64,000 nucleotides of DNA, taken from the NCBI GenBank assembly GCA_963707435.1, contig CAVPPF010000007.1, positions 356,900 to 420,899 on the forward strand. Direction: 5' to 3'. The notes beneath the pieces were generated by a model. The model saw only the letters and a program-made list of their open reading frames with translations. It was not told where the DNA came from and did no database searches. Of the stretch, positions 1-64,000 are shown piece after piece (within the stretch, counting starts at the first letter, position 1; each line of letters opens with the position of its first letter). This stretch comes from an uncultured Actinomycetota bacterium. GTDB lineage: Bacteria; Actinomycetota; Acidimicrobiia; Spongiisociales; UBA4744. Both the position numbers and the translations under genes were made by a program.

Positions 1-704
1 GCCTCCGACAACGCCGCACCGTATCCCTCGGCCAGCGCGGCGGCCGCTCCGGGACCGGCCTGCAGCCTCAACAGCCACGTTGCCAGGCTGAAGTCCCACT
101 CGGGGGGAGCCAGGGTGGCCCACTCCCAATCGACCAGGGTCACCTCGCCGGATTCATCGACGAGAAAGCTCTCAGGACGCGGGTTGGTGTGAGCCGCCCG
201 CGGTTCGCCGCACGGGGGCGGGTCGACGGTGAGCGCCTTCTGGAGCAACTCGGCAGGTATCTGGAGCTTGCGGCGGTACCGGCCGAGGCGCTCGAAGGTG
301 GCCCGGAAATCCGAGGCCAGCCATTCGGCATCCATCCCGCCGGAGAGGTTGGAAAGAGCGTCCCGATCTGCCAGGTGCACCGCATGGAGTACCTGGCCGG
401 CCCGGCGAGCCGCTCCCGGGCTCTCCGGCAGGCTGGCGAGCGACCAGGTGCCCGGGTCGTCGAACCTCACCCAGCTGAAGTCATCTTCGGAACCGCGGTC
501 GACAACCTGAGGGACACCCTCGATGCCGGCGAGGGCGGCGAGAGCGCGACGCTCGCGCCGTTCGTGGGTCGGTGAGGCGTACACCTTGACGAGCGAAACG
601 GGCCCACCTTCGGGCCAGATCCGGAACACCCGGTTCGGGCCGCGGGTGATCTCCTGGACTTTCCCGCCTCCGGCCAGCCTCTTTGCGATGTCGACAGGTT
701 GCAT
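1..704 (-). CDS. phosphotransferase-family (APH / choline-kinase-like) protein; C-terminus lies outside the window
   Basis: Absent from the ORF track because it runs off the window edge. My own translation of the minus strand from the ATG at complement 702-704 gives MQPVDIAKRLAGGGKVQEITRGPNRVFRIWPEGG...AHTNPRPESFLVDESGEVTLVDWEWATLAPPEWD, a kinase-like APH/Brenner-type catalytic motif. It is divergent from thrS. Confidence 0.55.
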   Translation of the reverse strand, partial: MQPVDIAKRLAGGGKVQEITRGPNRVFRIWPEGGPVSLVKVYASPTHERRERRALAALAGIEGVPQVVDRGSEDDFSWVRFDDPGTWSLASLPESPGAARRAGQVLHAVHLADRDALSNLSGGMDAEWLASDFRATFERLGRYRRKLQIPAELLQKALTVDPPPCGEPRAAHTNPRPESFLVDESGEVTLVDWEWATLAPPEWDFSLATWLLRLQAGPGAAAALAEGYGAALSE

Positions 705-790
705 ATACGGCCCCCTGGGTTGCGAAATGGTCGTATCGTTGGTATTCGGCTTCAATACGCTACCCGCAAAGACTACGGGAGAGAGTGCAC

Positions 791-2722
791 GTGTCCATAG
801 AAATCCAATTCCCTGATGGTTCCCGGCACGAGTTTCCGGACGGATCTACCGGTCTCCATATCGCCAAGAGTATCGGTTCGAGGCTTGCCAAAGCGGCTGT
901 GGCGGTGAAGCTCGACGGTATCTGGCTGGATGTCGCCGCCCCCCTTCCCGGCGGGGGCCGCCTGGAGATCGTCACAGACGGGACCGACGAAGGGAGACAC
1001 GTCCTGCGCCACTCGGCCGCCCACGTGCTCGCCCAGGCGGTGCTGGCGCTCTTCGACGGAGCTTCGTTTGCCATAGGCCCCGCAATCGAGGATGGCTTCT
1101 ACTACGACTTCGACATCGGCCGGCCGTTCACCCCGGAGGATCTGGAGCGCATCGAGGTGAAGATGGCGGACATCGTGGCCGCCGATCAGCCTTTCATCCG
1201 CAGTGAGATGTCGAAAGCAGAAGCTCTCGAGATGTTCGCCGACCAGCCATTCAAGGTCGAGATCATCGAATCGGTCGACGAGACGGAAGTCGGGCCGGGT
1301 CAGGTCGTCAGCGTCTATCGCAACAACGGTTTCGTGGACCTGTGCCGCGGCCCGCACGTGCCTTCGACCGGACGCCTCACGGCCGTGAAGCTCCTCCGCA
1401 GCGCCGGCGCGTACTGGCGAGGTGACGAGCACCGTCCACAACTCCAGAGGATCTACGGCACTGCCTGGGAGGACAAGAAGGCCCTGGCCGATTACCTGCA
1501 CCGCCTCGAAGAGGCAGAGCGGCGGGATCACCGCAAACTCGGTGCCGAGCTGGACCTGTTCTCCTTCCCGCCGGAACTGGGGAGCGGGCTGGCCGTCTGG
1601 CATCCTAAAGGTGGTCTCATGCGGATGATCATCGAGGACTACAGCCGCCGCACCCACCTGAGCCACGACTATGAGATCGTTGCAACCCCCCACGTGGCCA
1701 AAGCGAATCTCTGGGAAACCTCGGGGCACCTCGACTACTACGCCGACGCCATGTACCCGGAGATGGAACTCGATCATGGTGACGGTTACTACGTCAAGCC
1801 GATGAACTGCCCGTTCCACATCCTGGTCTTCAAGAGCCGGAGCCGCTCGTACCGTGAGTTCCCGCTCCGTCTCTTTGAACTGGGGACCGTCTACCGGTAC
1901 GAACGCTCCGGTGTCGTCCACGGCCTCCTCCGGGCACGCGGGTTCACGCAAGACGACAGCCACATCTTCTGCACACGGCCTCAACTCGGCGACGAGTTGC
2001 AGAACTTGCTGGACTTCACGTTGATGGTCCTGCGGGACTTCGGCTTCACCGAGTTCGAGGCCGAGTTGTCCACACGGCCGGACAAGTACGTCGGCGAGGT
2101 CGAGTTCTGGGACGAAGCGACGGAGGCCTTGGCCCAAGCGCTCAAGAAGGCAGCTATCGAGTACCGGATTGCCGAGGGCGAGGGAGCCTTCTACGGTCCG
2201 AAGATCGACGTCCACGTCAAAGACGCCATCGGACGAAAATGGCAGCTCTCGACCATCCAGGTCGATTTCTCGAATCCGGAACGGTTCAACCTCGAATACA
2301 CGAGCACCGACAACACCCGGGAACGGCCGGTGATGGTTCACCGCGCACTGTTCGGGTCCGTCGAGCGGTTTTTCGGCATCCTGGTCGAGCACTACGCAGG
2401 TGCCTTTCCGATGTGGCTCGCCCCGATCCAGGCCACGGTTGTACCGGTCGCCGACCGGCACGCCGCCTACGCGGCCGAGGTAGCCGGGAGGTTTGAGGCG
2501 GCCGGCCTTCGGGTCGAGGTCGACGTGACCGATGAAACCGTTGGCGAAAAGATCCGCCGGGCCCTCACGGACAAACATCCGGCGGTCCTGGTGGTAGGCG
2601 ACCGCGACGTCGAGAACCAGACGGTTGGTTTGCGTTTGTACGGCGAGGAGTCCGAACAACGGGGTCTGGACGTAGCACAAGCGCTTGCCTCGCTCGTCGC
2701 ATCCGCAGCCCCACCGAGATGA
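791..2722 (+). CDS. thrS: threonine--tRNA ligase
   Basis: The ORF 683..2722 protein has a TGS-domain N-terminus (VSIEIQFPDGSRHEFPDG), the editing-domain zinc motif HVLRHSAAHVLAQAV and class II aaRS core motifs. GTG at 791 is preceded by GGGAGAG. Confidence 0.9.
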   Translation: MSIEIQFPDGSRHEFPDGSTGLHIAKSIGSRLAKAAVAVKLDGIWLDVAAPLPGGGRLEIVTDGTDEGRHVLRHSAAHVLAQAVLALFDGASFAIGPAIEDGFYYDFDIGRPFTPEDLERIEVKMADIVAADQPFIRSEMSKAEALEMFADQPFKVEIIESVDETEVGPGQVVSVYRNNGFVDLCRGPHVPSTGRLTAVKLLRSAGAYWRGDEHRPQLQRIYGTAWEDKKALADYLHRLEEAERRDHRKLGAELDLFSFPPELGSGLAVWHPKGGLMRMIIEDYSRRTHLSHDYEIVATPHVAKANLWETSGHLDYYADAMYPEMELDHGDGYYVKPMNCPFHILVFKSRSRSYREFPLRLFELGTVYRYERSGVVHGLLRARGFTQDDSHIFCTRPQLGDELQNLLDFTLMVLRDFGFTEFEAELSTRPDKYVGEVEFWDEATEALAQALKKAAIEYRIAEGEGAFYGPKIDVHVKDAIGRKWQLSTIQVDFSNPERFNLEYTSTDNTRERPVMVHRALFGSVERFFGILVEHYAGAFPMWLAPIQATVVPVADRHAAYAAEVAGRFEAAGLRVEVDVTDETVGEKIRRALTDKHPAVLVVGDRDVENQTVGLRLYGEESEQRGLDVAQALASLVASAAPPR

Positions 2723-2808
2723 CGGACAAAGGCTAGAGGTGCTCTAAGCTAGGGCTTCGTCGGCTTGGCCGACTCCCACTCAACTCGATACTCACTGCGG
2801 AGAACACC

Positions 2809-5388
2809 GTGAAATCACTCGTCCATTTCCTGTCCGGAGCGGCACAACGCGCCCCGGTCTTCATTGTCGTGGTAGTGCTGATCGCCACCGCCCTGCTCGG
2901 CGCTTTGAACTCGCAGATGATCCGGGAGACGGGCCAGGAAGGATTCGCACCCGATACGCCCGAGATTCAAGCGTCCGAGCGGATCGGCGATCTGTTCTCC
3001 AGTGGCGCTTCCGAAGAAGTCATTCAGGTCATCATCAAAGGCGACGACGTCATCTCCGCCTCCGGTCTTCGTGCCGTACAGGAGATCAACCGGGTCGTAG
3101 CGGAGAGTGCCGCCGGTGCGTACCTCTCGGTGCAACCGGAACGTCCCGGCGTCGTCAGCTTCCTCGACGGCGTGCTGGGTTCCGCCACCCAGCAGGGAAT
3201 CCGGATCGACGAACTCAGCGACGCGGACGTAAAACAGCTCTACCAGCAGGCGACCGAGTTCGCGCCACCCGAGCAATCCGGTTTCCTCGCCCAGCTCGCC
3301 TCCGAGAACGCAGATCTCTCGATTCCGTCGGCCCCGGCCGGGCTGGCCATCATCTTCCTGGACGCCTCGCAGTTCTCCGACGGTGACGAAGCATTCAGCG
3401 AGTTGATCGACCTCGAAGTCGAACTGGGCCGCGAGCTCAGCGCCATCGAGGCAGGCGACGGTGTCACCGTAGCCCCCTTCAGTTTTGCCCTGCTCTTCGG
3501 CGAAGACACCGACTTCCTGGCGGAGGTCGGGAGGCTGTTCCTCTACGCGATCATCATCATCCTGGCGATCCTCGGATTTGTCTACTTCCTGCGGCCCAAG
3601 GGCCGGCTGACGGTGCTGGGTGCCGTCCGGCGCAGTGGAGCAGACATTCTCCTGACCATGGGCGTCATCCTCATGGCCATCACCTGGGAGCAGGGGATCG
3701 GGGTGCTGCTCGGGCCCGGCTACCTGGATTTCATCGGCCCCTTCAACGAGATCGGTCAGATCATCCCGATCCTCCTCGTCGGGTTAGGTGTCGACTACGC
3801 CATTCACCTCACCGCTCGGTACCGGGAGGAACTCGGCGAGGGGCGCGATGTCGCCGCAGCTACCGGCCGGGCCATCAGCACCGTGGGCGTTGCGTTGATC
3901 CTGGCGACCGTCACGACGGCAGTCGGCTTCCTGACCAACGTGTTCAACCCGGTGCCCGCCCTTGCCGATTTCGGAATCCTGTCCGCGGTGGGAATCCTGG
4001 CTGCATTTATCCTGATGCTCACCTTCGTTCCGGCGGTCCGGTTGTTGCTCGACCGCCGTGCCGAGCGCGCCGGACGCCTGCCCAGCGAAGCGCTGGCCGC
4101 CGGAGCAACGGAGCGAGCTCTTCCCAGGCTGATGGCCCGCACCGCCGTGCTGGCAGAACGTGCCCCGATCCCGACGTTGCTCATCGCCCTGGTTCTGGGA
4201 GGGGTCGGATACTTCGGACTGACCCAGCTGAGCACGGAGTTCAGCTTCACCGACTTCCTGCCCGAAGACTCACCGGCGGTGAGCACCTTCAACACGCTCT
4301 CTGAGGAATTCGGCGGGGGGTTCGGCGAGTCGACCGCAGTCCTGATCGAGGGCGACGTCGCAACTCCCGAGGCCTACAACGCGATGCTGGCGGCGTGGCA
4401 GAACCTGGCCGACACCGAGAACGTCTCCGTGTTCGGGGGGTTTGCTTCGGCCGCCTCTCCGGTTTCCGTGGTCGCAGCCCTGCTGCAGCCGACCGAAGCA
4501 ACGGGAGGGCAACCCGCATCGCCCGAATTCGCCCAGTCGGCCTTTTCCAACGGCCTCCTCGAGGATCTTTCGGTGACGGGTGACGCCGATGTCAATGCCA
4601 TCTTTGCGGCGGCGTTGGCTGCAGATCCGGATCAAATGGGCCAGGTGCTGTCGGGTTCGCCCGGGAGTTTCAGCGCTGCTCAGTTCAGCATCCAGACGAG
4701 TGCGGGTGAAGCCGGAGCGGTGGCGCTGCAAGCGGATCTCGCGGCCGACTTCGCACCGGTTACCGCGACCGGTCTGGAAGTGATCGCGACTTCGCAGGAA
4801 ATCATCTCGTCGGTGATTATTCAGAGCCTGTCGGACTCGCAGGTTCGATCCCTTTTCATCACGTTGATCGCGGCGATGTTGCTGCTGGTGGTGAACTTCT
4901 GGTTCGAGTCGCGCCGGCCGCTCCTCGGGGTGATCACCATCCTGCCCGTTGCCCTGGTCGTCTTGTGGACGTTCGGGATGATGGCCGCCACGGGCATCCC
5001 CTTCAACCCGGTCACCGCCACGCTGTCTGCGCTGGCGATCGGTATCGGTGTTCCGTTCACCATCCACGTCACGCATCGTTTCCAGGAGGACCGTGTCCGC
5101 TATGACGACCCCGTCGAAGCCATGCGGTCCACAGCTCGTCATACGGGGGGAGCCCTGGCCGGTTCGGCCTTCACCACCATGGCCGGGTTCGGGGTTCTCA
5201 TGACGTCATCGCTGAAACCCTTCGCCCAGATGGGTCAGGTAACGGTGTACGCCATCGGGTTTGCGCTGGTCGCATCTGTGCTCGTCCTCCCGTCGATGCT
5301 GGCGCTGTGGGACGCCTGGCATCGACGGCGCGGCGATGACGTTCTCGACCGGGCCGCTCTGGAAGCCACTGAATTGATTGCGGGCTGA
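2809..5388 (+). CDS. MMPL/RND-superfamily membrane transporter
   Basis: An 859 aa protein with an N-terminal TM (VFIVVVVLIATALLGAL), two large hydrophilic loops and two blocks of TM helices (..LTARYREELGEGRD.., ..VTHRFQEDRVRYDDP..), the typical MMPL architecture. Family assignment is from pattern memory, not a search. Confidence 0.7.
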   Translation: MKSLVHFLSGAAQRAPVFIVVVVLIATALLGALNSQMIRETGQEGFAPDTPEIQASERIGDLFSSGASEEVIQVIIKGDDVISASGLRAVQEINRVVAESAAGAYLSVQPERPGVVSFLDGVLGSATQQGIRIDELSDADVKQLYQQATEFAPPEQSGFLAQLASENADLSIPSAPAGLAIIFLDASQFSDGDEAFSELIDLEVELGRELSAIEAGDGVTVAPFSFALLFGEDTDFLAEVGRLFLYAIIIILAILGFVYFLRPKGRLTVLGAVRRSGADILLTMGVILMAITWEQGIGVLLGPGYLDFIGPFNEIGQIIPILLVGLGVDYAIHLTARYREELGEGRDVAAATGRAISTVGVALILATVTTAVGFLTNVFNPVPALADFGILSAVGILAAFILMLTFVPAVRLLLDRRAERAGRLPSEALAAGATERALPRLMARTAVLAERAPIPTLLIALVLGGVGYFGLTQLSTEFSFTDFLPEDSPAVSTFNTLSEEFGGGFGESTAVLIEGDVATPEAYNAMLAAWQNLADTENVSVFGGFASAASPVSVVAALLQPTEATGGQPASPEFAQSAFSNGLLEDLSVTGDADVNAIFAAALAADPDQMGQVLSGSPGSFSAAQFSIQTSAGEAGAVALQADLAADFAPVTATGLEVIATSQEIISSVIIQSLSDSQVRSLFITLIAAMLLLVVNFWFESRRPLLGVITILPVALVVLWTFGMMAATGIPFNPVTATLSALAIGIGVPFTIHVTHRFQEDRVRYDDPVEAMRSTARHTGGALAGSAFTTMAGFGVLMTSSLKPFAQMGQVTVYAIGFALVASVLVLPSMLALWDAWHRRRGDDVLDRAALEATELIAG

Positions 5389-5391
5389 ACG

Positions 5392-5871
5392 ATGGACGGG
5401 ATCGAGATCCCCCGGGACCTGGCCGACGCGGAAGGAGTTCCGGAGGATCTCGATGCCAACATGGTCGGGCCGTACCAGTTCCCGAGCCCAACCCGGCGCC
5501 GGGCGTCCGGGGTCGTATTCCTGTCCGGAGCCGCCGTGGCCGGACTGGGAGCGGCCCTCGGGCTGCCTGCCGGCCTCTCCGTCATGGCCGGCTTCCTGGC
5601 ACTCATCGGGATATTCCACTTCTTGAGCGCCTGGGAACTCGCGGTGAGCGCCGAGGATGCTCTGAGTTCCGCAAGCCGTGAGGTCTCGTTCCCGGTCGGG
5701 CACGCTTCGGCCGCGGTCACCTTCGAAGGCTGGAGGTCGAAGCCGGTGTGGCACGTTCTGGTGTACGCAGCTGAAGGCTCACCTTCGGCCCGCGGCCTGG
5801 TGCGAGTCGATGCCGTCGGCGGCAACGTGCTTGGTTCTGCACTCGAGGAAGAAGTACCCGCTACCGGGTAG
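5392..5871 (+). CDS. hypothetical small membrane protein
   Basis: A 159 aa ORF starting 4 nt after the MMPL stop, with two hydrophobic helices (VVFLSGAAVAGLGAALGLPAGLSVMAGFLALIGIF). I recognise no family. Confidence 0.35.
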   Translation: MDGIEIPRDLADAEGVPEDLDANMVGPYQFPSPTRRRASGVVFLSGAAVAGLGAALGLPAGLSVMAGFLALIGIFHFLSAWELAVSAEDALSSASREVSFPVGHASAAVTFEGWRSKPVWHVLVYAAEGSPSARGLVRVDAVGGNVLGSALEEEVPATG

Positions 5872-5890
5872 CCGGGTGGCGGGAGGAGTC

Positions 5891-7189
5891 CTAGGTGCTC
5901 CTGTCTTCCATCGCCACCCAGTCCCGCCTGCCCTCGCCGATGTAGATCTGCCGGGGACGGCCGATTCTCGTGGTCGGGTCCTGCTCCATCTCGTGCCACT
6001 GCGCGATCCATCCCGGCAAGCGCCCGATGGCGAACAGGACGGTGAACAGCTCGGTGGGGAAGCCCATGGCCCGGTAGATGATGCCCGAGTAGAAGTCGAC
6101 GTTCGGGTAGAGCTTCTTTTCGACGAAGTAGTCGTCATCGAGTGCGACTTCCTCGAGTTGCATCGCGACGTCGAGCAGTGGGTCGTTTGTCTCCAGCTTG
6201 GCGAGGATTTCTTGCGCATATCGTTTGATGATCTGCGCGCGGGGATCAAAGTTCTTGTAGACCCGGTGACCGAATCCCATCAAGCGGAACGGGTCTTCCT
6301 TGTCCTTGGCCCGTTCAACGAACGGCGCGATGTCGCCACCTGCCGCAACGATTCCTTCCAGCATCTCAACGACGGCCTGATTGGCTCCACCGTGGAGTGG
6401 ACCGGAGAGCGCATGGACGCCCGCGGCCACCGACGAGAAGATATTGGCGTGTCCGGACCCGACCACCCGTACCGTGGTTGCCGAGCAATTCTGTTCGTGG
6501 TCGGCATGCAGGATGAACAGGACATTCAGGGCCTTGGCAACGGCAGGGTCGACTTCATAGTTCTCGGTGGGGTAGGAGAACATCATGTGGAGGAAGTTGG
6601 CAACGTAGTCGAGATCGTTGCGTGGATAGACGTACGGCTGGTTCTGGCTGTACTTGTACGACCAGGCGACCATCGTCGGTACCTTGGCCAGCAGACGCTT
6701 CATGCTGATGTCCCTGGCCCAGGGATCGCGGGGGTCGAGTGCGTCCGGGTAGTACGTAGCCAGCGCCGAGATCGCCGACGCGAGAATCTGCATCGGATGT
6801 GCCTCCCGCGGGAAGGCTTCGAAGAGATGCTTCATGTCCTCGCGCAGCATCGTGTGGTGCGTCACCTCATCGGCATACTCATCGAGTTCAGATCGGGAAG
6901 GCAGCCGACCGTTGGCGAGGAGAAGGGCGACTTCGAGGAACGTGGCATGTTCGGCGATCTGTTCGATCGGGTAGCCCCGGTACCGGAGTATGCCTTCTTC
7001 GCCATCGAGAAAGGTGATCGCGCTCTTGGTTTCGGCAGTGTTGGCAAAGCCCCGATCGAAGGTCACCATGCCGGTTGCCCCGCGCAGCTTGTTGATGTCC
7101 ACAGCGATCTCACCTTCGGTTCCAACGATCACCGGCAGCGGGTACTCGTGATCGCCGACGCGCAGAACCGCATCTTCTCGTTGTGTCAT
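5891..7189 (-). CDS. gltA: citrate synthase, bacterial GltA-like type
   Basis: GFGHRVYKNFDPRAQ...KKLYPNVDFYSGIIYRAMGFPTELFTVLFAIGRLPGWIAQWHEM...RIGRPRQIYIGEGRRD closely matches E. coli GltA. Start chosen at MTQRED (ATG complement 7187-7189) with AAGGAGAG 7 nt upstream. The 5' extension in the ORF track is rejected. Confidence 0.85.
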   Translation of the reverse strand: MTQREDAVLRVGDHEYPLPVIVGTEGEIAVDINKLRGATGMVTFDRGFANTAETKSAITFLDGEEGILRYRGYPIEQIAEHATFLEVALLLANGRLPSRSELDEYADEVTHHTMLREDMKHLFEAFPREAHPMQILASAISALATYYPDALDPRDPWARDISMKRLLAKVPTMVAWSYKYSQNQPYVYPRNDLDYVANFLHMMFSYPTENYEVDPAVAKALNVLFILHADHEQNCSATTVRVVGSGHANIFSSVAAGVHALSGPLHGGANQAVVEMLEGIVAAGGDIAPFVERAKDKEDPFRLMGFGHRVYKNFDPRAQIIKRYAQEILAKLETNDPLLDVAMQLEEVALDDDYFVEKKLYPNVDFYSGIIYRAMGFPTELFTVLFAIGRLPGWIAQWHEMEQDPTTRIGRPRQIYIGEGRRDWVAMEDRST

Positions 7190-7272
7190 CAAACTCTCTC
7201 CTTGTGTTGATTGGTACGCCCGTGTTCCGGGGACGCAGGTTCGCGGTCCCCGGAACAAGCCGGGCTGTGGTC

Positions 7273-8580
7273 CTACTCGCTCGTGATGCCGGCCACTTCT
7301 TCCAGCATCGCCGTGGTCACCGACTTCGGACGTTCAATGGGATAACCCAGGGCTCGATCCCAGATGATGTTGGAAAGCACGCCGATCGAGCGGCCGATCC
7401 CAAACAGCACCGTATAGAAGTCGTACTCCTGCAAACCGTAGTGCCATTGGATGACACCGGACTGAGCATCCACATTGGGCCACGGGTTCTTGGCCTTGCC
7501 CTGTTCCTCGAGGATCGGCGGCACGATGTGGTACAGCATGTCGACGAACTTGAAGATGGGATCGTCCGGGAGGTACTTCAGGCAGAAGTTGCGCTGTTCG
7601 GCGTATCTCGGATCCGTCTTGCGGAGAACGGCGTGGCCGAATCCCGGGATGACCTGCCCGGAGTTCAGCGTTTCCCAGACGAACTCCTTCATCCTTTCTT
7701 CCGAGGGCACCTCGCCGCCCATCTGGTCCATCACGGACTGGATCCATCGCAGCACTTCCTGGTTGGCGAGGCCGTGCAAGGGTCCGGCCAGACCGTTGAT
7801 CATCGCCGAAGCGGAGTAGTAGACGTCTGAAAGCGCGCTGCCGACCAGGTGCCCGGCATGAGCGCTCACGTTGCCGCTCTCGTGATCCGAATGCAGAATG
7901 AAGTACAGACGTGCGACCTCGTCGTACGGTTCGGGGATTCCCATCATGTGTGCGAAATTGCCGCCGAGATCGAGGCTCGGATCCGGGGCGATGGGCGTAT
8001 CGTCCCGGTACTTGAGCCGGTAGATGAACGCACCGAGTTCCGGGAGGCGAGCCCACAGGTTGAGGGCATCCTCGAGTGTCGGCTGCCAGTGGTCCATCTT
8101 TCCCAGGCCGGCGTTGTAGGCCTTCACATACTCAGACTCGCGTTGCATGGCCAGGATTCCGGCCGAGAACATGGTCATCGGATGCGTGTCTTTCGGCATG
8201 GCTCGCAGCGTGTCGAACACATAACCCGGCACGCCCGCCCGGCTCTTGATGTCGGCTGCCAGCTCGGCCACGTCGTCTTCCGTCGGTATTTCTCCGGTCA
8301 GGAGCAGATAGATGTGCCCCTCGACGTACGGCATTTCCTTGCCGGGCACCTTGGGGAGTCTCGCCAGCGTTTCCGGAATCGTGTATCCGCGGAATCGGAT
8401 CCCTTCGTTGGGGTCCAGGTAGGAGATATCGGTGACAAGGCACCGAACGCCGCGGGCACCTCCAATGGCTTGTGACATGGTTACTTCAGAGACCTTGACG
8501 TCGCCGAATTCTTTGATCAACCGCGCCGTACGGGGCCGCCACCCGTCGATCTTGGCTCCGAGTGCTTCCTTCAATCCCAT
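7273..8580 (-). CDS. citrate synthase, eukaryotic/mitochondrial-like type
   Basis: GLANQEVLRWIQSVMDQMGGEVPSEERMKEFVWETLNSGQVIPGFGHAVLRKTDPRYAEQRNFCLKYLPDDPIFKFVDMLYHIVPPILEEQGKAKNPWPNVDAQSGVIQWHYG...YTVLFGIGRSIGVLSNIIWDRALGYPIERPKS aligns almost position by position with pig-heart/mitochondrial citrate synthase as I recall it. GGAGGAGG RBS precedes the ATG. Confidence 0.85.
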   Translation of the reverse strand: MGLKEALGAKIDGWRPRTARLIKEFGDVKVSEVTMSQAIGGARGVRCLVTDISYLDPNEGIRFRGYTIPETLARLPKVPGKEMPYVEGHIYLLLTGEIPTEDDVAELAADIKSRAGVPGYVFDTLRAMPKDTHPMTMFSAGILAMQRESEYVKAYNAGLGKMDHWQPTLEDALNLWARLPELGAFIYRLKYRDDTPIAPDPSLDLGGNFAHMMGIPEPYDEVARLYFILHSDHESGNVSAHAGHLVGSALSDVYYSASAMINGLAGPLHGLANQEVLRWIQSVMDQMGGEVPSEERMKEFVWETLNSGQVIPGFGHAVLRKTDPRYAEQRNFCLKYLPDDPIFKFVDMLYHIVPPILEEQGKAKNPWPNVDAQSGVIQWHYGLQEYDFYTVLFGIGRSIGVLSNIIWDRALGYPIERPKSVTTAMLEEVAGITSE

Positions 8581-8667
8581 GGTGCCTCCTCCGGCATCCG
8601 CCCGCGATTGTGGGACCCAGTAGAACGGCCCTCACGACTGCGGACTATTTCGATTGCGTCTCCCTCC

Positions 8668-10725
8668 TCAGTCCTCTTCCTTTTGTTTGGCCGCCGCGAT
8701 CACCTTGTCGGCCTCGTTCTGTGGCATTTCCTGGTAGTGATCGAACTCCAGTTCGAAGATGCCGCGGCCGCCCGTGATCGAGCGCAGATCGATGGTGTAC
8801 CGCTGCATCTCGGCCAGCGGCACCTCGGCGGTGACCACGCGCAGCCGTCCGTCCGAGTCCATGCCGAGGACCCGGCCCCGCTTGGCGTTCAGGTCGCCGA
8901 TCACATCGCCCATGTACTCCTCGGGAACCTTGATCGAGGCTTTGACGATCGGTTCCAGGAGCGCCGGCCGAAGGCTGGCGGCGGCCGCTCGGACCGCCAG
9001 GATGCCCGCCATCCGGAATGACAACTCGTCTGAATCGACGGCGTGGTACTTGCCGTCGTAGACGGTGGCCCGCACGTCGATCGTGGGGTAGCCGGCCAGG
9101 ATGCCCCGGTCGAGACCCTCCTGGATGCCCTTGTCGACCGCCGGGATGTATTGACGCGGGATCGAGCCGCCCTTGATGCCGTTCACGAACTCATATCCGG
9201 TGCCGCGGGGCAGTGGTTCGAAGCGGACGAACGCCACCCCGAACTGCCCCCTGCCACCGCTCTGCTTCTTGTGCTTGCCTTCGGCTTCGGCGGTTGCCGT
9301 GATCGTCTCGCGGTAGGGGACGGTCGGCACGGCGGTGTCAACCTCGACGCCGAATTTGCGAGCCAGCCGGGCCACCGTCACATCGAGATGGGTGTCGCCG
9401 AGACCGGACAGCACCGTCTCCTTGGTTTCGGCCCTTCGTTCGACCTCGAGCGTCGGGTCTTCGTCGGAGAGTCTCGCCAGCGCGGTCGACAGCTTCTCCT
9501 CGTCCTGTGCTGCCTTCGGGAAGACGGCGAGACTCATCACCGGTTTCGGGAAAGGAACCGGAGCGAGTCGAACATTTGATCCGTGGCTCCGCAACGTTTC
9601 CCCGGCTACCACGGCGTCCAGCTTGGCTACGGCGGCGATGTCCCCGGTGACCACCTCCGGGGCATCGTGGTGATCTTTGCCCTGCATGAAGAACAGGTTG
9701 TGCATCCGTACTTTGGCGCCGTCGGAGGCTTGTTCCAGCTCGTCGTCGGCGCGGACTCGTCCCGAGAACACCCGGAACAAGGAGACACGCCCGACGTAGG
9801 GATCGGAGATGGTCTTGAAAACGTAGGCAATGGTCGGCCCGGTGGGATCGACGGCCAACCCATCACCTTCGGCCAGAGGCGGCGAGGAATGTTCGAGGGG
9901 TTTGGGGCCGAAATCGACGATGAAGTCGGCGAGCGTGTCGATGCCGATCAGCTTGGCGGCAGATCCGATGAGTACCGGAAAGACTTCGCTCTCCAGCATG
10001 CCCTGGTGGATGACCTCGACCATCTGTTCCCGGCTCGGTTCTTCCCCTTCGAAGTACTTCTCCATCAATTCGTCGTCGGTCTCCACGACAGACTCAACGA
10101 GGGAGGTGTGGGTCTCCTGGACGGTTGCAGCCAGGTCGGCCGGGGGGTCGGCGGGAGAACCTATTGCGCTTCCGCCCGTGTACAGATGCGCACGATTGGA
10201 GACGATGCGGACCAGGCCGGACAGTTCGTTTTCCGATCCGATCGGCATGTGCACCGGTGCGATCTGCTTGCCGAAGGCTTCCTGCAGTTCGGATAGGGTG
10301 CGAGCGTAGGACGAACGTTCCCGGTCGAGCTTGTTGATGAACACCGCTCGCGGTATGCCTTCCTCAGTGGCCATGTCCCAGAGGATTTCCGTCTGCACCT
10401 CGACTCCGTCGACGCCGGAGACCACGAAGAGAGCGAGGTCTGCGGCCCGGAGCGCGGATCGGGCGTCACCGAGAAAGCCGGCGTAGCCGGGAGCGTCGAT
10501 GATGTTGACCTTGTGGCCCTTCCAGGTGAAGGAGGCGAGGGCGACACTGAGCGATATCTGCCGCTCGATCTCCTCGGGCTCGAAATCGGTGACCGTATTG
10601 CCATCCTCGACGCGGCCCACCCGGGTCGTCGCTCCTGCAGTGAAAAGGAGGGCTTCGGCGAGCGACGTCTTACCGCTCCCTCCATGACCGACCAGCACAA
10701 CATTCCTGATCTTCTCCGGAACCAC
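8668..10725 (-). CDS. elongation factor G paralog (EF-G-like GTPase)
   Basis: P-loop VGHGGSGKTSL, NKLD motif and EF-G domains II-V (..GVAFVRFEPLPRG.., ..RATVYDGKYHAVDSDELSFRMAG..). The G3 motif reads IIDAPGYAGF rather than the canonical DTPGH. Start chosen at GTG (complement 10723-10725) after GAGGAGG; the upstream 55-codon extension is rejected. It is not the str-operon fusA. Confidence 0.8.
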   Translation of the reverse strand: MVPEKIRNVVLVGHGGSGKTSLAEALLFTAGATTRVGRVEDGNTVTDFEPEEIERQISLSVALASFTWKGHKVNIIDAPGYAGFLGDARSALRAADLALFVVSGVDGVEVQTEILWDMATEEGIPRAVFINKLDRERSSYARTLSELQEAFGKQIAPVHMPIGSENELSGLVRIVSNRAHLYTGGSAIGSPADPPADLAATVQETHTSLVESVVETDDELMEKYFEGEEPSREQMVEVIHQGMLESEVFPVLIGSAAKLIGIDTLADFIVDFGPKPLEHSSPPLAEGDGLAVDPTGPTIAYVFKTISDPYVGRVSLFRVFSGRVRADDELEQASDGAKVRMHNLFFMQGKDHHDAPEVVTGDIAAVAKLDAVVAGETLRSHGSNVRLAPVPFPKPVMSLAVFPKAAQDEEKLSTALARLSDEDPTLEVERRAETKETVLSGLGDTHLDVTVARLARKFGVEVDTAVPTVPYRETITATAEAEGKHKKQSGGRGQFGVAFVRFEPLPRGTGYEFVNGIKGGSIPRQYIPAVDKGIQEGLDRGILAGYPTIDVRATVYDGKYHAVDSDELSFRMAGILAVRAAAASLRPALLEPIVKASIKVPEEYMGDVIGDLNAKRGRVLGMDSDGRLRVVTAEVPLAEMQRYTIDLRSITGGRGIFELEFDHYQEMPQNEADKVIAAAKQKEED

Positions 10726-10819
10726 AGAACCTCCTCTGGCGCTCAGGTTTGTTCGAATTGTAGTGAGCCGAAACCAGGCCCGGACCTGTGTGCTACCTTC
10801 CGTTGCCCAAGGAGCACCC

Positions 10820-11392
10820 GTGATCGAAACCATCGTCCGTCCCCGGATCGGCAGAGCCCTGCAGGCGGTGGGTCGGAGACTTGCCGCCACCGGGCTCCGA
10901 CCGGCTTATCTGACCATGGCGGGTCTGCTGCTCACGGTGGTCGGCGCATACCTCGTTGCCCGGGATCTGCTGGTGGTCGGCGGCTCACTGGTGGCGGCCG
11001 GGTCCTTCGTCGATGCTCTGGATGGACCGCTGGCACGTGAGCTCGGGATCGCGGGACCCCGGGGAGCCGTTCTCGACTCCGTGACCGACAGGATCGGGGA
11101 GGCAGCGATGTTCGCCGGGGTCGGGTACCTGGTTGCTCCTGATCCGTTGCTCGTGGCCGTGGCCATGGCAGGTTTGGGAGGCTCGCTCGTGACCTCGTAC
11201 GTGCGGGCCAAAGTCGAGGCGAGCGGCGTGGACGGCCGGGCAGGTCTGATCGGACGAGCGGAACGGGTCATTGTGTACTGCATCGGGGTGATCACCGGGC
11301 TCGTCGGCCCCATGCTGTGGGCGATGGCAGTCCTGACCTGGTTGACCGTGGTCCAGCGAAGTGTTGTTGCCTGGCGCCGGCTCGAGCCGTGA
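10820..11392 (+). CDS. CDP-alcohol phosphatidyltransferase (phosphatidylinositol-phosphate synthase-like)
   Basis: DALDGPLARELGIAGPRGAVLDSVTDRIGE matches the CDP-OH phosphotransferase signature D-G-x2-A-R-x8-G-x3-D-x3-D, and the protein is multi-TM. GTG at 10820 follows AAGGAG. It sits at the position pgsA1 occupies in the mycobacterial thrS-pgsA1-acyltransferase-pimA cluster. Confidence 0.75.
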   Translation: MIETIVRPRIGRALQAVGRRLAATGLRPAYLTMAGLLLTVVGAYLVARDLLVVGGSLVAAGSFVDALDGPLARELGIAGPRGAVLDSVTDRIGEAAMFAGVGYLVAPDPLLVAVAMAGLGGSLVTSYVRAKVEASGVDGRAGLIGRAERVIVYCIGVITGLVGPMLWAMAVLTWLTVVQRSVVAWRRLEP

Positions 11393-12267
11393 GGGGGGCG
11401 CTCGAGTATTTCGCATACCGTGGAGCGGCTGCCGTTCTCGGACTGCTTCCGGAACCCTGGATGCGACGGGTGGGGAGTGCCATTGGATCGTTCGTCTACT
11501 CGCACGCAGGACCCCGCAAACACATGGCGATCCGCCACATGACGAGGGCACTGGGATCGGAGCGTGACGTGGAAGAGGCTGCCCGGAGGGCGTTTGCCGC
11601 CTACGGCCGGTACTGGGCGGAGGTCTTGTGGGTTCGCCCGCGCCGGGTGCCCGGCGTGCTGGCCGGGATCACCCTCGAAGGTCTCGACTACATCAAGCAG
11701 GCCCAGGCCACGGGCCGCGGGATGATCTACGTACTTCCCCACATCGGGAACTGGGAGGTGGCCGGCAGCGTTGCGCTCGATCTCGGACTCGAGTTGATCG
11801 CCGTCGCCGAAGACCTACCCAACCCGCGCCTGGCCAGATGGTTCGCCGGTGTCCGCAAAGCGTTCGGCATCGACGTCGTGTTCGCAGATGGGAGCCCCAG
11901 GGTGATGGCATCTCTGGCAGATGGATTGCGGCGCGGTGCGGCCATCGCCCTGGTGACGGATCGAAACGTCGGAGCGGGTGGGTCGAACGTGGTCTTCTTC
12001 GGTGAGAGGACCGAGTTGCCGTCGGGCGCGGCCCTGCTGGCGGCCCGTTTCGACGTGCCGGTGTTCCCGGTGGCCGCCTTCTTTGCTTCCGGGGCAGGCC
12101 ACCACATCGTGATCGAGCCACCGGTCGACCTGCCCGCCAAGGGGGCCGATCGCGTGACCGCAGGCACCCAGCGGATCGCCGAGGCGCTCGAACGACTCAT
12201 CCGCAGGGACCCGACGCAATGGCACATCCTGCAACCGAACTGGCCGTCTGATCGCTCCGCATCATGA
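11389..12267 (+). CDS. lysophospholipid/PIM acyltransferase (HtrB/MsbB LPLAT family)
   Basis: ..YVLPHIGNWEVAG.. carries the H(x4)D-like acyltransferase motif and ..ALVTDRNVGAGG.. is present. GTG overlaps the upstream stop (GTGA). Position matches the mycobacterial PIM acyltransferase between pgsA1 and pimA. Confidence 0.7.
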   Translation: MRGALEYFAYRGAAAVLGLLPEPWMRRVGSAIGSFVYSHAGPRKHMAIRHMTRALGSERDVEEAARRAFAAYGRYWAEVLWVRPRRVPGVLAGITLEGLDYIKQAQATGRGMIYVLPHIGNWEVAGSVALDLGLELIAVAEDLPNPRLARWFAGVRKAFGIDVVFADGSPRVMASLADGLRRGAAIALVTDRNVGAGGSNVVFFGERTELPSGAALLAARFDVPVFPVAAFFASGAGHHIVIEPPVDLPAKGADRVTAGTQRIAEALERLIRRDPTQWHILQPNWPSDRSAS

Positions 12268-13301
12268 GGATCGCCGTTGTCTGCCCCTATTCCATCGATG
12301 TCCCGGGCGGCGTTCAGGCACAGGCCACCGGGCTCGTAGAGGGCATCCGGGCTGCCGGTCATGAGGCCTGGCTGGTTGCTCCCGGGATCACCGGACCACC
12401 CGAAACGAGGTTGTTGGGCCCCCCGGTCGGCCTGAGGGTCAACGGATCGGTTGCGCCGATTGCGTTGCACCCCGCCACGATCGCTCGTGTTCGGAAAGCC
12501 GTCTCCGACGCCGATGTGGTTCATGTGCATGAGCCGTTTGCGGCACCCACATCACCGGCGGCCTTTCTGGGTTCCCGGCCGCCGGCGATCGGGACCTTCC
12601 ATGCCGATCCCGCGGGAGCGATCAAGAACCTCTACCGGGTAGCCCGTCCCGGCTTGCGGCAGATCGCGGCCCGGTTGCAGGCTGTGACGGCCGTCAGCCG
12701 GGCGGCGGCCGCGGCCGTCGACCGGCTGGTAGACCAGTGCGTCATCATTCCGAATGCCATCGATACGAAGTCATTCTCCCTGGATGTCGCGCGCCGGCCC
12801 CATCGGGTCGTGTTCGTCGGCCGGGACGAGCCGCGCAAGGGCCTCGACGTGCTGCTGGCTGCCTGGACCCGGGTGCGTTCCGCAGTGCCGGACGCGGAAC
12901 TCGTCGTGCTGGGAGCGGATCGAGGTGATTTCCCCGACGGCGTTCGCTACCTGGGGCTCACCGTCGGAATCGAGAAGCGAACGCTGCTGGCCGGGGCGGC
13001 CGTGTACTGCGCTCCCAACCTCGGCTACGAGAGTTTCGGGATCGGGCTGGTCGAAGCGATGGCGGCCGGATGCGCTCCGGTGATTTCGGATCTGCCGGCC
13101 TTCCGAGCCGTGGCCGGTGCGGCCGCCCGGTATGCACCGGTGGGAAACCCGCACCTCCTGGCAGACGAGTTGATTGCGTCGTTGCGCGATTCGAGCGAGA
13201 CGCAGACACGGGGGAAGCAGGCCGTTGCAGCAGCTTCCGTCTACGACTGGACGTACGTGCTCCCGAAGTACCTGGACCTCTATTCGCGTATTGCGAAGTA
13301 A
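12264..13301 (+). CDS. GT4-family glycosyltransferase (PimA-like mannosyltransferase)
   Basis: ATGA-coupled to the upstream gene. ..FVGRDEPRKGLDVLLAAW... and ESFGIGLVEAMAAGCAPVISDLPAF are the GT-B/GT4 EX7E region. Synteny with pimA. Confidence 0.75.
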   Translation: MRIAVVCPYSIDVPGGVQAQATGLVEGIRAAGHEAWLVAPGITGPPETRLLGPPVGLRVNGSVAPIALHPATIARVRKAVSDADVVHVHEPFAAPTSPAAFLGSRPPAIGTFHADPAGAIKNLYRVARPGLRQIAARLQAVTAVSRAAAAAVDRLVDQCVIIPNAIDTKSFSLDVARRPHRVVFVGRDEPRKGLDVLLAAWTRVRSAVPDAELVVLGADRGDFPDGVRYLGLTVGIEKRTLLAGAAVYCAPNLGYESFGIGLVEAMAAGCAPVISDLPAFRAVAGAAARYAPVGNPHLLADELIASLRDSSETQTRGKQAVAAASVYDWTYVLPKYLDLYSRIAK

Positions 13302-13317
13302 CCTTCCCATTCTTCCT

Positions 13318-14430
13318 ATGCAAGCTCTTCGTGAAACCATTTCGTCGCTGACGATCCGGCAGCGGTGGTGGCTCGCCGCTGGCGCGGCTGCCCTCCTGGT
13401 GCTCATTGTGGTGCTCGTGGTGATTGCCGGAGCCGGCGATGACCCCGTCGAAACGACCACGACGACGACCCTCGTGCCGACCACGACCCCGTCCACAACT
13501 ACCTCGTCGACGACCTCGACATCAACGACGACTACGACGTTGTTCGCCGGCGACGTGTGGCCCCTGACCGGGCTGCCCGTGCTGGAAGGCGATCCCACGG
13601 ACCCGATTCTGGCGGTGAAGATCGACAACACTTCGACGTCTCGACCGCAGGAAGGGCTCGCTTCCGCCGACCTCGTTTTCGACATACCGGTTGAGGGAGG
13701 GATCTCCCGGTTCCTGGCGCTCTATCAGTCCCGGATTCCTGCCGAGATTGGTCCGGTCCGCAGCGTGCGGGAGGTCGACCCCAAGCTGCTTTCACCCTTC
13801 GCGAGCTTCGTGGCCTATTCCGGCGGTGATGCCGGCGTGGTTGCATCGTTGCGGCAGGTTGCTACCGATCTGGGGGATCCGGTGCTTGGTTCGGTCGCCT
13901 ATCGGAGAGCCGGCGATCGTCCCGCCCCGTACGATCTGATGCTCGATCCCGAGGCAGCCCTCGCCACCGTCGACGATCCCCTCGGGACGGACGGTCCGTG
14001 GCTGTCGTTTGGCGACGGAACCGAGGGAGCAACGGCCCTGACCATCGAAATCAGTTCCTCCAATCGTCACCAGGTGACCTACGGATATTCGGAGACCGAC
14101 GGTGGCTATCTCAGATTTCACCGGACCCAACCGCATCTCGACGCTACCGATGACCAGATCGTGGCCACCAATGTGATCGTCCTGGTCGTCGAGGAACTCG
14201 AAACCGGGCGCACCGACTCCAGCGGCGCCCCCGTCCCGGACTACAACGTTGTGGGTACCGGCGAAGCCGTCGTATTCCGGGATGGGGTTGCCGTCGCCGG
14301 GCGCTGGGAACGGGGCCGGCTCACCGATTTTTTCCGGCTGTTCGACGATTCCGGCAACGAGATCAACCTTGCACCGGGTACGACCTGGATCCATGTGATC
14401 CCCGAGGGCCGAACCTTCCGGTGGCGATAG
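13318..14430 (+). CDS. DUF3048-like secreted/membrane-anchored protein with Thr/Ser/Pro-rich linker
   Basis: Start MQALRETISS at ATG 13318. An N-terminal TM (WWLAAGAAALLVLIVVLVVIAGAG) is followed by TTTTTLVPTTTPSTTTSSTTSTSTTTTT and a globular domain (..ILAVKIDNTSTSRPQEGL.., ..YRRAGDRPAPYDLMLDP..) that I associate with DUF3048 (YerB-like). The upstream ORF extension overlapping pimA is rejected. Confidence 0.55.
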   Translation: MQALRETISSLTIRQRWWLAAGAAALLVLIVVLVVIAGAGDDPVETTTTTTLVPTTTPSTTTSSTTSTSTTTTTLFAGDVWPLTGLPVLEGDPTDPILAVKIDNTSTSRPQEGLASADLVFDIPVEGGISRFLALYQSRIPAEIGPVRSVREVDPKLLSPFASFVAYSGGDAGVVASLRQVATDLGDPVLGSVAYRRAGDRPAPYDLMLDPEAALATVDDPLGTDGPWLSFGDGTEGATALTIEISSSNRHQVTYGYSETDGGYLRFHRTQPHLDATDDQIVATNVIVLVVEELETGRTDSSGAPVPDYNVVGTGEAVVFRDGVAVAGRWERGRLTDFFRLFDDSGNEINLAPGTTWIHVIPEGRTFRWR

Positions 14431-14454
14431 AATTGAGGGGGAACAAGGAGCAAC

Positions 14455-15339
14455 ATGGTGGAATCAGGAACTGATCGAGTCAAGCGCGGGCTGGCGGAGA
14501 TGCTCAAGGGCGGCGTCATCATGGACGTCGTCAATGCCGACCAGGCCAAGATCGCCGAAGAGGCTGGTGCCGTCGCCGTGATGGCTCTCGAGCGCGTACC
14601 GGCCGACATCCGCAAGGATGGCGGCGTGGCCAGGATGGCCGACCCGGAGAAGATCCAGGAGATCATCGACTCGGTGAGTATCCCGGTGATGGGCAAGGTA
14701 CGGATCGGGCATTTTGTGGAGGCGCAGGTCCTGCAGGCGCTCGGGGTCGACTACATCGATGAGAGCGAAGTGCTCACCCCGGCCGACGAGGAGAACCACA
14801 TCGACAAGTGGTCGTTCACTACCCCCTTTGTGTGCGGAGCCAGGAACCTCGGTGAAGCGTTGCGCAGGATCGGGGAGGGCGCCGCCATGATCCGCACCAA
14901 GGGCGAGGCCGGCACCGGGAACGTTGTCGAAGCCGTTCGCCACATGCGGACGATGAATCGCGAGATCCGGGCGCTCTCGACGATGGAACCGGGCGAGCTG
15001 ATGGCGGCCGCCAAGATGATGGGGGCGCCGTTTGACCTCGTTCAGGAAATCGCCGAATCCGGCGGACTGCCCGTCGTCAATTTCGCCGCAGGCGGGATTG
15101 CCACCCCCTCCGACGCCGCCTTGATGATGCAGCTGGGCTGCGACGGGGTCTTCGTCGGGTCCGGAATCTTCAAGTCGGACGATCCGGCCCCACGCGCTCA
15201 GGCGATCGTCGAAGCAGTGACCTTCTACGACACGCCGGCAACGATCGCCAAGGTGTCGGCCGGGCTCGGCGAAGCGATGGTCGGCATCGAGATGGGGACG
15301 TTGAGCGAATCCGAGCTCCTGCAGAAGCGGGGCTGGTAG
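14455..15339 (+). CDS. pdxS: pyridoxal 5'-phosphate synthase, lyase subunit
   Basis: [44 protein letters not shown]...[20 protein letters not shown] is near-identical to PdxS family proteins. AAGGAG RBS. Confidence 0.92.
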
Positions 15340-15342
15340 AAC

Positions 15343-15936
15343 GTGCCGACGGTTGGCGTGCTCGCCCTGCAGGGCGATGTTCGGGAGCATGCCGACGCAG
15401 TTGAGGCCCTCGATGAAACCTGGAAGCCGGTCCGCCGTCCCGAGGATCTGGAAGCCGTCGACGCTCTGATCATTCCCGGAGGCGAGTCAACCACGATCGG
15501 GAAACTCGCCACGAGGTACGGGCTCATGGAGCCACTCCGCCGGGCCATCTCAGCCGGATTGCCGACCCTGGGGACCTGTGCGGGCATGATCTTCCTGGCG
15601 GCCGGGGTCACCGAAGGCGTTCAACCCCAACTCGGGGTTCTGGACGTGATCATCGAGCGGAACGCGTTTGGCCGTCAGAATGAGTCCTTTGAGGTCGACC
15701 TGGACGTCGCCGGCTTCGACGATCCCATGCACGCCGTGTTCATCCGTGCTCCGCGGGTGTCCAAGGCCGGGGCCGGGGTCGAGATTCTTGCGGCCGTCGA
15801 CGAGTATCCGGTCATGGTTCGTCAAGGGAACATCCTGGCGATCTCGTTCCATCCGGAACTGACCGGCGACCTTCGAATCCATACAATGGTGTTCGAGGCT
15901 GTCGAAGAACGGGTTCGTACCAACGGAGAACGCTGA
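15343..15936 (+). CDS. pdxT: pyridoxal 5'-phosphate synthase, glutaminase subunit
   Basis: [13 protein letters not shown]...[13 protein letters not shown]...[10 protein letters not shown] are PdxT class I glutamine amidotransferase motifs. GTG start 4 nt after the pdxS stop. Confidence 0.9.
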
Positions 15937-16682
15937 TGTCCGGACATTCCAAGTGGTCGACGATCAAGCACAAGAAGGGTGCCAAGGACGCCAAGCGAGG
16001 CAAACTCTTCGCCAAGCTGGTCAAGGTCGTCGAGGTGGCAGCGCGCGAGGGCGGCGGCGACCCGGCGGCGAACGCCACACTGTCCAACGCAATCGACAAG
16101 GCCCGGGCCGCATCGGTGCCCAATGACAACATCGAGCGGGCGATCAAGCGGGGTATCGGAGAGGTCGAGGGGGCCAGCTACGAGGAGATGTACTACGAGG
16201 GGTATGCCCCCGGCGGGGTAGCTCTGTACGTGCAGATTCTGACCGACAATCGAAACCGGGCGTCTTCGGATGTGCGGGCCGCCTTCAGCCGCAACGGAGG
16301 CAACCTTGGAGAACCCGGCTCGGTTTCCTACCTCTTCGAGCAGAAGGGCTATTTGCTGGTGGGCGGCAACGAGGATGATGTGATGCTGGCGGCACTCGAG
16401 GCCGGCGCCGAAGATGTGCGGGAGTCCGACGGACAGTTCGAAGTCATCTGCGCAGCATCTGATCTTCGCACCGTCAAGGGTGCGCTGTCTGCCGCGGGAC
16501 TCTCCATCGAGGATGCCGAGGTGACCCAGCTGCCGAGCACGACCATCCCCGTCGACGAGAAGACCGCACCCAAGGTCCTGCGATTGATCGACGCACTGGA
16601 GGATCTCGACGACGTTCAGAGCGTGTATGCGAATTTCGACATCGCCGACGACGTCATGGCCGAGCTGGCGGCCGGAAGTTAG
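15936..16682 (+). CDS. yebC: YebC/PmpR-family transcriptional regulator
   Basis: [28 protein letters not shown]... is the canonical YebC N-terminus. Start overlaps the pdxT stop. Confidence 0.9.
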
Positions 16683-17071
16683 CCGTCGAGAGCGCCGGGG
16701 TCGTCCGGAACATCCACTGCGTGTTCGGTGAGGATGGAGAGCGGGACGATGTCGAGAGCTCGCTCGTGCGTGGACGCCAGCACCACCGGGGCGGCCACCC
16801 CGTCGCGGTGCGCTCGCAACCAGTTCACCGCCGTCACACACCAGCGGTCGCCGGGTACCAGCCCGGGAAACCGGTACTGCGGCAGCGGGGTACTGAGGTC
16901 GTTGCCGATCCGCCGCTGATGGTCGAGGAACTCCGCCGTGACGACGACGCAGACGGTATGGCTGCCGCGGTCTTCAGGGCTTGTGTGACACGAGCCGTCC
17001 CGGTAGAACCCGGTCAGAGGCTCTGTCCCGCACGGCTCCAGTGGGGTGCCCAGGACATTGTTTCCGTTCAC
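16679..17071 (-). CDS. DUF2237-family small protein
   Basis: [102 protein letters not shown] matches the DUF2237 pattern as I recall it. GTG start (complement 17069-17071) is my choice, and the longer extension in the ORF track is rejected. Confidence 0.55.
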
Positions 17072-17205
17072 GCCGCCAGTATGGCCGATAGGGGAGCGGG
17101 ATGCCTGTGGTGAGCACCGATCGGCTCGTGAAGAACCACTCGTGCCATCCTGACGCCCCACAAAACCACGGTCCTGTCTCGCTCTCGCTCTACACTCCCG
17201 TACAT

Positions 17206-17694
17206 ATGTTCGTCCTTGGAATCGACCCCGGTCTCACGACCACGGGATACGGATTGATAGCGCCGGGTCCGCGGGCCGAAGTAGCAGGCGTGATCCGCAC
17301 CAGCCCCAAAACACCGGTTGCCCAACGGCTTCTGGAGTTGTTCCGTGATCTTTCCATCCTCGTGGCCGAGTATCAGCCCGCAGTCGTGGCCATCGAACAG
17401 GTCTTCTCGAACCGGAACGTGCAGACGGTCGCGAACGTCGGGCGCGCCTCCGGGGTGGCCATGCTGGTCGCGGCGCACGCGGGCCTCCAGGTCCACGAGT
17501 ACACACCATCCAGCGTGAAACGGGCCGTGGCCGGCTACGGCAACGCACCGAAAGAACAGGTTCAGAGGATGGTTGCCCAGCGTCTCGGCCTGGCTGAGTT
17601 GCCCCGCCCGGCGGATGCCGCCGACGCCCTGGCGGTTGCCCTGTGCCATCTCCAGGGGGCTGCCCTCCTCGAGCGGGTGGAGGCGGCGAGATGA
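17206..17694 (+). CDS. ruvC: crossover junction endodeoxyribonuclease
   Basis: MFVLGIDPGLTTTGYGLI...AVAIEQVF...DAADALAVAL are the RuvC catalytic-acid regions. The 35-codon upstream extension in the ORF track is rejected. Confidence 0.88.
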   Translation: MFVLGIDPGLTTTGYGLIAPGPRAEVAGVIRTSPKTPVAQRLLELFRDLSILVAEYQPAVVAIEQVFSNRNVQTVANVGRASGVAMLVAAHAGLQVHEYTPSSVKRAVAGYGNAPKEQVQRMVAQRLGLAELPRPADAADALAVALCHLQGAALLERVEAAR

Positions 17695-18263
17695 TCGGCC
17701 GCCTGCGGGGGACGCTCGTTTCCATGCGCGCAACGGGCGTGGTGCTCGACGTTGGGGGAGTCGGCTACGAGGTTGTGGTCACGCCCCGCACCGTTGCCGA
17801 TCTCCCCGGAGTGGGCGAAGAGGTTGTGCTGCACACCCATCTGGTCGTACGCGAGGATGCGATGCTGCTGCACGGCTTCGGGAGTGAGACCGAACGTGAC
17901 CTCTTTCGGATTCTCCTCAGCGCTTCCGGTATTGGACCAAAGGTTGCGATGGCGACCCTGGGAGCCCTGCAGGCAGATGAGCTGCGGCGGGCGATTGCCG
18001 CGGAGGATGTCGATGCCCTCACCACGGTGCCCGGCATCGGGAAACGGGGCGCCCAGAAGATGGTGCTCGAGCTGAAGCCCAAGATCACAACAACCGACGC
18101 CGAGTCGGTGGTCGGGGCGAGTACCGTTTCCCAGGTGCGGGAAGCACTCGAGGGACTCGGCTACGAGGCCGTTGAGATCCGGGAGGTCCTGGCCGATATC
18201 GAGCCGGATGCGCCCGTCGCCGATCAGCTGCGGCAGGCGCTCCGAAGTCTGGGAAGAGGATGA
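17691..18263 (+). CDS. ruvA: Holliday junction branch migration protein
   Basis: [26 protein letters not shown] (HhH motifs). ATGA overlap with the ruvC stop. Confidence 0.88.
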
Positions 18264-19282
18264 GAGAAGATTTGCTGACCCCGGCGGCACTGCCGGACGA
18301 CGATGTCGTTGAGACCACGCTGCGTCCTCAGTCGATCGAAGAATTCGTCGGACAAGCCAAACTGAAGGAACGGCTGGCCATCTCGATCGAGGCGGCCCGC
18401 ACGCTGGGCCGTCCCCTCGACCACGTGCTGCTGTCCGGCCCGCCCGGATTGGGCAAGACCACCATGGCCGGCATTCTGGCCAACGAGATGGGATCCCGGC
18501 TGCGGATCACCTCGGGACCGGCACTGGAGCGCCCCGGCGACGTCGCTTCGATCCTGACCAATCTCGACAACGGCGACGTCTTCTTCATCGATGAGATTCA
18601 CCGCCTCCCGCGAGCCGTCGAAGAGGTTTTGTATCCGGCGATGGAGGACTTCCAGCTCGACATCGTGCTCGGCAAGGGTCCATCGGCTCAGTCGATCCGG
18701 CTGGACCTTCCGCACTTCACCCTGGTCGGCGCAACGACCAGGAAAGGCAAAGTCGCTGCGCCGCTTCGCGACCGGTTCGGCATCGTCGACAAGCTCGATT
18801 ACTACAGCCAGGACGAACTGGGCCGGATCGTGCGCCGCTCGGCCGCCATACTCGGAGTTGAGATCACGAACGACGGCGCCGACCTCATCGCCCTCCGCGG
18901 GCGCGGCACCCCCAGGATCGCCAACCGCTTGCTCGCCCGGGTCCGCGACTATGCGGTGGCGCGTGCGGACGGTATCGCGGATCACGAAACCGCCAGTGCG
19001 GCGCTCGAGGTGTTCGAGGTCGATGCTCTGGGTCTCGACAAAGTCGACCGGGATATCCTCGACGCGATCGTCGTGAAGTTCGGCGGGGGGCCGGTCGGTC
19101 TTTCGACCCTGGCCATCGTGGTCGGAGAAGAACCCGAGACGGTCGAAGACGCCTATGAGCCCTTTCTGCTCCAGAGCGGTCTGCTCAAGCGAACCCCGCG
19201 TGGCCGGGTTGCTACGCCGGCCGCCTATGCCCACCTCGGTCTCGAACCGCCCGCGAACCCGCAACAGACGCTGCTCGACTAG
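18260..19282 (+). CDS. ruvB: Holliday junction ATP-dependent DNA helicase
   Basis: [29 protein letters not shown] and winged-helix C-terminus. ATGA overlap with ruvA. Confidence 0.92.
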
Positions 19283-19301
19283 ACGCCTACCCTGCCCTGT
19301 T

Positions 19302-20318
19302 GTGCAGACCTCCGACTTCTCCTACGTCCTGCCGGACGAGAAGATTGCGCAGCGGCCGATTGAGCCGCGCGACGCAGCCCGCCTGCTCGATACACGAGAC
19401 ATGACCGATCACGTATTCCGCGAGCTGGCCGACCTGCTCCGGCCCGGCGATCTCGTCGTCGTCAACAAGACCCGGGTCCGGGCGGCGCGCCTGCATGGCA
19501 GAAAACGGGACAGTGGGGGAGGGGTGGAAGTCCTTTTGCTGGGCCCTGTTGCAGGGTCTCGATGGAAGGCCCTCGTCAATCCCTCGCGGCGGATCAGGTC
19601 CGGTGTCGTGCTCGACCTCGGCGACCTCTCCGCACTGGTTGTGACCGCACATCCGGGCGGCGTGTTTGAACTCGACCTCGCTGCCGGAGAGGGATCCGAC
19701 ATCGAACGGCTGATAGCCCGGGACGGGGAAATGCCGCTGCCTCCCTACATCCGGGAACCCCTTCACGATCCTGAGCGATACCAGACGGTCTTTGCCGAGC
19801 GGGTGGGGTCGGCTGCGGCCCCGACGGCCGGACTGCATTTCACGGACCGGGTCGTTCGGTCGCTGGAAGCGAGAGGCATCGGGATGGCCGCCGTCGAACT
19901 GGAGGTCGGGCTCGATACGTTCCGGCCGATCGGCGTGGAGAACATCGCCGACCACGTCATGCACACCGAGCGCTATGCGGTGCCTGCCGAAACCGCTGCT
20001 GCCATCGCCGGAACCCGTCGCGAGGGAGGTCGGATCGTTGCGGTCGGGACGACGGTGGTCCGAACCCTCGAATCGGCTTTCGACGGGGGACAGGTCGCGT
20101 TCGGGAATGGGTCAACCGGCTTGTTCATCACCCCCGGCTACCGTTTCGGCGTGGTGGATCTGCTGGTGACCAATTTCCATGTCCCCGCCTCAACGCTGGT
20201 GGTGCTGCTCGCCGCTTTCATGGGACCCGGGTGGCGGACCTCCTACGCTGCCGCGCTGCAGCGGAACTACCGGTTTCTGTCGTTCGGCGACGCAATGCTG
20301 GCGGAGCGCCACTCGTGA
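19302..20318 (+). CDS. queA: S-adenosylmethionine:tRNA ribosyltransferase-isomerase
   Basis: VQTSDFSYVLPDEKIAQRPIEPRDAARLL...FITPGYRF..VDLLVTNFHVPASTL matches QueA. GTG at 19302; the upstream extension overlapping ruvB is rejected. Confidence 0.85.
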   Translation: MQTSDFSYVLPDEKIAQRPIEPRDAARLLDTRDMTDHVFRELADLLRPGDLVVVNKTRVRAARLHGRKRDSGGGVEVLLLGPVAGSRWKALVNPSRRIRSGVVLDLGDLSALVVTAHPGGVFELDLAAGEGSDIERLIARDGEMPLPPYIREPLHDPERYQTVFAERVGSAAAPTAGLHFTDRVVRSLEARGIGMAAVELEVGLDTFRPIGVENIADHVMHTERYAVPAETAAAIAGTRREGGRIVAVGTTVVRTLESAFDGGQVAFGNGSTGLFITPGYRFGVVDLLVTNFHVPASTLVVLLAAFMGPGWRTSYAAALQRNYRFLSFGDAMLAERHS

Positions 20319-21430
20319 CCGCACCTGTGTTCCACCGGACGGATGCCACCGATGGGCTCGCCCGGCGCGGGGTACTCACCACTCCGCACGGAGAAGTGGC
20401 GACGCCTGCCTTCATGCCGGTCGGAACCCGGGCGGCGGTGCGGGCCGTCGATTCGCGGGATCTCATAGAGGTCGGTGCGCGGATGGTGCTGGCCAACACG
20501 TACCACCTGATGCTGCGACCCGGAGCCCGGGAAATCGCCGAACTCGGCGGGTTGCACTCCTTCATGGGGTGGAACGGTGCCATGCTCACGGATTCCGGCG
20601 GCTATCAGGTGTTCTCGCTGGAACCCCGCATCGACGAGGAGGGAGCTGCGTTCCGCTCCACGTACGATGGGAACCCGGTGAAGCTCACGCCCGAGGACGC
20701 GGTCAGGATCCAGGAGGATCTCGGTGCGGACGTGGCGATGGTGCTCGATGTATGCATCGGCCTACCCGCACCCCGTCCCGACGTCGAAGCGGCGATGGAC
20801 CGCACGCTGCGGTGGGCGGCCCGGTCGCTGGCCGTCCATGATCGACCGGACCAGGCATTGTTCGGGATCGTTCAGGGCGGGACCGACGATGAGCTGCGCG
20901 CCCGCAGTGCGGCGGCCACGGCGGCGCTGGGATTCGCTGGATTCGGGATTGGGGGCCTGTCCGTCGGGGAGTCGGCCGAGGACCGAAACCGGGCGCTCGA
21001 GGCCGTGGTTGCGGAACTCCCTCCCGACAAGCCCCGGTACACGATGGGTCTCGGGGATTCAGAAGGAGTCCTGGACGCGGTAGCGCGCGGCATCGACCTC
21101 TTCGATTGCGTGTGGCCGACCCGTCTCGCCCGCCACGGCCGGGTTCTCACCCCGGACGGGGATTTCAATTTGAAGCGATCCGAACACCGTATGTCTGGAA
21201 TCCCGCTGCAGGAAGGCTGTCCCTGCCTGACCTGCTCGACGTACACCCGCGCCTACCTCCGGCATCTTCTCAACACCCGCGAACTCAGCATCCATCGCCT
21301 GCTCACGGTGCACAATCTCACCTACACACTCCGGCTCATGGACGATGTGCGTGCGGCCATCGGGGCAGGCCGCTTTGCCGAGTTCCATGCCGCAACCGTC
21401 GAGCGAAGACTTTCACCCCGCCCGGATTAG
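20315..21430 (+). CDS. tgt: queuine tRNA-ribosyltransferase
   Basis: TPAFMPVGT..LANTYHLMLRPG..LTDSGGYQVFSL...zinc motif CPCLTCSTYTRAYLRHL. GTG overlaps the queA stop. Confidence 0.88.
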   Translation: MTAPVFHRTDATDGLARRGVLTTPHGEVATPAFMPVGTRAAVRAVDSRDLIEVGARMVLANTYHLMLRPGAREIAELGGLHSFMGWNGAMLTDSGGYQVFSLEPRIDEEGAAFRSTYDGNPVKLTPEDAVRIQEDLGADVAMVLDVCIGLPAPRPDVEAAMDRTLRWAARSLAVHDRPDQALFGIVQGGTDDELRARSAAATAALGFAGFGIGGLSVGESAEDRNRALEAVVAELPPDKPRYTMGLGDSEGVLDAVARGIDLFDCVWPTRLARHGRVLTPDGDFNLKRSEHRMSGIPLQEGCPCLTCSTYTRAYLRHLLNTRELSIHRLLTVHNLTYTLRLMDDVRAAIGAGRFAEFHAATVERRLSPRPD

Positions 21431-21490
21431 TGGCTACCATGTCGTTTGGCCCGCGCCGTGCGGGCTGCCATTTCGAAGAGGGTGTTTTCC

Positions 21491-21784
21491 GTGATCCTTT
21501 TGCAGACTGATGTTGCCGCCGGGAACCAGTATTCATCGCTGATCTTCCTTGCTCTTCTCGTAGCGATGTTCTACTTCCTGCTCATTCGCCCCCAGCGAAC
21601 CAGGGCCAAGAAGCAAGCGGAGATGTCGGCCGGCCTCCAAATCGGCGATCGTGTGCAGACGTTCGGCGGCGTGCACGGCATCGTGGACTCTCTGGATGAC
21701 GACTCGGTCGTGCTTCGGCTCGAGGACGGCAAGATGCGCATCTCCCGCAGAGCCATCGGGTCCAAGATCAGCGACCAGGACTGA
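21491..21784 (+). CDS. yajC: preprotein translocase subunit YajC
   Basis: LIFLALLVAMFYFLLIRPQRTRAKKQAEM..GDRVQTFGGVHGIV matches YajC. GTG at 21491 follows GAAGAGGG; the ATG at 21446 has no RBS. Confidence 0.75.
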   Translation: MILLQTDVAAGNQYSSLIFLALLVAMFYFLLIRPQRTRAKKQAEMSAGLQIGDRVQTFGGVHGIVDSLDDDSVVLRLEDGKMRISRRAIGSKISDQD

Positions 21785-21786
21785 AC

Positions 21787-23343
21787 GTGCGACGGCACCT
21801 CATTCCACTGCTGGTCGTGCTGGCGATCGCCTGGGGAGGCGTTGCGACTGCGCTGGCATTCGGTATCACCCCGGTGCTCGGCCTCGACCTCAAAGGCGGC
21901 ACGTCGGTGACGCTGCGGGCTCCCGACGGCACCGATCCCGAGGTGCTCCAGAAGGCCGTCGAAGTCATGCAGCGAAGGATCGAGAGCTTTGGAAGCGTCC
22001 AGGAGCCCGAGATCCAGATCTCCGGCGACTACAACGTCATCGTGCAGCTGCCCGGAGTCACCGACCGCGAGCGCGCCCTCGACGCCATCGGCCAGACGGG
22101 TGAGTTGTCCTTTCGACCCGTTCTCGAGTCGAGCTTTCTCGTCAGCCCCCTCCTCATTCCCGAGGTCACGCAACCGACCACCACCACCGTTGCCGGCGAC
22201 ACCACCACAACGACTGCCGGCGATGAGGCCACCACCACGACCGAACCGGCAACGACCACGACTACCACCTTCCCGCCGGGGGTTGATCCCGACACCGGTT
22301 TGACCATCGAGGATGATCCGACCCGCGAAGCATGGCTGCCGGAGTACGCCGACGACGGGACCGTCCTGCAGGTGTATCACGTTGGCCCTTCGCGGCTGAG
22401 CGGAGCCGATCTCGACAGCGCTCTGGCAGGGTTTGCAGGCGGGACGAGCTCGATTGCCCAATGGCAGGTGCAACTCGACCTCTCGAGTGAAGGCGCGGAC
22501 AAGTTCCAGGAACTGACGAAGCAGGCAGCTTCGTACCCGATCGGTGATGTGCGCAGGCAAATCGCCATCGTGCTCGATGGTGAAGTGGTCTCGGCACCGC
22601 AAGTCAACAACGATGTTGACCCGAACGTCGGCATTGCCGGCGGCTCTGCTGTGATCACGATGGGCACCGGAGAGAACCAGCAGCAGGAAGCTCAGGACCT
22701 GGCGGTCGTGCTCCGTTACGGTTCCCTGCCCGTGTCGTTTGAGCGCGACCAGGTACAAAACGTGTCGGCCACGCTCGGCGCCGACTCGCTCAATGCAGGC
22801 CTGGTGGCCGGAGCGGGAGGTTTGATCCTGGTTGCTCTGGCCGTTGTTCTGTACTACCGGTCGCTCGGCCTGGTGACCGTGATCGGCCTGAGCGTCTTCG
22901 GGTCGCTGCTCCTCCTGGTCATCGGACTGTTGAGCCGGTACATCGGCACAACGCTCACCCTGGCCGGAGTGACGGGAATCATCGTCTCGATCGGTATCAC
23001 CGCCGACTCGTACATCGTGTTCTTTGAACGCATCAAGGAAGAAATCAGGGCCAAGCGATCGCTCAATGCAGCCATCGAAGAAGGCTTCGCACGAGCGTTT
23101 CACACCATCGTTACGGCCGATACGGTCTCGTTGCTCGCCGCGATTCTCTTGTGGTTGCTCGCCGTCGGTCCGGTGAAGGGCTTCGCCCTCACGCTGGGGA
23201 TCGCCACCGTCCTGGACATCATCGTGGCCTACTACTTCACCAAGAACGCAGTCTGGATCATCGGCCGCACCCGGCTGGGGCACGGTGGATGGTTCAGTAT
23301 CGAAGGAGCCAGCGGCCGCAAGGTTCGTGAGGCGACATCATGA
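21787..23343 (+). CDS. secD: protein translocase subunit SecD
   Basis: LGLDLKGGTSVTL and SecD/SecF C-terminal 6-TM RND-like domain. Contains a Thr-rich insert TQPTTTTVAGDTTTTTAGDEATTTTEPATTTTTTFPPG. Confidence 0.9.
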   Translation: MRRHLIPLLVVLAIAWGGVATALAFGITPVLGLDLKGGTSVTLRAPDGTDPEVLQKAVEVMQRRIESFGSVQEPEIQISGDYNVIVQLPGVTDRERALDAIGQTGELSFRPVLESSFLVSPLLIPEVTQPTTTTVAGDTTTTTAGDEATTTTEPATTTTTTFPPGVDPDTGLTIEDDPTREAWLPEYADDGTVLQVYHVGPSRLSGADLDSALAGFAGGTSSIAQWQVQLDLSSEGADKFQELTKQAASYPIGDVRRQIAIVLDGEVVSAPQVNNDVDPNVGIAGGSAVITMGTGENQQQEAQDLAVVLRYGSLPVSFERDQVQNVSATLGADSLNAGLVAGAGGLILVALAVVLYYRSLGLVTVIGLSVFGSLLLLVIGLLSRYIGTTLTLAGVTGIIVSIGITADSYIVFFERIKEEIRAKRSLNAAIEEGFARAFHTIVTADTVSLLAAILLWLLAVGPVKGFALTLGIATVLDIIVAYYFTKNAVWIIGRTRLGHGGWFSIEGASGRKVREATS

Positions 23344-24389
23344 GCATCTTCGGCCGACTGTATCGGGGTGAAACCAACTTCGACTTCATCGGAGCCCGCC
23401 GTATCTTCTTCAGGATCTCGGCGTTGCTGCTGCTTGCCTCAGTTCTGAGTCTGGCAATTCGGGGTTTGAACCTCAGCCTGGACTTCCGCGGCGGTGTCGC
23501 CGTCGAAGCAATAAACCCGGCCGGCGCCGATGTAGCGGACGTGCGGGCTGCGCTTGCCCCCCTGGGGCTCGATGATGCTCGCATTCAAGTCCTGGCCGAC
23601 GGGCAGGAGTTCAGGGTTCAGACGGAAGCGCTCGATTCCGATGCGGCAGACGCCTTCGTGCGCGCCGTCGCCGCCGTCGCCGGCACCGAGGTTTCTGAGA
23701 CCAGCGTCGACGAGGTGGGCCCGACCTTCGGAGCCCAGATCGCCGAACGGGCCGTATTGGCGCTGGTCGTCTTCCTGGGCGCCGTGATCCTGTTCATGTC
23801 CTGGCGGCTCGAATGGAAGATGGCGCTCAGCGGGATTGCCGCCCTCTTCCACGATCTCCTCATAACGTTCGGCGTCTACTCGATCACCGGGTTTGAAGTC
23901 ACACCGGCAACGATCATCGCCGTGCTGACGATTCTCGGCTACAGCCTGTACGACACCGTGGTTGTCTTCGACAAGGTGCAGGAGAACGTCGAGTCGGCGG
24001 ACCGGGTGACGTTCACCGACATCGTCAACCGGTCGATGAACCAGGTGCTGATGAGATCGGTGAACACGTCGCTGACCAGCCTCCTCCCGGTCGGCAGCCT
24101 CCTGTTTGTCGGTTCGTTCCTCCTGGGAGCACGGACGTTGCTCGAGTTCGCGCTGGCTCTCTTTGTCGGAATTGCGATCGGGACCTATTCATCCGTGGCT
24201 GTGGCCTCGCCGCTGCTGGCGAACTGGAAAGAACGTGAAGATGAGTGGATTCGGATTCGCAAACGGCTCGCCAGGGTGTCCGAGGATGCCGTGCGGACGG
24301 CTCCGCAGGCGCAACCGACCGCCCAGGCGGCTCGTCCCCGCAATGTGACCGGAGCGACTCCGCGGCCGCCCAAGAAGCGTCGGCGCTAG
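23340..24389 (+). CDS. secF: protein translocase subunit SecF
   Basis: LDFRGG..., TM bundle, ATGA-coupled to secD, basic C-tail. Confidence 0.9.
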   Translation: MSIFGRLYRGETNFDFIGARRIFFRISALLLLASVLSLAIRGLNLSLDFRGGVAVEAINPAGADVADVRAALAPLGLDDARIQVLADGQEFRVQTEALDSDAADAFVRAVAAVAGTEVSETSVDEVGPTFGAQIAERAVLALVVFLGAVILFMSWRLEWKMALSGIAALFHDLLITFGVYSITGFEVTPATIIAVLTILGYSLYDTVVVFDKVQENVESADRVTFTDIVNRSMNQVLMRSVNTSLTSLLPVGSLLFVGSFLLGARTLLEFALALFVGIAIGTYSSVAVASPLLANWKEREDEWIRIRKRLARVSEDAVRTAPQAQPTAQAARPRNVTGATPRPPKKRRR

Positions 24390-24443
24390 GCGCCTGGGAA
24401 CAGCTGATCGTCCGGATTCCCGGGCCGATGTACAATCCTCCAG

Positions 24444-24971
24444 GTGCATACACCTACCTACGCTGAGCTGGTCCGAGACGTACCCGACTTTCCCTCGCCC
24501 GGGATCCTGTTCAAGGACATAACTCCCGTGCTGGCCGAACGCTCGGCCTTCACGGCCCTGGTCGACGATCTGGCCGAACCCTTTGCGGGGAGAATCGACA
24601 AGGTTGCAGGGATCGAAGCCCGCGGTTTCATCCTCGCCACCCCGGTGGCCGAGGCTCTCCGTACCGGTTTTATACCCATTCGCAAGCCGGGCAAGCTCCC
24701 CTGGCGAGTCGTCCGGGAGGAGTATGAGCTCGAGTACGGTCGGGATGCGCTCGAGATCCACGAGGACGCTGTAGATCCTGGAGATCGAGTCCTCGTGGTC
24801 GATGATGTCCTCGCCACGGGTGGTACTGCTGCTGCCGCCGTCCGCCTGCTGCGGCACCTCGGAGCGGAAGTCGTCGGGGTTGCCGTGTTCCTCGAGCTCG
24901 GGTTCCTCGACGGGAGGTCGGCGTTGCAGGATGTCGAACTGCACTCGCTGGTGAACTATGACGGCGGCTGA
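24444..24971 (+). CDS. apt: adenine phosphoribosyltransferase
   Basis: FPSPGILFKDITPVL..VLVVDDVLATGGTAAAA is the PRPP-binding motif. Confidence 0.9.
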   Translation: MHTPTYAELVRDVPDFPSPGILFKDITPVLAERSAFTALVDDLAEPFAGRIDKVAGIEARGFILATPVAEALRTGFIPIRKPGKLPWRVVREEYELEYGRDALEIHEDAVDPGDRVLVVDDVLATGGTAAAAVRLLRHLGAEVVGVAVFLELGFLDGRSALQDVELHSLVNYDGG

Positions 24972-27150
24972 GCCGGCGATTCGAGCCGACGATGCCGTCG
25001 TAGCCGAACTGGCGCCGATCCTGGCCGCCTTTCGAACCCACTATCCGGCCGCCGCCGAGTCGACCATCCACGAGGCGTACGCCCTCAGCCAGAAGATGCA
25101 TCTCGGGCAGTTTCGCAAGTCGGGCGAGCCGTACATCAGCCACCCGCTGGCAGTAACCCAGATCCTCGCCGAGTACGGGCTGGACGGCGACACTCTGGCG
25201 GCGGCGTTGCTGCACGACACCGTCGAAGACACCGAAATCACCCTCGAAGACGTTGAAGCTGCGTTTGGGCCGGAAGTAGCTCGGATGATCGACGGCGTCA
25301 CCAAGCTGGATCGCATTCGATTCGGCACCCGGGAGGAAGCCCAGGCAGCCACCATCCGGAAGATGGTCGTGGCGATGGCGCAGGATGTCCGCGTGCTTCT
25401 CATCAAGCTGGCCGACCGGCTGCACAATCTCCGGACCATCGATCCGTTGCCAACCGAGAAGCAGGAGCGGATTGCCAGAGAGACCCTCGAGGTCTACGCG
25501 CCGCTGGCACACCGGCTGGGGGTGCAAGAGATCAAACACGAAATGGAGGATCGCTGTTTTGCGATCCTCTACCCGAAACGGAACCTCGAAATCGACACGC
25601 TGCTGCAACAGCGGGCTCCCGAACGCGATGCGCAGATACGTACGGCAGTCGACCACGTCGAGACCTTGCTGCGTGAGGCGGCGATACGTGCGGACGTCAC
25701 CGGTCGGCCGAAACACCACTACTCCATCTACCGGAAGATGGTGACGACCGGATTGCCGTTTGAGAAGATCCACGACCTGATCGGGATCCGGGTCATCGTC
25801 GACGATGTCCGCGATTGCTATGCGGCGCTCGGCCTCATCCACTCCGTGTGGCCGCCCGTCCACGGGCGTTTCAAGGACTACATCGCCATGCCCAAATTCA
25901 ACCTCTACCAGAGCTTGCACACCACCGTCATCGGCCCGGACGGCAAGCCGCTCGAAGTACAGATGCGAACCGAAGAAATGCACCACAGAGCCGAGTTCGG
26001 TATCGCGGCTCACTGGCGGTACAAGGAGGGAATCTCGGACGAAGACCTGCCGTGGATGGCAGATCTTCGTTTCCTGCAGGACGAGTACGCGGACCCGAAC
26101 GAGTTCCTGGCCAGTCTGAAACTCGATCTCTACCAGGACGAAGTGTTCGTGCTCACGCCCGGCGGCGACGTCAAGACCTTGCCGCGCGGAGCGACCCCCG
26201 TCGACTTCGCGTACACGGTCCACACCGAAGTTGGACATCGCTGTGTCGGCGCCAAAGTCAACGGCCGTCTGGTCACGCTCGGTACCCGCTTGGAGTCGGG
26301 CGATATCGTTGAGATCGTCACCTCAAAGGCCCAGGACGCGGGACCCAGCCAGGATTGGCTGACCTTTGTTCGGACCACTCGCGCCAAAGCCAAGATCCGG
26401 CAGTGGTTCACCAAAGAGCGCCGGGAGGCGGCGCTGACCGACGGGCGCGAACAAGTTCTCGGTGCGTTGCGCAAGGAGCGGCTGGGACTATCGGCGGCCG
26501 GCCGTGACGTGCTGCTCACCAAGGTCGGAGAGCAGCTCGGGCTGCCCGACCTGGACGCCGTGTTCGTGGCCGTCGGGGAAGGCACCATTGCAGCCGCAAC
26601 CGTCGCCGGCCGGGTCACGAGGCTCGCCCGGCCCGAGGAGACCCTTGCAGATGAAGTGCTGCCGGAGATCCCACGGGAGCGCCCCACCCATACCGGGACC
26701 GGGGTGATCGTGGAGGGCCTGGACGATGTGTGGGTGCGCATCGCTCGTTGTTGTGCCCCCGTGCCGGGCGACGACATCGTCGGTTTTGTCACCGTGGGTC
26801 GGGGTGTCTCCGTTCACCGGTCGGACTGCACCAACGTCGAGGCGATGGGGGATCGGACCGAGCGGATGATCGAGGTCGCCTGGGCGCCCGACCGGGTCGG
26901 TCGATTCTCGGTGTGGATACAGGTGGAGGCGCTCGATCGCCCAAAACTGCTTCGTGACGTCACTTCGCTCATCTCCGACGTCGGCGGCAATATCCTGGCT
27001 TCTTCTTCATCGGTCGGCCGGGACCTGGTGGCCATGCTCCGCTACGAAATCGAGCTGGGTGATCCCGGCCAGGTCGACACCATGGTGAATTCCTTGCGAG
27101 GCGTGGATTCCGTTTTCGATGCCTATCGATTGGTGCCTCGCTCCACGTAG
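24958..27150 (+). CDS. relA: bifunctional (p)ppGpp synthetase/hydrolase RelA/SpoT
   Basis: HD domain HPLAVTQILAEYGLDGDTLAAALLHDTVEDT, synthetase domain (..YRKMVTTGLPFEKIHDLIGIRVIV.., ..QSLHTTVIGPDGKPLEVQMRTEEMH..), TGS and ACT C-terminal domains. Confidence 0.92.
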   Translation: MTAAEPAIRADDAVVAELAPILAAFRTHYPAAAESTIHEAYALSQKMHLGQFRKSGEPYISHPLAVTQILAEYGLDGDTLAAALLHDTVEDTEITLEDVEAAFGPEVARMIDGVTKLDRIRFGTREEAQAATIRKMVVAMAQDVRVLLIKLADRLHNLRTIDPLPTEKQERIARETLEVYAPLAHRLGVQEIKHEMEDRCFAILYPKRNLEIDTLLQQRAPERDAQIRTAVDHVETLLREAAIRADVTGRPKHHYSIYRKMVTTGLPFEKIHDLIGIRVIVDDVRDCYAALGLIHSVWPPVHGRFKDYIAMPKFNLYQSLHTTVIGPDGKPLEVQMRTEEMHHRAEFGIAAHWRYKEGISDEDLPWMADLRFLQDEYADPNEFLASLKLDLYQDEVFVLTPGGDVKTLPRGATPVDFAYTVHTEVGHRCVGAKVNGRLVTLGTRLESGDIVEIVTSKAQDAGPSQDWLTFVRTTRAKAKIRQWFTKERREAALTDGREQVLGALRKERLGLSAAGRDVLLTKVGEQLGLPDLDAVFVAVGEGTIAAATVAGRVTRLARPEETLADEVLPEIPRERPTHTGTGVIVEGLDDVWVRIARCCAPVPGDDIVGFVTVGRGVSVHRSDCTNVEAMGDRTERMIEVAWAPDRVGRFSVWIQVEALDRPKLLRDVTSLISDVGGNILASSSSVGRDLVAMLRYEIELGDPGQVDTMVNSLRGVDSVFDAYRLVPRST

Positions 27151-27288
27151 CAAACACGTCAAGAAACGGGGGCGGTTGGCCGATGGATTTGCATGGCACA
27201 TGTCCGCGCCCGGCGACGCATAACTAGTCAGTGTGAGTTTCTCAAGATAGCTATGCGCTTTCGGCCCCGGAGAGCCGATGCATACTCC

Positions 27289-28941
27289 ATGGAGAAGATC
27301 ACGAATCGTCTACGGAGAGATGATGGGTTCACGCTGGTGGAAGCGCTGGCCGCGCTTTCGCTCCTGAGTATTGCCATCATCCTCACCGTCACTCCCGTGT
27401 TGGCCGGCTTCGACGTGCTCAGCGAAGCCAAGCTGGCCACCATCGCCTCCAATCTTGCGCAAGGCCGGGTAGAAGAACTCCGTTCGCTCGAATACGAGGA
27501 AATCGGATTCCCGCTGGGGGTACCGGAAGGCGTGCTCCAGGCGAGTGAGACCGTGACGGCACAGAACATCGACTTCATCGTCACGACCGACGTCAAGTAT
27601 TTCGGGAGCATCAACGCCGGTGAAGACGTGGTACCCCAGGGTGGAGACGGCGTGGAGGGCCTGCCCGACATGGGCATCGACTACAAAGAGGTCACCGTCA
27701 CCGTCAGCCACCACGCCGGAGCCGTCAGGCCGGTCGTGATGCAAACCATCATCGCGCCTCCCAACATCGCCGCACACGAGGGCAAAGCCAACGTGATCGT
27801 CGAGCTGATCAAGGAAGAACCGGTCACCAAACCTCCGAGCCCGGTCGGCTACCCGCAGGTCGTGCTGGTTAAAGACACCGCTTTCTACCCCTTCACCGGT
27901 TCCCCCGGCCAGACGCAGACATTCGCCGGTGTGCCGGCCAACGAGAGCGGAGCAACCGATTACTACTACTACGCCCGCCTGGGCGCGACCCAGACCTCCT
28001 ATGAGGCCAACGGCTGGCGGATCCATCCGACGGATATCGATATCGAAACCGATCGGGTGCACATGGGTCCCACCGAGACGGCCAACGTTCCTGTCCGGAT
28101 CTACCGGCCGGCTGAGATTCTCGTGGAGTTGTTCGACGATGCAACGCTGCTCCCCGTTTGGGTTGGCGCTGAACTGACTCTGGTTTATGAGGGCACGCCC
28201 TACTCCTTCGACACCGGCGATCCCGAGTGGACGGGAACCGCTTTCTCGATCACCGAGATCGACGGAGCTCCCGTGGTGCCCGGCACCTACGATATGACCG
28301 CAACCGCCCTCGGATACAGCCTCGAGACCAGAGCCGATATCGTGATCCCCGAGGACTACCCGACGGACGTCATCCACGAAGAGGCCTTCTACCTGGAGCT
28401 GTCGACCGATGCTTTCCTGGAAGTCCAGGTGGTCGACGGTTCCGGGACCCCGATCGCCGGGGCCAGTGTGACGATCGACGCCGAGTTCGAAGCGCCGTTC
28501 ACGCTCGTCACCGACAGCAACGGCTTTGTTGACTATTCGTGGTCCTACGACAATTTCGACGTGGTCATCGATGTCATCTCGCCGCACGGACACGATCCGG
28601 GCAGCGACTTCGTGGCCAACATCAACGGCCTCAACTCCCGGGTCGTCACCCTGACGGCACCGGCCAACACCGGCGTGATCACGTTCCATGAGGATCAGCC
28701 CTACCGGGTCCAGTACTTCCGCTACCGCCCGGATGGAGGTGCACCGGATGACTGGACGGACGTGTCCCCCAACGCTTCGGGAGAAGCGTCGGTCACCGTC
28801 GCCGCCGGATGGTGGGACGTGCGCAAGGTCTGTACGGCCCTGCGGCCAAACGGCAACCCGAGAACCCGGAACGCCACGGTGTTCGTGAGCACCGGCGGCA
28901 ACGTCTTCTGGTCGTCCTCCACGGACTGCCCGAAACCATGA
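27289..28941 (+). CDS. large prepilin-type (class III signal peptide) minor-pilin-like protein with C-terminal carboxypeptidase-regulatory-like domain
   Basis: MEKITNRLRRDDG|FTLVEALAALSLLSIAIILTV is a prepilin leader with Gly-1 and Glu+5 before a hydrophobic helix. Later ..VVDGSGTPIAGASVTIDAEFEAPFTLVTDSNGFVDYSW resembles a CarboxypepD_reg / Cna-B-like beta-sandwich. Start 27289 chosen over 27193 and 27253 for leader length; weak RBS. Confidence 0.55.
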   Translation: MEKITNRLRRDDGFTLVEALAALSLLSIAIILTVTPVLAGFDVLSEAKLATIASNLAQGRVEELRSLEYEEIGFPLGVPEGVLQASETVTAQNIDFIVTTDVKYFGSINAGEDVVPQGGDGVEGLPDMGIDYKEVTVTVSHHAGAVRPVVMQTIIAPPNIAAHEGKANVIVELIKEEPVTKPPSPVGYPQVVLVKDTAFYPFTGSPGQTQTFAGVPANESGATDYYYYARLGATQTSYEANGWRIHPTDIDIETDRVHMGPTETANVPVRIYRPAEILVELFDDATLLPVWVGAELTLVYEGTPYSFDTGDPEWTGTAFSITEIDGAPVVPGTYDMTATALGYSLETRADIVIPEDYPTDVIHEEAFYLELSTDAFLEVQVVDGSGTPIAGASVTIDAEFEAPFTLVTDSNGFVDYSWSYDNFDVVIDVISPHGHDPGSDFVANINGLNSRVVTLTAPANTGVITFHEDQPYRVQYFRYRPDGGAPDDWTDVSPNASGEASVTVAAGWWDVRKVCTALRPNGNPRTRNATVFVSTGGNVFWSSSTDCPKP

Positions 28942-29633
28942 GTTCCAACCTCGCACGCCTCCACCGCGACGAGCGCGGTCTCACCCTCACCGAAATGTCG
29001 GTGACCGTCATGGTGATGGGAATCGCCCTCGCAGCACTGTCCTCGCTGCTGCTCGGCTTCTTCGGCAACGTCGAGACACAGCTCGCGTTGAGCGACGCGG
29101 AGCGGGACGTTCGCCCGGTGATTCGAGAGATGGTGGTCGAGATACGTCAGGCCGTGCCGCCGTCCGAGGCTGCCAACGCGCTCCCGGTACTCGAGATGGC
29201 GTGGAACAAGCTGACCTTCTACAGCGACCGGCTACCACTGGACGGTGTCCCCGAGAAGCACAGCTACGAACTGATCAATTGCAGCGACGGGGCCAACGGT
29301 GGAACGTGCGACCTGCAACGAACCGTGATCAAGGCTGATGTCTCGTCGGTGCCGCCGACCTTCACCTTCGCCGACAATACGTTGGATCGTCAGGAAATCG
29401 TTCTGACATCCGTCCTCGCCGACCCCTATCTGGCCGAAGGACCGCTCTTTCACGGTGTGAAGTGGGTTGGAACTCCCTCTGCCCGGACGACCATTGCTTC
29501 TTGCGACGCCGCTACCCGCTGCAAGTTCCCGCTGGTGGTCATCGACTTGCGGGTTGATCCGAGCGTCAAGGAGAACCCGGGCAACTACGAGATCCACGAA
29601 GAAGTGAGGTTGCGAAATGCGCCGGCTTCGTAA
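28938..29633 (+). CDS. prepilin-type minor-pilin-like protein
   Basis: MSSNLARLHRDERG|LTLTEMSVTVMVMGIALAALSSLLLGF is a class III signal peptide (Gly-1, Glu+5). ATGA-coupled to the upstream gene. Confidence 0.55.
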   Translation: MSSNLARLHRDERGLTLTEMSVTVMVMGIALAALSSLLLGFFGNVETQLALSDAERDVRPVIREMVVEIRQAVPPSEAANALPVLEMAWNKLTFYSDRLPLDGVPEKHSYELINCSDGANGGTCDLQRTVIKADVSSVPPTFTFADNTLDRQEIVLTSVLADPYLAEGPLFHGVKWVGTPSARTTIASCDAATRCKFPLVVIDLRVDPSVKENPGNYEIHEEVRLRNAPAS

Positions 29634-31176
29634 CGAATCCGGGTTGGCCCTCGCCACCGTGCTCGTCGCAATTCTGGTACTCACGCTGTTCACCACGCTC
29701 CTGTTGCGTGAAGCAATCACCCAACGCCAGCAGTCGGAGTTTCAGGCTCGCGAGGATGTCGTGGTGGCAGGCGCTGAGGCCATGCTCGAGCGGTACGCCG
29801 CCAAGCTGACCATCGATCCGCTCTACTTCATGCACTGGGTCGATGAGGGCGAACGGGCCAGGGTTTGTCAAACCGCGAGCTCAGCGGGGTTCGGTCAGCC
29901 GGCCGTGCAACCGGGGAACCCGTGGCCGTGGCCCGACTGTGAAGCGTGGACCTACGAGGATCCAGATCGCGACGGGGACGGCAATCCGGACACAGACTGG
30001 TATGTTCACCCAATTCTGGACGGTACGCTCGCTGCTGCGCGCGATGATATCGGCGTTCTCTTGGAGGTGTATCCACCTACCGGCCAGCCGCTCGAAGTCC
30101 TGGTGGTCGGCAAGCGAGGCGATTGGGTGCACCGCCGGGCAATCTCGGCCACCGTCAAAGCCACGTCGCTTTCGGAGTTCTACCGCGTGACGGAGAACGA
30201 CCTGTCGTATGGCTCGAATCGTGAGACCTGGGGCAAGGTCTACTCGGGGGGCGACGTGAGCTACGGGTCGAACGGAAAGGCTCATGCAGACGTGTTCGCT
30301 GAGGGCGACATCACCAACCCACCACAGTGGCTCGACGATGCCGAAGGTTGGGAGGGGACTCCGAGCGGCTCCTACAACGACATCCGCGACGCGTATCCGC
30401 AACCGCTCGACTTCAACGACTTCTGGGACGACCTGGACACACTCAAGTCTGCCGCGTGTTCGGGCGGTGGCCTCTGTTTGGACGACGCCGACGCCGACGG
30501 CTGGCGCATCCACCCGTACGTGACGGCTGCAGGCGAAGGGAAGCTCCGTGTCTGCAAATCGACGACCAACCAGACCGAAACCTGGTGGTGGACCAACGGC
30601 CAATCGTCGCAGTTCAACACGTGCAGTACCGAAGACATCCCTGCGAACGGCACGGTATGGACGAACGAGCATGTGGTCATCGGGGACCGCTCGTTCACGG
30701 GCGGATTCAACGACGATCGCCTCCTCGGCGACGGATTCAGTGAGGCAATCCTGCGCGGCTCGCTCACCATCTACGCGGGAACCGTGACGGACAAGAAGAA
30801 CGTCATTCTCAACGCCGACACCACCTACGACGATCCCAATTCGTTCGACGTCCTCGGCCTGATCGCCTCCGATGAAGTCATCATCAACAGTTACGCAACC
30901 GGTGCAGACAGGAAGTTCTACATCAGCGCCGCCTTGCTCGGCCAGTACGACAAGTGGCGGGCCGAGGGGAACGCCCCTTCGGGATCGACGTTGATCACCA
31001 GTGGTTCCATCGCGACCAGAAGCACAGGATCGATCTCGGGTGAGTTCCCGTACGCTCAATACGGTTTTGACGATCGGATGGAATTCGTCCGGCCACCCTT
31101 CTATCCGCTGCTCGTGAACGACTGGTCCTACCAGGACTGGACCGAGTTGCCGCTCCCGGCCTGGGCAACGCCGTAG
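29617..31176 (+). CDS. PilX-N-terminal-domain-like protein (minor pilin / pilus-associated)
   Basis: MRRLRNESGLALATVLVAILVLTLFTTLLLREAITQRQ fits the PilX_N pattern. It is followed by a 480 aa Cys- and Trp-containing extracellular region and overlaps the upstream gene by 17 nt. Confidence 0.5.
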   Translation: MRRLRNESGLALATVLVAILVLTLFTTLLLREAITQRQQSEFQAREDVVVAGAEAMLERYAAKLTIDPLYFMHWVDEGERARVCQTASSAGFGQPAVQPGNPWPWPDCEAWTYEDPDRDGDGNPDTDWYVHPILDGTLAAARDDIGVLLEVYPPTGQPLEVLVVGKRGDWVHRRAISATVKATSLSEFYRVTENDLSYGSNRETWGKVYSGGDVSYGSNGKAHADVFAEGDITNPPQWLDDAEGWEGTPSGSYNDIRDAYPQPLDFNDFWDDLDTLKSAACSGGGLCLDDADADGWRIHPYVTAAGEGKLRVCKSTTNQTETWWWTNGQSSQFNTCSTEDIPANGTVWTNEHVVIGDRSFTGGFNDDRLLGDGFSEAILRGSLTIYAGTVTDKKNVILNADTTYDDPNSFDVLGLIASDEVIINSYATGADRKFYISAALLGQYDKWRAEGNAPSGSTLITSGSIATRSTGSISGEFPYAQYGFDDRMEFVRPPFYPLLVNDWSYQDWTELPLPAWATP

Positions 31177-31238
31177 CCGCAGCCGGCATCGACCGGAGTT
31201 GAACTACGCTGACGCTGATCCGAATCGGGAAGTATCTC

Positions 31239-31886
31239 TTGCGCATCGCCGGGACCTCGTTGTGGCTCGCCGAAACCAATTGCTGGGTGCTGGCCCCGGA
31301 GGGCGGCGGACCCGGCGTGCTGATCGACGCTCCGCCGGACCCCGACGGAGTCCTGGCGTTGCTGGCAGAGCTGCGAGTAACGCCGGTGGCCCTGCTGCTG
31401 ACGCACGGACATATCGATCACACCGGGGGAGCGGGTGTTGTCGTTGGAACGACGGGAGTCCACGCCTACGTCCATCCCGATGATGACTACCTGACGCTGG
31501 ACCCGCTCGGCCAGTTGCGGATGCTCTTCGGCATGGTTCCGCCCGGCGACTTCTCACCTCCGGCCACCCGGCTGCCGCTCGCCGACGGTGACATCCTTCG
31601 GGTGGCAGGCGCCGAACTGGAGGTCCTCCACACGCCCGGACACACTCCGGGACACTGCTGCTTCCTGCTGCGTTCCGAGGGCGTGCTCTTCTCCGGTGAT
31701 CATCTCTTTGCCGGCTCGATCGGCCGCACCGATCTGCCCGGCGGGGACTACGACACCTTGATGAACAGCATGCGCCGCAAGGTGCTCCCGCTCGACGATG
31801 ACGTGCTCGTATACCCGGGGCACGGTCCGACGACTACGCTGGCCCGCGAACGCTCGACCAATCCTTTCCTCCAAGAGTTGATCTGA
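31239..31886 (+). CDS. MBL-fold metallo-hydrolase (glyoxalase II-like)
   Basis: LLTHGHIDHTGGAG...HTPGHTPGHCCF...GDHLFAGSIGRTDLPGGDYDTL are metallo-beta-lactamase motifs. Confidence 0.8.
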   Translation: MRIAGTSLWLAETNCWVLAPEGGGPGVLIDAPPDPDGVLALLAELRVTPVALLLTHGHIDHTGGAGVVVGTTGVHAYVHPDDDYLTLDPLGQLRMLFGMVPPGDFSPPATRLPLADGDILRVAGAELEVLHTPGHTPGHCCFLLRSEGVLFSGDHLFAGSIGRTDLPGGDYDTLMNSMRRKVLPLDDDVLVYPGHGPTTTLARERSTNPFLQELI

Positions 31887-33113
31887 ATGACCTTGCGCGC
31901 ACCAAAAGGTACCGACGACCTGCTGCCGCCTGCCTCCCACACCTGGCGGCGGCTCCTGCTGTCCTGGGAGGATTGGGCAGCTCGATTCGGGTACGACCTG
32001 GTGCAAACCCCGATCTTCGAAGCGACCGAGGTGTTCGCCAGGGGTGTTGGTGAAGGAACCGAGGTCGTCGAGAAACAGATGTACACCTTCACGGACAAAG
32101 GGGGACGCTCCCTCACGCTCCGTCCGGAGGGCACCGCCCCGGTGGTGCGAGCCTTCCTGGAGGCCGGTGCCGACGGAGTCCTGAAAGGGGCATATTCGGG
32201 CCCGATGTTCCGATACGAGCGCCCCCAGGCCGGACGACGGCGGCAGTTCTATCAGGTCGGGGTTGAGTACCTGGGTCCCCGGGCGGCGGCAACCGACGCA
32301 GAAGTCATCGAGCTGGGGTACCGGTACCTGACCGATGCCGGTGTGCCCGGCTTGAGCGTGGAAGTCAACTCCATTGGGGATTCGGAATGCCGTCCTGCCT
32401 ACCTCGAGAAGCTCGCGGGCTATCTCGAGACCCGCCGCGACGTGCTCTGTGACGACAGTCTGCGACGCCTCGAGACAAACCCGATGCGGGTCCTCGATTG
32501 CAAGGTCTGCGCCCCGAAGCTCACCGATGCACCGTCGCCGGTCGACCACCTGTGCGAGGACTGCGCCGCGCATCACGACCAGGTACTCGCCACGCTCGGC
32601 CGGCTGGAGGTGCCGTTCCGGCGGGCCCCCAGGCTGGTCAGAGGGCTCGACTATTACGAGCGCACCGCCTTCGAGTATGTGGCGATGGATCTCGACGCAG
32701 CGCAGAATGCTGTGGGCGGCGGAGGCCGCTACGACGGGCTGGCCGAGTTGTTGGGCGGCAAACGGGTGCCCGGGGTTGGTTTCGCGCTCGGGTTGGAGCG
32801 AATCGTGCTGGCACTGGGGGACGTGGACGAGCCCGGCCCGCTCGATCTCTATGTAGTCGTCGCCGCAGGCCGGCGCACCGATGCAGTGCGTCTGGTTTCC
32901 GAGCTTCGCCTCCTGGGGCTCCGGGTGGACCTCGACGCAGACGACCGATCGGTCAAGGCCCAGTTTCGGGCGGCCGATCGCCGGGGTGCATCGGGAGCAC
33001 TCGTGATCGGCGATGAGTGGACCGACGGGCAGGTCGTCGCGAAGGACCTCACCACCGGTGCGCAAGTGGTCATACCGATTGAGGAGGTTGAAGCATGGGC
33101 ACGAGGGCTGTAG
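31887..33113 (+). CDS. hisS: histidine--tRNA ligase
   Basis: KGTDDLLP..FRYERPQAGRRRQFYQVGVE..GGGRYDGL are class II aaRS HisS motifs. Confidence 0.92.
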   Translation: MTLRAPKGTDDLLPPASHTWRRLLLSWEDWAARFGYDLVQTPIFEATEVFARGVGEGTEVVEKQMYTFTDKGGRSLTLRPEGTAPVVRAFLEAGADGVLKGAYSGPMFRYERPQAGRRRQFYQVGVEYLGPRAAATDAEVIELGYRYLTDAGVPGLSVEVNSIGDSECRPAYLEKLAGYLETRRDVLCDDSLRRLETNPMRVLDCKVCAPKLTDAPSPVDHLCEDCAAHHDQVLATLGRLEVPFRRAPRLVRGLDYYERTAFEYVAMDLDAAQNAVGGGGRYDGLAELLGGKRVPGVGFALGLERIVLALGDVDEPGPLDLYVVVAAGRRTDAVRLVSELRLLGLRVDLDADDRSVKAQFRAADRRGASGALVIGDEWTDGQVVAKDLTTGAQVVIPIEEVEAWARGL

Positions 33114-34888
33114 AGGGCGATCGGCCCTATCGGACTGCGTACGCCGCCGACCTTTCCGAGGCGAGGGCGGGCCAACGGGTGCGCCTGGCCGGTTGGGTGG
33201 CAAGACGCCGCGATCAGGGTGGTGTCTACTTCTTCGACCTCCGCGATGCTTCCGGAGTGGTGCAGGTGCTCATCGACCCGGCCGAGGTTCCGGATGCCCG
33301 TGATTTGAGGATGGAGTTCTGCATCACCGTGGAAGGCACGGTGCGGCTCCGCCCGGAGGGTATGGAGAACCCGGAAATGGCGACCGGTCGAGTTGAGCTC
33401 TCAGCCGATCACCTCGAGGTCCTGAGCCGGTCCGAGCCGCTTCCGTTCATCATCGACGATCGTGGCGAGGCGGACGAGCGGCTCCGCCTGGAGTACCGCT
33501 ACCTGGACCTCCGGCGACCGCGCATGGCGAAGAATCTCCGGGCCCGGTCCCTGGCGGCCGCGACCATGCGGAGCGTCCTGCACGAACGTGGCTTTCTGGA
33601 GGTGGAGACCCCGACGCTGATTCGCTCCACGCCGGAGGGCGCCCGCGACATGCTGGTACCGAGCAGGCTCCGGCGCGGCGACTTCTATGCGTTGCCACAA
33701 TCTCCGCAGCTCTTCAAACAGCTGCTCATGGTTGGTGGCGTCGACCGGTACTACCAGATCGCCCGGTGTTACCGCGACGAGGACTTCCGCAGCGACCGCC
33801 AGCTGGAGTTCACCCAGCTGGACGTCGAGGGATCGTTCTGGGGCCGGGAAGGGGTCTTCGAGACATTCGAAGCCGTCGTACGCGCCGTCGTCAAACGCCT
33901 GAGGGGCATCGACCTGGACCTGCCGTTCCCACGGCTGACCTACGCAGAAGCCATGCTCCGGTATGGGACGGACAAGCCGGACACCCGTTTCGGCATGCAG
34001 ATCGCCGATCTCTCCACCGTTTTCGCCCACACGGAGTTTCGCGCATTCTCCGCCACACTCGAAGCCGGGGGTGTGATTCGCGGGCTGAATGGCGGACACC
34101 GGGAGATGTCCCGGTCGCAGCTCGACGGGTTGGCCACCAGGGCGAAAGAGCTGGGCGCCAAAGGGCTGGTGTCTGCCTTCGTCGAGGATGGGGGAACGCT
34201 GCGGTCACCCACCGCCAAGTTTCTGTCGGAGGCGGAGACTGCGGCCATCATCGATCAGCTGGCCGGCCATCCCGGCGATCTCCTCCTCCTGGTCGCCGAC
34301 ACGGCTCCGGTCGCCGCACAGGTTCTCGGGCAGTTTCGCCTCCAGCTCGGCAAACCTGCCGACCACGACGAGCTGAGCTTTCTCTGGGTGATCGACTTCC
34401 CCGTATTCGACGAGGTGGAGGGTGGAGGCCTGGCTCCCTCCCACCATCCGTTCACAGCTCCCGTCGACCTGATCGAGATGCGCGAACGGCCGCGAACGGC
34501 GATCGCCAAGGCCTACGATCTCGTGTTGAACGGGAGCGAGCTGGGGTCCGGCTCCGTCAGGATCCACGATCCCGAGGTTCAGCGGGAGGTCTTCGAGATC
34601 CTCGGAATCTCGGCCGAGGAAGCCGAGCGTCGTTTCGGCTGGTTCATCAAAGCTCTGCGGTTCGGGACCCCTCCGCACGCCGGGTTCGCTCTCGGGGTAG
34701 ACCGCTTCCTGGCCATCCTGCAACAGGAGACGAGTATCCGCGATGTCATACCCTTCCCGAAGACCCAGACGGGCGTCGATCCGATGACCGGCTCGCCGAC
34801 CGCAGTGGACGCAACTCAACTGGCCGAGCTGGGCATCGAGCTGCGGGTCGGCCTTGATCCGGAGGATCCGGATCCGGAAGATGGATGA
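33095..34888 (+). CDS. aspS: aspartate--tRNA ligase
   Basis: GWVARRRDQGGVYFFDLRD (anticodon-binding OB), ..FQIARCYRDEDFRSDRQLEFTQLD.., GSVRIHD. Confidence 0.92.
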   Translation: MGTRAVEGDRPYRTAYAADLSEARAGQRVRLAGWVARRRDQGGVYFFDLRDASGVVQVLIDPAEVPDARDLRMEFCITVEGTVRLRPEGMENPEMATGRVELSADHLEVLSRSEPLPFIIDDRGEADERLRLEYRYLDLRRPRMAKNLRARSLAAATMRSVLHERGFLEVETPTLIRSTPEGARDMLVPSRLRRGDFYALPQSPQLFKQLLMVGGVDRYYQIARCYRDEDFRSDRQLEFTQLDVEGSFWGREGVFETFEAVVRAVVKRLRGIDLDLPFPRLTYAEAMLRYGTDKPDTRFGMQIADLSTVFAHTEFRAFSATLEAGGVIRGLNGGHREMSRSQLDGLATRAKELGAKGLVSAFVEDGGTLRSPTAKFLSEAETAAIIDQLAGHPGDLLLLVADTAPVAAQVLGQFRLQLGKPADHDELSFLWVIDFPVFDEVEGGGLAPSHHPFTAPVDLIEMRERPRTAIAKAYDLVLNGSELGSGSVRIHDPEVQREVFEILGISAEEAERRFGWFIKALRFGTPPHAGFALGVDRFLAILQQETSIRDVIPFPKTQTGVDPMTGSPTAVDATQLAELGIELRVGLDPEDPDPEDG

Positions 34889-36215
34889 CCTGTTCGCCGC
34901 CCACCGCGAGGCCCGACAGGCGGAGATTGCGCCCCTCGCCACCCGCATGCGGCCGCAAACGCTCGATGAGATCGCCGGGCAGGCTCACCTCGTAGCGCCG
35001 GGGTCTGCGTTTCGCACCATGGTCGAAGCCGGCCGGCCGGTATCGATGATCCTGTGGGGACCGCCCGGCACCGGCAAGACCACGCTGGCCCGTCTGGTGG
35101 CCGCTCAATCGGAAGCTCACTTCGTTCAACTCTCGGCGACCTCCGCGGGTGTCAAGGATGTCCGCGACGTTCTTGCCGGAGCCCGCCGTCGGCTGGGTGA
35201 GGAAGATCGGCGCACCGTTCTCTTCCTCGACGAGATTCACCGATTCAGCAAGTCGCAGCAGGACGCGCTGCTCCCGGGGGTCGAGGATGGAACCCTGGTC
35301 CTGGTCGGAGCGACGACCGAGAACCCCTTCTTCGAGGTCAATTCGCCGCTCATCTCACGCTCGACGCTGTTTCGCCTGGAAGGACTCACCGTGGAAGATG
35401 TTGGCAGTCTCATCGACCGCGCACTTGCCGACCCGGTACGGGGTCTCGGGTCGTTCCAACTGTCTCTCGACGACCGGGCCCGCACGGCCCTCGCCGAGCG
35501 CTGTGGGGGAGATGCGCGCCTGGCACTGAACGCTCTCGAGATGGCGGCCTTTCTGGCCCGCTCCGCCGACGACGAGATCACCTTCGAACATGTTGAGGAA
35601 GCGCTGCAGCGGCGCATCGTCCGCTACGACAAAGCGGGGGACGAGCACTACGACGTGATATCCGCCTTCATCAAGAGTATGCGCGGCTCCGACCCCGACG
35701 CATCGCTGTACTGGCTGCACACCATGATCGAGGCGGGCGAAGACCCGGAGTTCATCGTCAGAAGGATGATCGTGTTTGCCTCTGAGGACATCGGCTTGGC
35801 GGATTCGCAGGCGCTGGTCGTCACCGTGGCTTCCGGTCAAGCCCTGGCGTACGTTGGCCTCCCGGAGGCGGCATATGCCCTCAGCCAGGCGGCCCTGTAC
35901 CTCGCCACCGCACCCAAGTCCGACTCGGTGAAGCGAGCCATGGGAGCCGCCCGGCAAGCGGTCGGGGAGGCGCACCAGGCCCGGGTGCCGATGCCTCTCC
36001 GCTCGAGTGGCTACCAGGGCGCGGCGCTGCTGGGTCACGGGGACGGATACCGGTACCCGCACGATTACCCGGAGCACCTGGTCGCCCAGCAGTACCTGCC
36101 GGACGAGTTGATCGGTTCGATCCTGTTCCGTCCCACCGGACAAGGCGACGAGGCAGACCTGCTCGAACGGGTACGAAGGTCGGACGAGGTGCTCGGGAAA
36201 CCGGCCCGGGACTGA
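34881..36215 (+). CDS. rarA: replication-associated recombination protein A (AAA ATPase)
   Basis: RPQTLDEIAGQAHL..ILWGPPGTGKTTLARL..LFLDEIHRFSKSQQDALLP; MgsA C-terminal domain. Start at MDDLF overlapping the aspS stop; the 9-codon extension is rejected. Confidence 0.88.
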   Translation: MDDLFAAHREARQAEIAPLATRMRPQTLDEIAGQAHLVAPGSAFRTMVEAGRPVSMILWGPPGTGKTTLARLVAAQSEAHFVQLSATSAGVKDVRDVLAGARRRLGEEDRRTVLFLDEIHRFSKSQQDALLPGVEDGTLVLVGATTENPFFEVNSPLISRSTLFRLEGLTVEDVGSLIDRALADPVRGLGSFQLSLDDRARTALAERCGGDARLALNALEMAAFLARSADDEITFEHVEEALQRRIVRYDKAGDEHYDVISAFIKSMRGSDPDASLYWLHTMIEAGEDPEFIVRRMIVFASEDIGLADSQALVVTVASGQALAYVGLPEAAYALSQAALYLATAPKSDSVKRAMGAARQAVGEAHQARVPMPLRSSGYQGAALLGHGDGYRYPHDYPEHLVAQQYLPDELIGSILFRPTGQGDEADLLERVRRSDEVLGKPARD

Positions 36216-36244
36216 CGCGCCCTCCGGTTGGCTACGCTGTCTCC

Positions 36245-36439
36245 ATGTTCAAGCGCACGCTGTGGTTCCTGATCGGGGCAGCTGCCGGCGTCGGCGGGTC
36301 GGCCTGGGCGATGGCAATGGTCTCACGGGCCCGGGAAGCCCTGACGCCCGCCAATCTGCGCCGCACGGCGGTGCTTTCGGTTGCGGACGCTCTCGAAGGG
36401 GCAGGCAGCAGGTTGCGGTCTCCAAACGGTCAGGGCTGA
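36245..36439 (+). CDS. hypothetical small membrane protein
   Basis: A 64 aa ORF with one TM helix (LWFLIGAAAGVGGSAWAMAMV) in the rarA-alaS spacer. No family recognised; it could equally be non-coding. Confidence 0.25.
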   Translation: MFKRTLWFLIGAAAGVGGSAWAMAMVSRAREALTPANLRRTAVLSVADALEGAGSRLRSPNGQG

Positions 36440-36468
36440 GGCTCCCGGCCCACTAACCTGTTGCTCCC

Positions 36469-39091
36469 ATGGATTCCAATCAGCTCCGATCGACCTTTCT
36501 GAAGTTCTTCGAAGCACGCTCTCACACCGTGCGGCCGTCTTCGTCGCTGATACCCGTCGACCCGACGCTGCTGCTGAACAACGCCGGCATGGTGCCGTTC
36601 AAGCCCTACTTCCTGGGCGAGGAACAGCCGCCCTGGTTGCGAGCCGTCTCGTCGCAGAAGTGTGTTCGAACCGTCGATATCGACATCATCGGGACCACCG
36701 CTCGCCACGCCAGCTTCTTCGAGATGCTCGGCAACTTCAGCTTCGGCGACTACTTCAAGGAAGACGCTATTCCGTGGGCCTACGAGCTGGTGACGGAGGC
36801 GTTCGGCATCGACCCCGAGTTCCTGTGGTTCACCGTTCACGAGACGGATGACGAGGCCGCCGAAATCTGGCTCGACAAGGTCGGCGTCGAGCCTCACCGG
36901 TTGCAGCGGCGCGGTCACGACAACTTCTGGCAGATGGGCGTGCCGGGACCCTGCGGACCCAGCTCGGAGATCTTCTTCGACCGTGGCTCCGCCTACGGGC
37001 CCGACGGGGGACCGGTCGTTGATGAGGAGCGGTTCGTCGAGATCTGGAATCTCGTGTTCATGCAGAACATCCAGGACGAGCCCTACCACGTCGTGGGAGA
37101 TCTCCCGGCGAAGAGCATCGACACGGGAATGGGCCTCGAGCGCATGGCCACCGTCATGCAAGGGGCAGCAACCATCTTTGATATCGACGTCGTGCGGCAT
37201 GTCCTCGACACGGCCGCCCGATCGGCCGGAGTGGCCTACGGCGAAGACCCCATGGTGGACGTGTCGTTGCGGGTCCTGGCCGACCACGGACGGGCGATGA
37301 CGTTCCTCATCGGCGACGGCGTGGTCCCTTCGAACGACGGGCGCGGATACGTGCTCCGCCGCATCCTGCGCCGGGCCGTCCGGCACGCCTGGAGATTGGG
37401 CGGCGAAGGTTTGATCACGCCCAAACTGGTTCAGGCCACGGTCGACGTCATGAGCCCCGGGTATCCGGAATTGCTGGATCAGCAGGGCTTCATCACCGAT
37501 GTTGTGACCCGGGAGGAGGCACGCTTCCGTCAGACGCTGCGGTCCGGGCACACCCTGCTCGAAACCGAACTGGAATCGATCGCCGAGGGTGAGCCCCTTT
37601 CCGGTGACACAACGTTCAAACTGCACGATACGTTTGGATTCCCGGTCGAACTGACCAAGGAAATCGCTGCGGAGCGCGGTGTGGAGATCGACCTGGGAGC
37701 GTTCGAGGCCGCCATGGATGAGCAGCGTAGGAAAGCCCGGGCTGCCTGGAAAGGTGGCGAGGACGCGGCGAGCTGCCGATGCCTACCGGATCCTGCTGGA
37801 TGACATCGGCCCGACCGAGTTCCTCGGGTACACGCACGAGGCCAGCCAGAGCAGGGTGCTCTCGCTCCTCAGGGAGGGAGAGGTCATCGACCGCGCCGAG
37901 GAAGGCCAGGAGGTGGAGGTCTTCCTCGATCGGACGCCGTTCTACGCGGAGGCGGGTGGCCAGGTCGGCGATACCGGTCTGATCGAGACCGATACCGGCC
38001 GCCTCACGGTCAGGGACACCCAGGCCGGCGTACCCGGTCTCAACGGCCATCGCGCGGTGGTGGCAAGCGGCTTCGTGCAGGTCGGGCAAGACGCTCAGGC
38101 CAGGATCGATTCGCCGCGCCGGGAGGGCATCCGCAAGAGCCACACCGGAACGCACGTCCTGCACTGGGCCCTCCGCAAGGTCCTCGGTACCCACGTTCAG
38201 CAGGCCGGTTCGCTCGTCCAGAACGGTCGTTTGCGATTCGATTTCAGCCATTTTGGAGGCCTGGAGGAGGACGAATTCTCCGAGGTCGAGCGACTGGCGA
38301 ATGAACGGGTCATCGCCAACGCGGGCGTGCGAGCATTTGAAACCAGCAAAGACGAGGCGCAGGCGCTGGGAGCACTGGCCTTCTTCGGCGACAAGTACGG
38401 CGAGGTTGTGCGGGTCGTCGAGATCGGCGACTACTCGAAGGAGCTGTGCGGTGGCACGCATACTCCTTCGGTCGGCCAGGTTGGTCCGCTCGTAGTCATG
38501 GGCGAATCCTCCATCGGATCGAATCTCCGGCGCATCGAGGCCTACTCCGGCGAGCACGCCTACCAGTACCTGACCGGACTCCGGAGACGTTTGACCGACA
38601 CCGGCCACCTGTTGCGTGCCCAGCCCGACGAGGTGCCCGCCCGGGTCGCCGCCCTCATGAAGCGGGCCAAAGAGCTCGAAGAGGAACTGGCCGCAATCGG
38701 ACAACGATCGCGAGCAGAAGCAGCCGTCGAAATCGCCGCGAACGCCGGAACGATCGGCGAGGCCAAGTGGGCGGTAGCCGGCGTCGGTGAGATGCCGCCC
38801 GACCAATTGCGGGTGCTCGCCCTGCAAGTCCGCGACCGCCTCGGTCGCAGTGTGGTCGTGCTCGGAAGCACCAATGAAGGCAAGGGTGCCCTGCTGGCTG
38901 CGGTGTCCGCCGACCTGGTTGCTGCCGGGTTGTCCGCAGCCGAAATCATTCTTCCCGCCGCCAGGATCCTCGGAGGGGGAGGCAGCCGGGATCCCGAGCT
39001 TGCGCAGGCCGGCGGGCCTCGCGGGGACCGGCTGGAGGAAGCTCTCGACGCTGCCAGGGAAGCCGCCGCAAGCGCCCTGACGGAGGTGTGA
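36469..39091 (+). pseudogene. alaS: alanine--tRNA ligase, reading frame broken by an apparent +1 frameshift near 37771
   Basis: ORF 36469..37803 is a complete AlaS N-terminal catalytic half (..FFEMLGNFSFGDYFK.., ..DTGMGLERM..) ending ..RKARAAWKGGEDAASCRCLPDPAG*. ORF 37679..39091 in the +1 frame is the C-terminal half (..AADAYRILLDDIGPTEFLGY.., HTGTHVLHWAL zinc motif, ..CGGTHTPSVGQVGP..). Removing one base around gcggcgAgctgcc (about 37771) joins them as ..GGEDAA-AADAYRIL... Confidence 0.85.
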
Positions 39092-39501
39092 TTCTGGGTC
39101 GTGTCATGGGGCTCGATTACGGCACGCGACGCATCGGCGTTGCCCTCTCCGACGCATTGCAGCTGACCGCCCAGCCGTTCGCCGTCCTCGATACATCCTC
39201 GGGGCGGCTCCGGTCGGAACTGCTCGGCCTGGTGGAGGACAACGACGTCGAGTTGGTCGTCGTCGGACTTCCGGTCGGCCTGTCCGGCAGCGAAACCGAG
39301 TCGACCGCGGGAGCCCGGAAATTGGCCGCCCGGGTCGGGGAGATCACCGGGCTGCCGGTCGAGATGGCCGACGAACGTTTCACCACCCGGACCGCCGAGC
39401 AAGTCCTGATCGGTGCCAACGTGCGCAGGCAGCGGCGCAAGCAAGTCGTCGACAAGGTGGCCGCGGCGGTCATGCTGCAGCACTACCTGGACGGTCGCTG
39501 A
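39088..39501 (+). CDS. ruvX: Holliday junction resolvase-like / pre-16S rRNA nuclease YqgF
   Basis: GLDYGTRRIGVALSD...VVVGLP are RNase H-fold YqgF motifs. GTG overlaps the alaS stop; the alternative ATG is at 39106. Confidence 0.8.
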   Translation: MILGRVMGLDYGTRRIGVALSDALQLTAQPFAVLDTSSGRLRSELLGLVEDNDVELVVVGLPVGLSGSETESTAGARKLAARVGEITGLPVEMADERFTTRTAEQVLIGANVRRQRRKQVVDKVAAAVMLQHYLDGR

Positions 39502-40586
39502 TGGTCGACGTTCCTCCCGAACCGCGAGGCGACGGTCTGCGGCGCGTCGGCGGCCTCGTGTTGCTGATCGTCATCCTCGGCGGCGCCTACCTGGGAGCCC
39601 GGGAGCTCGCCGACTGGGTCGGCGGGCTTGGTGGGATCTCCGACGTGACGGCACCGCCGGGTCTCGAGCCGGGACTGCCCGTCTCTGTGGAGATACCACC
39701 CGGCTCGGCCGCGCGTCAGATCGGAGTCCTTCTCGCCGAGGCGGGCGTTGTCGAGTCCGCCGGTCAGTTCGAGCTCGCCGTTCGCACGACCGAAACAGCA
39801 GAACGTCTCCAGGCAGGCCGCTACGACCTGGAGACCGGGATGGCGAACGACGTTGTCATCGACCTGTTGCTGCGCGGACCGATCATCGAGACCTTTCGCG
39901 TAACCGTACGCGAAGGCCTGTGGATCGGGGAGGTCCTCGACGAGATCGCCAGGCAGACCGATTTCGCCCGGACTGAACTGGAGCAGGCGCTGAGTACGGT
40001 GAACTCCTCACTGCTGCAGGGCCCCGCCTCCGACCCGATCTCTTGGGAAGGCCTGCTCTTCCCCGACACCTACGATTTCCCTCTCGACGCCGGGCCCGGG
40101 GACGTTCTCCAGCGGCTCGCCGACACCATGCAACAACGGGTCGCGGCGATCGACTGGTCCGAACTGGAATCGCGCGGACTCACGGTCTACGACGGGATCA
40201 TCATTGCATCGCTGATCGAAGCAGAAGCGGGCGTCGACGCCGACCGGCCGCTGATCGCGAGTGTGGTCGTCAACCGACTCGAGGCACCGATGGTGCTGGG
40301 CATCGACGCAACGGTGATCTACGCGCTGGGGGAGCGCGGCAAGTCGCTCACGGTTTCAGATCTCGACGTCGACTCACCGTACAACACCAGGAAGTTCCCC
40401 GGCCTCCCTCCGACCCCTATCGGCGGACCGGGGCGAGCTTCGCTCGAGGCAGCCGCATCCCCGGAAGACACCGACTTCCTCTACTACGTGCTGACCTCGG
40501 CAACCGGCGAGCATTCATTCACGGCCAGCTACGACGAGTTCCTCGCGTTCAAGCAGCAAGCCGTGGAGGACGGACTCATTCCCTGA
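39501..40586 (+). CDS. mltG: endolytic murein transglycosylase
   Basis: N-terminal TM then YceG-like domain: ..GLLFPDTYDF.., ..IIASLIEAEAG.., ..LGIDATVIYALGERGKSLTVSDLDVDSPYNTRKFPGLPPTPIGGPG. Confidence 0.85.
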   Translation: MVDVPPEPRGDGLRRVGGLVLLIVILGGAYLGARELADWVGGLGGISDVTAPPGLEPGLPVSVEIPPGSAARQIGVLLAEAGVVESAGQFELAVRTTETAERLQAGRYDLETGMANDVVIDLLLRGPIIETFRVTVREGLWIGEVLDEIARQTDFARTELEQALSTVNSSLLQGPASDPISWEGLLFPDTYDFPLDAGPGDVLQRLADTMQQRVAAIDWSELESRGLTVYDGIIIASLIEAEAGVDADRPLIASVVVNRLEAPMVLGIDATVIYALGERGKSLTVSDLDVDSPYNTRKFPGLPPTPIGGPGRASLEAAASPEDTDFLYYVLTSATGEHSFTASYDEFLAFKQQAVEDGLIP

Positions 40587-41395
40587 TGGCCGGCGACGTC
40601 GAACAGCATTGGGATCTGGTCCTGTTCGGTGATCCCGTCGACCACTCGTTGTCACCGGTGATCCAGCAGGCGGCTCTCGACGCGATCGGATTGGCGGGCA
40701 CCTACCGGGCCGTCCGCGTGGACGAGGCAGGCTTTCGACGCGGGTGCGCGGAGCTCCGGGAAGGGCGATGGCGCGGCGCCAACGTCACGATGCCCCACAA
40801 ACGGCTCGCCTGTGCCGAGGTGGACGCTCGAACCGATGAAGCAGGTCGCGCCGGGTCGGTCAACACCATTGTTGTCGACGGCGCGCGGTTGATCGGGCAC
40901 AGCACCGATATCGAAGGCATCCGCACAACCTGGGACGAAGCCGAACTTCCGGACCATGCTCCGGTGCTGGTGCTGGGCGCAGGCGGCGCAGCGGCGGCCG
41001 CCGTGATCGCCGCAGGCTCAACCGATGTGTTCCTCGCGGCCCGCCGCCTCGAGCTTGCCGCCGCTCTCGCTCGGGACGTGGACGTTGCCGTTCGCCCACT
41101 GCCGTGGGGAACGGCGGTTGCCGGAGCCGTCGTCGTCAACGCCACGCCGCTCGGCATGTCCGGCGAATCACTGCCACCCGGCATTGTGGAACAAGCCGCC
41201 GGATTGCTCGACATGGCATACGGACGCTCCACCACGCCTGCAGTGCAGACCGCCCGCAGCCGCGGAATTCCCCACGCGACCGGAACCGATCTCTTAGTGG
41301 CCCAGGCGGCGGCTTCGTTCACGCTCTGGACCGGCCGGGCAGCGCCGGTGGCGGCGATGCGGGCTGCGCTCCAAAAGGCTCAAGCGACAGGCTAG
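40586..41395 (+). CDS. aroE: shikimate dehydrogenase
   Basis: LFGDPVDHSLSPVIQQAAL (the AroE SxS motif), ..ANVTMPHK.., ..VLVLGAGGAAAAAV.. (Rossmann). Start at MAGDVE overlapping the mltG stop. The upstream ORF-track extension lies inside mltG and is rejected. Confidence 0.8.
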   Translation: MAGDVEQHWDLVLFGDPVDHSLSPVIQQAALDAIGLAGTYRAVRVDEAGFRRGCAELREGRWRGANVTMPHKRLACAEVDARTDEAGRAGSVNTIVVDGARLIGHSTDIEGIRTTWDEAELPDHAPVLVLGAGGAAAAAVIAAGSTDVFLAARRLELAAALARDVDVAVRPLPWGTAVAGAVVVNATPLGMSGESLPPGIVEQAAGLLDMAYGRSTTPAVQTARSRGIPHATGTDLLVAQAAASFTLWTGRAAPVAAMRAALQKAQATG

Positions 41396-41436
41396 GAGCG
41401 CCGAAACTCCCTGAGAGTCGGTACGGAGGAGTCTTC

Positions 41437-42342
41437 ATGTCGCTAACCGGTGCCCTCGAGGCATTTCCGCTTCCCGAGGTACTTCGCCTCCTGGCGCGGT
41501 CGGAAAAGAGCGGGACGCTGAGAATTGACGCATCCGACCTGCAAGGTCGGATCTACCTCACAGATGGTTCGCTCAGCTACGCGACGACCCGCCGCGAGGA
41601 GGATCTGGTCGATGATCTTGTCGGAGCGGGTTTGATCGACTCCCAGGACTGGGTGCTGGTCGAGCGCCGCGAGAAGGACGTCGTCGAAGTTCTGGCCGCA
41701 GACGCCACCGAGCAGCAACTGACCGACCTCCTGGCCGACCAGATCGCCGATGTCATCTTTCGATTGATGCGCCGCAGCGACGGCGACTTCGAATTCTCGG
41801 AGTCCGTCGGCCCGCGCTACAACACGGGGATCAGCGTTGACATCGACGCCTCGATAGCCGAGGCGGAGAAACGAAACGCGCAGTGGTCGGAGATCGAGGA
41901 CGTGATCCCGGCGATCACGTTCCATCTGCGCATGGTTCCCGATCTCAACGACCGCAACGAGGTCTCCGTTCCGTCGACTACCTGGAGGGTGCTCGCCGCC
42001 CTGCAGGGTGAGGGAAGCATCGAAGAGGTAGCACGACGACTGGGAATGACCGACTTCGCCGTCGCGCAGATCATGGCCGGACTTGCCCGGGACGGTCTGC
42101 TCGAAATCGTCGATATGCCGCCACCCGCCGCCTACGGGTACGGTGACGTGCCCCAGGAACCACAGCAAGCCCCGGCGCCGCAACCGGAAGCTCCCGTCGA
42201 GGACGACCAGGATGACGAAATCCTTCTCGAATCGGCGTTGTCCGATGTCGTGGCACCCGAAGAGGATCCTGACGCTCCGGTGATCGCCCGCAGACGTGGC
42301 CTCGGCGCCCGTGTCCAGGAAGCTAAGGACGCCGGTGAGTAA
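41437..42342 (+). CDS. PATAN/DUF4388-domain protein with acidic Pro-rich C-terminal tail
   Basis: Start MSLTGAL after GGAGG. ..GALEAFPLPEVLRLLARSEKSGTLRIDASDLQGRIYLTDGSLSYATT fits the DUF4388/PATAN pattern. A winged-helix-like segment (..EEVARRLGMTDFAVAQIMAGLARDGLL) follows. Tail is PPPAAYGYGDVPQEPQQAPAPQPEAPVEDDQDDEILLESALSDVVAPEEDPDAP. Lies immediately upstream of pilB. Confidence 0.6.
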   Translation: MSLTGALEAFPLPEVLRLLARSEKSGTLRIDASDLQGRIYLTDGSLSYATTRREEDLVDDLVGAGLIDSQDWVLVERREKDVVEVLAADATEQQLTDLLADQIADVIFRLMRRSDGDFEFSESVGPRYNTGISVDIDASIAEAEKRNAQWSEIEDVIPAITFHLRMVPDLNDRNEVSVPSTTWRVLAALQGEGSIEEVARRLGMTDFAVAQIMAGLARDGLLEIVDMPPPAAYGYGDVPQEPQQAPAPQPEAPVEDDQDDEILLESALSDVVAPEEDPDAPVIARRRGLGARVQEAKDAGE

Positions 42343-42349
42343 TCGAGCC

Positions 42350-44032
42350 ATGGTCCAGCGGGATGCGGGACATCTCGGGACGCTCCTCCTCGAGGAGGGC
42401 ATCGTCACCGAGGAGACCCTCAAGAAGGGCCTCGATCTCCACCATGAGACCGGCCGTCCACTCGGACGCGTCCTCGTGGAAGAGAACCTGGTCGAAGAAC
42501 GCGACCTCGTCCGGGTACTCGCCAAGAACATCGGGATCGAATTCGTCGACCTGGACGAGGGTGCCGTCGACCCGGCCGCCGCAGCCCTGATCCCCGAAGC
42601 TCTGGCCAGGCGCTACGCCGCACTGCCCATCGGTTTTGAGGACGAGAAGCTCGTGATTGCGATGGCCGACCCGGCCAATGTGCTGGCGATCGACGACATC
42701 CGGGCGATCTCCGGGCGTGAGGTGATCCTCAAGGTAGCCACCCGCTCGGATGTGGAGGCTGCGGTATCCCGTCTTGCCTCGCTCGACAACTCTGTGACCG
42801 ATATGGCCGAGCTCGCCGCCGAGGACTCGGTTGAGGCGCATGATCTCAGCGCCGTTGAAGCGGCGGCGGATGAGGCGCCGGTCGTCAAGCTGGTCAACAT
42901 GCTGATTACCAGGGCAGCCGCCGACCGTGCTTCGGACATCCACATCGAACCAACCGAACGAGACCTCAGAGTCCGATTCCGGATCGACGGTGTACTCCAC
43001 GAGATCATGCGGACTCCCCGTTCGATCTCAAATGCGCTCGTCAGCCGGCTCAAGATCATGGCCGACATCGACATCGCCGAGCGGCGCCGTCCTCAGGACG
43101 GACGCATCAACCTGAAGGTCGGTGGCAAACAGCTCGACCTCCGCGTGTCGAGCCTGCCCACCATCTACGGCGAGAAAGTCGTAATGCGGCTGCTCGATAC
43201 CGGTACGGCACTGCTCGAGCTCAAGGATCTCGGATTCCTCGGTGAAAACGAGCGGCGCTACCAGGAATCGTTCAGCAAGCCGTACGGGACCATCCTGTGC
43301 GTCGGGCCGACCGGTTCCGGCAAGTCGACCACGCTCTATGCAACGCTCAACGTCCTCAACCGGCCGGAAGTGAACATCGTGACGATCGAGGACCCGGTCG
43401 AGTACCGGCTGCCGGGAATCAGCCAGGTCCAGGTGAACAAGAAGGCCGGCCTCAACTTCGCATCGGCCTTGCGCTCGTTCCTGCGCCAGGACCCGGACAT
43501 CATGCTGGTTGGTGAGATCCGTGACCAGGAGACGGCGAACATCGCCATTGAATCGGCGCTGACCGGCCACCTGGTTCTTTCCACGCTCCACACCAACAAT
43601 GCTCCCGCCAGTGTCAGCCGCTTGATCGAGATGGGGGTCGAACCGTTCCTGGTGGGCTCCGCCCTCGACGCAGTCTTGGCGCAGCGCCTCGCCCGACGGT
43701 TGTGCAGTCACTGCAAAGAGGAATACACCCCAACGGCGGAGGCGCTTCGGGAAGCCAACTTCCCCATGGAGGATCGCGATGAAGCGCCCAAGCTGCACCG
43801 GGCCGTTGGCTGCAAACACTGCGCAAATACCGGCTACCGGGGCCGGCTGGCAGTCCATGAGTTGATGACCGTGAACGAGGAGATCGAGTTGCTGACCGTT
43901 GAGCGAGCCGCCACCGAGAACCTGACGCGGGCGGCTATCGCCAACGGAATGCGGACCCTCAGACAGGACGGCATGGACAAGGTTGCCATGGGGCTCACCT
44001 CCATCGAGGAGATCATGCGGGTGATCATCTAG
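42350..44032 (+). CDS. pilB: type IV pilus assembly ATPase
   Basis: Two N-terminal GspE_N/MshEN-like repeats (..LGTLLLEEGIVTEETLKKGL.., ..PLGRVLVEENLVEERDLVRVL..), a T2SSE_N domain, Walker A VGPTGSGKSTT, Asp/His boxes and the tetracysteine CSHC...CKHC. Confidence 0.88.
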   Translation: MVQRDAGHLGTLLLEEGIVTEETLKKGLDLHHETGRPLGRVLVEENLVEERDLVRVLAKNIGIEFVDLDEGAVDPAAAALIPEALARRYAALPIGFEDEKLVIAMADPANVLAIDDIRAISGREVILKVATRSDVEAAVSRLASLDNSVTDMAELAAEDSVEAHDLSAVEAAADEAPVVKLVNMLITRAAADRASDIHIEPTERDLRVRFRIDGVLHEIMRTPRSISNALVSRLKIMADIDIAERRRPQDGRINLKVGGKQLDLRVSSLPTIYGEKVVMRLLDTGTALLELKDLGFLGENERRYQESFSKPYGTILCVGPTGSGKSTTLYATLNVLNRPEVNIVTIEDPVEYRLPGISQVQVNKKAGLNFASALRSFLRQDPDIMLVGEIRDQETANIAIESALTGHLVLSTLHTNNAPASVSRLIEMGVEPFLVGSALDAVLAQRLARRLCSHCKEEYTPTAEALREANFPMEDRDEAPKLHRAVGCKHCANTGYRGRLAVHELMTVNEEIELLTVERAATENLTRAAIANGMRTLRQDGMDKVAMGLTSIEEIMRVII

Positions 44033-44138
44033 CGGAGCGGCCGGGACCGGGCGGGCCGCGGAAACCTTCAAGCCGGAGCGATCCGGTGCCGAAACTCAAG
44101 TGAGGCAGATCGCCTCGAAGGGAAACTGGAAGAGAGCA

Positions 44139-45704
44139 ATGAACACAGCATCACGCAGACTCGGTGAGCTCCTGGTTGATCGCAGGTTGCTGTCCAAGGA
44201 CAGCCTGGAAGGCCTCCTGGAGAAGGAAACCGCGACCGGCGTTCCCATTGCCAAGCTCCTCATCGATGGCGGGCACGTCCGCGAGGAAGACTTGCTCCGA
44301 GCCGTTGCCGACCGGGTCGGCATGCTGTACATAGATCTCGACGATGCGCTGCTCGATCCGGAAGCCGTCGGCATGATCGACGCCGACGCCGCCAGGCAGC
44401 TCATGGTCATACCCGTCCGCACGGAAGACGAGAAGGTCGTCGTCGCCGTAGCGGATCCCTTCGACCCGGAGACCCACGTGCGTCTCGAGAAGACGCTCGG
44501 AGTAGGTGTCACCCTCGCCCTGGCCACCCGGGCGGCTATCGGCAGAGCCATCGATTTCGTCCACGGTGCCGAACAGGTTCCGCTCGTCCGCCAACCCGGA
44601 ATGCCGGCGCAGGAGGGGACGATCAGCGAACCCGAGACCTTGCATCTCAACGAACTCCTCGGCATTCAGCTCGATCGCGGCGGATCCGACCTGCACCTCA
44701 CCGCCGGCTCCCACCCGCAGATCCGGGTGCACGGAAAACTAGAACGACTGAGCGACTTTCCGATCATGAAACCGGCCGAGTTGCGCCGCATGATCTACAG
44801 CATTCTCACCGAGAAACAGCGGGAGAAGCTCGAAGAAACCCTGGAACTCGACGCTTCCCATCCGGTGCCCGGACGTGGCCGTTTTCGCATGAACGTGTAC
44901 TTTCAGCGCGATTCGATCGGCGCCGCCTTTCGAGCCATTCCGACCGACATCATGTCGCTCCAGCAGCTGGGGATCCCACCGTCGGTCGGTGAGCTGGCCG
45001 ATTTGCAGCGCGGCCTGGTGCTGGTCACCGGTCCTACCGGGTCCGGCAAGTCGACGACCCTGGCGGCTCTCATCGACATGGTGAACAGCAAGCGTTCGTG
45101 CCACATCCTGACCGTCGAGGATCCAATCGAGTTCCTCCACGTGCACAAGCAGGCAATCGTCAACCAACGCGAGGTTGGGGCGGACACGCTCGGCTTCGGC
45201 CCCGCCTTGAAACACGCCCTACGGCAGGACCCCGACGTGATCCTGGTAGGTGAGTTGCGGGACCTCGAGACCATCTCGACCGCTCTGACGGCTGCAGAGA
45301 CCGGTCACCTCGTGTTCGCAACGTTGCACACGCAGGATGCACCGCAGACGATCGACCGGATTGTCGACGTATTTCCTTCACACCAGCAGCAACAGGTGCG
45401 GGTCCAGCTCGCCTCGACCATCCAGGCCATCATGACGCAGCAACTCGTGCCGCTGCGGACCGGCAAGGGTCGGGTCCCGGCAGTCGAGGTGATGGTTGCC
45501 ACGTCTGGGATCCGGAACCTCATCCGGGAATCAAAGAACCATCAGATCACCACAGCGATGCAAGCCGGTGGCAAACACGGCATGCAGACCATGGATCAGG
45601 CTCTGGCAGACCTGGTTCGCCGCAATCTCATCTCGTACGCGGTAGCCGTGGAACGCTGCATGAACCTGGAGGATTTCCAAAGGCTCGCGGGCCGGATGGC
45701 ATAG
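44139..45704 (+). CDS. pilT: PilT-type twitching/retraction ATPase with about 150 aa N-terminal GspE_N-like extension
   Basis: Core: TGPTGSGKSTTLAAL, GIRNLIRESK (PilT AIRNLIRE motif), ..PSHQQQQVRVQLASTIQAIMTQQL... N-terminus: RRLGELLVDRRLLSKDSLEGLLEKE (MshEN-like) then ..LLRAVADRVGMLYIDLDDALLDPEAVGMIDADAARQLMVIPVRTEDEKVVVAVADPFDPE.. (T2SSE_N-like). Start at MNTASRRLGEL after GAAGAGAG; 13 codons upstream are rejected. Confidence 0.82.
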   Translation: MNTASRRLGELLVDRRLLSKDSLEGLLEKETATGVPIAKLLIDGGHVREEDLLRAVADRVGMLYIDLDDALLDPEAVGMIDADAARQLMVIPVRTEDEKVVVAVADPFDPETHVRLEKTLGVGVTLALATRAAIGRAIDFVHGAEQVPLVRQPGMPAQEGTISEPETLHLNELLGIQLDRGGSDLHLTAGSHPQIRVHGKLERLSDFPIMKPAELRRMIYSILTEKQREKLEETLELDASHPVPGRGRFRMNVYFQRDSIGAAFRAIPTDIMSLQQLGIPPSVGELADLQRGLVLVTGPTGSGKSTTLAALIDMVNSKRSCHILTVEDPIEFLHVHKQAIVNQREVGADTLGFGPALKHALRQDPDVILVGELRDLETISTALTAAETGHLVFATLHTQDAPQTIDRIVDVFPSHQQQQVRVQLASTIQAIMTQQLVPLRTGKGRVPAVEVMVATSGIRNLIRESKNHQITTAMQAGGKHGMQTMDQALADLVRRNLISYAVAVERCMNLEDFQRLAGRMA

Positions 45705-45717
45705 GAGGACCGGACAC

Positions 45718-46941
45718 ATGGCGACATCAACGTTCACCTACAAGGTCAAGGACAAGACGGGCAAGCTGCACGACGGCGAGATGCAGGCTTCGTCCCAGTC
45801 GGCCGTGGCCAAGGCGCTGCGTGAGCGCGGGTTTGTGCCGGTTGCGGTGGAGGAGAAGAAGGCTTCGACGCTCCAGATGGAGATCAAGATCCCCGGTCTG
45901 TCCGGTCGGGTGAAGGTCAAGGAGGTCTCGGTCTTCAGCCGCCAGTTCGCCACCATGATCAACTCGGGCCTCTCGCTGCTGCGTTCCCTGACCATCCTGG
46001 CCGAACAGACGCCGAACCGTGCTTTCCGAGACATCATTCTCGAGGTCAAATCCGACGTGGAGAAGGGGTCGTCGCTTTCCCAGGCTCTGGAGAAGCACCC
46101 GAAAGTATTCCCCAGGCTCTATTCCTCCATGGTGAAGTCGGGTGAGGTTGGTGGTGTTCTGGACGAGACGCTCGAGCGATTGGCGCTGACGCTCGAGGCG
46201 CAGGTCGAACTCCGGTCTCAGGTCAAGTCGGCCATGATGTACCCGGCTGCGGTTTTCGGGTTGGTCATCTTCATCGTCATCGCCATGCTGCTGTTCGTCG
46301 TGCCGATGTTCGAATCGATGTTTGCCGACTTCGGAGCGGAACTTCCGCTCCCGACCCGGATGCTCATGTCGCTTTCGGTAATCTTCACTACGTACTGGTA
46401 CGTTGCCATTGGTGGCACGGTCGCGGCGATCTACGGCTTCAAGCGGTGGATCGCCACCGATCGCGGTCGCAGCAGGTTCGACGCCATCAAGCTGAAAATG
46501 CCCATTTTCGGCAAACTGGTCCACAAAACTGCGCTGGCCCGTTTCTCGCATACCCTGGCCGCCCTGACCCGGACCGGTGTTCCCATTCTGATGGCGATGG
46601 ATATCGTGGCCGAAACCTCCGGCAATGCCGTGGTTGCCCGGGCCGTGCACAGCGTGCAGGCCTCGGTGAAAGAGGGAGAGTCGATCGCCGAACCGCTCTC
46701 GAACCATCCTGTGTTCCCGCCGATGGTCGTGCAGATGATGGCCGTCGGGGAGGAGACGGGCGCGCTCGACACGATGTTGGAGAAGGTCGGCGATTTCTTC
46801 GACCGGGAGGTCAAGACGATGGTCGAAGGTCTTACCAGCCTCATCGAGCCTCTCCTGGTCGTGATCCTGGGTGCCACCGTCGGCGGCATGCTGCTGGCGC
46901 TCTACCTGCCCATCTTCAACGTCATCACGCTGATCGACTAA
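45718..46941 (+). CDS. pilC: type IV pilus platform protein (GspF family)
   Basis: Duplicated T2SSF domains (..SRQFATMINSGLSLLRSLTIL.., ..LARFSHTLAALTRTGVPILMAMD..) and three TM blocks. AGGAGG RBS. Confidence 0.88.
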   Translation: MATSTFTYKVKDKTGKLHDGEMQASSQSAVAKALRERGFVPVAVEEKKASTLQMEIKIPGLSGRVKVKEVSVFSRQFATMINSGLSLLRSLTILAEQTPNRAFRDIILEVKSDVEKGSSLSQALEKHPKVFPRLYSSMVKSGEVGGVLDETLERLALTLEAQVELRSQVKSAMMYPAAVFGLVIFIVIAMLLFVVPMFESMFADFGAELPLPTRMLMSLSVIFTTYWYVAIGGTVAAIYGFKRWIATDRGRSRFDAIKLKMPIFGKLVHKTALARFSHTLAALTRTGVPILMAMDIVAETSGNAVVARAVHSVQASVKEGESIAEPLSNHPVFPPMVVQMMAVGEETGALDTMLEKVGDFFDREVKTMVEGLTSLIEPLLVVILGATVGGMLLALYLPIFNVITLID

Positions 46942-47079
46942 CGACCGGTCGACGCACTAGTCACTTCCGGCGCAGATGAATAGGCAGCAAGTAGCGAATT
47001 GCCGCTCAACTCTCGGCCACGTAGGGCCGATATCTACTGATGAGGGCCGAACGCCGGCTCTCTCCAAAGGAGGAATCTC

Positions 47080-47532
47080 ATGATTCGTTGGATCAACAGC
47101 CGACTCGGAAACGAGGAAGGCTTTACGTTGGTCGAGTTGATGGTGGTCGTATTGATCATTGCCATTCTTGTGGCGATCGCCATCCCGACCTTCCTCGGTG
47201 CTCGTACCAGTGCCCAGGACCGGGCCGCTCAGAGCGACCTGCGCAACGCCCTGACCGCCGAGAAGGTGTTCTACGTGGACAACGAGGCGTACAGCGACAA
47301 CGGCGCAGGCGAGCTGGCTGCCATCGAGCCGAGCATCGACTGGGCCGCCGTCACCGTGACCCTGAACGCCCTGGACGACCAGGATGTCTGCTTGGAGCTG
47401 ACGTCGGCCAGCGGCACCGTGTTCGTACTCAAGGACATTGCGTCCGGCGCCAACGGTGGTGCCCCGGGTACCTATTACGGCACCGTCAACTGCGCTGGCG
47501 CAGTAGCGACCACAGCGGACGCCGGCTGGTAA
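47080..47532 (+). CDS. pilA: type IVa major pilin
   Basis: MIRWINSRLGNEEG|FTLVELMVVVLIIAILVAIAIPTFLGAR is a textbook class III leader plus N-methyl-Phe/Glu5 helix. C-terminal Cys pair (..DVCLELTS..GTVNCAG..). AAAGGAGGAATCTC RBS. Confidence 0.87.
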   Translation: MIRWINSRLGNEEGFTLVELMVVVLIIAILVAIAIPTFLGARTSAQDRAAQSDLRNALTAEKVFYVDNEAYSDNGAGELAAIEPSIDWAAVTVTLNALDDQDVCLELTSASGTVFVLKDIASGANGGAPGTYYGTVNCAGAVATTADAGW

Positions 47533-47554
47533 ACAAACCCATCGACCGAGACCT

Positions 47555-47584
47555 CGAGAGGGCGGCCCGTAGGCCGCCCTCTCG
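47555..47584 (+). terminator. 13-bp perfect GC-rich hairpin 22 nt after the pilA stop (likely terminator/attenuator)
   Basis: CGAGAGGGCGGCC-cgta-GGCCGCCCTCTCG, every base paired. It is followed by GUAUGU, a weak U-tract, so it could also be a processing or stability hairpin. Confidence 0.6.
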
Positions 47585-47640
47585 GTATGTCCGGAGATCC
47601 CGGCGGAGCCCGCTAACGTGCTACGCCCGGGAGAGGAGCT

Positions 47641-48411
47641 ATGACCGCATACTTCGCCACGGTGGCCGGCCTGTTCGGGCTGCTCATCGGTTCTTTCTTG
47701 AACGTGGTCGCGTACCGGGTGCCGCTCGGTCGATCTGTCGTGTCGCCTCCCTCGGCGTGCCCGGCGTGTGGGCGCCCGATCCGCCCGCGTGACAACATCC
47801 CGGTGCTGTCCTGGCTACTGCTGCGCGGGAAGTGTCGCCAGTGCGGTGCTGCGATCTCGCCCCGCTATCCGATCGTCGAGGCCGCAACGGGGATCCTGTT
47901 CGCCGGAACCTATCTGGTGATCGGTGCCGTATGGGTTCTGCCCGCCTACCTGCTCTTCGTGGGAACAACCGTGGCGCTCATCCTGACGGACCTCGACCAC
48001 AAGCGGATCCCGAATCGCATTCTGTACCCGGCCACCGTGGCCGCCGTGTTCCTGCTGGCCCTCGGAGCCGCCGCCGATGGGAGGCTGGACGCAGTGCCGC
48101 GCGCCCTGGCGGGTGGTGCGATCTACTTTGGAATACTCCTCCTGATAGCCCTGGCCGCCCGCGGTGGGTTTGGCATGGGTGATGTCAAGCTGGCCTTCCT
48201 GCTCGGGACGTTCCTGGCTTTCGACTCCTGGGCGACCCTGTGGGCCGGGGTCTTCCTGGCCTTTCTCATCGGCGGCGGGGTGTCGCTGCTGCTCCTGGTC
48301 ACGAGACGGAAGGGCCGGAAGGATGCCATCCCGTTCGGTCCTCCACTCATGGTCGGGGCGTGGATCGCGGTGGTTTGGGGCCGGCAACTCGTCGATTGGT
48401 ATATGGGATAG
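47641..48411 (+). CDS. pilD: prepilin peptidase (A24 family)
   Basis: Zinc-finger N-terminus CPACGRPIRPRDNIPVLSWLLLRGKCRQCG, and catalytic Asp regions (..LILTDLDHKRIPN.., ..GMGDVKLAFLLG..). GGAGAGGAG RBS. Confidence 0.88.
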   Translation: MTAYFATVAGLFGLLIGSFLNVVAYRVPLGRSVVSPPSACPACGRPIRPRDNIPVLSWLLLRGKCRQCGAAISPRYPIVEAATGILFAGTYLVIGAVWVLPAYLLFVGTTVALILTDLDHKRIPNRILYPATVAAVFLLALGAAADGRLDAVPRALAGGAIYFGILLLIALAARGGFGMGDVKLAFLLGTFLAFDSWATLWAGVFLAFLIGGGVSLLLLVTRRKGRKDAIPFGPPLMVGAWIAVVWGRQLVDWYMG

Positions 48412-48570
48412 GCCAAACTCGACTTCTGTCGGCAGGCCCGGTGCTTGCGGCCGTTCGAACGCATTGTTACGCTCGTGTAATCACATCGTTGTAATTAGCG
48501 GTGTGGTGGTGGTCGAGCTGGGCCACGCGGGGGGAACCGGTCACAGAGGCCGGCCCAGGGCGGAGACAAC

Positions 48571-49641
48571 ATGGCGATCAACGTCGGGTTGGACATAGGC
48601 ACGAGCGCTGTTCGTGCGGCTGTTGTACAGACGGGCAAAGGGGTGCCCGTCTTACAGCGTTATGGGCAGGTGGCGCTCCCCGAAGGCGCCGTCGTCGCCG
48701 GCGAGATCGTGGAGGAAGCGATCGTCCGTGACGCCCTCATCCAACTCTGGAAAACCGCCAAGTTGCCGAAGAAGCGAGTCGTTGTCGGCATTGCCAATCA
48801 ACGAGTGATCGTACGGAGAGTCGATCTGCCCTACATGGCCGAGGACGAGCTCGCTCAGGCGCTCCCGTTCCAAGCCCAGGAGTTCATCCCGATACCGATC
48901 GACGAAGCGATTCTCGACTTTGTCCCGCTCGAAGAGTTCGCAACTCCCAACGGTGAGCCGATGCTTTCGGTCCTCGTGGTCGCCGCGCACAAAGACATGG
49001 CGGCCGATGTCCTGCGGGTCGTCGGAGATGCCGGGGTCAAGGTCATGGCCATCGATCTGCAGGCTTTCGCCCTGTCTCGTTCCGTCCTCGGCGCCGATTT
49101 CGATCTCGACTCGGGGGTTCAGGCGATCGTCAATATCGGCGCGGGCCTGACCCAGGTGATCCTCTTGAAGGCCGGGACCATCAGATTCCTCAGGATCCTG
49201 ACCATGGGAGGGGCCACGTTCACCGAGGCCCTGGCGGACCGTATGCCGATGGAACCGGAGCAGGCAGAGCAATACAAGCGCCGGACCGGCGTGGCCATCG
49301 ACGGTGTTCCTACGGGGACAGAAGGCGAGGGTCTTGCCAAAGTCGTGCTGACCGAAGAGGCCGATCTCCTCATCGAAGAGATCCGCGGCTCGGTGGACTA
49401 CTACCTGGGCCAATCGGGCAGCGACACCCTCGAGCGACTGTACGTGGCAGGCAACGGGGCCCGGCTCCCCAATCTTGCCAACCGTCTGGGTCGCGCGCTC
49501 GGCGTTGGTGTGGAACCAGTTCGGGTTCTCGACGATGAGAAGATGCAGGTCGGCAAACTCGGGTTGAGTGATGTCGAGCTGGCCCAGGCTCAGCCGGTCC
49601 TTCCGGTGCCGGTCGGGCTGGCGATGTGGGGCGAACTGTGA
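48571..49641 (+). CDS. pilM: type IV pilus assembly protein (actin-like ATPase fold)
   Basis: VGLDIGTSAVRAAVV..., ..VAGNGARLPNLANRL.. are the PilM/FtsA-like fold. Confidence 0.85.
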   Translation: MAINVGLDIGTSAVRAAVVQTGKGVPVLQRYGQVALPEGAVVAGEIVEEAIVRDALIQLWKTAKLPKKRVVVGIANQRVIVRRVDLPYMAEDELAQALPFQAQEFIPIPIDEAILDFVPLEEFATPNGEPMLSVLVVAAHKDMAADVLRVVGDAGVKVMAIDLQAFALSRSVLGADFDLDSGVQAIVNIGAGLTQVILLKAGTIRFLRILTMGGATFTEALADRMPMEPEQAEQYKRRTGVAIDGVPTGTEGEGLAKVVLTEEADLLIEEIRGSVDYYLGQSGSDTLERLYVAGNGARLPNLANRLGRALGVGVEPVRVLDDEKMQVGKLGLSDVELAQAQPVLPVPVGLAMWGEL

Positions 49642-50261
49642 TGCGTACGATCAACCTTCTCCCCCCGGAAGCAGCTCAGCGGGCCACCGCCCGGCGCAAA
49701 ACGTTCGGGTTCTTGGCGCTGGGGCTTGCCTACATTGCGCTGCTGGTGCTGGTTGCCATGTGGTGGCAGGGCAAAGCCAACGATGCGGAAGATGATCTTG
49801 CCGCCCAGCTCACCGCCAACGCCCGGATCGAGGCGGACATCGCCTCCCTGGCGGGGGTCCGGACCCTTCGCTCCACCTACGACGACGGTGTGACGAGGCT
49901 CGGCACCGCGCTGGCCAGGGACATCGCCTGGGGACGGCTGCTGAACGACCTGGCTCGCATCATCCCTGATCGCCTCTGGCTCACGAGCCTGACCGGGAAT
50001 CTTCAAAGCGACGACGAGAACCCGCTCCTGCTCGGCCAGGTTGCCGTTTCCGGAGTTGCTTTCGATTACCCGGATGCTTCATCGTGGCTGCGCGTGCTCG
50101 ATGCCGAGGAGTGGCCGGCGCTGGGCGGCGGGTGGGTCTCATCGACCAGCCGTTCGACCATCGGGGAGTCCCCGGTGGTCAACTTCACGTCGGTTGCCTC
50201 GCTCCTGGACGCTGCTCGTTCAAACCGGGTCGAAGAGCGAACCCCGGAGGTTCCGTCATGA
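49641..50261 (+). CDS. pilN: type IV pilus assembly protein
   Basis: MRTINLLPPE (the PilN INLLP motif) then a single TM and coiled coil. TGATG overlap with pilM. Confidence 0.8.
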   Translation: MRTINLLPPEAAQRATARRKTFGFLALGLAYIALLVLVAMWWQGKANDAEDDLAAQLTANARIEADIASLAGVRTLRSTYDDGVTRLGTALARDIAWGRLLNDLARIIPDRLWLTSLTGNLQSDDENPLLLGQVAVSGVAFDYPDASSWLRVLDAEEWPALGGGWVSSTSRSTIGESPVVNFTSVASLLDAARSNRVEERTPEVPS

Positions 50262-50869
50262 AGCGCACCGGTTTGATCATGGGCCTGCTGGGCCTGGGGC
50301 TGGTCACGGCCCTCTGGTACTTTTTTGTGATCTCCCCGACGAACACGAAGATCGCCGATGCGCAAGATCAGCTTGCAGCCGCGGAGGACAACCAGGTGCT
50401 GCTGCAAACCCAGCTCATGCGCCTCAAGAAGATTCAGGAGAACGAGCTTACCTACCGGTCGGCGATCGGTGCGCTCGAGGCCGCGATCCCGCCCACGCCG
50501 CAGATGCCTGCATTGATCGACGACCTGGCTCAACTGGCGGTCGACTCGGGCGTTGAATGGGAGAGCGGCACGTACGGGAACCCGGTTGAGGTGGAAGGGG
50601 AGGATTACTACGAGATTCCGGTCAACCTCTCCGTGCAGGGCCAGTTCTTCGAAGTGCTCGGGTACTTGTACGGGATCGCCGATATGGAACGGATCGTCCG
50701 CATCGACGCAGTGAGTCTCTCTCCCACGGAAGACGATGCCGGTTTCACGATCGAGAACGTTTCGATTTCCGCAGTCACCTTCACGACCGGCGATGTCGTG
50801 CTGCCGGTGCCCGAAGAACCCGCCGAGACCACGACCACGACCACGACGACCCCCGGGGACGGTGAGTGA
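50258..50869 (+). CDS. pilO: type IV pilus assembly protein
   Basis: MKRTGLIMGLLGLGLVTALWYFFV, coiled coil (..AQDQLAAAEDNQVLLQTQLMRLKK..), ferredoxin-like C-domain and a poly-Thr tail ETTTTTTTTPGDGE. ATGA overlap with pilN. Confidence 0.7.
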   Translation: MKRTGLIMGLLGLGLVTALWYFFVISPTNTKIADAQDQLAAAEDNQVLLQTQLMRLKKIQENELTYRSAIGALEAAIPPTPQMPALIDDLAQLAVDSGVEWESGTYGNPVEVEGEDYYEIPVNLSVQGQFFEVLGYLYGIADMERIVRIDAVSLSPTEDDAGFTIENVSISAVTFTTGDVVLPVPEEPAETTTTTTTTPGDGE

Positions 50870-51375
50870 TGCGAGCGAAGAACAGCGGCACCGCCGCGGC
50901 GGTAGCCATTCTCCTGATCGGCCTGGCGGTAGCCGGCGCCTGGATGGTTGTTGCTCCTTCCGTGTTCGGTTCGAACGACACGGTGTTGGACGGTCCGCTC
51001 GCCGAGTCGACCTTGGCGGCACCGGCCGGATCCGAGCTGATCGAGGGTGTGAAAGTGCTGAGCTCTTTCCAGGTATCACAGCCTCGTGACCCGTTTCGGC
51101 CGCTGATCACCGAAGACTCGACGACGGGAACCACCGGCGACGGAACCGGCACCGGTTTTGATCCGTCCGGGATCCGGGTGACCCTCGTCGAGATCAGGGA
51201 CGTTGCCGGTGTCCTGCGAGCCACCGTCAAGGTCGACGGCACCGACTACGACGTCGGCGTGGGTGATACCTTCGCGAGCAACTTCAAAGTGGTCAGTCTC
51301 GATCCCGACAGTGGCGTCTTCCTCTACGGCGACAACGCGTTCGAGCTGTCCGAAGGCCAGGAGATTCTGAAGTAG
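50866..51375 (+). CDS. PilP-like pilus assembly protein (N-terminal TM anchor, RDPF motif)
   Basis: AAVAILLIGLAVAGAWMVV anchor, then ..SQPRDPFRPLIT.. (the RDPF motif I associate with PilP) and a beta-rich C-domain. GTGA overlap with pilO. Confidence 0.5.
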   Translation: MMRAKNSGTAAAVAILLIGLAVAGAWMVVAPSVFGSNDTVLDGPLAESTLAAPAGSELIEGVKVLSSFQVSQPRDPFRPLITEDSTTGTTGDGTGTGFDPSGIRVTLVEIRDVAGVLRATVKVDGTDYDVGVGDTFASNFKVVSLDPDSGVFLYGDNAFELSEGQEILK

Positions 51376-51415
51376 CGACTTGCTAGTTCAGACCTGATAC
51401 CCGAAACTCTCTCGC

Positions 51416-52567
51416 ATGTTGCGTTTCCTCACAGCCGGCGAGTCGCACGGCCCCGGCCTGGTCACCATCGTCGAAGGCCTCCCGGCCGGACTCGATATCA
51501 CCGTTGAAGGGCTGGCCGATCAGCTGCGGAGGCGCCGTTTGGGGTTCGGTCGCGGCCGCCGCATGAAGATCGAGCAAGATGAGTTGGAGATTCTCGGCGG
51601 CGTTCGCCACGGGCGCACCCTGGGGAGCCCCCTGGCGGTTGTGATTCGCAACAGCGAGTGGGCGAAGTGGACCGAGGAGATGTCGCCGGGGGCGGGCCAC
51701 CCGAAGCGCCGGATGACGACACCTCGCCCGGGCCACGCGGATCTGGCCGGGATGCTCAAGTACGACACGTACGACGCTCGTGACATCCTGGAGCGGGCAT
51801 CTGCCCGGGAAACGGCCGCCAGAACCGTTGCCGGGTACGCGGCCCGGCAACTGCTCGCTCAGGTTGACATTTCGGTGCTGAGCCATGTCGTTGCCATCGG
51901 ACCTCTGACCGTGGCCGCCGGGACCACTCCCGGTCCCGACGACCTCGACATCATCGATGCGTCGCCGGTGCGAGTCTTCGATCGGGACATCGAAGACGCC
52001 ATGACATCGGCCATCGAGCAGGCCAAAGCCGACCGGGACACACTCGGCGGGGTGGTCGAAGTCCTGGCCTTTGGAGTACCGCCCGGCCTCGGCAGCCACG
52101 TCCACTGGGACCGGCGTCTCGATACCCGGCTCGCCGGTGCGCTCATGTCGATCCAGGGCATCAAGGCCGTCGAGATGGGTGACGGTTTTGCCTCGGCCTC
52201 CCGGCCGGGTTCGGAAGCCCACGATGAGATCGGTTTTGTCGACGGTCGATTCGTTCGGTCTTCGGATCGGGCGGGTGGCCTGGAGGGTGGAATCTCCACC
52301 GGACAGACGCTGCGGATGCGGGCCGCCATGAAGCCCATCTCAACGCTCATGCGGCCGCTGCAGAGCGTCAACGTCGAGAACAAGGAACCTGCCGCTGCCT
52401 TTCGGGAGCGTTCAGATGTATGTGCGGTCCCGGCCGCCGGTGTGGTGGCCGAGCAGATGGCGGCCTACATCCTGGCGGATGAGGTGGTGCGCACGTTCGG
52501 TGGGAACACGGTCGAGGATCTGGTCGCAGCCACCGACGCCTATCGAAGACGCCTGCTGGAATTCTGA
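51416..52567 (+). CDS. aroC: chorismate synthase
   Basis: MLRFLTAGESHGPGLVTIVEGLPAGL...GRSSARETAARV. Confidence 0.92.
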   Translation: MLRFLTAGESHGPGLVTIVEGLPAGLDITVEGLADQLRRRRLGFGRGRRMKIEQDELEILGGVRHGRTLGSPLAVVIRNSEWAKWTEEMSPGAGHPKRRMTTPRPGHADLAGMLKYDTYDARDILERASARETAARTVAGYAARQLLAQVDISVLSHVVAIGPLTVAAGTTPGPDDLDIIDASPVRVFDRDIEDAMTSAIEQAKADRDTLGGVVEVLAFGVPPGLGSHVHWDRRLDTRLAGALMSIQGIKAVEMGDGFASASRPGSEAHDEIGFVDGRFVRSSDRAGGLEGGISTGQTLRMRAAMKPISTLMRPLQSVNVENKEPAAAFRERSDVCAVPAAGVVAEQMAAYILADEVVRTFGGNTVEDLVAATDAYRRRLLEF

Positions 52568-53082
52568 TGAGGGTCCTCTGGCTCATCGGAATGATGGGGG
52601 CCGGCAAAACGACGGTGGGCGAGCTCATCGCCCGCCGCCTGGGCCTCGACCTCATCGACACCGACTCGCTCGTCGAGTCGGTGAGCGGGCTGTCGATCTC
52701 CGCGATATGGGAGCGCGGCGGTGAGAGCATCTTCCGGGATCTGGAGTCCCGGGAGATAGAGCGGATCGCGGCGGATGGCAAGGATTGTATCGTGGCCACG
52801 GGGGGCGGGGCAGTGCTCCGTCCCGGCAACGTCGAGACCATGCGTCGTGCCGGAACCGTCGTGTGGCTGCGCGCAGACCCGGGCATGCTCGCCTCGCGGG
52901 TGCTGCATGGTTCCGATGCCAGGCCGCTCCTCCGGGACGGGCCGGGCGAGGATCGGCTGGCCGCATTGCTATCCGACCGGGAAGATAACTATGCAGGTGC
53001 CGCCCACCACCAGATCGACACGAACTCCAAGACCGCGACCGAGGTCGCACGAGAGGTGATGGAGTTGTGGAACGGATCCTGA
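52567..53082 (+). CDS. aroK: shikimate kinase
   Basis: LIGMMGAGKTTVG (P-loop), DTDS. ATGA overlap with aroC. Confidence 0.88.
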   Translation: MRVLWLIGMMGAGKTTVGELIARRLGLDLIDTDSLVESVSGLSISAIWERGGESIFRDLESREIERIAADGKDCIVATGGGAVLRPGNVETMRRAGTVVWLRADPGMLASRVLHGSDARPLLRDGPGEDRLAALLSDREDNYAGAAHHQIDTNSKTATEVAREVMELWNGS

Positions 53083-54092
53083 TCGACGAGCAGTCCGAGG
53101 TTGTCATCGAGCGAGGCCTGACGACGGGCAACATCTTGCCGGCTCGATCCGATCGCGACGTTGTGGCCCTGTTCACCCAGCCGGGTGCGACCCGCATCGC
53201 CGATACGGTTGCAGCCCATCTGAATGCCCCGGTGGTGCGCCAGATGGTGCTGCCGGACCGGGAGGACGCCAAGACCCTGGCCGTCACCGCAGCAGCCTAC
53301 GAGTGGCTGGCTGAGATCGGCATGAGCCGGCACGGGACCATCGTCGGGGTGGGGGGCGGTTCCGTGACCGACCTCGCCGGGTTCGTCGCAGCGACGTATT
53401 TGCGCGGGGTCGAAGTCGTCCATGTTCCCACGACGCTGCTGGGCGCCGTCGACGCGGCCATCGGCGGCAAGACCGGGGTCAATCTGGGTGGAAAGAACCT
53501 GGTCGGAGCATTTCATCACCCGACCCGGGTCGTCATCGACCTCGACGTGCTCGATCGATTGCCGGTCGGATTGAAGCGAGAGGGCATGGCCGAAGCCCTG
53601 AAGGCCGGGCTGATCGGGGATCGCTCGCTCTTCGAACATCTCGAATCCGCCGGCCTGGAGGCTGACCTGGCCCTGGTCGTGCCGAAGGCGGTGAGGGTCA
53701 AAGCAGCTGTTGTCGGACAAGACTTCCGGGAAGGCGGCATCAGGGAGACGCTCAACTACGGCCACACGATCGGCCACGCCGTCGAGATTGTTGCGGCCAT
53801 CCCGCACGGAGACGCGGTCGCCATCGGGATGGTGGCCGCCGGCCGGATAGCCGAGGAAGCGGTCGGTTTCGCATCTGCCGATCGTCAGCGACGAGCGATC
53901 ACCAACCTCGGCTTGCCGGTCCGGGCCGATGGTTTGGTCCGCCAGACGGTGCTCGATGTCCTGGCCAGGGATAAGAAGCGAGATGCGACCGGCACCCGCA
54001 TGGTGCTCCTCCGATCGATCGGCGACCCCACCGTCTCCGCCGTGAGCGTCGAGATGATCGATCTGGGGTTGGCCAGCATCGGTATCGGGTAG
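53067..54092 (+). CDS. aroB: 3-dehydroquinate synthase
   Basis: GGGSVTDLAGFVAATYLRGVEVVHVPTTLLGAVDAAIGGKTGVNL. GTG start overlapping aroK. Confidence 0.9.
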   Translation: MERILIDEQSEVVIERGLTTGNILPARSDRDVVALFTQPGATRIADTVAAHLNAPVVRQMVLPDREDAKTLAVTAAAYEWLAEIGMSRHGTIVGVGGGSVTDLAGFVAATYLRGVEVVHVPTTLLGAVDAAIGGKTGVNLGGKNLVGAFHHPTRVVIDLDVLDRLPVGLKREGMAEALKAGLIGDRSLFEHLESAGLEADLALVVPKAVRVKAAVVGQDFREGGIRETLNYGHTIGHAVEIVAAIPHGDAVAIGMVAAGRIAEEAVGFASADRQRRAITNLGLPVRADGLVRQTVLDVLARDKKRDATGTRMVLLRSIGDPTVSAVSVEMIDLGLASIGIG

Positions 54093-54138
54093 GCGGCCGC
54101 CGGGCGATACACTCACGCCTGTCGAAAGGAGCCACCAC

Positions 54139-54696
54139 ATGATCTCAACGAATGAAGCACGCCCCGGGATGGCTCTAAGCCTTCCAGATGGACTCTTCAG
54201 CATCGTCGAGTACCAGCACGTCAAGCCGGGCAAAGGCAAGGCGTTCGTGCGGATGAAACTCAAGAACCTCGACTCGGGAGCTGTGATCGACCGGACCTTC
54301 CGGGCGGGCGAGTCGGTCGAGCAAGCCGTCATTGACCGCCGCGACCACCAGTTCCTCTACCGCGATGATCTCGGATTCCACTTCATGGACCTGGAGACGT
54401 ACGGCCAGTTCGCCATCCCGGTTGAAGATGTCGGCGATAGTGCCTCCTATCTGGTCGATGGGATGACAGCACTCCTGCACATGTACAACGGGAAAGCGAT
54501 CTCCGTGGAACTGCCCGCCTCGGTTGAACTCGAGGTTGTCAAGGCGGAACCCGGAGTGAAGGGAGACCGGGTGTCCGGGGCCACCAAACCCGTCACGGTT
54601 CAAACCGGTCTGGTTGTGCAAGCCCCGCTCTTCGTCGATGTAGGCGATGTGATCAAGGTCGATACCCGCAGCGGCGAATACCTCACTCGCGTGTGA
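54139..54696 (+). CDS. efp: elongation factor P
   Basis: HVKPGKGKAFVRMKLKNL..., three OB/KOW-like domains. Confidence 0.92.
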   Translation: MISTNEARPGMALSLPDGLFSIVEYQHVKPGKGKAFVRMKLKNLDSGAVIDRTFRAGESVEQAVIDRRDHQFLYRDDLGFHFMDLETYGQFAIPVEDVGDSASYLVDGMTALLHMYNGKAISVELPASVELEVVKAEPGVKGDRVSGATKPVTVQTGLVVQAPLFVDVGDVIKVDTRSGEYLTRV

Positions 54697-55118
54697 CTAC
54701 TCCGCCGGAAAACCCCCCCGAGCCCCGCGATCTGGCTCTCATCGCTCTCTACGAGGCCGATCAGCGCCGGCTTCCCCACGCCGAACTCGACGCCGACTAC
54801 CCGGCCAAGGCGGCCCGGCTGGTACGTGGCGTCGAAGATCACCTCGCCGAACTCGGGTTGGCCATCGATGGAGTTTCGACCCGGTGGCGGGTTGCCAGGA
54901 TGCCGCCCGTCGATCGAGCCATCCTCCGTCTGGGTCTCTACGAGCTTCGTTTCGAGAAAAGGACTCCCATCGGCGTGATCCTGGCCGAAGCCGTTCGACT
55001 CGCCCGGACGTACTCAACCGAGCGCAGCAGTGCATTCGTCAATGGCATTCTGTCCCAGCTGGCCACACGGGAACGACCCGACGAGGTACAAACCGGCCCA
55101 AAACCGGTGTCTCCGTGA
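54693..55118 (+). CDS. nusB: transcription antitermination factor NusB
   Basis: RDLALIALYEAD..., ..DRAILRLGLYEL.., ..AFVNGIL. GTGA overlap with efp. Confidence 0.88.
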   Translation: MTTPPENPPEPRDLALIALYEADQRRLPHAELDADYPAKAARLVRGVEDHLAELGLAIDGVSTRWRVARMPPVDRAILRLGLYELRFEKRTPIGVILAEAVRLARTYSTERSSAFVNGILSQLATRERPDEVQTGPKPVSP

Positions 55119-55151
55119 GGGTGTGCTACGCTCCCGCCCAACGTCCTTTAA

Positions 55152-56687
<1,536 letters not shown>

Positions 56688-56695
<8 letters not shown>

Positions 56696-57959
56696 GACGC
56701 TTTTCAGCAATGCAAGGGTTGTCAATGCCGACGGGATCGTCGAAGCGGACGTCCTCGTCCGGGAAGGGGTGGTTGCAGAAATCGGGACCGATCTCGAGAC
56801 ATCCGGGGAGACGATCGACTGCAACGGAGGCTTGCTAGGACCCGGTTTCGTCGATATCCACGTGCACTTCCGCGAACCCGGTCAGGAGTGGAAAGAAGAC
56901 ATCGGGAGTGGCTCTGCGGCCGCGGCGGCCGGTGGCTTCACTGCCGTCGTGGCGATGCCCAACACCGACCCGGTGATCGACGCCGGCCATCTCGCCCGAT
57001 TCGTGCTCGACCGCGGACGCCGGGAAGGATTGGTTGAGGTGGTCCCGGCCGGAGCGATCACGATGGGCAGAGAGGGCAAGAAGCTCGCTCACCTCGACGA
57101 GTTGTGGGCGGCCGGGGTGCGCATCTTCTCTGATGACGGGGATTCGGTGGAAGATGCCGGACTGTTGCGCCGGGCCATGGAGTACCTCGCCGAGCTTGAC
57201 GGCGTCGTAGCCCAACACCCGGAGGATCGGGGTCTCTCCCGCGGGGGGCACATGCACGAGGGAGACGTCTCGTCTCGCCTCGGCATGGCCGGGTTGCCGG
57301 CGATCGGCGAAGAAGCCGTCGTGGCCCGTGATCTTGCCCTGGTTCGCCTGACGGGAGTGCGGTACCACGTCCAGCACGTGTCGACGTCCGGAACGGTCGA
57401 GCTGGTCCGCCGGGCCAAGGAAGAAGGACTCAGAGTCACCGCCGAGGTGACCCCGCACCATCTCATGCTGGACCACCGCGAGGTAGAGAGGATGAACCCC
57501 GACGTCAAGATGTACCCGCCGTTGCGCCGTCCGGAAGATGGTGAAGCCGTGCGGGCCGGATTGGCCGACGGGACGATCGACGTCGTTGCCACGGACCATG
57601 CGCCGCACGCTGCCCACGAGAAAGATGTTCCCTTTGAGGACGCCCCGCGAGGCATCATCGGCCTCGAGACGGCGGCGGCAGTCGTGGCCACCGTCATGGA
57701 ATTGACCCCGGTTGAGTTCTTCCGACGGCTGTCGATTGCTCCCGCCCGGATTGCCGGGCTCGACGGTCAGGGTCGATGGCTCGAACCGGGGAACCGCGCC
57801 AACCTGGTGGTCTTCGACCCGACGGCGGAATGGACCCCCGAGGTCTTTGCCTCCCGGGCCGAGAACTCGCCCTTCATCGGCAGGGCCTTGCGGGGGAGGG
57901 TGCACGTCACGATGTTCGAGGGAAGGGTCACCTACCGCAACGGCAAGGTCCAGCGATGA
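56688..57959 (+). CDS. pyrC: dihydroorotase
   Basis: ..FVDIHVHFREPG.., ..AMPNTDP.., ..ATDHAPH. Start MLETLF overlaps the pyrB end by 8 nt. The 37-codon upstream extension is rejected. Confidence 0.9.
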
Positions 57960-58116
57960 CAGCGGGCCTGGCCGTCACTGCCGACGGCGAGGCCCCCACC
58001 GGCAGCGTCGCCGGCGCGGAACGCGTGCGGTGTTCAACCGCAGCGTGGCGAGGGCGGAGCCTCCAGGCCGGGCCCGGGGTGGCCCACCGGGTCATAGGCA
58101 TGCAAGGCCGGCACGC

Positions 58117-59028
58117 ATGACGGAGATGGCCGTGTCGCTGGGTCCGTTGACCATGCGTTCACCGCTGGTGGCGGCTTCCGGGACCGTCGGTTCGGTCGTC
58201 GACTTCGCTGCCGTGGGAGCTCTCGAAGCCTACGGGGCTGCCGTGGCGAAGTCTGTGAGCGGCACACCCTGGCCCGGAAATCCCGCCCCCCGGCTGGCGA
58301 GCACCGGCCCCGGGATGCTCAATGCCATCGGAATCCAGAACCCGGGTGTTGCGGCCTGGGTGGAAGAAACCGGCCCTCGCCTGCCCGACCTTCCGGTTCC
58401 CGTATGGGGGTCGGCCGTCGGCAAAACGGTCGAGGAGTTCGTCGAGGTCGCGACCCGGTTGGCGGCTACGGACGTTCAAGCTATCGAGATCAACCTGTCA
58501 TGTCCGAACATCGCCGGAGAGGCGATCTGGGCCCTGGACGCCGAGGCGACGGAAAGGGTCGTGCGGGCGGTACGAAGCGCCGTCGGAAAGCCGATCGGTG
58601 CCAAACTGTCTCCCAACGCGCAGGACATCGTCGCGGTGGCCCGGGCGGCGCTCGCCGGAGGCGCAGACTGGCTGGTCCTGACGAACACCGTCTCAGGAGC
58701 CGCGATCGATGTCGAAACACGACGTCCGCTGCTGACCCGAGGGTCCGGAGGGTATTCCGGTCCACCCCTCAAGCCGATCGCCCTTCGATGCGTGCTCGAC
58801 GTTCGGGCAGCCTTCCCCGAAGCACCGATCATAGGATGCGGCGGCGTGCGCAGCGGGGCCGACGTTGTCGAGTATCTCCTGGCGGGAGCAAATGCAGTGG
58901 CCATCGGTACCGCCCACTTCGAACGCCCCCGGATAGGTCGGAAGGTCCTAAGCGAGTTGCTTTCCTACTGCCGAAGACATCACATCGATCGCGTCTCTGA
59001 CTTGACCGGGGCAGTGCGATCATGGTGA
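58117..59028 (+). CDS. pyrD: dihydroorotate dehydrogenase, class 1 (soluble, catalytic subunit)
   Basis: ..SPLVAASGTVG.., ..GMLNAIGIQNPG.., ..IEINLSCPN.., ..IGCGGVRSGADVVEYLLAGANAVAIGTA resemble family-1 DHODH. The first 135 codons of ORF 57712..59028 overlap pyrC and are junk; start chosen at MTEMAVSL. Confidence 0.8.
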   Translation: MTEMAVSLGPLTMRSPLVAASGTVGSVVDFAAVGALEAYGAAVAKSVSGTPWPGNPAPRLASTGPGMLNAIGIQNPGVAAWVEETGPRLPDLPVPVWGSAVGKTVEEFVEVATRLAATDVQAIEINLSCPNIAGEAIWALDAEATERVVRAVRSAVGKPIGAKLSPNAQDIVAVARAALAGGADWLVLTNTVSGAAIDVETRRPLLTRGSGGYSGPPLKPIALRCVLDVRAAFPEAPIIGCGGVRSGADVVEYLLAGANAVAIGTAHFERPRIGRKVLSELLSYCRRHHIDRVSDLTGAVRSW

Positions 59029-59771
59029 ACGAGAAGGAAGGTCGGGCCATCATGAACGGCCGGGAGTCACCCCCCAATCCGATTCTGGTCGCACTCGATG
59101 TCGGCAGTGCCGAGGAAGCGGTACGGCTCGCCAAGCTCCTGCTGCCCGCCGTGGGAGGCTTCAAGATCGGTCTCGAATTGCTGATGGGTCCGGGTCCGGC
59201 CGTGATCCCAGCAATCGCAACGCTCGGCAAGCCCGTTTTCGCCGACGCCAAACTCCACGACATCCCGACGACGGTCGGTCGTGCCGCCCGGCAGCTGGGT
59301 CGACTGGGGGCGCGGTGGGTTACCGCCCATGCCGGGGGAGGCGGCCGGATGCTCCAGGCCGCCGTCGAAGGCCTCGCCGAGGGCTCGGGCGGACGACCTG
59401 CGGGCGTCCTGGCCATCACGGTCCTGACCAGTATGGGCGCCGATGACCTGGCCGCCGTTGGAGTGACCGGTTCGCCCGGGCGGCAGACCGCACGTCTGGT
59501 GAAGCTGGCGGCCGCGTCGGGGTGCGAGGGTGTTATCTGTTCGCCAAACGAACTCGGCGTCGTCGCCCAGGTGGCACCCGGTCTCCTCAAGGTGACTCCG
59601 GGGATCAGACCGGCGGGTACCGAGAGCCAGGATCAGCGCCGAACGGCAAGCCCGAAGGAGGCGATCGAACGAGGTGCCGACTTCCTGGTGATCGGCCGGC
59701 CGATCGTGCGGGCTTCCGACCCGCTCGCTGCACTCGGCACAATCCTCGACCAACTGGCCGTTGCCGGCTGA
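59022..59771 (+). CDS. pyrF: orotidine 5'-phosphate decarboxylase
   Basis: ..ILVALDVGS.., ..FADAKLHDIPTTV.. (DxKxxD-like), ..LVIGRPI. The ATG at 59022 overlaps the pyrD stop. The alternative ATG at 59052 has a better SD (AAGGAAGG). Confidence 0.8.
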   Translation: MVNEKEGRAIMNGRESPPNPILVALDVGSAEEAVRLAKLLLPAVGGFKIGLELLMGPGPAVIPAIATLGKPVFADAKLHDIPTTVGRAARQLGRLGARWVTAHAGGGGRMLQAAVEGLAEGSGGRPAGVLAITVLTSMGADDLAAVGVTGSPGRQTARLVKLAAASGCEGVICSPNELGVVAQVAPGLLKVTPGIRPAGTESQDQRRTASPKEAIERGADFLVIGRPIVRASDPLAALGTILDQLAVAG

Positions 59772-59820
59772 ACCCGCGCGCAGGGTTGGTAGAGTGCGCT
59801 ACACCTGATATTGGAGGCGT

Positions 59821-60132
59821 ATGGCACCGCCGGAACTATCCAACGAGCAACGCGCCGCCGCACTGGCGAAGGCGGCAGAGGCGAGAAGAGTTCGCGCTGA
59901 GCTCAAACACCTCTTGAAGACCGGTTCGATCACGTTTCCTGAACTGCTCGAACGCGCCGATGGCGATCCCATCGTGGCCGGGATGAAGGTTTACGCCGTT
60001 CTGTCCTCGCTGCCCGGAACCGGCAAAATCAAGGCGAAGAGGATGATGGAGGGCCATGCCATCGCAGACAGCAGGCGAATTCGGGGACTCGGGCAGCGGC
60101 AGCGCGCAGCACTCCTCCAAGAATTCTCCTGA
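59821..60132 (+). CDS. mihF: actinobacterial integration host factor
   Basis: MAPPELSNEQRAAALAKAAEARRVRAELK...VYAVLSSLPGTGKIKAKRMMEG matches the mIHF family as I recall it, in the mycobacterial position upstream of gmk. Confidence 0.82.
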   Translation: MAPPELSNEQRAAALAKAAEARRVRAELKHLLKTGSITFPELLERADGDPIVAGMKVYAVLSSLPGTGKIKAKRMMEGHAIADSRRIRGLGQRQRAALLQEFS

Positions 60133-60709
60133 TCGGGCCGCCCCCGGGCGGCTCATTGTGATATCCGGCCCTTCCGGCGTCGGCAAATCGACGGTCGTTG
60201 CTGCTCTTGCGGAGCGCTATCCGTTCCATTTCTCGGTTTCCGCAACGACCCGGACCGCCCGTCCCGGCGAGACCGACGGCGTTGAGTACTACTTCGTCGA
60301 TCCTGATGAATTCGTCCGCATGCGCGACGGCGGCGAGCTCCTCGAGTGGGCGGAGTACAGCGGGAACCTCTACGGAACCCCACGGGCCCCGGTGCTCGCC
60401 CGAATCGCATCAGGCGATGACGTCCTGCTCGATATCGAGGTCATGGGAGCGGTCCAGGTCAAGACCTCGTTCCCGGATGCTCTCATGCTCTTCCTGACGC
60501 CGCCAAGCGTCGAGTCCCTAGAACGGCGGCTGCGCAATCGCGGCGACACCTCCGACGAAGACATCGCCCGGCGGCTGGCCATTGCTCGCTGGCAGCTCGA
60601 GGTAGCCGAGGAACGATTCGATCACATCGTCGTGAACGACTCGGTTGAGGATGCGGTTCAACGCATCCTGCGTATACTGGAGGCCCCTTCAACGAAAGCC
60701 ACCACATGA
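60056..60709 (+). CDS. gmk: guanylate kinase
   Basis: VISGPSGVGKSTV, ..FSVSATTRTARPGETDGVEYYFV.., ..YGTP... The start is uncertain: the ATG at 60056 overlaps mihF by 77 nt, the alternative GTG is at 60161. Confidence 0.75.
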   Translation: MPSQTAGEFGDSGSGSAQHSSKNSPDRAAPGRLIVISGPSGVGKSTVVAALAERYPFHFSVSATTRTARPGETDGVEYYFVDPDEFVRMRDGGELLEWAEYSGNLYGTPRAPVLARIASGDDVLLDIEVMGAVQVKTSFPDALMLFLTPPSVESLERRLRNRGDTSDEDIARRLAIARWQLEVAEERFDHIVVNDSVEDAVQRILRILEAPSTKATT

Positions 60710-60936
60710 TCAAACCACCCATCGAAGACGTCGTCGAGGTGACGGGCGGCCGATTCGACCTGGTCGTCGTCGCGGCCCGCCGCGCCCGCCAGATCAACGC
60801 CTATTTCAATCAGCTCGGGGAAGGTATCGGCCACTACGTGCCGCCTCAGGTCCACTCGTTGAGTCACAAGCCGCTCACGATTGCCTTGGAGGAGATCGCC
60901 CAGGGCAAGGTGACGGTCGAGCGCGTCGAAGAGTAG
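60706..60936 (+). CDS. rpoZ: DNA-directed RNA polymerase subunit omega
   Basis: A 76 aa protein: ..GGRFDLVVVAARRARQINA. ATGA overlap with gmk. Confidence 0.8.
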   Translation: MIKPPIEDVVEVTGGRFDLVVVAARRARQINAYFNQLGEGIGHYVPPQVHSLSHKPLTIALEEIAQGKVTVERVEE

Positions 60937-60940
60937 GCGG

Positions 60941-62134
60941 GTGCTCAACGGGCGCCGCATCCTGGTGGGCGTGACCGGGGGTGTAGCCGCCTACAAAGCC
61001 GCCTATCTGGTCCGCAGGCTTGTCGAGCGCGGCGCCGATGTCCGCGTCATGATGACCGCGGCCGCTCACGAGTTCATCGGTCAACAGACCTTCGCCGCCA
61101 TCACCGGACGGCCCGTTGCCTCAGAGCTCTTTCGAGCTGCTTCGGTCAGTCCTCACACCGAGCTGGCCCGATGGGCCGAGGCGGTCGTCATTGCACCGGC
61201 GACTGCCAATACGCTCGCCAAAGCCGCTCACGGCCTCTCCGATGAGCTGGTCTCGGCGACGTTGCTCGCTACGACTGCGCCGGTGCTCTTCGCTCCGGCC
61301 ATGCACACCGAAATGTGGGAGAACGATGCGACCCGGCGCAATATCGAGGTCCTGAAGCAGGACGGCTACTCGATCGTTGGTCCGGCCAGCGGCTCCCTGG
61401 CAGGCGGGGACGTCGGGCCCGGTCGAATGGAAGAACCGGACGAGATCCTGCGGGTCCTCGAAGCGCTGCTGGCCGGCCCGCTCACGGGGATCCGCATGCT
61501 GGTGACCGCCGGCGGTACCCGCGAGCCGATCGATCCGGTCCGATTCATCGGCAATCGCTCTTCGGGCAAGATGGGATTTGCGATTGCCGCCGCGGCCGTT
61601 GCGTCCGGGGCAGAGGTCACGCTCGTTTCGAGTGCAGGCCTGCCTCCACCGCCGGGGGTGCGTCTGATCGAGGTGGAAACTGCCGCCGAGATGGCCGGGG
61701 CCGTCCTCGGGGTGGCCGGGGACGTAGACGTGGCCGTGATGGCAGCTGCCGTTGCGGATTTCCGTCCCTCCGTGGCCGCCGGCAACAAGCTGCGCCGGGC
61801 CGAAGGCCTGCCCGAAATCCAGCTGGAACCGACACCCGACATCCTGGCCGCACTGGCCGGCCTCCCGGAACGGCCGTTTCTCGTCGGCTTCGCCGCCGAG
61901 GTTGGTTCGCTCGACGGTGCAATCCCGAAAGCGTTATCGAAGGGCGTCGACCTGACCGTTGCGAACGATGTTTCCGCTGAGGGGTCCGGTTTTGGATCCG
62001 ATACCAATCAGGTCGCGCTGATCGACACGGACGGAACCATCGAGCGGTGGCCCCTGCTCACGAAGCACGAGATCGGTTCGCGTCTCTGTGACCTGATCGG
62101 CCAAAGGCTGGCCGAACGTACGGCCAAGGCCTGA
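60941..62134 (+). CDS. coaBC: bifunctional phosphopantothenoylcysteine decarboxylase / phosphopantothenate--cysteine ligase
   Basis: ..RILVGVTGGVAAYKA.. (flavoprotein) and ..GNRSSGKMG.. (CoaB). Confidence 0.9.
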   Translation: MLNGRRILVGVTGGVAAYKAAYLVRRLVERGADVRVMMTAAAHEFIGQQTFAAITGRPVASELFRAASVSPHTELARWAEAVVIAPATANTLAKAAHGLSDELVSATLLATTAPVLFAPAMHTEMWENDATRRNIEVLKQDGYSIVGPASGSLAGGDVGPGRMEEPDEILRVLEALLAGPLTGIRMLVTAGGTREPIDPVRFIGNRSSGKMGFAIAAAAVASGAEVTLVSSAGLPPPPGVRLIEVETAAEMAGAVLGVAGDVDVAVMAAAVADFRPSVAAGNKLRRAEGLPEIQLEPTPDILAALAGLPERPFLVGFAAEVGSLDGAIPKALSKGVDLTVANDVSAEGSGFGSDTNQVALIDTDGTIERWPLLTKHEIGSRLCDLIGQRLAERTAKA

Positions 62135-62155
62135 CGGCCCCGTATACTCGCCCCC

Positions 62156-63328
62156 ATGCGCAACTGGTACTTCACGTCTGAATCTGTGACCGAGGGCCAT
62201 CCGGACAAGATCGCCGACCGGATCTCCGATGCCGTCCTCGACGCCGTCCTCGCCGAGGATCCCCGCGGTCGGGTCGCCTGTGAGGTGCTGGTCACCAACA
62301 ACATCGTGATCGTTGCAGGAGAGATAACTGCCGCCGCGTCGATTGAAATCGAGGGGACCGTTCGACAGGCGATCCGCGACATCGGCTACAACGATCCGAC
62401 AGCGTTGTTTGCAGCCGACACGTGCGCCGTCGAGATCATCGTCAAGCAACAGAGCCCCGACATCGCCGGCGGCGTGTTTGCGTCCCTCGAATCGCGCAAC
62501 GGCTCGGTCGATCCGCTCGACGTTCTCGGTGCAGGGGATCAAGGGATCATGTTCGGGTACGCCACCGACGAAACACCCCAGCGAATGCCCCTGTCGATCC
62601 AACTTGCCCACCGTCTCGCAGAGCGGCTGGCCGATGTTCGCAAGGATGGAACGCTCGGCTACCTGGGTCCGGACGGAAAAACGCAGGTCACCGTGCACTA
62701 TCGGGGCAACCGGCCGGTGGGTATCCATCGCGTGCTCATTTCCACCCAGCATGCTGAAGAAGTCGACCATGCAACGCTCGAGGGGGACCTCCGCAAGCAT
62801 GTTCTGAATTCGGTATTGGTCGACGCGGACGACGATTTCGAATTCATCGTCAATCCATCGGGACGCTTCGTGGTAGGGGGTCCCGTGGGCGACACGGGCC
62901 TGACCGGCCGCAAAGTGATCGTCGATACCTACGGTGGAGCCGCGCGCCATGGTGGAGGATGCTTCTCCGGCAAGGACCCGACCAAGGTCGACCGGTCGGC
63001 CGCCTACGCGGCACGGCATGCCGCCCGCAACGTGGTAGCTGCCGGCCTGGCCGCCCGGTGCGAACTGCAGCTCTCCTACGCGATCGGCCGGGCGGAGCCA
63101 TTCTCGATCTACCTCGAAACCTTCGGGACCGAGACGATACCCGTGGCAACACTCGACGCACTCATTGCCGATCACTTCGACTTCCGCCCGCTGGCCATCA
63201 TCAACCGGTACGGCCTTCAGAAACCGATCTACCGGGAGACTTCCGCCTACGGTCACTTCGGGCGCCCGCAGTTCTCGTGGGAGGCAGAGGACGTGGCGGA
63301 GACGCTCGCCGCTGCCGCAGGCCGCTGA
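62156..63328 (+). CDS. metK: S-adenosylmethionine synthetase
   Basis: FTSESVTEGHPDKIADRISDAVLD, GAGDQGIMFGYA, GGGCFSGKDPTKVDRSAAY. Confidence 0.92.
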   Translation: MRNWYFTSESVTEGHPDKIADRISDAVLDAVLAEDPRGRVACEVLVTNNIVIVAGEITAAASIEIEGTVRQAIRDIGYNDPTALFAADTCAVEIIVKQQSPDIAGGVFASLESRNGSVDPLDVLGAGDQGIMFGYATDETPQRMPLSIQLAHRLAERLADVRKDGTLGYLGPDGKTQVTVHYRGNRPVGIHRVLISTQHAEEVDHATLEGDLRKHVLNSVLVDADDDFEFIVNPSGRFVVGGPVGDTGLTGRKVIVDTYGGAARHGGGCFSGKDPTKVDRSAAYAARHAARNVVAAGLAARCELQLSYAIGRAEPFSIYLETFGTETIPVATLDALIADHFDFRPLAIINRYGLQKPIYRETSAYGHFGRPQFSWEAEDVAETLAAAAGR

Positions 63329-64000
63329 CCGTCCCGCTCGTTGCCCGGGTTGTTCCCGACGTCCCCACGTTCTCCGTCGACGGCGGCTTTGCCTATGCCG
63401 TGGGCCCGGGCCAGCAGGTCTCGGTCGGCTCGGTAGTGCGAGTTCCCCTCGGGGGCCGAAGAGTACGGGGGTACGTGACCGACGTGCGGGCAGGCTCGCA
63501 GGCCGGGCTGAAGGAACTCCGGGGTGTTTCCGGTGATATTCCGGTGTTTGACGGTCGGCTCCTGGAAACAGTGCGATGGGCGGCCCATCACTACGTCTCG
63601 CCACTGGCCGGGATGCTGGGCAAGACCGCGCCTCCCAATCTGCCCCGCCGGAGCGAGATTCCTCCGTGGCCAGAGGTTGCCGCCACGGCGTCCGGACCAC
63701 TGTCCGGACTGGGGGAAGCTGCAGGCGAGGGGCGTCGAAGCCCGGCCACCTACTTCCTGGCATCCGCAGACTGGAGCCACCATGTGGAGACGATGGTTGG
63801 ACCGGCGGTTCGCGCCGGTCGCTCGGCACTGGTCGTGGTAGCTACCGCAATCGAAGCGGACCAGATGGCCGCCGAACTGAGGAGAACCTTCGGGCCGAGA
63901 GTCATCGTCGCTACGCCGGCCCTCCCGGATCGACTCCTCACTGCTTCCTGGCAGGTAGCGGCAACCGTTCCCGGCGTGATCCTCGTCGGTACCCACCGAA
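63325..64000 (+). CDS. priA: primosomal protein N' (N-terminal fragment; continues beyond window)
   Basis: My own translation of the frame after metK: ..PLVARVVPDVPTFSVDGGFAYAVGPGQQVSVGSVVRVPLGGRRVRGYVTDV...FDGRLLETVRWAAHHYVSPLAGML is PriA-like. The start codon is unresolved (CTG 63325 or GTG 63277); not in the ORF track. Confidence 0.55.
   Translation, partial: MTVPLVARVVPDVPTFSVDGGFAYAVGPGQQVSVGSVVRVPLGGRRVRGYVTDVRAGSQAGLKELRGVSGDIPVFDGRLLETVRWAAHHYVSPLAGMLGKTAPPNLPRRSEIPPWPEVAATASGPLSGLGEAAGEGRRSPATYFLASADWSHHVETMVGPAVRAGRSALVVVATAIEADQMAAELRRTFGPRVIVATPALPDRLLTASWQVAATVPGVILVGTHR

Follow-up and report, generated by a model that had tools for sequence, protein, structure and literature searches.

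The region analysed is a 64 kb window, by which we mean the whole stretch of DNA examined, from an uncultured actinobacterium of the class Acidimicrobiia. In the slot between relA and the MBL hydrolase and hisS genes lie three overlapping plus-strand genes, here called g1, g2 and g3, with the coordinates and sizes (550, 231 and 519 aa) that a first-pass annotation had given them. The locus and its flanks are laid out below; a stroke separates leader from mature protein here and throughout.

Upstream flank: secF, apt and relA, with relA at 24958-27150
27289..28941, + strand: g1, modular minor pilin, 550 aa
28420..28524, + strand: CarboxypepD_reg-like stretch of g1 (PF13620), aa 378-412, VVDGSGTPIAGASVTID...TDSNG
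28938..29633, + strand: g2, minor pilin, 231 aa, with a 14-aa leader, ..RDERG/LTLTEMSVTV
29617..31176, + strand: g3, candidate tip pilin of PilX/GspK/ComZ type, 519 aa
31108..31149, + strand: C-terminal beta-strand of g3, aa 498-511, placed after the solenoid in the AF2 model
Downstream flank: MBL hydrolase at 31239-31886, then hisS and aspS

The overlaps (4 nt, ATGA, between g1 and g2; 17 nt between g2 and g3) indicate that the three genes form one operon. A promoter and terminator scan around this operon gave nothing useful, and in the 138-nt gap between relA and g1 neither a promoter-like nor a terminator-like site was found. We rejected an alternative g1 start at 27193 because the homologues begin at the MxK codon that matches 27289, and we rejected the possibility that the three ORFs are chance or artefact because they are conserved across homologues. 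Near-invariant Cys pairs are present in g1, g2 and g3 alike in the family alignments, which supports an extracytoplasmic location.

The g1 product begins MEKITNRLRRDDG/FTLVEALAAL, with cleavage predicted from the sequence after G13, and its 13-aa leader is followed by a pilin module of GspI/PilV type (about aa 14-165) and then by about four sandwich domains (about aa 166-550). Pfam N_methyl scores 21.6 bits (cut-off 21.2), and G13, F14, T15 and E18, which include G-1, F+1 and E+5, are invariant in 20-22 homologues with identity down to 28%; the class III signal peptide seen in the first-pass annotation is thereby upheld. The sequence does not place g1 in the PilV equivalog TIGR02523, which gives only a weak match (19.8 against a cut-off of 52.2 bits) aligning just the N-terminal 54 residues. 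In the AF2 model (pLDDT 75.9 overall, 85-94 in the sandwiches) the pilin module, modelled at low confidence (pLDDT about 35-75), has the small alpha-beta form of GspI-type pilins and matches GspI/XcpV in fold, and the C-terminal modules are transthyretin-like/CnaB sandwiches, about four in number. Pfam CarboxypepD_reg (PF13620) scores 34.7 bits (cut-off 32.3), and the stretch concerned sits in the third of these sandwiches, where strands 375-455 are modelled at high confidence. A CarboxypepD_reg/Cna-B-like sandwich is therefore present as had been claimed, but it is not the end of the protein.

For g2, TIGR02532 scores 21.5 bits (cut-off 16.3), N_methyl is matched by 17 of the 19 family members, and among 19 homologues G14 (G-1) is invariant and E19 (E+5) at least 90% conserved, so its class III signal peptide stands as well. 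Realignment with homologues, named in the first-pass annotation as the way to expose false prepilins, thus left G-1/E+5 in place in both g1 and g2. Four Cys residues of g2 (115/124/189/195) are near-invariant. Pfam and NCBIfam recognise the N-terminal motif only, a g2 profile aligns with PDB sequences along the N-terminal helix alone, and hhalign against E. coli K-12 GspG/H/I/J covers only the first 23-45 residues, with GspG and GspH scoring above GspJ in a comparison that does not discriminate among them. We infer from gene order (between an I-type and a K-type gene) and size that g2 is a putative PilW/GspJ-type subunit.

The g3 product begins MRRLRNESG/LALATVLVAILV, a leader that ends in G9 and is followed by no E+5. 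At least 90% of its family members retain Gly-1, and +5 is T, A, S or V, never Glu, in 41 of 41 aligned N-termini; retention of G-1 without E+5 is the GspK/PilX signature, a known exception among prepilins. The PilX-like N-terminus proposed earlier is accordingly of GspK/PilX type, but the g3 of the window has no Pfam or NCBIfam match, PilX_N (PF14341) included; that model is matched by 3 of the 41 family members (best E 4e-7) and weakly by distant members of the superfamily. A g3 family profile reached 2087 cluster representatives at E <= 0.001, and a cluster look-up for distant relatives returned no names.

The AF2 model of g3 (pLDDT 87.4, pTM 0.82) runs from the leader through a helix (8-66) and a pilin sheet (strands 145-184) to a beta-solenoid (about aa 187-485) and a C-terminal strand. 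ComZ was the only significant Foldseek match (E 9e-6), and the fold was also matched to GspK. As modelled, g3 has the ComZ architecture, in which a large beta-solenoid precedes the final strand of a GspK-like pilin domain, although the global superposition is poor (TM 0.24-0.27) and a profile search of PDB sequences detected no sequence-level relation to ComZ, matching pilin N-termini only. Residues R480...W516 around the C-terminal strand are near-invariant, and we propose from the model that this strand completes the pilin sheet of g3 itself, in cis. The mature g3 protein has a strongly acidic composition (pI 4.30, 75 D+E vs 36 K+R). The earlier statement that the globular regions resemble no known family fails at the fold level, where GspI, CnaB/transthyretin sandwiches and ComZ are all matched.

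The main type IV pilus cluster lies at 42296-51375, just 11 kb downstream of g1-g2-g3; the first-pass annotation had described it as far away. Its genes are as follows.

42296-44032, + strand: pilB
44100-45704, + strand: PilT-family retraction ATPase with an N-terminal MshEN-like extension (TIGR01420, 469.7 bits vs cut-off 319.1)
45718-46941, + strand: pilC
47080..47532, + strand: pilA, major pilin, 150 aa, NEEG/FTLVELMVVV
47641..48411, + strand: pilD, prepilin peptidase (A24; A24_N_bact E 2.8e-35, Peptidase_A24 E 1.3e-13)
48571..51375, + strand: pilM, pilN, pilO and a 169-aa membrane-anchored ORF, alignment subcomplex

The window thus encodes both a cognate prepilin peptidase, PilD, which is expected to process g1, g2, g3 and PilA, and an assembly machine (PilB, PilT, PilC and PilMNO, in 42296-50869). 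The best NCBIfam match of the pilA product is the type IV PilA model, yet it falls below that model's cut-off. Across the 64 kb, a motif scan finds canonical prepilin N-termini in g1, g2 and pilA only, and a FimU/GspH-type fourth pilin is absent from both the operon and the window. Neither g1-g3 nor the pilus cluster nor any other window ORF scanned showed a PilY1/PilC beta-propeller domain.

Our comparison with relatives covers 40 genome loci, all from uncultured MAGs and reaching 10 kb. The three genes stay together in 5 of the 5 genomic contexts seen and are near-fixed directly downstream of relA. In the window and in most relatives the operon stands apart from the pilus cluster; in two independent lineages it is joined into type IV pilus clusters. 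Locus L037 reads pilC-pilA-pilD-pilM-pilN-pilO-orf-g1-g2-g3-aroC, and on the P0093 contigs g1-g2-g3 come directly after pilD-pilB. In this slot some relatives (L021, L028, L023, L027) carry three further minor-pilin genes, which make up a second set different from g1-g2-g3. The order I-?-K of g1-g2-g3 fits gspIJK and pilVWX. A parallel with fimU-pilVWX, apart from the missing PilY1, had been drawn, but it is incomplete because the operon has no FimU/GspH-type fourth pilin.

We conclude that g1, g2 and g3 are probably the core minor pilins (the equivalents of PilI/PilV, PilJ/PilW and PilK/PilX) that form the initiation and tip complex of the retractile type IVa pilus encoded 11 kb downstream. 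That an operon of large prepilin-type minor pilins might form a tip or priming complex without PilY1 had been suggested before, and the G-1/E+5 residues of g1 and g2, the g3 N-terminus, the folds and the gene neighbourhood all bear it out. The three proteins would enter the membrane via the N-terminal helix, and PilD would remove the leader up to and including the conserved Gly. Lacking Glu+5, g3 would occupy the apical position and close its pilin sheet in cis with the C-terminal strand that follows its solenoid of about 300 aa. In published systems either PilC/PilY1 donates the closing strand of the PilK sheet in trans or PilK does so in cis, and where there is no tip adhesin a large insertion precedes the donor strand (PMC13533445); for cyanobacteria, the PilX solenoid has been suggested to replace PilY1 (bioRxiv 10.64898/2026.02.12.705559). 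If g3 supplies its last strand in cis, PilY1/PilC would be unnecessary. The g1-g2 pair would then dock on g3, and, with the trimer as template, PilB would drive the polymerisation of PilA on PilC. The complex would remain at the tip, with the solenoid of g3 and the g1 stalk of four sandwiches turned outward to make contact; the most likely role of this contact is adhesion to a surface or polymer.

One elaboration of this, which we consider improbable as a whole, is a two-armed PilY1-free tip in which the g1 stalk and the g3 solenoid jointly form the adhesin of a set of three minor pilins with no H-type subunit, possibly co-transcribed with relA. The relA-g1 gap, free of promoter-like and terminator-like sites, is thin evidence that such co-transcription could occur; if it does, pilus priming would be linked to the stringent response.

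A possible objection is that the same tip complex serves DNA capture in natural transformation, with g3 a DNA receptor and not an adhesin. ComZ, the closest solved structure to g3, does bind DNA (PMC6561018), a similar role has been proposed for ComZ-PilA2 of Thermus and for cyanobacterial Com-type sets, a PilT-family retraction ATPase is encoded here, and the second three-gene set of some relatives recalls the two specialised cyanobacterial sets (bioRxiv 10.64898/2026.02.12.705559). We nevertheless think this unlikely. With no sequence similarity between g3 and ComZ, the DNA-binding lysines of ComZ cannot be mapped on g3; the CnaB-type stalk domains of g1 are typical of adhesins; and the window ORFs that underwent the family scan include no comEA, comEC or dprA gene. 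The acidity of g3 also speaks against a DNA receptor, a weak point given that PilA, g1 and g2 are acidic too.

It is very unlikely that g1-g3 cap a short secretion pseudopilus, a T2SS-like piston, instead of a surface pilus, even though g1 and g3 resemble in fold GspI and GspK, pseudopilins of the T2SS, and GspK likewise gives its last strand in cis (PMC13533445). The nearby machine comprises PilM/N/O and a PilT-family ATPase, with a major pilin that best fits the type IV PilA model, if below cut-off; the window ORFs scanned include neither a secretin nor GspC/L; and big outward modules suit display, not a piston. Moreover, we know of no T2SS in monoderm Actinomycetota. The size of g1 and g3, much bigger than ordinary pilins, and the distance of the operon from the pilus cluster in the window and most relatives might suit PilD-processed stand-alone adhesins, anchored in membrane or wall like the archaeal bindosome and never in a filament. 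This we hold to be highly improbable, given the conserved I-J-K-like order, the missing E+5 of g3, the match of the pilin-domain folds to known pilins, and the presence of g1-g2-g3 within pilus clusters in two independent lineages.

As an initiation and tip complex, the three proteins agree in part with their earlier description as a novel adhesin/priming set: they are a candidate tip/priming set, but the novelty was overstated, since a solenoid PilX/ComZ subunit in place of PilY1 and modular pilins have both been described already (PMC6561018; bioRxiv 10.64898/2026.02.12.705559; PMC13533445; PMC8179133). Bulky outward modules on two subunits are a known design, found here in a little-studied lineage. 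Public labels for these families read only 'hypothetical' or 'prepilin-type N-terminal cleavage/methylation domain', with no full-length Pfam model, and the families now receive a structural annotation. The solenoid-bearing, PilY1-independent tip design would no longer be confined to Deinococcota and Cyanobacteria but would include an uncultured lineage of Actinomycetota that is abundant in soil and water, in agreement with the recent proposal that a last PilK strand in cis is widespread. The practical value lies in improved annotation and in a candidate adhesin set for studies of attachment in Acidimicrobiia.

Among known systems, Thermus thermophilus ComZ (with PilA1-3; PDB 6qvi, PMC6561018) resembles g3 in its GspK-like pilin domain, solenoid and final C-terminal strand, in size (518 residues in the ComZ chain, 519 aa in g3) and in being encoded beside small minor pilins without PilY1. 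The ComZ solenoid is large, triangular and of ice-binding type. The two differ in that identity is only 11-15%, with no sequence-profile match and a global TM-score of about 0.26, and in that g3 is very acidic and belongs to a probable monoderm actinobacterium. The I-type partner of g3, g1, has a 385-aa sandwich stalk; to our knowledge, no such extension has been described for the Thermus partner pilins.

The cyanobacterial FimT-PilW-PilV-PilX sets (bioRxiv 10.64898/2026.02.12.705559) likewise have a PilX beta-solenoid before the last strand, proposed to act as a tip plug, and no PilY1, and in cyanobacteria as in the four relatives named above some genomes have two alternative sets. Here there are three genes with no FimT/GspH-type subunit, in another lineage, and the likeness is one of described architecture. 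GspI-GspJ-GspK and XcpV-W-X (PDB 3ci0, 5vtm, 5bw0) and Pseudomonas PilV-PilW-PilX share the I-J-K order and a K subunit without Glu+5. However, the insertion in GspK is alpha-helical and lies in mid-sheet, while that in g3 is a solenoid and precedes the last strand; GspI has about 120 aa against 550 aa for g1, and Pseudomonas also requires PilY1 and FimU/PilE. Finally, the modular pilins PilB/PilC of Streptococcus sanguinis and CofB of ETEC (PMC8179133) resemble g1 in joining a small pilin module to C-terminal grafted non-pilin modules, which by analogy are expected to be exposed at the tip in g1 as well. The g1 grafts are about four CnaB/transthyretin-type sandwiches, whereas those of the PilB/PilC/CofB type are vWA or lectin domains, and the carrier of the g1 grafts, unlike theirs, is a GspI-type pilin in an I-J-K operon.

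The three minor-pilin-type genes g1, g2 and g3 occupy the slot between relA and a gene for an MBL-fold hydrolase, laid out as follows:

24958-27150, relA, flanking the slot on the g1 side
27289-28941, + strand, g1, an ORF of 550 aa
28938-29633, + strand, g2, an ORF of 231 aa
29617-31176, + strand, g3, an ORF of 519 aa
31239-31886, MBL-fold hydrolase, the other flank, followed by hisS and aspS

The overlaps (4 nt between g1 and g2, 17 nt between g2 and g3) indicate a single operon with translational coupling. The N-termini given in the first-pass annotation occur verbatim in these ORFs, which are unbroken and match their homologues collinearly. Conserved housekeeping genes of actinobacteria make up the window, which is rich in GC (about 0.63); MAGs of uncultured Acidimicrobiia/Actinomycetota are the source of identical or near-identical proteins and loci. 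The reading frame of alaS (36469-39091) is split at about 37772-37800, where a tblastn alignment with the AlaS of a related locus (L021) passes from frame 1 into frame 2. A 1-nt assembly error in an essential gene is the most likely cause, so other indel errors are possible in the window assembly.

Taken alone, the N_methyl score of g1 (21.6 bits, cut-off 21.2) is borderline, and we rated the TIGR02532 score of g2 (21.5 bits, cut-off 16.3) likewise in isolation. Despite these motif scores we consider the pilin signatures of g1-g3 real, because they are conserved across homologues. In g1, residues G13, F14, T15 and E18 are invariant among 20-22 homologues with identity down to 28%; the 19 g2 homologues all share G14, E19 is kept in at least 90%, and 17 of them match N_methyl (best E 4e-8). 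All 41 aligned relatives of g3 have a short basic leader, and at least 90% keep the Gly preceding the hydrophobic segment; three rows of this alignment come from gene calls truncated at the N-terminus. Residue +5 is T, A, S or V throughout the 41, and Glu in none; loss of Glu+5 is the established hallmark of the apical subunit, GspK/PilX, among T2SS and T4P minor pilins. Each of the three proteins has near-invariant cysteine pairs, which fit an extracytoplasmic location. The one other canonical prepilin N-terminus in the 64 kb is that of a 150-aa major pilin (47080-47532).

The pilus machine genes lie 11 kb downstream of g1-g3:

40043-52567, the stretch with the pilus cluster, in the order DUF4388/MarR-like gene, then pilB-pilT-pilC-pilA-pilD-pilMNO-orf
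44100-45704, + strand, PilT-family retraction ATPase, matching TIGR01420 over residues 183-521

The cluster encodes PilB (TIGR02538, 644 bits), the PilT-family ATPase (TIGR01420, 470 bits against a cut-off of 319), PilC, PilA, the prepilin peptidase PilD, PilM, PilN, PilO and a small membrane-anchored ORF; none of its genes encodes a minor pilin. The entire cluster is inserted between aroE and aroC, interrupting the conserved row alaS-mltG-aroE...aroC-aroK-aroB-efp. The retraction ATPase has an additional MshEN-like N-terminal domain of about 180 aa (Pfam MshEN, 60.7 bits), and its score for the NCBIfam c-di-GMP-binding motif, 35.6 bits, is slightly below the cut-off of 38. Such an extension normally belongs to PilB/MshE extension ATPases; given its presence on a PilT-family ATPase, retraction might, judging from the sequence, be regulated by c-di-GMP.

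We compared 40 loci with a g3 relative, drawn from species-representative genomes, every one of them a MAG; the label is Acidimicrobiia or Actinomycetota in nearly all cases. Wherever the contig is long enough, g1, g2 and g3 are adjacent in unchanged order. They have relA upstream and the MBL hydrolase downstream at 28 of the 40 loci, and at a further eight one of these flanks is seen, the contig stopping before the other; two contigs are too short to tell the flanks, and two loci (L037 and L015) differ in context. In L037 g1-g2-g3 extend the pilus cluster from the point where the cluster in the window ends, with aroC directly after g3 (pilC-pilA-pilD-pilM-pilN-pilO-orf-g1-g2-g3-aroC-aroK-aroB-efp); in L015 they lie in an unrelated neighbourhood. 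A distant g1 homologue of 615 aa, P0093, is followed by genes of 200 and then 452 aa, the set coming immediately after pilD-pilB on a contig that also holds small pilins, a PilT-like ATPase, pilM and pilN. A Gaiellaceae contig has a set comprising a 1151-aa multi-sandwich pilin, a 204-aa N_methyl protein and a 471-aa PilX_N protein. The unit is thus intact across contexts and twice fused to pilus clusters, which we regard as strong neighbourhood evidence for a pilus function.

Several relatives have a second, different three-gene minor-pilin set in the same slot:

L021, 4186-7517, upstream of g1
L028, about 2900-6300, upstream of g1
L027, 11643-14088, downstream of g3
L023, about 6400-8900, downstream of g3

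This set combines three proteins: a 443- or 179-aa I-like (GspI/PilV-like) pilin, another pilin of 165-173 aa whose sequence ends in VRNAG, and a PilX_N-like protein about 450-465 aa long. The relA-MBL slot is therefore a variable minor-pilin island, its two sets in some relatives reminiscent of the pair of specialised sets in cyanobacteria; a single set is present in the window. With the g3 family profile, a search retrieves 2087 cluster representatives at E <= 0.001 and 785 at E <= 1e-10, and this superfamily is large and essentially unannotated.

The g3 model is confident (pLDDT 87.4, pTM 0.82) and predicts a long N-terminal helix, a three-strand pilin sheet (145-184), a beta-solenoid of about 300 residues with one packing helix, and a last long strand (aa 498-511) after the solenoid. 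The sole significant Foldseek match is ComZ, a solenoid-bearing minor pilin of Thermus (E 9e-6). Since the global TM-score reaches only 0.24-0.27, the two share an architecture with no close superposition, and profile search detected no relation at the sequence level. The ComZ structure combines a GspK-like pilin domain with an FfIBP-like solenoid between the penultimate and last strands, and the resemblances of g3 are the same three-way set that its authors reported (PMC6561018). Element order and the ComZ match suggest that the modelled g3 would pair its final strand in cis. The first-pass reading of the locus as candidate minor pilins forming a tip complex is supported, while its statement that the globular parts resemble nothing known gives way to fold-level matches such as this one. 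For g2, sequence methods aligned the N-terminal helix alone every time, and we infer a PilW/GspJ role from its size and its place between I-type and K-type (GspK/PilX-like) genes.

The pilin module of g1 was modelled at low confidence. Within it, a loop at aa 106-130 (window 27604-27678, GSINAGEDVVPQGGDGVEGLPDMGI) is near-invariant across the family, has pLDDT <50 in the model of the g1 monomer and is missing from P0093; it may serve as an interface between subunits or as a metal site. In the L021 homologue of g1 (7577-9337) a long Thr/Ser-rich linker (TTTTSTTTTTTTTTTVPTSSTTTTVP...) separates sandwiches, and the 1151-aa Gaiellaceae homologue (L005, 3938-7393) has several CarboxypepD_reg matches; from these, stalk length looks evolutionarily adjustable. 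On a metagenome contig (L002, 4627-6930) g1 and g2 are called as one 767-aa gene, which may be a genuine fusion or else an indel artefact.

A folded PilK sheet is recognised by the PilI-PilJ dimer, its last strand coming in trans from the C-terminus of the tip adhesin PilC/PilY1 or in cis from PilK, and systems without a tip adhesin, Thermus ComZ included, typically have a large insertion between sheet and donor strand (PMC13533445). Every cyanobacterial PilX has the same solenoid insertion, a proposed replacement of the PilY1 'plug' (bioRxiv 10.64898/2026.02.12.705559). The layout of g3 is exactly this insertion before the donor strand, as in PilKs without a tip adhesin and in cyanobacterial PilX, and neither the operon nor the scanned window ORFs include a PilY1-type protein. 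We therefore read g1-g2-g3 as an I-J-K complex that most likely initiates a retractile type IVa pilus and sits at its tip. In such a complex g3 would take the apical place, completing its own pilin sheet, and the contact surface would be formed by two modules pointing outward, the solenoid of g3 and the stalk of g1.

What that surface would bind can be argued in two directions. CnaB-type stalks, ice-binding-like 'adhesive' solenoids and weak pAdhesive_15 matches in three g3 family members point to adhesion, while the ComZ precedent points, by analogy, to DNA; against DNA speaks the strong acidity of g3 (pI 4.30), a weak argument given that PilA, g1 and g2 are acidic too. An H-type (FimU/GspH) pilin is absent from the operon and the 64-kb window; such a pilin, PilY1 or competence genes may lie elsewhere in the genome, beyond the 64 kb seen.

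Particular to this I-J-K set, besides the lack of an H-type pilin in operon and window, are its lineage, the uncultured Acidimicrobiia, its conserved position beside relA, and an I-type pilin with a sandwich stalk of roughly 385 aa. Every element of the design has a precedent: I-J-K tip complexes in T2SS, T4aP, Com and Tad systems, the solenoid-bearing g3 in ComZ and cyanobacterial PilX, and the module-bearing g1 in modular pilins.

Follow-up and report, generated by a model that had tools for sequence, protein, structure and literature searches.

A single surplus base splitting alaS of an uncultured Actinomycetota bacterium, a probable consensus artefact

The alaS locus and its two reading frames

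We analysed a 64-kb stretch of DNA from an uncultured Actinomycetota bacterium, which we call the window. The alanyl-tRNA synthetase (AlaRS) gene alaS lies there in the gene order mgsA - small ORF - alaS - ruvX - yceG/mltG - aroE, which is the order also found in the relatives. As deposited, alaS is called as two open reading frames (ORFs) on the plus strand. The first ORF (36469..37803) starts with ATG and encodes 444 amino acids in frame 1, and the second ORF (37679..39091) starts with GTG and encodes 470 amino acids in frame 2; according to the ORF list they have 125 nt in common. The tRNA-synt_2c profile with its 552 positions is divided between the two, with positions 2-436 matched in the first ORF and positions 450-551 in the second, which also carries the tRNA_SAD (Pfam: PF07973, E=1.6e-15) and DHHA1 (Pfam: PF02272, E=1.2e-09) domains. 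Because the tRNA-synt_2c profile continues from the first ORF into the second, the two ORFs are successive parts of one AlaRS. This is the arrangement given in the original prediction, which described both halves as intact and conserved, and the ORFs, the Pfam annotation and the dN/dS values reported below agree with it.

By similarity the gene can be divided into three stretches. Codons 1-434 at 36469..37770 on the plus strand, in frame 1, cover the aminoacylation and tRNA-recognition domains and end with ...AAWKGGEDAA. Their product is 91.6% identical in a tblastn search to the stop-to-stop alaS ORF of the related locus L001, which encodes the protein P0001. The four bases AGCT at 37771..37774 form the junction. 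Codons 436-873 and the stop codon follow at 37775..39091 on the plus strand, in frame 2, and include the end of the tRNA-recognition domain, the editing domain (tRNA_SAD) and the C-Ala domain (DHHA1); residues 436-873 of the repaired protein map to 37775-39088 in frame 2 with 100% identity (tblastn).

Both ORFs carry additional out-of-frame sequence around the junction. Frame 1 reads ...RKARAAWKGGEDAA and then continues with ten unrelated residues, SCRCLPDPAG, before the TGA at 37801-37803, so that the called protein ends with ...WKGGEDAA-SCRCLPDPAG and the truncated product reads ...GGEDAASCRCLPDPAG across the junction. This tail at 37771..37803 on the plus strand has no AlaRS homology, and where it stands the relatives have ...(T/S)ADAYRxLLDDIG. 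In frame 2 the upstream extension at 37679..37774 on the plus strand (MWRSTWERSRPPWMSSVGKPGLPGKVARTRRA), with the candidate start codons GTG 37679 and ATG 37718, is not AlaRS sequence. The translation is unrelated up to ...RTRRA and AlaRS then resumes at ADAYRILLDDIGPTEFLGY.

The 444 amino acid product has its own entry in the public protein collection (P0249, from NCBI and ENA), on a contig of 612,786 bp. The same contig holds P0121, an EF-G protein which is 100% identical to the EF-G of the window. As P0249 is the same 444 amino acid fragment, the frameshift belongs to the deposited record and was not made by the cutting of the window.

The surplus base and selection on the two halves

In the DNA alignment the alaS gene of the window has 2623 nt, compared to 2622 nt in each of the related loci L001, L002, L003, L004 and L005. 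These five relatives, with 84-92% protein identity, have an unbroken gene encoding 873 amino acids, and the comparison with close relatives which had been proposed as a check thus finds the window one base longer. The ten closest database proteins are likewise 84-92% identical and every one of them is exactly 873 amino acids long. A two-base deletion instead of a one-base insertion was ruled out, given the gene lengths of 2623 and 2622 nt. The frameshift is private to the assembly of the window and the relatives keep the frame, with one gap column in the 2623-nt alignment. This column, at 37772, is the only length difference of the window across the whole of alaS in both the 4-way and the 8-way alignments.

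The AGCT of the junction (37771-37774) is opposite a single codon of the relatives, ACG or ACA (Thr) in the aligned DNA, and some related proteins have Ser at this position. Removing G37772 leaves ACT (Thr), gives AATADAY and restores an AlaRS of 873 amino acids. The repaired junction, GGEDAATADAYR, is then identical to that of P0001, and in the form ...GGEDAATADAYRILLDD... it is identical to the closest relative. Removing C37773 or T37774 gives Ser, a residue that also occurs among the relatives, whereas removing A37771, the base chosen in the original prediction, gives AAAADAY. The conserved protein context after the repair is ...GGEDAA(T/S)ADAYR.... The earlier placement of the junction near 37771 with one base to be skipped was therefore right in that one base is surplus; A37771 is not singled out. 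Judged by the alignments the surplus base could be any one of AGCT.

After the repair the gene has the full bacterial AlaRS domain set of tRNA-synt_2c, tRNA_SAD and DHHA1, aligns to the 873 amino acid relatives over 100% of the length and lies in the conserved neighbourhood. It differs from other bacterial AlaRS genes in that the deposited sequence needs two frames instead of a single uninterrupted one, with the surplus base at 37771-37774. None of the matches found is a conspecific sequence in which alaS is intact, and the closest has 92% protein and 86% DNA identity. In the 90% cluster, the remaining members (P0244-P0253) all belong to distinct species-level relatives. Neither version of the junction, extra base included or removed (GGCGAGGACGCGGCGAN{0,1}CTGCCGATGCCTACCGG), had a match in genome_contigs or metagenome_contigs.

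The selection on the two halves was compared by dN/dS. Between the window and L001, codons 1-434 give 0.055 and codons 435-873 give 0.073. The values for the intact pair L001/L005 are 0.049 upstream and 0.057 downstream of the junction. In an alignment of 12 sequences the repaired window protein has three private amino acid changes, the same number as the intact P0001. These values indicate that both halves of alaS are under strong purifying selection, without signs of evolutionary decay in a gene that appears to be broken.

Indels in related assemblies and the origin of the extra base

Two of the five relatives, L005 (MFD03551.bin.1.99) and L004 (MFD09964.bin.1.364), are Microflora Danica MAGs labelled 'uncultured Actinomycetota', and more distant alaS matches are labelled Acidimicrobiia. 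The contig of L005 (contig_44758) recurs as L084 in the ENA assembly ERZ25039508, which also holds L001 (contig_7591), L085 (contig_89850) and L087 (contig_55774); therefore several related species were assembled from one sample. For the MFD-LR MAGs, Nanopore reads were the sole input to Flye (--meta, --nano-hq), and the result was polished by Medaka in a single round (PMC12313526). The 612,786-bp contig with P0249 and P0121 resembles the MFD contigs in size and in its sources (NCBI and ENA). From this and from the relatives we infer that the assembly of the window was made like the sister MFD assemblies, from Nanopore reads only. Indels in the Nanopore consensus lead to frameshifted gene calls, and metagenome bins with a coverage below ~40-fold still require polishing with short reads (PMC9262707).

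All coding-like ORFs were compared across the window and the related loci. Over the ~43 kb of the window that could be compared (roughly 0-21 kb and 26-49 kb), alaS is the sole private frame change. Apparent frame changes at 3-845 of the window relative to L084 and L085 concern nothing but non-coding sequence upstream of the APH gene, within its stop-to-stop ORF, and were discarded, as they shift no gene. In addition, five suspicious pairs of overlapping ORFs on the same strand were checked with Pfam, namely two citrate synthase genes, glycosyltransferase/DUF3048, ruvB/queA, pilN/pilO and aroK/aroB; all are complete and separate genes, ten in total, with no further frameshift among them. With no further indel in these ~43 kb and five ORF pairs, the rate is about one event in 43-64 kb, and the assembly of the window does not look very error-prone.

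Similar indels are present in the sister assemblies. In L001, private +1 insertions are found in aspS (GAGATG[C]CGCG) and in ruvX, the latter leading to a RuvX-YceG fusion called with 499 amino acids. A gene for a T2SSE-family (pilus) ATPase is shifted in L005, also by a private +1 insertion. In L087 a single base inserted 30 nt ahead of the alaS stop codon results in an AlaS-RuvX fusion of 1010 amino acids. The most affected locus is L086 (contig_347, ERZ25039603), whose alaS has six private indels of one base each, four of them insertions and two deletions, and is called as three fragments (241, 358 and 95 amino acids); its yceG, aroE and patA-like neighbours are likewise called as short pieces. 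The alaS copies of L086 and L087 break at other positions than that of the window. For the window and the close relatives compared, there are ~4 events in ~170 kb, a tally outside of which contig_347 stands with far more. Three of four insertions fall within or beside the motif TGCCG, compared to 3-4% of positions, but it was picked post hoc. As a common context of the insertions TGCCG was rejected, since the events in L086 and L087 do not fit.

The 8-way alignment of alaS has eight single-base indels and no in-frame indel. Each of the eight is private to one of the three ENA assemblies (window, L086 or L087), and the two JGI contigs have none in alaS. Because this is a conserved essential gene with a dN/dS of ~0.05 and without in-frame indels, the pattern fits a noisy consensus and not evolution.

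Strong circumstantial evidence points to an assembly or sequencing artefact, and not a biological frameshift, as the cause of the split alaS, a reading to which we give a probability of roughly 85%. An indel of this kind was already preferred in the original prediction, and this preference is supported by the private base, by the absence of relaxed selection and of a recoding signal (see below) and by the sister indels in L001, L005, L086 and L087. The organism would thus have one ordinary intact alaS of 2622 nt for an AlaRS of 873 amino acids. In the deposited consensus, one of the four bases AGCT at 37771-37774 would be a spurious insertion, by which gene callers would split alaS into the ORFs of 444 and 470 amino acids. 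The insertion most likely arose as a consensus error when a metagenome was assembled from long (Nanopore) reads alone, probably at moderate coverage; the sample may also have contained closely related populations. We infer that the reads do not support the extra base.

The split is not a new biological feature and is to be grouped with the consensus indel errors that are familiar from long-read-only assemblies. Like these, it is a single-base indel in one assembly within an otherwise conserved gene, and sister assemblies made with Flye and Medaka show the same in other genes. It differs from the cases stressed in the literature, which are homopolymers, whereas the site in the window and most of the sister sites are not homopolymers. 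For annotation, alaS should be treated as intact (873 amino acids) or flagged as a probable sequencing frameshift; it does not belong among pseudogenes, losses of essential functions or recoding events. In catalogues of long-read MAGs, private single-base indels have to be weighed when pseudogenes, gene fusions or frameshifting are mined.

Alternative readings of the split gene

AlaRS is essential and normally encoded by a single-copy gene. This speaks against a real and very recent mutation, which would have turned alaS into a new pseudogene in the population that was sequenced or in its dominant strain, and we regard this as unlikely, although less so than the readings that follow. The cells would have to survive with a second alaS, which was not found within the 64-kb window, or the consensus would have caught a transient or minority lineage. 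In favour of a real mutation, the deposited sequence does carry the base. Two further observations weigh on the same side and against an artefact: the site is not a homopolymer, which is the classic context of Nanopore errors, and alaS alone is broken over the ~43 kb of the window that were compared. If real, the insertion would have to be extremely recent, because neither half shows relaxed constraint. Furthermore, independent pseudogenisation is implausible as an explanation for all of the sister indels in aspS, ruvX and alaS.

N-terminal fragments of AlaRS aminoacylate tRNA-Ala, AlaX proteins edit in trans, and Nanoarchaeum equitans has a naturally split AlaRS. A real frameshift could accordingly have left a working two-piece AlaRS, in which the N-terminal product of 434 residues (with 10 junk residues) would charge tRNA-Ala, and a C-terminal product from GTG 37679 or ATG 37718 would edit and provide C-Ala in trans in the manner of AlaX. 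Its probability is smaller again, and we consider it very unlikely. The position of the break suits it, since it lies just past the region of self-standing crystallised fragments (E. coli 1-441, PDB: 3hxu; A. aeolicus, PDB: 1riq) and close to where the catalytic fragment gives way to the editing domain; the crystallised catalytic fragments 3hxu, 1riq and 9jc7 match residues 1-428 of the window AlaRS. The two frame-2 start codons also have Shine-Dalgarno-like strings upstream, GGAG 4 nt before GTG 37679 and GAGG 9 nt before ATG 37718. However, both lie within codons of conserved residues and the strings are present in the intact relatives as well. Only ATG 37718 is specific to the window. It stems from a GAT codon, for which seven aligned relatives have GAG, GAC or GAA.

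In contrast to the split AlaRS of N. equitans and to AlaX, the halves in the window are overlapping out-of-frame ORFs, with 125 nt of junk overlap in place of a tidy junction of stop and start codon. The split is not conserved as two separate genes in related genomes; no relative has it and the relatives encode a single protein of 873 amino acids. There is also no time signature of an adaptation to the split state. If the base were real, an uncultured Acidimicrobiia-like Actinomycetota would have a rare natural split of an essential synthetase, which had arisen only recently and fell at a domain boundary. Nothing in the analysis argues for such a real split.

Programmed +1 ribosomal frameshifting or transcriptional slippage, by which a full-length AlaRS would be restored from two intact and conserved halves, is the least credible of the readings and is already close to refuted by non-conservation: the five intact relatives and all matches of 84-92% identity are read in one frame, whereas programmed frameshifts such as that of prfB are conserved among homologues. 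It was rejected on this ground and for the lack of a signal. In agreement with the original prediction, inspection of the junction (GACGCGGCGAGCTGCCGATGCC) found neither a homopolymer, as transcriptional slippage would need, nor a slippery heptamer. The shift site reads GCG GCG AGC TGC, without an in-frame stop and without a codon prone to shifting, whether slippery or hungry, and the frame-1 stop follows 30 nt downstream. The likeness to prfB-type frameshifting is in direction only, the downstream part of alaS being in the +1 frame. The window has no conserved shift, no CUU-UGA-like site where a stop or rare codon follows in frame, and no Shine-Dalgarno stimulator at the correct spacing of ~3 nt upstream. 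A Shine-Dalgarno-like GAGGA at 37759-37763 lies ~8 nt upstream of the junction and could be taken as a stimulator; it is formed by conserved Glu-Asp codons and the relatives with an intact alaS have it too. No Rfam match at the gathering score was found across the whole window, and the RNA fold of 37740-37860 is unremarkable with z = -0.78, as 36 of 200 shuffled sequences fold as well.

Single-base insertions in aspS, ruvX and a pilus ATPase gene

The contig of the closest relative (L001, ERZ25039508 contig_7591) carries two one-base insertions that are private, each being seen in one assembly only. One lies in aspS (L001:2440-2480, equivalent to about 34480 in the window) and puts the C-terminal 136 amino acids out of frame. 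The other lies in ruvX (L001:8840-8870, window equivalent about 39332) and gives rise to a RuvX-YceG 'fusion', which is called as one protein of 499 amino acids. Both insertions are probably consensus errors and not real fusions.

Another private one-base insertion, CTTG[C]CGCG, splits a pilus ATPase gene of the T2SSE/MshEN family in MFD03551.bin.1.99 (L005:16700-16730, window equivalent about 43140). The same gene is unbroken in the window (42284-44029), in L001 and in MFD09964.bin.1.364 (L004).

Indels in alaS of other relatives

In L086 (contig_347 of ERZ25039603), alaS (L086:2754-5377) contains six private single-base indels, and the gene is called in pieces of 241, 358 and 95 amino acids. 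The neighbouring yceG, aroE and a PatA_N gene are likewise called in short pieces, and the region looks like low-accuracy consensus.

A one-base insertion 30 nt upstream of the alaS stop codon in L087 (contig_55774 of ERZ25039508) results in P0255, an 'AlaS-RuvX fusion protein' of 1010 amino acids (L087:2001-5033). In protein databases P0255 would pass for a novel domain fusion.

Sequence context and co-occurring populations

Of four private insertions compared, three, namely those at window 37771-37779, in aspS of L001 and in the T2SSE gene of L005, lie inside or adjoining the pentamer TGCCG, a context covering only 3-4% of positions; this pattern was spotted post hoc, after the insertions had been seen. 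The heptamer TGCCGCG is found at two of these insertions, and L001 has it at only one place in its 14.6 kb. The TGCCG context may point to basecalling or polishing errors that depend on the surrounding sequence. The indels of L086 and L087 lie outside this context.

In assembly ERZ25039508, made from one sample, no fewer than four species-level populations related to each other within this Actinomycetota lineage are represented (L001, L084/L005, L085 and L087), with AlaRS identities of 85-92% among them. The co-occurrence of such relatives in a sample may lower consensus accuracy.

Further observations on window genes

Two tandem citrate synthase genes are present on the minus strand of the window (5894-7333 and 7276-8631), both of which span the whole Pfam profile PF00285 (positions 1-357 of 357). 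There are also two citrate synthase genes in L084 (contig_44758) but only one in L085 (contig_89850). Among clustered database proteins, two sequences from the window are also present on a 612,786-bp contig held in NCBI and ENA, as P0249, the 444-amino-acid AlaRS fragment (window 36469-37803), and P0121, the EF-G (window 8671-10905).

Follow-up and report, generated by a model that had tools for sequence, protein, structure and literature searches.

The 64-kb stretch of DNA analysed here (the window) belongs to an Acidimicrobiia MAG, a high-GC Gram-positive host, and most probably encodes, at two conserved sites of the housekeeping backbone, a vertically inherited and functional retractile type IVa pilus (T4aP) of a single-membrane bacterium, a reading to which a probability of about 0.8 is given. 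The single-membrane envelope is taken from taxonomy, and the cluster is known here from its genes alone, from which expression, piliation, and retraction are inferred. T4aP are on record in monoderm phyla including Actinobacteria (PMC6668835; PMC6916266), and the cluster is regarded as a largely typical addition to a familiar type of machine. A few parts are unusual, among them a PilP homolog that is anchored in the membrane but has no accompanying secretin, and a 521-aa PilT bearing a PilB-type MshEN domain.

Gene layout and family assignments

The cluster comprises ten co-directional genes on the + strand (41437-51375), bounded by aroE and aroC, in the order PATAN/DUF4388, PilB, PilT, PilC, pilin, PilD, PilM, PilN, PilO, and a tenth protein. 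The initial annotation had overlooked three further genes 10-14 kb upstream (27289-31176), which form a minor-pilin operon. The features are as follows:

27289..28941, +, modular minor pilin, 550 aa (Pfam N_methyl 21.6, CarboxypepD_reg 34.7; AlphaFold2 model)
28938..29633, +, minor pilin, 231 aa, class III signal G|LTLTE (motif scan; Pfam N_methyl 20.2 bits, slightly under the 21.2 cut-off)
29617..31176, +, PilX/GspK-like protein, 519 aa, third gene of the operon (pilin-like hydrophobic N-terminus, Glu5 missing)
40586..41395, +, aroE, shikimate dehydrogenase, upstream locus boundary (Pfam Shikimate_dh_N 79 bits, SDH_C 45.8 bits)
41437..42342, +, PATAN (DUF4388/PatA_N) protein, 301 aa (Pfam DUF4388 70.9 bits)
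42350..44032, +, PilB extension ATPase, 560 aa, with MshEN N-terminal domain, T2SSE core, and tetracysteine motif (Pfam T2SSE 468.5, MshEN 77.2)
44139..45704, +, PilT retraction ATPase, long form, 521 aa (TIGR01420 469.8 bits, cut-off 319.1; Pfam T2SSE 153.9, MshEN 60.5)
45718..46941, +, PilC platform protein, 407 aa (Pfam T2SSF 223.9 bits, two stretches)
47080..47532, +, PilA major pilin, 150 aa, G|FTLVE (Pfam N_methyl 29.8 bits)
47641..48411, +, PilD prepilin peptidase / N-methyltransferase, 256 aa (Pfam A24_N_bact 120.7, Peptidase_A24 51.7)
48571..49641, +, PilM, actin-like cytoplasmic assembly protein, 356 aa (Pfam PilM_2 152.9; TIGR01175 188 bits, cut-off 133)
49641..50261, +, PilN, 206 aa, N-terminal INLLP (Pfam PilN 38.7 bits; start overlapping the pilM stop, -1 nt)
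50258..50869, +, PilO, 203 aa, Thr/Pro-rich C-terminal tail (Pfam PilO 65.5 bits; 4-nt overlap with pilN)
50869..51375, +, cryptic PilP homolog, 168 aa (predicted fold and motif)
51416..52567, +, aroC, chorismate synthase, downstream locus boundary (Pfam Chorismate_synt 374.7 bits)

Nine of the ten cluster proteins, including PilM, PilN, and PilO, scored above Pfam or NCBIfam cut-offs in the family scan that the initial annotation had proposed, the tenth giving no match. The motifs it had quoted were all found in the translations (G|FTLVE in the pilin, CSHC...CKHC in PilB, GIRNLIRE in PilT, INLLP in PilN, and RDPF in the tenth protein), the ten ORFs are all intact and retain catalytic as well as signature motifs, and Pfam bore out alaS, ruvX, mltG, and aroE as the upstream flank, with aroC, aroK, aroB, efp, nusB, and pyrR downstream. 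A frameshift was noted in alaS, 3.6 kb upstream of the cluster, so assembly errors are possible in the contig. The gap from aroE to the PATAN gene is 41 nt and that from the PilP homolog gene to aroC is 40 nt, while the nine internal junctions measure 7, 106, 13, 138, 108, 159, -1, -4, and -1 nt; the description of the genes as mostly translationally coupled is thus about half true, the three overlaps being set against gaps of up to 159 nt.

T4aP machinery without a secretin in an actinobacterial backbone, as originally proposed, agrees with the family scans, the Acidimicrobiia host, and the secretin search: neither across the 64-kb window nor at 17 related loci did tblastn detect a secretin, and PilQ, PilF/PilW, and TsaP were not found. 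A secretin, a second pilus system, or competence genes may lie elsewhere in the genome, of which these 64 kb were covered. The claim of a complete cluster calls for two amendments: the interval does not hold the entire system, three prepilin-like genes lying in the upstream operon, and the first cluster gene encodes a PATAN/DUF4388 plus wHTH-like protein rather than a structural part.

Components and proposed mechanism

The PilB score against TIGR02538 was 644 bits, slightly below the 675.65 cut-off, and its N-terminus exceeded the cut-off of 38 for the c-di-GMP motif domain NF053729 with 54.1 bits. The MshEN motif, defined as two 24-residue units with a 5-residue spacer (PMC5013675), is matched in PilB at 9/11 and 10/11 positions of its relaxed form with the spacing 24+5+24. 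The long PilT fuses a PilB-type MshEN domain (residues ~1-140) to a PilT core (~168-510) carrying GIRNLIRE; its N-terminus is 33% identical to that of PilB over 132 aa with no gaps, and its c-di-GMP motifs are degenerate, with two mismatches per half. The long form is kept in the distant relatives L082-L084, whereas alignments with clostridial and plasmid PilT homologs start only at residue ~164-181. PilT is not mentioned in the 2016 MshEN survey (PMC5013675), and the literature compared discusses MshEN solely for PilB/MshE-type extension ATPases. The PATAN protein carries a weak MarR-like wHTH segment (MarR_2 23.1 bits, under the Pfam cut-off) and an acidic, Pro-rich tail, and its gene leads the cluster in seven relatives (L001-L004, L007, L082, L083). 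By analogy with Synechocystis, where a PATAN domain binds PilB1 at its N-terminus and PilC at its N-terminal domain (bioRxiv 10.1101/2021.06.11.447907), it is a candidate regulator binding the PilB N-terminus and PilC.

The top NCBIfam matches of PilC are PilC equivalogs, all under their cut-offs. PilA has a 14-residue leader, a mature length of 136 aa, and a C-terminal Cys pair (Cys104/Cys138), and is the most variable cluster gene in close relatives (61-97% identity, against ~90-98% for PilB, PilT, PilC, and PilM). PilD shows two CxxC motifs and GxGDxK, motifs also scored in the orthologs of relatives.

The tenth protein consists of an N-terminal membrane helix, an invariant SQPRDPFRPLI, a Gly/Thr-rich linker, and a C-terminal HR-type β domain. 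Structure prediction gives it the PilP/GspC HR fold, with GspC-HR as the top structural match, and it has RDPFRPLI in common with a genuine PilP; no lipobox Cys is present in its sequence and no Pfam or NCBIfam model matches it, PF04351 included. The earlier PilP-like call is therefore upheld by fold and motif and finds no HMM support. PilP is among the eight proteins of the minimal pilus assembly set of Neisseria (PMC10191384).

In the upstream operon, the 550-aa protein carries a G|FTLVE signal and a pilin module followed by tandem Ig-like/CnaB-like β-sandwich domains, for which the Foldseek matches, with low TM-scores, were sortase pilins and surface adhesins built of tandem Ig domains; it has 20 homologs, and the equivalent site is occupied in L085. 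The 231-aa gene overlaps it by 4 nt and has an L085 ortholog with a weak N_methyl match. The 519-aa protein, without a match in the Pfam scan, has a 512-aa ortholog at the equivalent position in L085 and may, from its N-terminus, be a third minor pilin.

By homology, PilD would cleave and methylate the G|F prepilins, and PilB would dock on PilC and on the PilM-PilN-PilO complex to polymerise PilA from the membrane. The fibre would be primed and capped by the three minor pilins, of which the 550-aa protein with its Ig-like stalk is probably an adhesin. Depolymerisation by PilT would make the pilus retractile, so that it could function in attachment to surfaces, in twitching, and possibly in DNA uptake; a secretin would not be needed because the fibre crosses the cell wall only. 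The most likely role of the membrane-anchored PilP homolog is to stabilise PilN-PilO via its RDPFRPLI segment, while its HR domain, secretin-binding in diderms, would have no such partner here. Regulation would probably act at the MshEN domains of both motors, via c-di-GMP and/or the PATAN protein.

Inheritance of the locus and rival explanations

The five close relatives (L001-L004, L007) carry the identical ten genes in identical order abutting aroC, and the same ordered cluster abuts aroC in L082-L084, whose AroC is only 58-69% identical. In relatives with AroC at 82-89% and AroK at 59-71% identity, PilB, PilT, PilC, and PilM are 90-98% identical; conservation of this core equals or exceeds that of the neighbouring AroC, AroK, and AroB, which together with the variable pilin (61-97%) suggests functional constraint. 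Linkage of pilus and aro genes also extends to other phyla. In Clostridia, aroE-aroC-aroK-aroB is accompanied by downstream pilB/pilT/pilC genes, directly after aroB in L033 and L049 and 3-6 kb beyond in L054, L064, L065, and L070, and in Desulfitobacterium (L065) pilMNO lies upstream of aroE with a sigma factor gene after pilO. The linkage is an old one and reaches diderms, namely NC10 (Methylomirabilota, L040: PilX_N-pilM-N-O-P-Q, then aroC) and E. coli (hofMNOPQ-aroK-aroB), and pilMNOP-aroC-aroK-aroB most probably represents this widespread pilMNOPQ-aro arrangement from which pilQ was lost.

These comparisons bear on the initial annotation, in which the cluster was taken for an accessory, lineage-specific insertion, horizontally acquired, that splits a contiguous aroE/aroC housekeeping array. 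Such an origin would fit the eight Acidimicrobiia loci (L006, L008, L009, L011-L014, L075) without pilB, pilT, pilC, pilA, and pilMNOP at this site, and a slight dip in overall GC (0.61-0.64, flanks 0.65-0.67). The same eight loci, however, keep the PATAN gene and/or pilD precisely between aroE and aroC, so a gain would take two precise insertions, one between aroE and aroC and another after pilD. In addition, GC3 equals that of the flanks (0.76-0.83 vs 0.77-0.84), divergence in the pilus proteins scales with that in the housekeeping proteins, order and position are identical even in the distant relatives, and neither tRNA genes, flanking repeats, nor Rfam elements were found at the cluster. 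Plasmids offered no close relative, their top match reaching ~51% identity over the PilT core only, and the end gaps of 40-41 nt leave no room for an integrase gene. In an NJ tree of AroC+AroB+EF-P (three proteins, no support values), genomes with the full cluster are intermingled with those whose locus is reduced; should the reduced genomes in truth form a single clade, the number of losses required would fall and the case against a gain would weaken. Such an insertion is thus very unlikely and largely refuted: the same cluster occupies the same position in relatives, an occurrence that the initial annotation had itself named as speaking against accessory status, and the alternative that it also raised, an old linkage with aro and efp genes in Clostridia, is the better reading. 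The cluster was inherited at an ancient chromosomal site beside the shikimate genes, and several Acidimicrobiia lineages have cut the locus down further, to PATAN and PilD. That the cluster is itself a decaying, non-functional remnant heading to that state, as the repeated reductions and the calling of pilC and pilM as split genes in L082 might imply, is barely credible in view of the ten intact ORFs and the conservation of the core.

As for function, a machine devoted mainly to DNA uptake rather than adhesion or motility is considered rather unlikely. In its favour, retractile T4aP drive uptake in many bacteria, monoderms included (PMC6370729), PilT is present, and in E. coli the orthologs from the corresponding pilMNOPQ-aroKB site carry the annotation "DNA utilization protein". 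Against it, comEA, comEC, and dprA were not seen among the Pfam-scanned genes of the 64-kb window, the large Ig-like modular pilin resembles adhesins, and the high PilA variability fits a surface-exposed fibre under diversifying selection; the two roles are not mutually exclusive. A type II secretion-like piston exporting proteins across the wall might be suspected from the GspC-HR match, from the PilB score against GspE (TIGR02533, 610.6 bits), which is close to that for the PilB family, and from T4P-associated secretion, which one study proposes for one C. perfringens T4P gene set (bioRxiv 10.1101/2024.11.04.621531). It is nonetheless extremely improbable given the T4aP hallmarks of a dedicated PilT together with PilM, PilN, and PilO, the Cys pair typical of T4a pilins, and a cluster without GspL, GspM, GspD, or secreted-substrate genes.

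Comparison with known pilus systems

Experimental work on type IV pili in Actinobacteria has dealt with Tad/Flp (type IVc) pili, as in Bifidobacterium breve and Micrococcus luteus, with which the retractile T4aP proposed here shares the phylum, the filament superfamily, and prepilin peptidase dependence (PMC6916266). The subtype differs: TadA, TadB/C, TadZ, and the ~50-aa Flp pilin are absent from the cluster, which encodes a PilB-type ATPase, one PilC, PilT, PilMNO, and a larger mature pilin.

Closer likeness is found with the monoderm T4aP of Firmicutes (Streptococcus sanguinis pil, C. perfringens, C. difficile) in the single-membrane host, the clustered genes without secretin or pilotin, the PilB/PilC/PilD/PilM/PilN/PilO set plus PilT, the long pilin leader, and the few minor pilins, including modular ones with grafted domains (PMC6916266), and with clostridial loci in the physical aro linkage. 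The host here is an actinomycetote, however, a PATAN gene heads the cluster, PilT bears an MshEN domain that the short clostridial homologs lack, and pilO is followed by a PilP homolog, where Desulfitobacterium has a sigma factor and S. sanguinis PilP is reported absent (PMC6916266).

With diderm T4aP (Pseudomonas, Neisseria, Myxococcus, and Thermus pilMNOPQ; E. coli hofMNOPQ), the cluster shares the core set, the pilM-N-O-P order ending at aro genes, the PilP HR fold with RDPFRPLI, the PilB tetracysteine, and the PilT IRNLIRE. It differs in the missing PilQ, PilF/PilW, and TsaP, in a PF04351-negative PilP homolog anchored by a membrane helix and not by lipid, in having only three minor-pilin genes and no PilY1, and in gathering into two loci genes that are scattered there.

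Like the MshEN receptors Vibrio cholerae MshE, C. perfringens PilB2, and M. xanthus PilB, both cluster motors start with the 2x24-residue motif and 5-residue spacer; here the domain is also found on the retraction ATPase, and some of the key Gly, Arg, and Gln positions carry other residues, so that c-di-GMP binding is putative. Compared with the PatA-type regulators of cyanobacterial and myxobacterial T4P, the PATAN protein has no receiver domain, its partner region being the weak wHTH-like segment and acidic tail, and its interaction is a candidate one only; the likeness lies in a PATAN/DUF4388 domain encoded alongside pilus motor genes.

Gene content and class of the pilus cluster

Between aroE (40586-41395) and aroC (51416-52567), ten + strand genes occupy 41437-51375, set off by 41 nt on the aroE side and 40 nt on the aroC side. 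The ten-gene type IVa pilus (T4aP) cluster that the initial annotation had placed at this interval was substantiated by a Pfam scan, in which nine of the ten proteins scored above the cut-off.

Genes of the pilus cluster, with Pfam matches
41437-42342, + strand, PATAN/DUF4388 protein (DUF4388)
42350-44032, + strand, PilB (MshEN and T2SSE)
44139-45704, + strand, PilT (MshEN and T2SSE)
45718-46941, + strand, PilC (two T2SSF repeats)
47080-47532, + strand, pilin (N_methyl)
47641-48411, + strand, PilD (A24_N_bact and Peptidase_A24)
48571-49641, + strand, PilM (PilM_2)
49641-50261, + strand, PilN (PilN)
50258-50869, + strand, PilO (PilO)
50869-51375, + strand, tenth protein, PilP-like, 168 aa

The two ATPases were cleanly told apart by NCBIfam, the first being closest to PilB and the second belonging to the PilT/PilU family. 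As an extension ATPase of the PilB type, the former displayed T2SSE (468.5 bits) and MshEN (77.2 bits) matches in Pfam together with the tetracysteine CSHC...CKHC, and its best NCBIfam model was TIGR02538 PilB at 644 bits, narrowly below the equivalog cut-off of 675.65. The dedicated retraction ATPase, PilT, scored 469.8 bits against a cut-off of 319.1 for TIGR01420 and carries the GIRNLIRE motif. A single PilC platform protein (T2SSF, 223.9 bits in two stretches), a class III pilin signal in the major pilin (G|FTLVE; N_methyl, 29.8 bits), and a bifunctional A24 prepilin peptidase, PilD (A24_N_bact, 120.7 bits; Peptidase_A24, 51.7 bits), were likewise recognised by Pfam, the GxGDxK motif being found in the PilD translation and in all related loci scored. 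The predicted HMM support for the PilM-PilN-PilO subcomplex materialised, with PilM_2 (152.9 bits), PilN (38.7 bits), and PilO (65.5 bits) all above the Pfam cut-off and PilM additionally matching TIGR01175 in NCBIfam (188 bits versus a cut-off of 133). All the motifs listed by the initial annotation were read in the translations, among them the INLLP of PilN and the RDPF of the tenth protein.

All pilus ORFs in the window are intact. The genes had been described as mostly translationally coupled, which held for the pilM/N/O/P junctions, with near-coupling at PATAN/pilB and pilT/pilC, and failed at four junctions of 106-159 nt. Promoter and terminator scans returned no more sites than shuffled sequence, so that the operon structure was deduced from gene spacing. 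Across the entire 64-kb window, scans for Rfam families and tRNAs came back empty, and no riboswitch was found 5' of the pilus genes.

Other filamentous machineries were considered in turn. A Com (ComG) pilus, for which the minimal set is ComGA/GB/GC in the absence of PilT and PilMNO, was rejected given the presence of PilT and PilMNO and the sub-threshold NCBIfam scores of ComGA (257.7 against 300 bits), ComGB (147.9 against 240), and ComGC (34.2 against 75). A type II secretion system (T2SS) would comprise GspD, GspC/L/M, and the GspG-K pseudopilins without PilT; here GspE (610.6 against 630.25 bits), GspF (388.5 against 424), and GspG (43.2 against 88.85) all fell short of their NCBIfam cut-offs, PilT is present, and no secretin was found. 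A Tad pilus was dismissed on account of the T4aP defining parts. PilQ and its pilotin, which are required in diderm systems only, were also sought: tblastn with PilQ of L040 (an NC10/Methylomirabilota locus) and HofQ of E. coli yielded nothing better than E=0.45 in the window and 17 Acidimicrobiia loci, a scope within which the stated lack of PilQ was confirmed, the PilP homolog and aroC being separated by 40 nt. Judged by its protein families, the cluster is a T4aP by every defining part applicable to a monoderm, the envelope type being taken from taxonomy.

The cluster was not quite as complete as had been proposed, since minor pilins are encoded 10-14 kb upstream, where a motif scan revealed two more class III signal peptides. 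These belong to a three-gene operon at 27289-31176 (+ strand), between relA and an MBL hydrolase-hisS-aspS, that the initial annotation had missed.

Genes of the minor-pilin operon
27289-28941, + strand, modular minor pilin, 550 aa (G|FTLVE signal)
28938-29633, + strand, minor pilin, 231 aa (G|LTLTE signal)
29617-31176, + strand, 519-aa protein (hydrophobic pilin-like N-terminus without Glu5)

Two of the three genes hence carry G|F/L-T-L-x-E signals, and the operon is smaller than the four to five minor pilins plus PilY1 of diderm T4aP models. In the structural model of the 550-aa protein, a pilin helix and sheet lead into a tandem series of beta-sandwich domains. These resemble the Ig-like/CnaB-like repeats of Gram-positive adhesins at low TM-scores that speak for the domain type only; the protein is probably a modular pilin serving as an adhesin. 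L085, a relative with a pilin of only 41% identity, has these three genes at the same position, indicating a conserved two-locus pilus system.

Origin of the cluster within the Acidimicrobiia

Annotated outside 17.7-18.3 kb (ruvC-ruvB) and 60706-60936 (gmk-coaBC), the 64-kb window is a housekeeping backbone throughout, running thrS ... pdxST-yebC-ruvC, then ruvB-queA-tgt-yajC-secDF-apt-relA, and further hisS-aspS-rarA-alaS-ruvX-mltG-aroE ... aroCKB-efp-nusB-pyrRBCDF-gmk-coaBC, in what we take to be the gene order conserved in actinobacteria. Gene annotation on both sides matched the flanks as originally described. The essential gene alaS (36469-39091) is read in two overlapping frames owing to a one-base frameshift near 37770-37784; the alaS of L085 is intact (871 aa), and the frameshift probably reflects a fault of assembly or sequencing, not a pseudogene, such that local assembly errors are possible even though the pilus ORFs are all intact. 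Elsewhere in the window, two tandem citrate synthase paralogs were noted at 5891-8580 (- strand), as was a pair of a lipid A-type acyltransferase and a GT4 glycosyltransferase at 11317-13301 (+ strand), which is reminiscent of a phosphatidylinositol-mannoside acyltransferase/PimA pair and would suit an actinobacterial envelope.

When species-representative genomes were scanned with AroC, the closest relatives proved to be Acidimicrobiia MAGs with AroC 81-89% identical, which places the host in the Acidimicrobiia, in agreement with the actinobacterial assignment. Synteny was mapped by tblastn. Five of these loci (L001-L004 and L007) carry the identical ten genes in identical order against aroC, and on the short contig L045 the gene immediately upstream of aroC encodes the PilP homolog. 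Eight Acidimicrobiia at a greater distance (L006, L008, L009, L011-L014, and L075) are without pilB, pilT, pilC, pilA, and pilMNOP; between aroE and aroC, at ~7000-10000 in each locus, six of them retain a PATAN/DUF4388 protein (365-400 aa) and an A24 peptidase (~240 aa) and two the peptidase only, the catalytic GxGDxK being intact in all eight. In those genomes the peptidase may act on Tad pili or on a pilus encoded at another site. A further three loci, L082-L084, were reached via the contigs of divergent PilP-like homologs (52-62% identical) and have AroC 58-69% identical to that of the window. All three show the ordered cluster followed by aroC-aroK-aroB-efp-nusB-pyrR and encode the long MshEN-PilT; PATAN comes first in L082 and L083, and the contig of L084 starts at pilB. 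As side observations, pilC and pilM of L082 were called as split genes (4156-5376 and 8049-8914; frameshifts or long-read errors) and its aroK and aroB as a single 504-aa fusion (SKI plus DHQ synthase; 12043-13557), and two homologs of Acidimicrobiia-specific pilus proteins, P0038 and P0136, appear under the name "Gammaproteobacteria bacterium" in NCBI MAG records, which suggests that an Acidimicrobiia contig was mis-binned or mislabelled.

The initial annotation had interpreted the cluster as a lineage-specific insertion between aroE and aroC, a view that did not survive the finding of the same cluster, in the same order and at the same site, in close relatives as well as in those with AroC as divergent as 58-69%. 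The retention of PATAN and PilD in the reduced loci speaks against it too, as a scenario of gain would call for a precise insertion between PATAN and pilD and a second behind pilD, and for both to have happened repeatedly. Acquisition as a horizontally transferred genomic island was rejected on similar grounds: the codon-position GC (GC3) of the cluster equals that of its flanks, neither tRNA genes nor flanking repeats nor structured RNA elements were found at the cluster, and the site and order are shared with distant relatives. Plasmid relatives came no closer than ~51% identity, over the PilT core only, and the pilus proteins have diverged in proportion to the housekeeping proteins. In a neighbour-joining tree of AroC, AroB, and EF-P, which is crude and bears no support values, full-cluster and reduced genomes are interleaved. 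Taken together, these results lead us to read the locus as ancestral to the class and as having been cut back more than once to PATAN plus PilD. A literature search for an A24 peptidase adjoining aroC in other Actinobacteria gave nothing usable; a prepilin peptidase gene presumably adjoins aroC in Streptomyces and Corynebacterium.

Among close relatives, no gene of the cluster varies more than that of the major pilin (61-97% identical). This pilin is 61% identical in L001 as opposed to 97% in L002, two relatives with AroC at 89% and equally close for other genes, which suggests pilin allele exchange or diversifying selection. The machinery itself appears from these comparisons to be under strong purifying selection, and the combination of conserved machinery with a variable major pilin is typical of an exposed, functional fibre.

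A cryptic PilP homolog and the pilus-aro linkage

The tenth protein had been called PilP-like on the strength of its RDPF segment, an assignment upheld by fold, motif, and position and unsupported by HMMs. It gave no Pfam or NCBIfam match, including PF04351 PilP (a faint T2SSB at E=0.02 was all that appeared at E<=1), and a profile search against PDB sequences returned nothing relevant. Of its 281 homologs, the 120 listed are nameless or "hypothetical protein". An alignment of 39 of them revealed a hydrophobic N-terminal helix that lacks a lipobox cysteine, the segment SQPRDPFRPLI, invariant throughout, a Gly/Thr-rich linker, and a conserved C-terminal domain of ~65 residues, for which fold comparison, the sole approach that worked, indicates a predicted HR beta-domain. 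The Pfam-supported PilP of L040 contains the very same octapeptide, RDPFRPLI, and the gene of the tenth protein lies directly downstream of pilO, overlapping its stop; both the RDPF-type segment and this position are those of the PilP/GspC HR family. The lipoprotein anchor and secretin N0-binding of the PilP family find no counterpart, as the N-terminal region is devoid of Cys and no secretin partner was found. Given the missing Cys and a helix modelled at residues 6-33, the anchor would be GspC-like and not that of a lipoprotein. The tenth protein is thus best regarded as a true but cryptic PilP/GspC-type protein with a putative GspC-style membrane-helix anchor.

A PilP homolog in a secretin-less system is mildly unexpected. 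The monoderm model S. sanguinis is reported to lack PilP, which has been called logical since PilP links to the secretin (PMC6916266). In Neisseria, PilP is one of eight proteins that suffice to assemble the fibre (PMC10191384), which fits a secretin-independent role in stabilising PilN-PilO.

The half-remembered linkage of clostridial pilus genes to aro genes turned out to be real and to extend further. Eight clostridial loci showed aroC-aroK-aroB followed by pilT/pilB/pilC genes (tblastn synteny), with aroE upstream of aroC in L033, L049, L054, L064, L065, and L070 and no aroE match in L017 and L047. The Desulfitobacterium locus L065 additionally harbours pilM-N-O upstream of aroE, without a PilP homolog; its 936-19300 stretch reads pilM-N-O, sigma factor, FIST-GGDEF-EAL protein, FMN reductase, HAD hydrolase, aroE-aroC-aroK-aroB, and pilB-pilT-pilC, so that a c-di-GMP enzyme is embedded in a pilus-aro locus. 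A literature search found no published statement of the clostridial linkage. In L040, PilX_N-pilM-pilN-pilO-pilP-pilQ (a secretin with AMIN domains) precedes aroC, and E. coli K-12 has hofMNOPQ-aroK-aroB. Set against these two, pilM-N-O-P followed by aroC-K-B in the window is the widespread arrangement with pilQ missing, in keeping with the recurrent loss of the secretin inferred for T4aP of monoderms (PMC6668835). The linkage is much older than the class Acidimicrobiia.

Possible control of the motors and comparison with known pili

Both motors carry an N-terminal MshEN domain, a c-di-GMP receptor in PilB-type ATPases. The N-terminus of PilB passes the NCBIfam c-di-GMP-motif model NF053729 (54.1 versus a cut-off of 38) and that of PilT scores just under it (35.7), the first 138 residues of PilT being a collinear paralog of the PilB N-terminus at 33% identity. 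The MshEN motif RLGxxhhxxGhhxxxxLxxxLxxQ occurs as two 24-residue copies with a 5-residue spacer (PMC5013675); this 24+5+24 spacing is right in both motors, with one or two substitutions per half and relaxed positions matched at 9/11 and 10/11 in PilB and 9/11 and 9/11 in PilT. In Synechocystis, PATAN domains bind the PilB N-terminus and PilC (bioRxiv 10.1101/2021.06.11.447907). It is a reasonable hypothesis that both motors are controlled through their MshEN domains, in which case retraction, and not extension alone, could be a direct target of c-di-GMP and/or the PATAN protein; control of this kind was not found described for PilT in the literature examined.

The long PilT is not unique, its full-length architecture being shared by approximately eleven of the best 150 of 55,151 PilT-family matches, among which many bear other N-terminal extensions and the long forms have no informative names. 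In this search, which covered 1.84 billion representatives, the many PilT-family proteins with long N-terminal extensions had total lengths of 480-1099 aa, and some of them matched in two stretches. PilTs with added regulatory domains seem to be common in metagenomes, annotated simply as PilT.

By homology, PilD would process the pilins, PilB would extend a PilA fibre, primed by minor pilins, on the PilC/PilMNO(P) platform, and PilT would retract it, an outer-membrane conduit not being needed. A tentative reading, to which we assign a probability of roughly 0.3, regards the locus as a synteny-level fossil of outer-membrane loss; the possible control of both motors through MshEN and/or PATAN is a separate, independent part of it. 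An ancestral pilMNOPQ-aro operon may have lost pilQ only, with PilP surviving, re-anchored by a helix, and diverging past HMM detection. If so, PilP would belong intrinsically to the inner-membrane assembly complex of a monoderm. The locus offers a natural experiment on the role of PilP when the secretin is absent, and on whether the deep pilus-aro linkage records secretin loss in a two-to-one-membrane transition, while the MshEN-PilT fusion suggests a route for direct c-di-GMP control of retraction.

The Acidimicrobiia are widespread in environmental metagenomes, and a conserved, compact, secretin-less T4aP probably shapes the attachment, movement, or DNA uptake of their uncultured members. 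A literature search found no paper on Acidimicrobiia pili and, to our knowledge, experimental pilus work in Actinomycetota has addressed the Tad type only. Genome-wide surveys have registered T4aP in Actinobacteria (PMC6668835, PMC6916266), alongside which the variant features of the present system, namely a cryptic PilP homolog in a secretin-less machinery, the fusion of MshEN to PilT, and a PATAN-first gene order, are worth recording.

Follow-up and report, generated by a model that had tools for sequence, protein, structure and literature searches.

The closest described relatives of the protein studied here are the PATAN-REC proteins of Synechocystis (PixE, PixG, LsiR, and TaxP-type), which carry an N-terminal PATAN domain (DUF4388, PF14332) with a helical insertion and a C-terminal receiver, and whose genes lie in chemotaxis-like operons. 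[quoted passage not shown] Most PATAN proteins have no receiver (Han et al.), so its absence is not unusual by itself. Among the receiver-less ones is SgnC of Myxococcus xanthus, which is reported to be required for T4P-dependent (social) motility; two other M. xanthus PATAN proteins, MXAN_3211 and MXAN_4965, occur alongside SgmX, the recruiter of PilB. PATAN genes near mglA/mglB homologues have also been published (Makarova et al., 2006; Wuichet and Sogaard-Andersen, 2014; PMC4316618).

Here we describe a PATAN gene from an actinobacterial (monoderm) lineage, found in a 64-kb stretch of DNA (the window). Like the Synechocystis proteins, the window protein has an N-terminal PF14332 PATAN domain with a helical insertion and, as its gene context suggests, a functional link to the T4P extension motor; its residues 1-227 are comparable to PixE residues 1-258, the part sufficient for PilB1/PilC binding. 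In contrast to them, it has an acidic tether ending in conserved peptides in place of the receiver, and its gene lies inside the pil operon. It is receiver-less like SgnC and other stand-alone PATAN proteins, to which we liken it by description, but the descriptions of the myxobacterial genes do not place them at the head of a pilB operon. With the MshEN domain of MshE/PilB-type ATPases, the insertion of the window protein shares a four-helix unit and the hydrophobic skeleton of the first motif (PMC5013675). Finally, SgmX/SopA (M. xanthus) and FimX-PilZ (Xanthomonas/Pseudomonas) are cytoplasmic accessories that recruit or activate the extension ATPase (PMC11580455), which is the role we propose for the window protein; since their folds are unrelated to it and there is no homology, the analogy is one of function only.

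The PATAN gene at the head of a pilus cluster

The PATAN gene heads a type IVa pilus (T4aP) cluster comprising pilB, pilT, pilC, pilA, pilD, pilM, pilN, and pilO, with the following features (positions in the window):

40586-41395, forward strand: aroE, shikimate dehydrogenase, the upstream neighbour, 41 nt from the PATAN gene (ORF list)
41427-41431, forward strand: Shine-Dalgarno-like GGAGG, 6-10 nt 5′ of the ATG (read from the sequence)
41437-42342 (including stop), forward strand: coding sequence of the 301-aa protein with PATAN domain, winged helix, and tail (ORF list; Pfam DUF4388, E=1.2e-19; 82 homologues)
42350-44032, forward strand: pilB, extension ATPase with N-terminal MshEN (Pfam T2SSE 468 bits, MshEN 77 bits)
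44139-45704, forward strand: pilT, retraction ATPase (ATG at 44139; TIGR01420 470 bits, residues 169-507)
45718-51375, forward strand: the T4aP cluster after pilT, from pilC to the ORF at 50866-51375
45718-46941, forward strand: pilC (Pfam T2SSF)
47080-47532, forward strand: pilA, pilin gene (Pfam N_methyl)
47641-48411, forward strand: pilD, prepilin peptidase (Pfam A24_N_bact and Peptidase_A24)
48571-49641, forward strand: pilM (Pfam PilM_2)
49626-50261, forward strand: pilN (Pfam PilN)
50258-50869, forward strand: pilO (Pfam PilO)
50866-51375, forward strand: last ORF of the T4aP cluster, without a Pfam match

Upstream lies an alaS-ruvX-mltG-aroE block, with aroE last, and aroC follows 3′ of the pil cluster. 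The sequence-only reading had placed the gene first in the pilus cluster, 8 nt before pilB: the Pfam matches from pilB to pilO downstream confirm its position, and the adjacency holds, but the gap between the PATAN stop and the pilB ATG at 42350 is 7 nt. This spacing suggests that the PATAN gene and pilB are co-transcribed; a scan of 39000-52800 for promoters and terminators gave the same counts as shuffled sequences. Both motor ATPases carry an MshEN domain. The window PilB (TIGR02538, 644 bits) scores 54 bits with NF053729, the NCBIfam model of the MshE-related c-di-GMP-binding domain (cut-off 38 bits), and the window PilT, which at 520 aa is unusually long, has an N-terminal MshEN-like domain (Pfam MshEN, 60.5 bits) with an NF053729 score of 35.7 bits, slightly under the cut-off.

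An exact look-up of the protein sequence returned no record among public contigs, and a word-indexed search gave the 82 homologues, essentially all of them from Acidimicrobiia metagenome-assembled genomes. A decayed or spurious ORF at 41437-42342 was considered, and is ruled out by the strong conservation among the homologues.

Domain anatomy and the helical insertion

The DUF4388/PATAN profile matches residues 4-150 at 70.9 bits (Pfam cut-off 25) and along nearly its whole length (profile positions 1-121 of 122); no NCBIfam model matches the protein. We found no Response_reg domain in it (Pfam, E<=0.01), and a tblastn search with E. coli CheY as query (E<=1) gave no receiver in the whole 64 kb. 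Identity as a PatA-type response regulator was ruled out, since the protein is without a REC domain. The AlphaFold2 (AF2) model, built from a 47-sequence alignment, is confident for residues 1-230 (pLDDT >90, pTM 0.72), and the C-terminal 74 residues are disordered. The protein is divided as follows:

41437-41592, forward strand: PATAN core, N-terminal part, residues 1-52 (AF2 pLDDT 95-98)
41593-41772, forward strand: PATAN alpha-helical insertion, residues 53-112, four helices (AF2)
41773-41904, forward strand: PATAN core, C-terminal part, residues 113-156 (AF2: strand 117-121, long helix 136-156)
41905-42117, forward strand: winged-helix domain, acidic, with truncated wing, residues 157-227
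42118-42279, forward strand: acidic Pro/Ala/Gln-rich disordered linker, residues 228-281 (pLDDT <55; composition and charge)
42211-42252, forward strand: tail motif 1, DDEILLESALSDVV, residues 259-272 (alignments A1 and A2; AF2 short helix 260-269)
42280-42318, forward strand: C-terminal basic motif, VIARRRGLGARVQ, residues 282-294, with RRRGLGA (RRRG[LM]G kept across subfamily A, to which the window protein belongs)

In the model, the PATAN core is a five-stranded sheet flanked by helices and interrupted by the four-helix insertion (“alpha-clip”). Its N-terminal part consists of a strand (2-6), a helix (12-21), and three further strands (26-32, 35-42, and 45-50), with G5, P11, L12, L16, G26, L28, and G44 invariant in the alignment; the insertion helices span 56-63, 72-76, 82-85, and 92-111 (pLDDT >94); and the C-terminal part has invariant G116, F118, A143, W150, I153, and E154. 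The long helix 136-156 leads to the winged helix at 180-224, and its truncated wing runs directly into the Pro-rich linker. None of the solved structures matches the PATAN core, so there is no structural precedent for its binding mode.

Among relatives, the length of the linker ranges between about 50 and about 350 aa. Tail motif 1 (LLESALSDVV, family consensus LLxSALSxVV) has L264 and S269 at least 90% conserved in alignments A1 and A2, and appears as FLExVFSxL in distant members; residues 282-301, which hold the second motif, are the sole basic segment of the protein (net +2). Both tail motifs are kept down to about 35% identity and across subfamily A, which makes up 111 of the 230 sampled proteins. 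Pfam searches with the isolated insertion and with the tail found nothing. A hydrophobic-moment test of the C-terminus for an amphipathic helix that would target the membrane did not set it apart from shuffled sequences, and the MinD positive control failed the same test. The domain claims of the sequence-only reading (a DUF4388/PATAN domain, a winged-helix-like segment, and no receiver) thus agree with the profile, tblastn, and AF2 results, and so does the disorder of what it called an acidic, Pro/Gln/Asp/Glu-rich tail of 70 aa; this tail, however, also carries the two conserved motifs.

The insertion was compared with the published MshEN motif, two 24-residue copies of RLGxx(L/V/I)(L/V/I)xxG(L/V/I)(L/V/I)xxxxLxxxLxxQ separated by a 5-residue spacer (Wang et al., 2016; PMC5013675). 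In the best match to a relaxed form of this motif, the insertion of the window protein agrees at 7 of 11 positions: the hydrophobic skeleton of motif 1 is kept (positions 2, 6, 7, 10, 11, 12, and 17), while position 1 is changed from R to D (D56), position 3 from G to V (V58), position 21 from L to E, and position 24 from Q to E (E79). Positions 1 and 3 are the Arg and Gly that contact the ligand (PMC5013675). The relaxed motif is found in none of the 111 subfamily-A proteins, but in 43 of the 112 proteins with a C-terminus of neither class A nor class B (see below). The insertion has no significant similarity to the N-terminus of the window PilB either (BLASTP, E=0.1). Judged from these residues, the insertion is a degenerate, MshEN_N-like alpha-clip without the c-di-GMP-contacting positions.

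Relatives, terminal peptides, and gene neighbours

A HMMER scan with the family profile against 1.84 billion representatives clustered at 50% identity returned 16,770 proteins at E<=1e-3 and 1,330 at E<=1e-30, so that the combination of PATAN domain, winged helix, and variable tail is a very widespread module. Nearly all of the best 150 of the 16,770 have the PATAN domain and winged helix at the N-terminus, followed by tails that differ widely in length. The C-termini fall into recognizable classes: class A, the subfamily of the window protein, ends in FLExVFSxL ... GLLRRRR(M/L)G; class B in ELARRWRNLR; and class C in a helix at the extreme C-terminus, ...VD(R/K)xxLL(K/R)II(D/E)G(I/L)KxL, with the Acidimicrobiales variant RGLLLKFLSSV. 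These alignments point to a recurrent design of folded head, flexible tether, and conserved terminal peptide.

We compared the gene context of 63 related loci (L001-L063), taken from species-representative genomes. In 12 of them the next detected pil gene after the PATAN gene is pilB, and the PATAN proteins of these loci share 23-93% identity with the window protein in the best tblastn segment. The gap to pilB is 7 nt in L001-L005, as in the window, and 4-97 nt in L007, L010, L051, L056, and L057; frameshifts break L006 and L008. In 37 of the 63 loci, all from Acidimicrobiia, the order is aroE-PATAN-pilD-aroC, with the PATAN gene directly before pilD and no pilB, pilT, pilC, pilA, or pilMNO within about 8 kb; either the protein is not PilB-specific, or the pil genes are elsewhere in these genomes. 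The other loci are ended by a contig edge (8/63), belong to distant Polyangia proteins (2/63), or are class-B paralogues from the sister subfamily (4/63), all four of which are embedded among TadE/TadG genes. The PATAN protein of L017 has 578 aa owing to a huge acidic linker, with the head and C-terminal motif of the window protein; its ORF extends past the point at which the listed pilD ORF begins.

On a rough tree built from the head domains by neighbour joining, the pilB-linked state occupies basal, paraphyletic branches, and the pilD-direct state forms one large clade plus at least two other lineages. On this rough tree the pilD-direct state would have arisen at least 2-3 times, which suggests that the core T4aP genes were lost or moved more than once while the PATAN gene and pilD stayed. 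In one Acidimicrobiia order, T4aP genes are variably present and Tad genes more widely kept (PMC12008989).

Positional equivalents were also found outside the subfamily, where we sampled five outgroup loci (L064-L068) and looked up class C representatives. L065 has the order alaS-ruvX-mltG-aroE-Roadblock-PATAN-small GTPase-x-pilB-pilT; L064 and L066 have aroE-pilB-Roadblock-PATAN-GTPase-x-pilB-pilT-pilC-pilins-pilD-pilM; and in L067 (alaS-ruvX-mltG-aroE-PATAN-pilB-pilT-pilC) the PATAN stop overlaps the pilB start. The class-B-like L068 has an unrelated gene context. The aroE equivalents of L064-L067 contain Pfam Shikimate_dh_N. A co-directional PATAN gene before pilB is seen in four of the five outgroup loci and in 12 of the 63 subfamily loci, and is absent from the 37 loci in which pilD follows the PATAN gene directly. 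Since the AlaS proteins of L065 and the window are only 46% identical, the slot for a PATAN gene between aroE and pilB is old.

The relatives linked to MglB/MglA-like genes (L064, L065, and L066) share with the window protein this slot before pilB-pilT-pilC, the N-terminal PATAN domain and winged helix, the long disordered tail, and a conserved C-terminal helix or peptide. They differ from it in three respects. Roadblock and GTPase genes lie nearby, whereas tblastn searches with the L064 and L065 proteins found no homologues of these in the window or in L001-L063; their C-terminal motif is ...LIxRLIDGVKGL instead of RRRGLGA; and the insertions of L064 and L065 retain the c-di-GMP-type motif that the window protein has lost. 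These two insertions score 42 and 48 bits with NF053729, above the cut-off, which is a genuine MshEN match, and each has a pair of 24-residue motifs set apart by the expected 5 residues; even at E<=1, no match was obtained for the window protein, L017, or L057, the last of which is without the insertion altogether. The subfamily of the window protein has lost both the c-di-GMP-type motif and the Roadblock/GTPase neighbours.

The same gene pair is therefore found in relatives, both within the subfamily and in L064-L067. It had been suggested from the sequence that the protein is a dedicated partner of PilB; since the PATAN gene does lie near pilB in some relatives, the idea of a PilB partner survives, and it is weakened, above all as to “dedicated”, by the 37 pilD-direct loci and the Tad-linked sisters.

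Proposed role and alternative explanations

The reading we favour, and consider somewhat more probable than its negation, is that the product of the window gene is an adaptor or regulator of the PATAN type that serves the type IV filament machinery constitutively, without phosphorylation input, with binding of the head to PilB argued by analogy with PixE. Like the PATAN domain of PixE in Synechocystis, the folded head (PATAN domain and winged helix) would bind PilB at its N-terminal MshEN/N1 region, PilC at its cytoplasmic N-domain, or both, and extension of the pilus would be gated or positioned in this way. On its acidic tether of about 50 residues, the C-terminal peptide may contact a second partner, e.g., a platform protein or the membrane. 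Because the window PilT bears the same kind of N-terminal MshEN as PilB, the head could discriminate between the two motors or compete with both, and may bind PilT as well. With neither GTPase/Roadblock neighbours nor the c-di-GMP-type motif in the subfamily, regulation would probably operate via abundance or partner binding rather than a nucleotide signal, so that the gating or positioning would proceed without phosphorylation, GTPase, or c-di-GMP input.

A much wider version, which we think distinctly unlikely as a whole, makes the PATAN head with winged helix, tether, and peptide a near-universal, unrecognized accessory of actinobacterial (monoderm) type IV filament machines. In that version the head would mimic the MshEN N-domain of PilB/PilT and compete for docking on the PilM/PilC platform, deciding which motor is engaged, with the C-terminal peptide anchoring the protein to the machine; the ancestral module would have been driven by c-di-GMP and an MglA/MglB GTPase switch, and the Acidimicrobiia version would be stripped down, signal-independent, and would also serve Tad pili.

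The strongest competitor of the adaptor, although still rather unlikely in our view, is a factor with a wider spatial or scaffolding role, either in the cell envelope or across type IV filaments (in Tad pili, in the processing of prepilins, or at cell-wall or division sites), which would not be directed at PilB and whose place before pilB would be left over from an ancestral gene order. Such a factor would fit the retention of the gene between aroE and pilD in the 37 loci with no pilB, pilT, or pilC nearby, the independent derivation of that state on the rough tree, the paralogues in Tad clusters, whose ATPase is without MshEN, and the broader presence of Tad than of the variable T4aP in Acidimicrobiia (PMC12008989). 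It would also fit PatA of Anabaena, which is reported to localize to division sites and to interact with the divisome (PMC7380572), and the same-strand position of the PATAN gene downstream of alaS-ruvX-mltG-aroE. This last adjacency says little, however, since the synteny of the block (50+ loci) is conserved regardless of the PATAN gene; the genomes with short loci retain pilD, so that type IV pilins still exist there; and where a locus does have T4aP genes, the PATAN gene abuts pilB or an MglAB-like module before pilB.

The winged helix, with its conserved R201 and R218, could instead belong to a transcription factor for the pil operon, in which the PATAN domain serves as a sensor or oligomerization domain. 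We find this improbable: the MarR_2 match (residues 179-225), the sole Pfam hit of the protein besides DUF4388, reaches 23.1 bits against a Pfam cut-off of 27, and peptide-binding winged helices (PqqD/RRE, NPRL2) score equal to DNA binders; the acidic domain has a net charge of -4 (on average -3 across the family, with values from -8 to +1) in a protein of net charge -34 and pI 4.2; its wing is truncated; and cyanobacterial PATAN proteins are membrane-localized and bind PilB and PilC, and a DNA-binding role is considered unlikely by Han et al. A receptor that relays c-di-GMP to the pilus motor via the MshEN-like insertion is very improbable, since the matches that speak for it are those of L064 and L065, whereas the window protein has D56, V58, and E79 in place of the RLG Arg and Gly and the closing Gln, and neither the profile search of the window protein, L017, and L057 nor the motif search of the 111 subfamily-A proteins gave a match.

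The window protein is a member of the PATAN/DUF4388 family, and the links of PATAN proteins to PilB and to MglAB are both already published. In the literature searched, we found no description of the PATAN slot between aroE and pilB in Actinomycetota, of the head-tether-peptide design with terminal-peptide classes tied to T4aP or Tad loci, or of the contrast between PATAN insertions with and without the c-di-GMP motif.

Hardly any work exists on the type IV pili of monoderm Actinomycetota, and this family, which precedes pilB in several distant lineages and is related to the sole domain shown to bind PilB in cyanobacteria, provides a concrete, genetically testable candidate for motor choice or positioning. 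Its natural variants, which differ in whether they have the c-di-GMP motif, in whether MglA/MglB-like neighbours are present, and in their link to T4aP or Tad, are a ready-made comparative experiment. If the protein does not touch PilB, its retention beside pilD without local pilus genes becomes the main question; if the adaptor reading is true, the PATAN-PilB link would extend from cyanobacterial phototaxis to a general principle.

MshEN-like domains of the PilT and PilB ATPases

The retraction ATPase of the window is unusually long:

44139-45704, pilT; PilT of about 520 aa, matching TIGR01420 and Pfam MshEN

The PilT/PilU core is normal (residues 169-507, 470 bits with TIGR01420), and is preceded by an MshEN-like domain (60.5 bits, Pfam) that contains two motifs with the correct 29-residue spacing; the score with NF053729, the NCBIfam model of an MshE-related c-di-GMP-binding domain, is 35.7, slightly below the cut-off of 38. 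It is unusual for a retraction ATPase to carry this c-di-GMP-type N-domain of extension ATPases. The PilT of one related locus outside the window's PATAN subfamily, L065, seems to share it, whereas the PilT proteins of L064, L066, and L067, three further loci of this kind, are 356-389 aa long and lack it.

The N-terminus of the window's PilB (42350-42520) scored 54 bits with NF053729 (cut-off 38) and is a putative c-di-GMP-binding domain of the MshE-related type, although its motif 1 starts with HLG instead of RLG, and ends with H instead of Q. We also observed that the Roadblock-PATAN-GTPase module is flanked on both sides by full-length pilB paralogues in two loci (L064, 5255-13340; L066, 5490-13466), each encoding MshEN and T2SSE domains in 558-559 aa; the downstream copy is nearer to the window's PilB (55% identity, versus 50% for the other copy).

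Genomic setting and the end of the pil cluster

The entire T4aP cluster is embedded in a conserved housekeeping run, alaS-ruvX-mltG-aroE ... aroC(-aroK-aroB-efp-nusB) (window 37679-52567; L013-L055). In 37 related genomes the aroE-aroC interval contains nothing but the PATAN gene and pilD, which encodes the prepilin peptidase, so two separate deletions or insertions, on either side of pilD, are required. The pil genes of the window are followed by one further ORF:

50866-51375, ORF of 169 aa after pilO, overlapping the pilO stop

Its product has a hydrophobic segment at the N-terminus and no Pfam match, and may be a lineage-specific (PilP-like?) pilus alignment component. PilO itself ends in eight consecutive threonines (50830-50869, TTTTTTTTPGDGE), which, on the extracytoplasmic side, may serve as a linker or as a segment of the O-glycosylation type.

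Related loci and Tad-linked paralogues

Frameshifts disrupt the PATAN gene and several neighbours in two MAGs (L006, 8001-8908; L008, 8001-8903); since many genes of these loci are affected, indel errors in the assembly seem a likelier cause than pseudogenisation. Separately, repeated units between nusB and the next gene in L017 (14200-15650) give near-identical peptides in several frames and on both strands, and could represent either an array of repeats or a group of mobile-element remnants.

Two related loci (L049, 2500-10030; L046, 2600-12600) contain PATAN-wH-tail paralogues of class B, whose C-terminus is ELARRWRNLR; they are arranged in tandem pairs that alternate with repeated TadE/TadG-like genes. 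These paralogues are a sister subfamily, linked to Tad.
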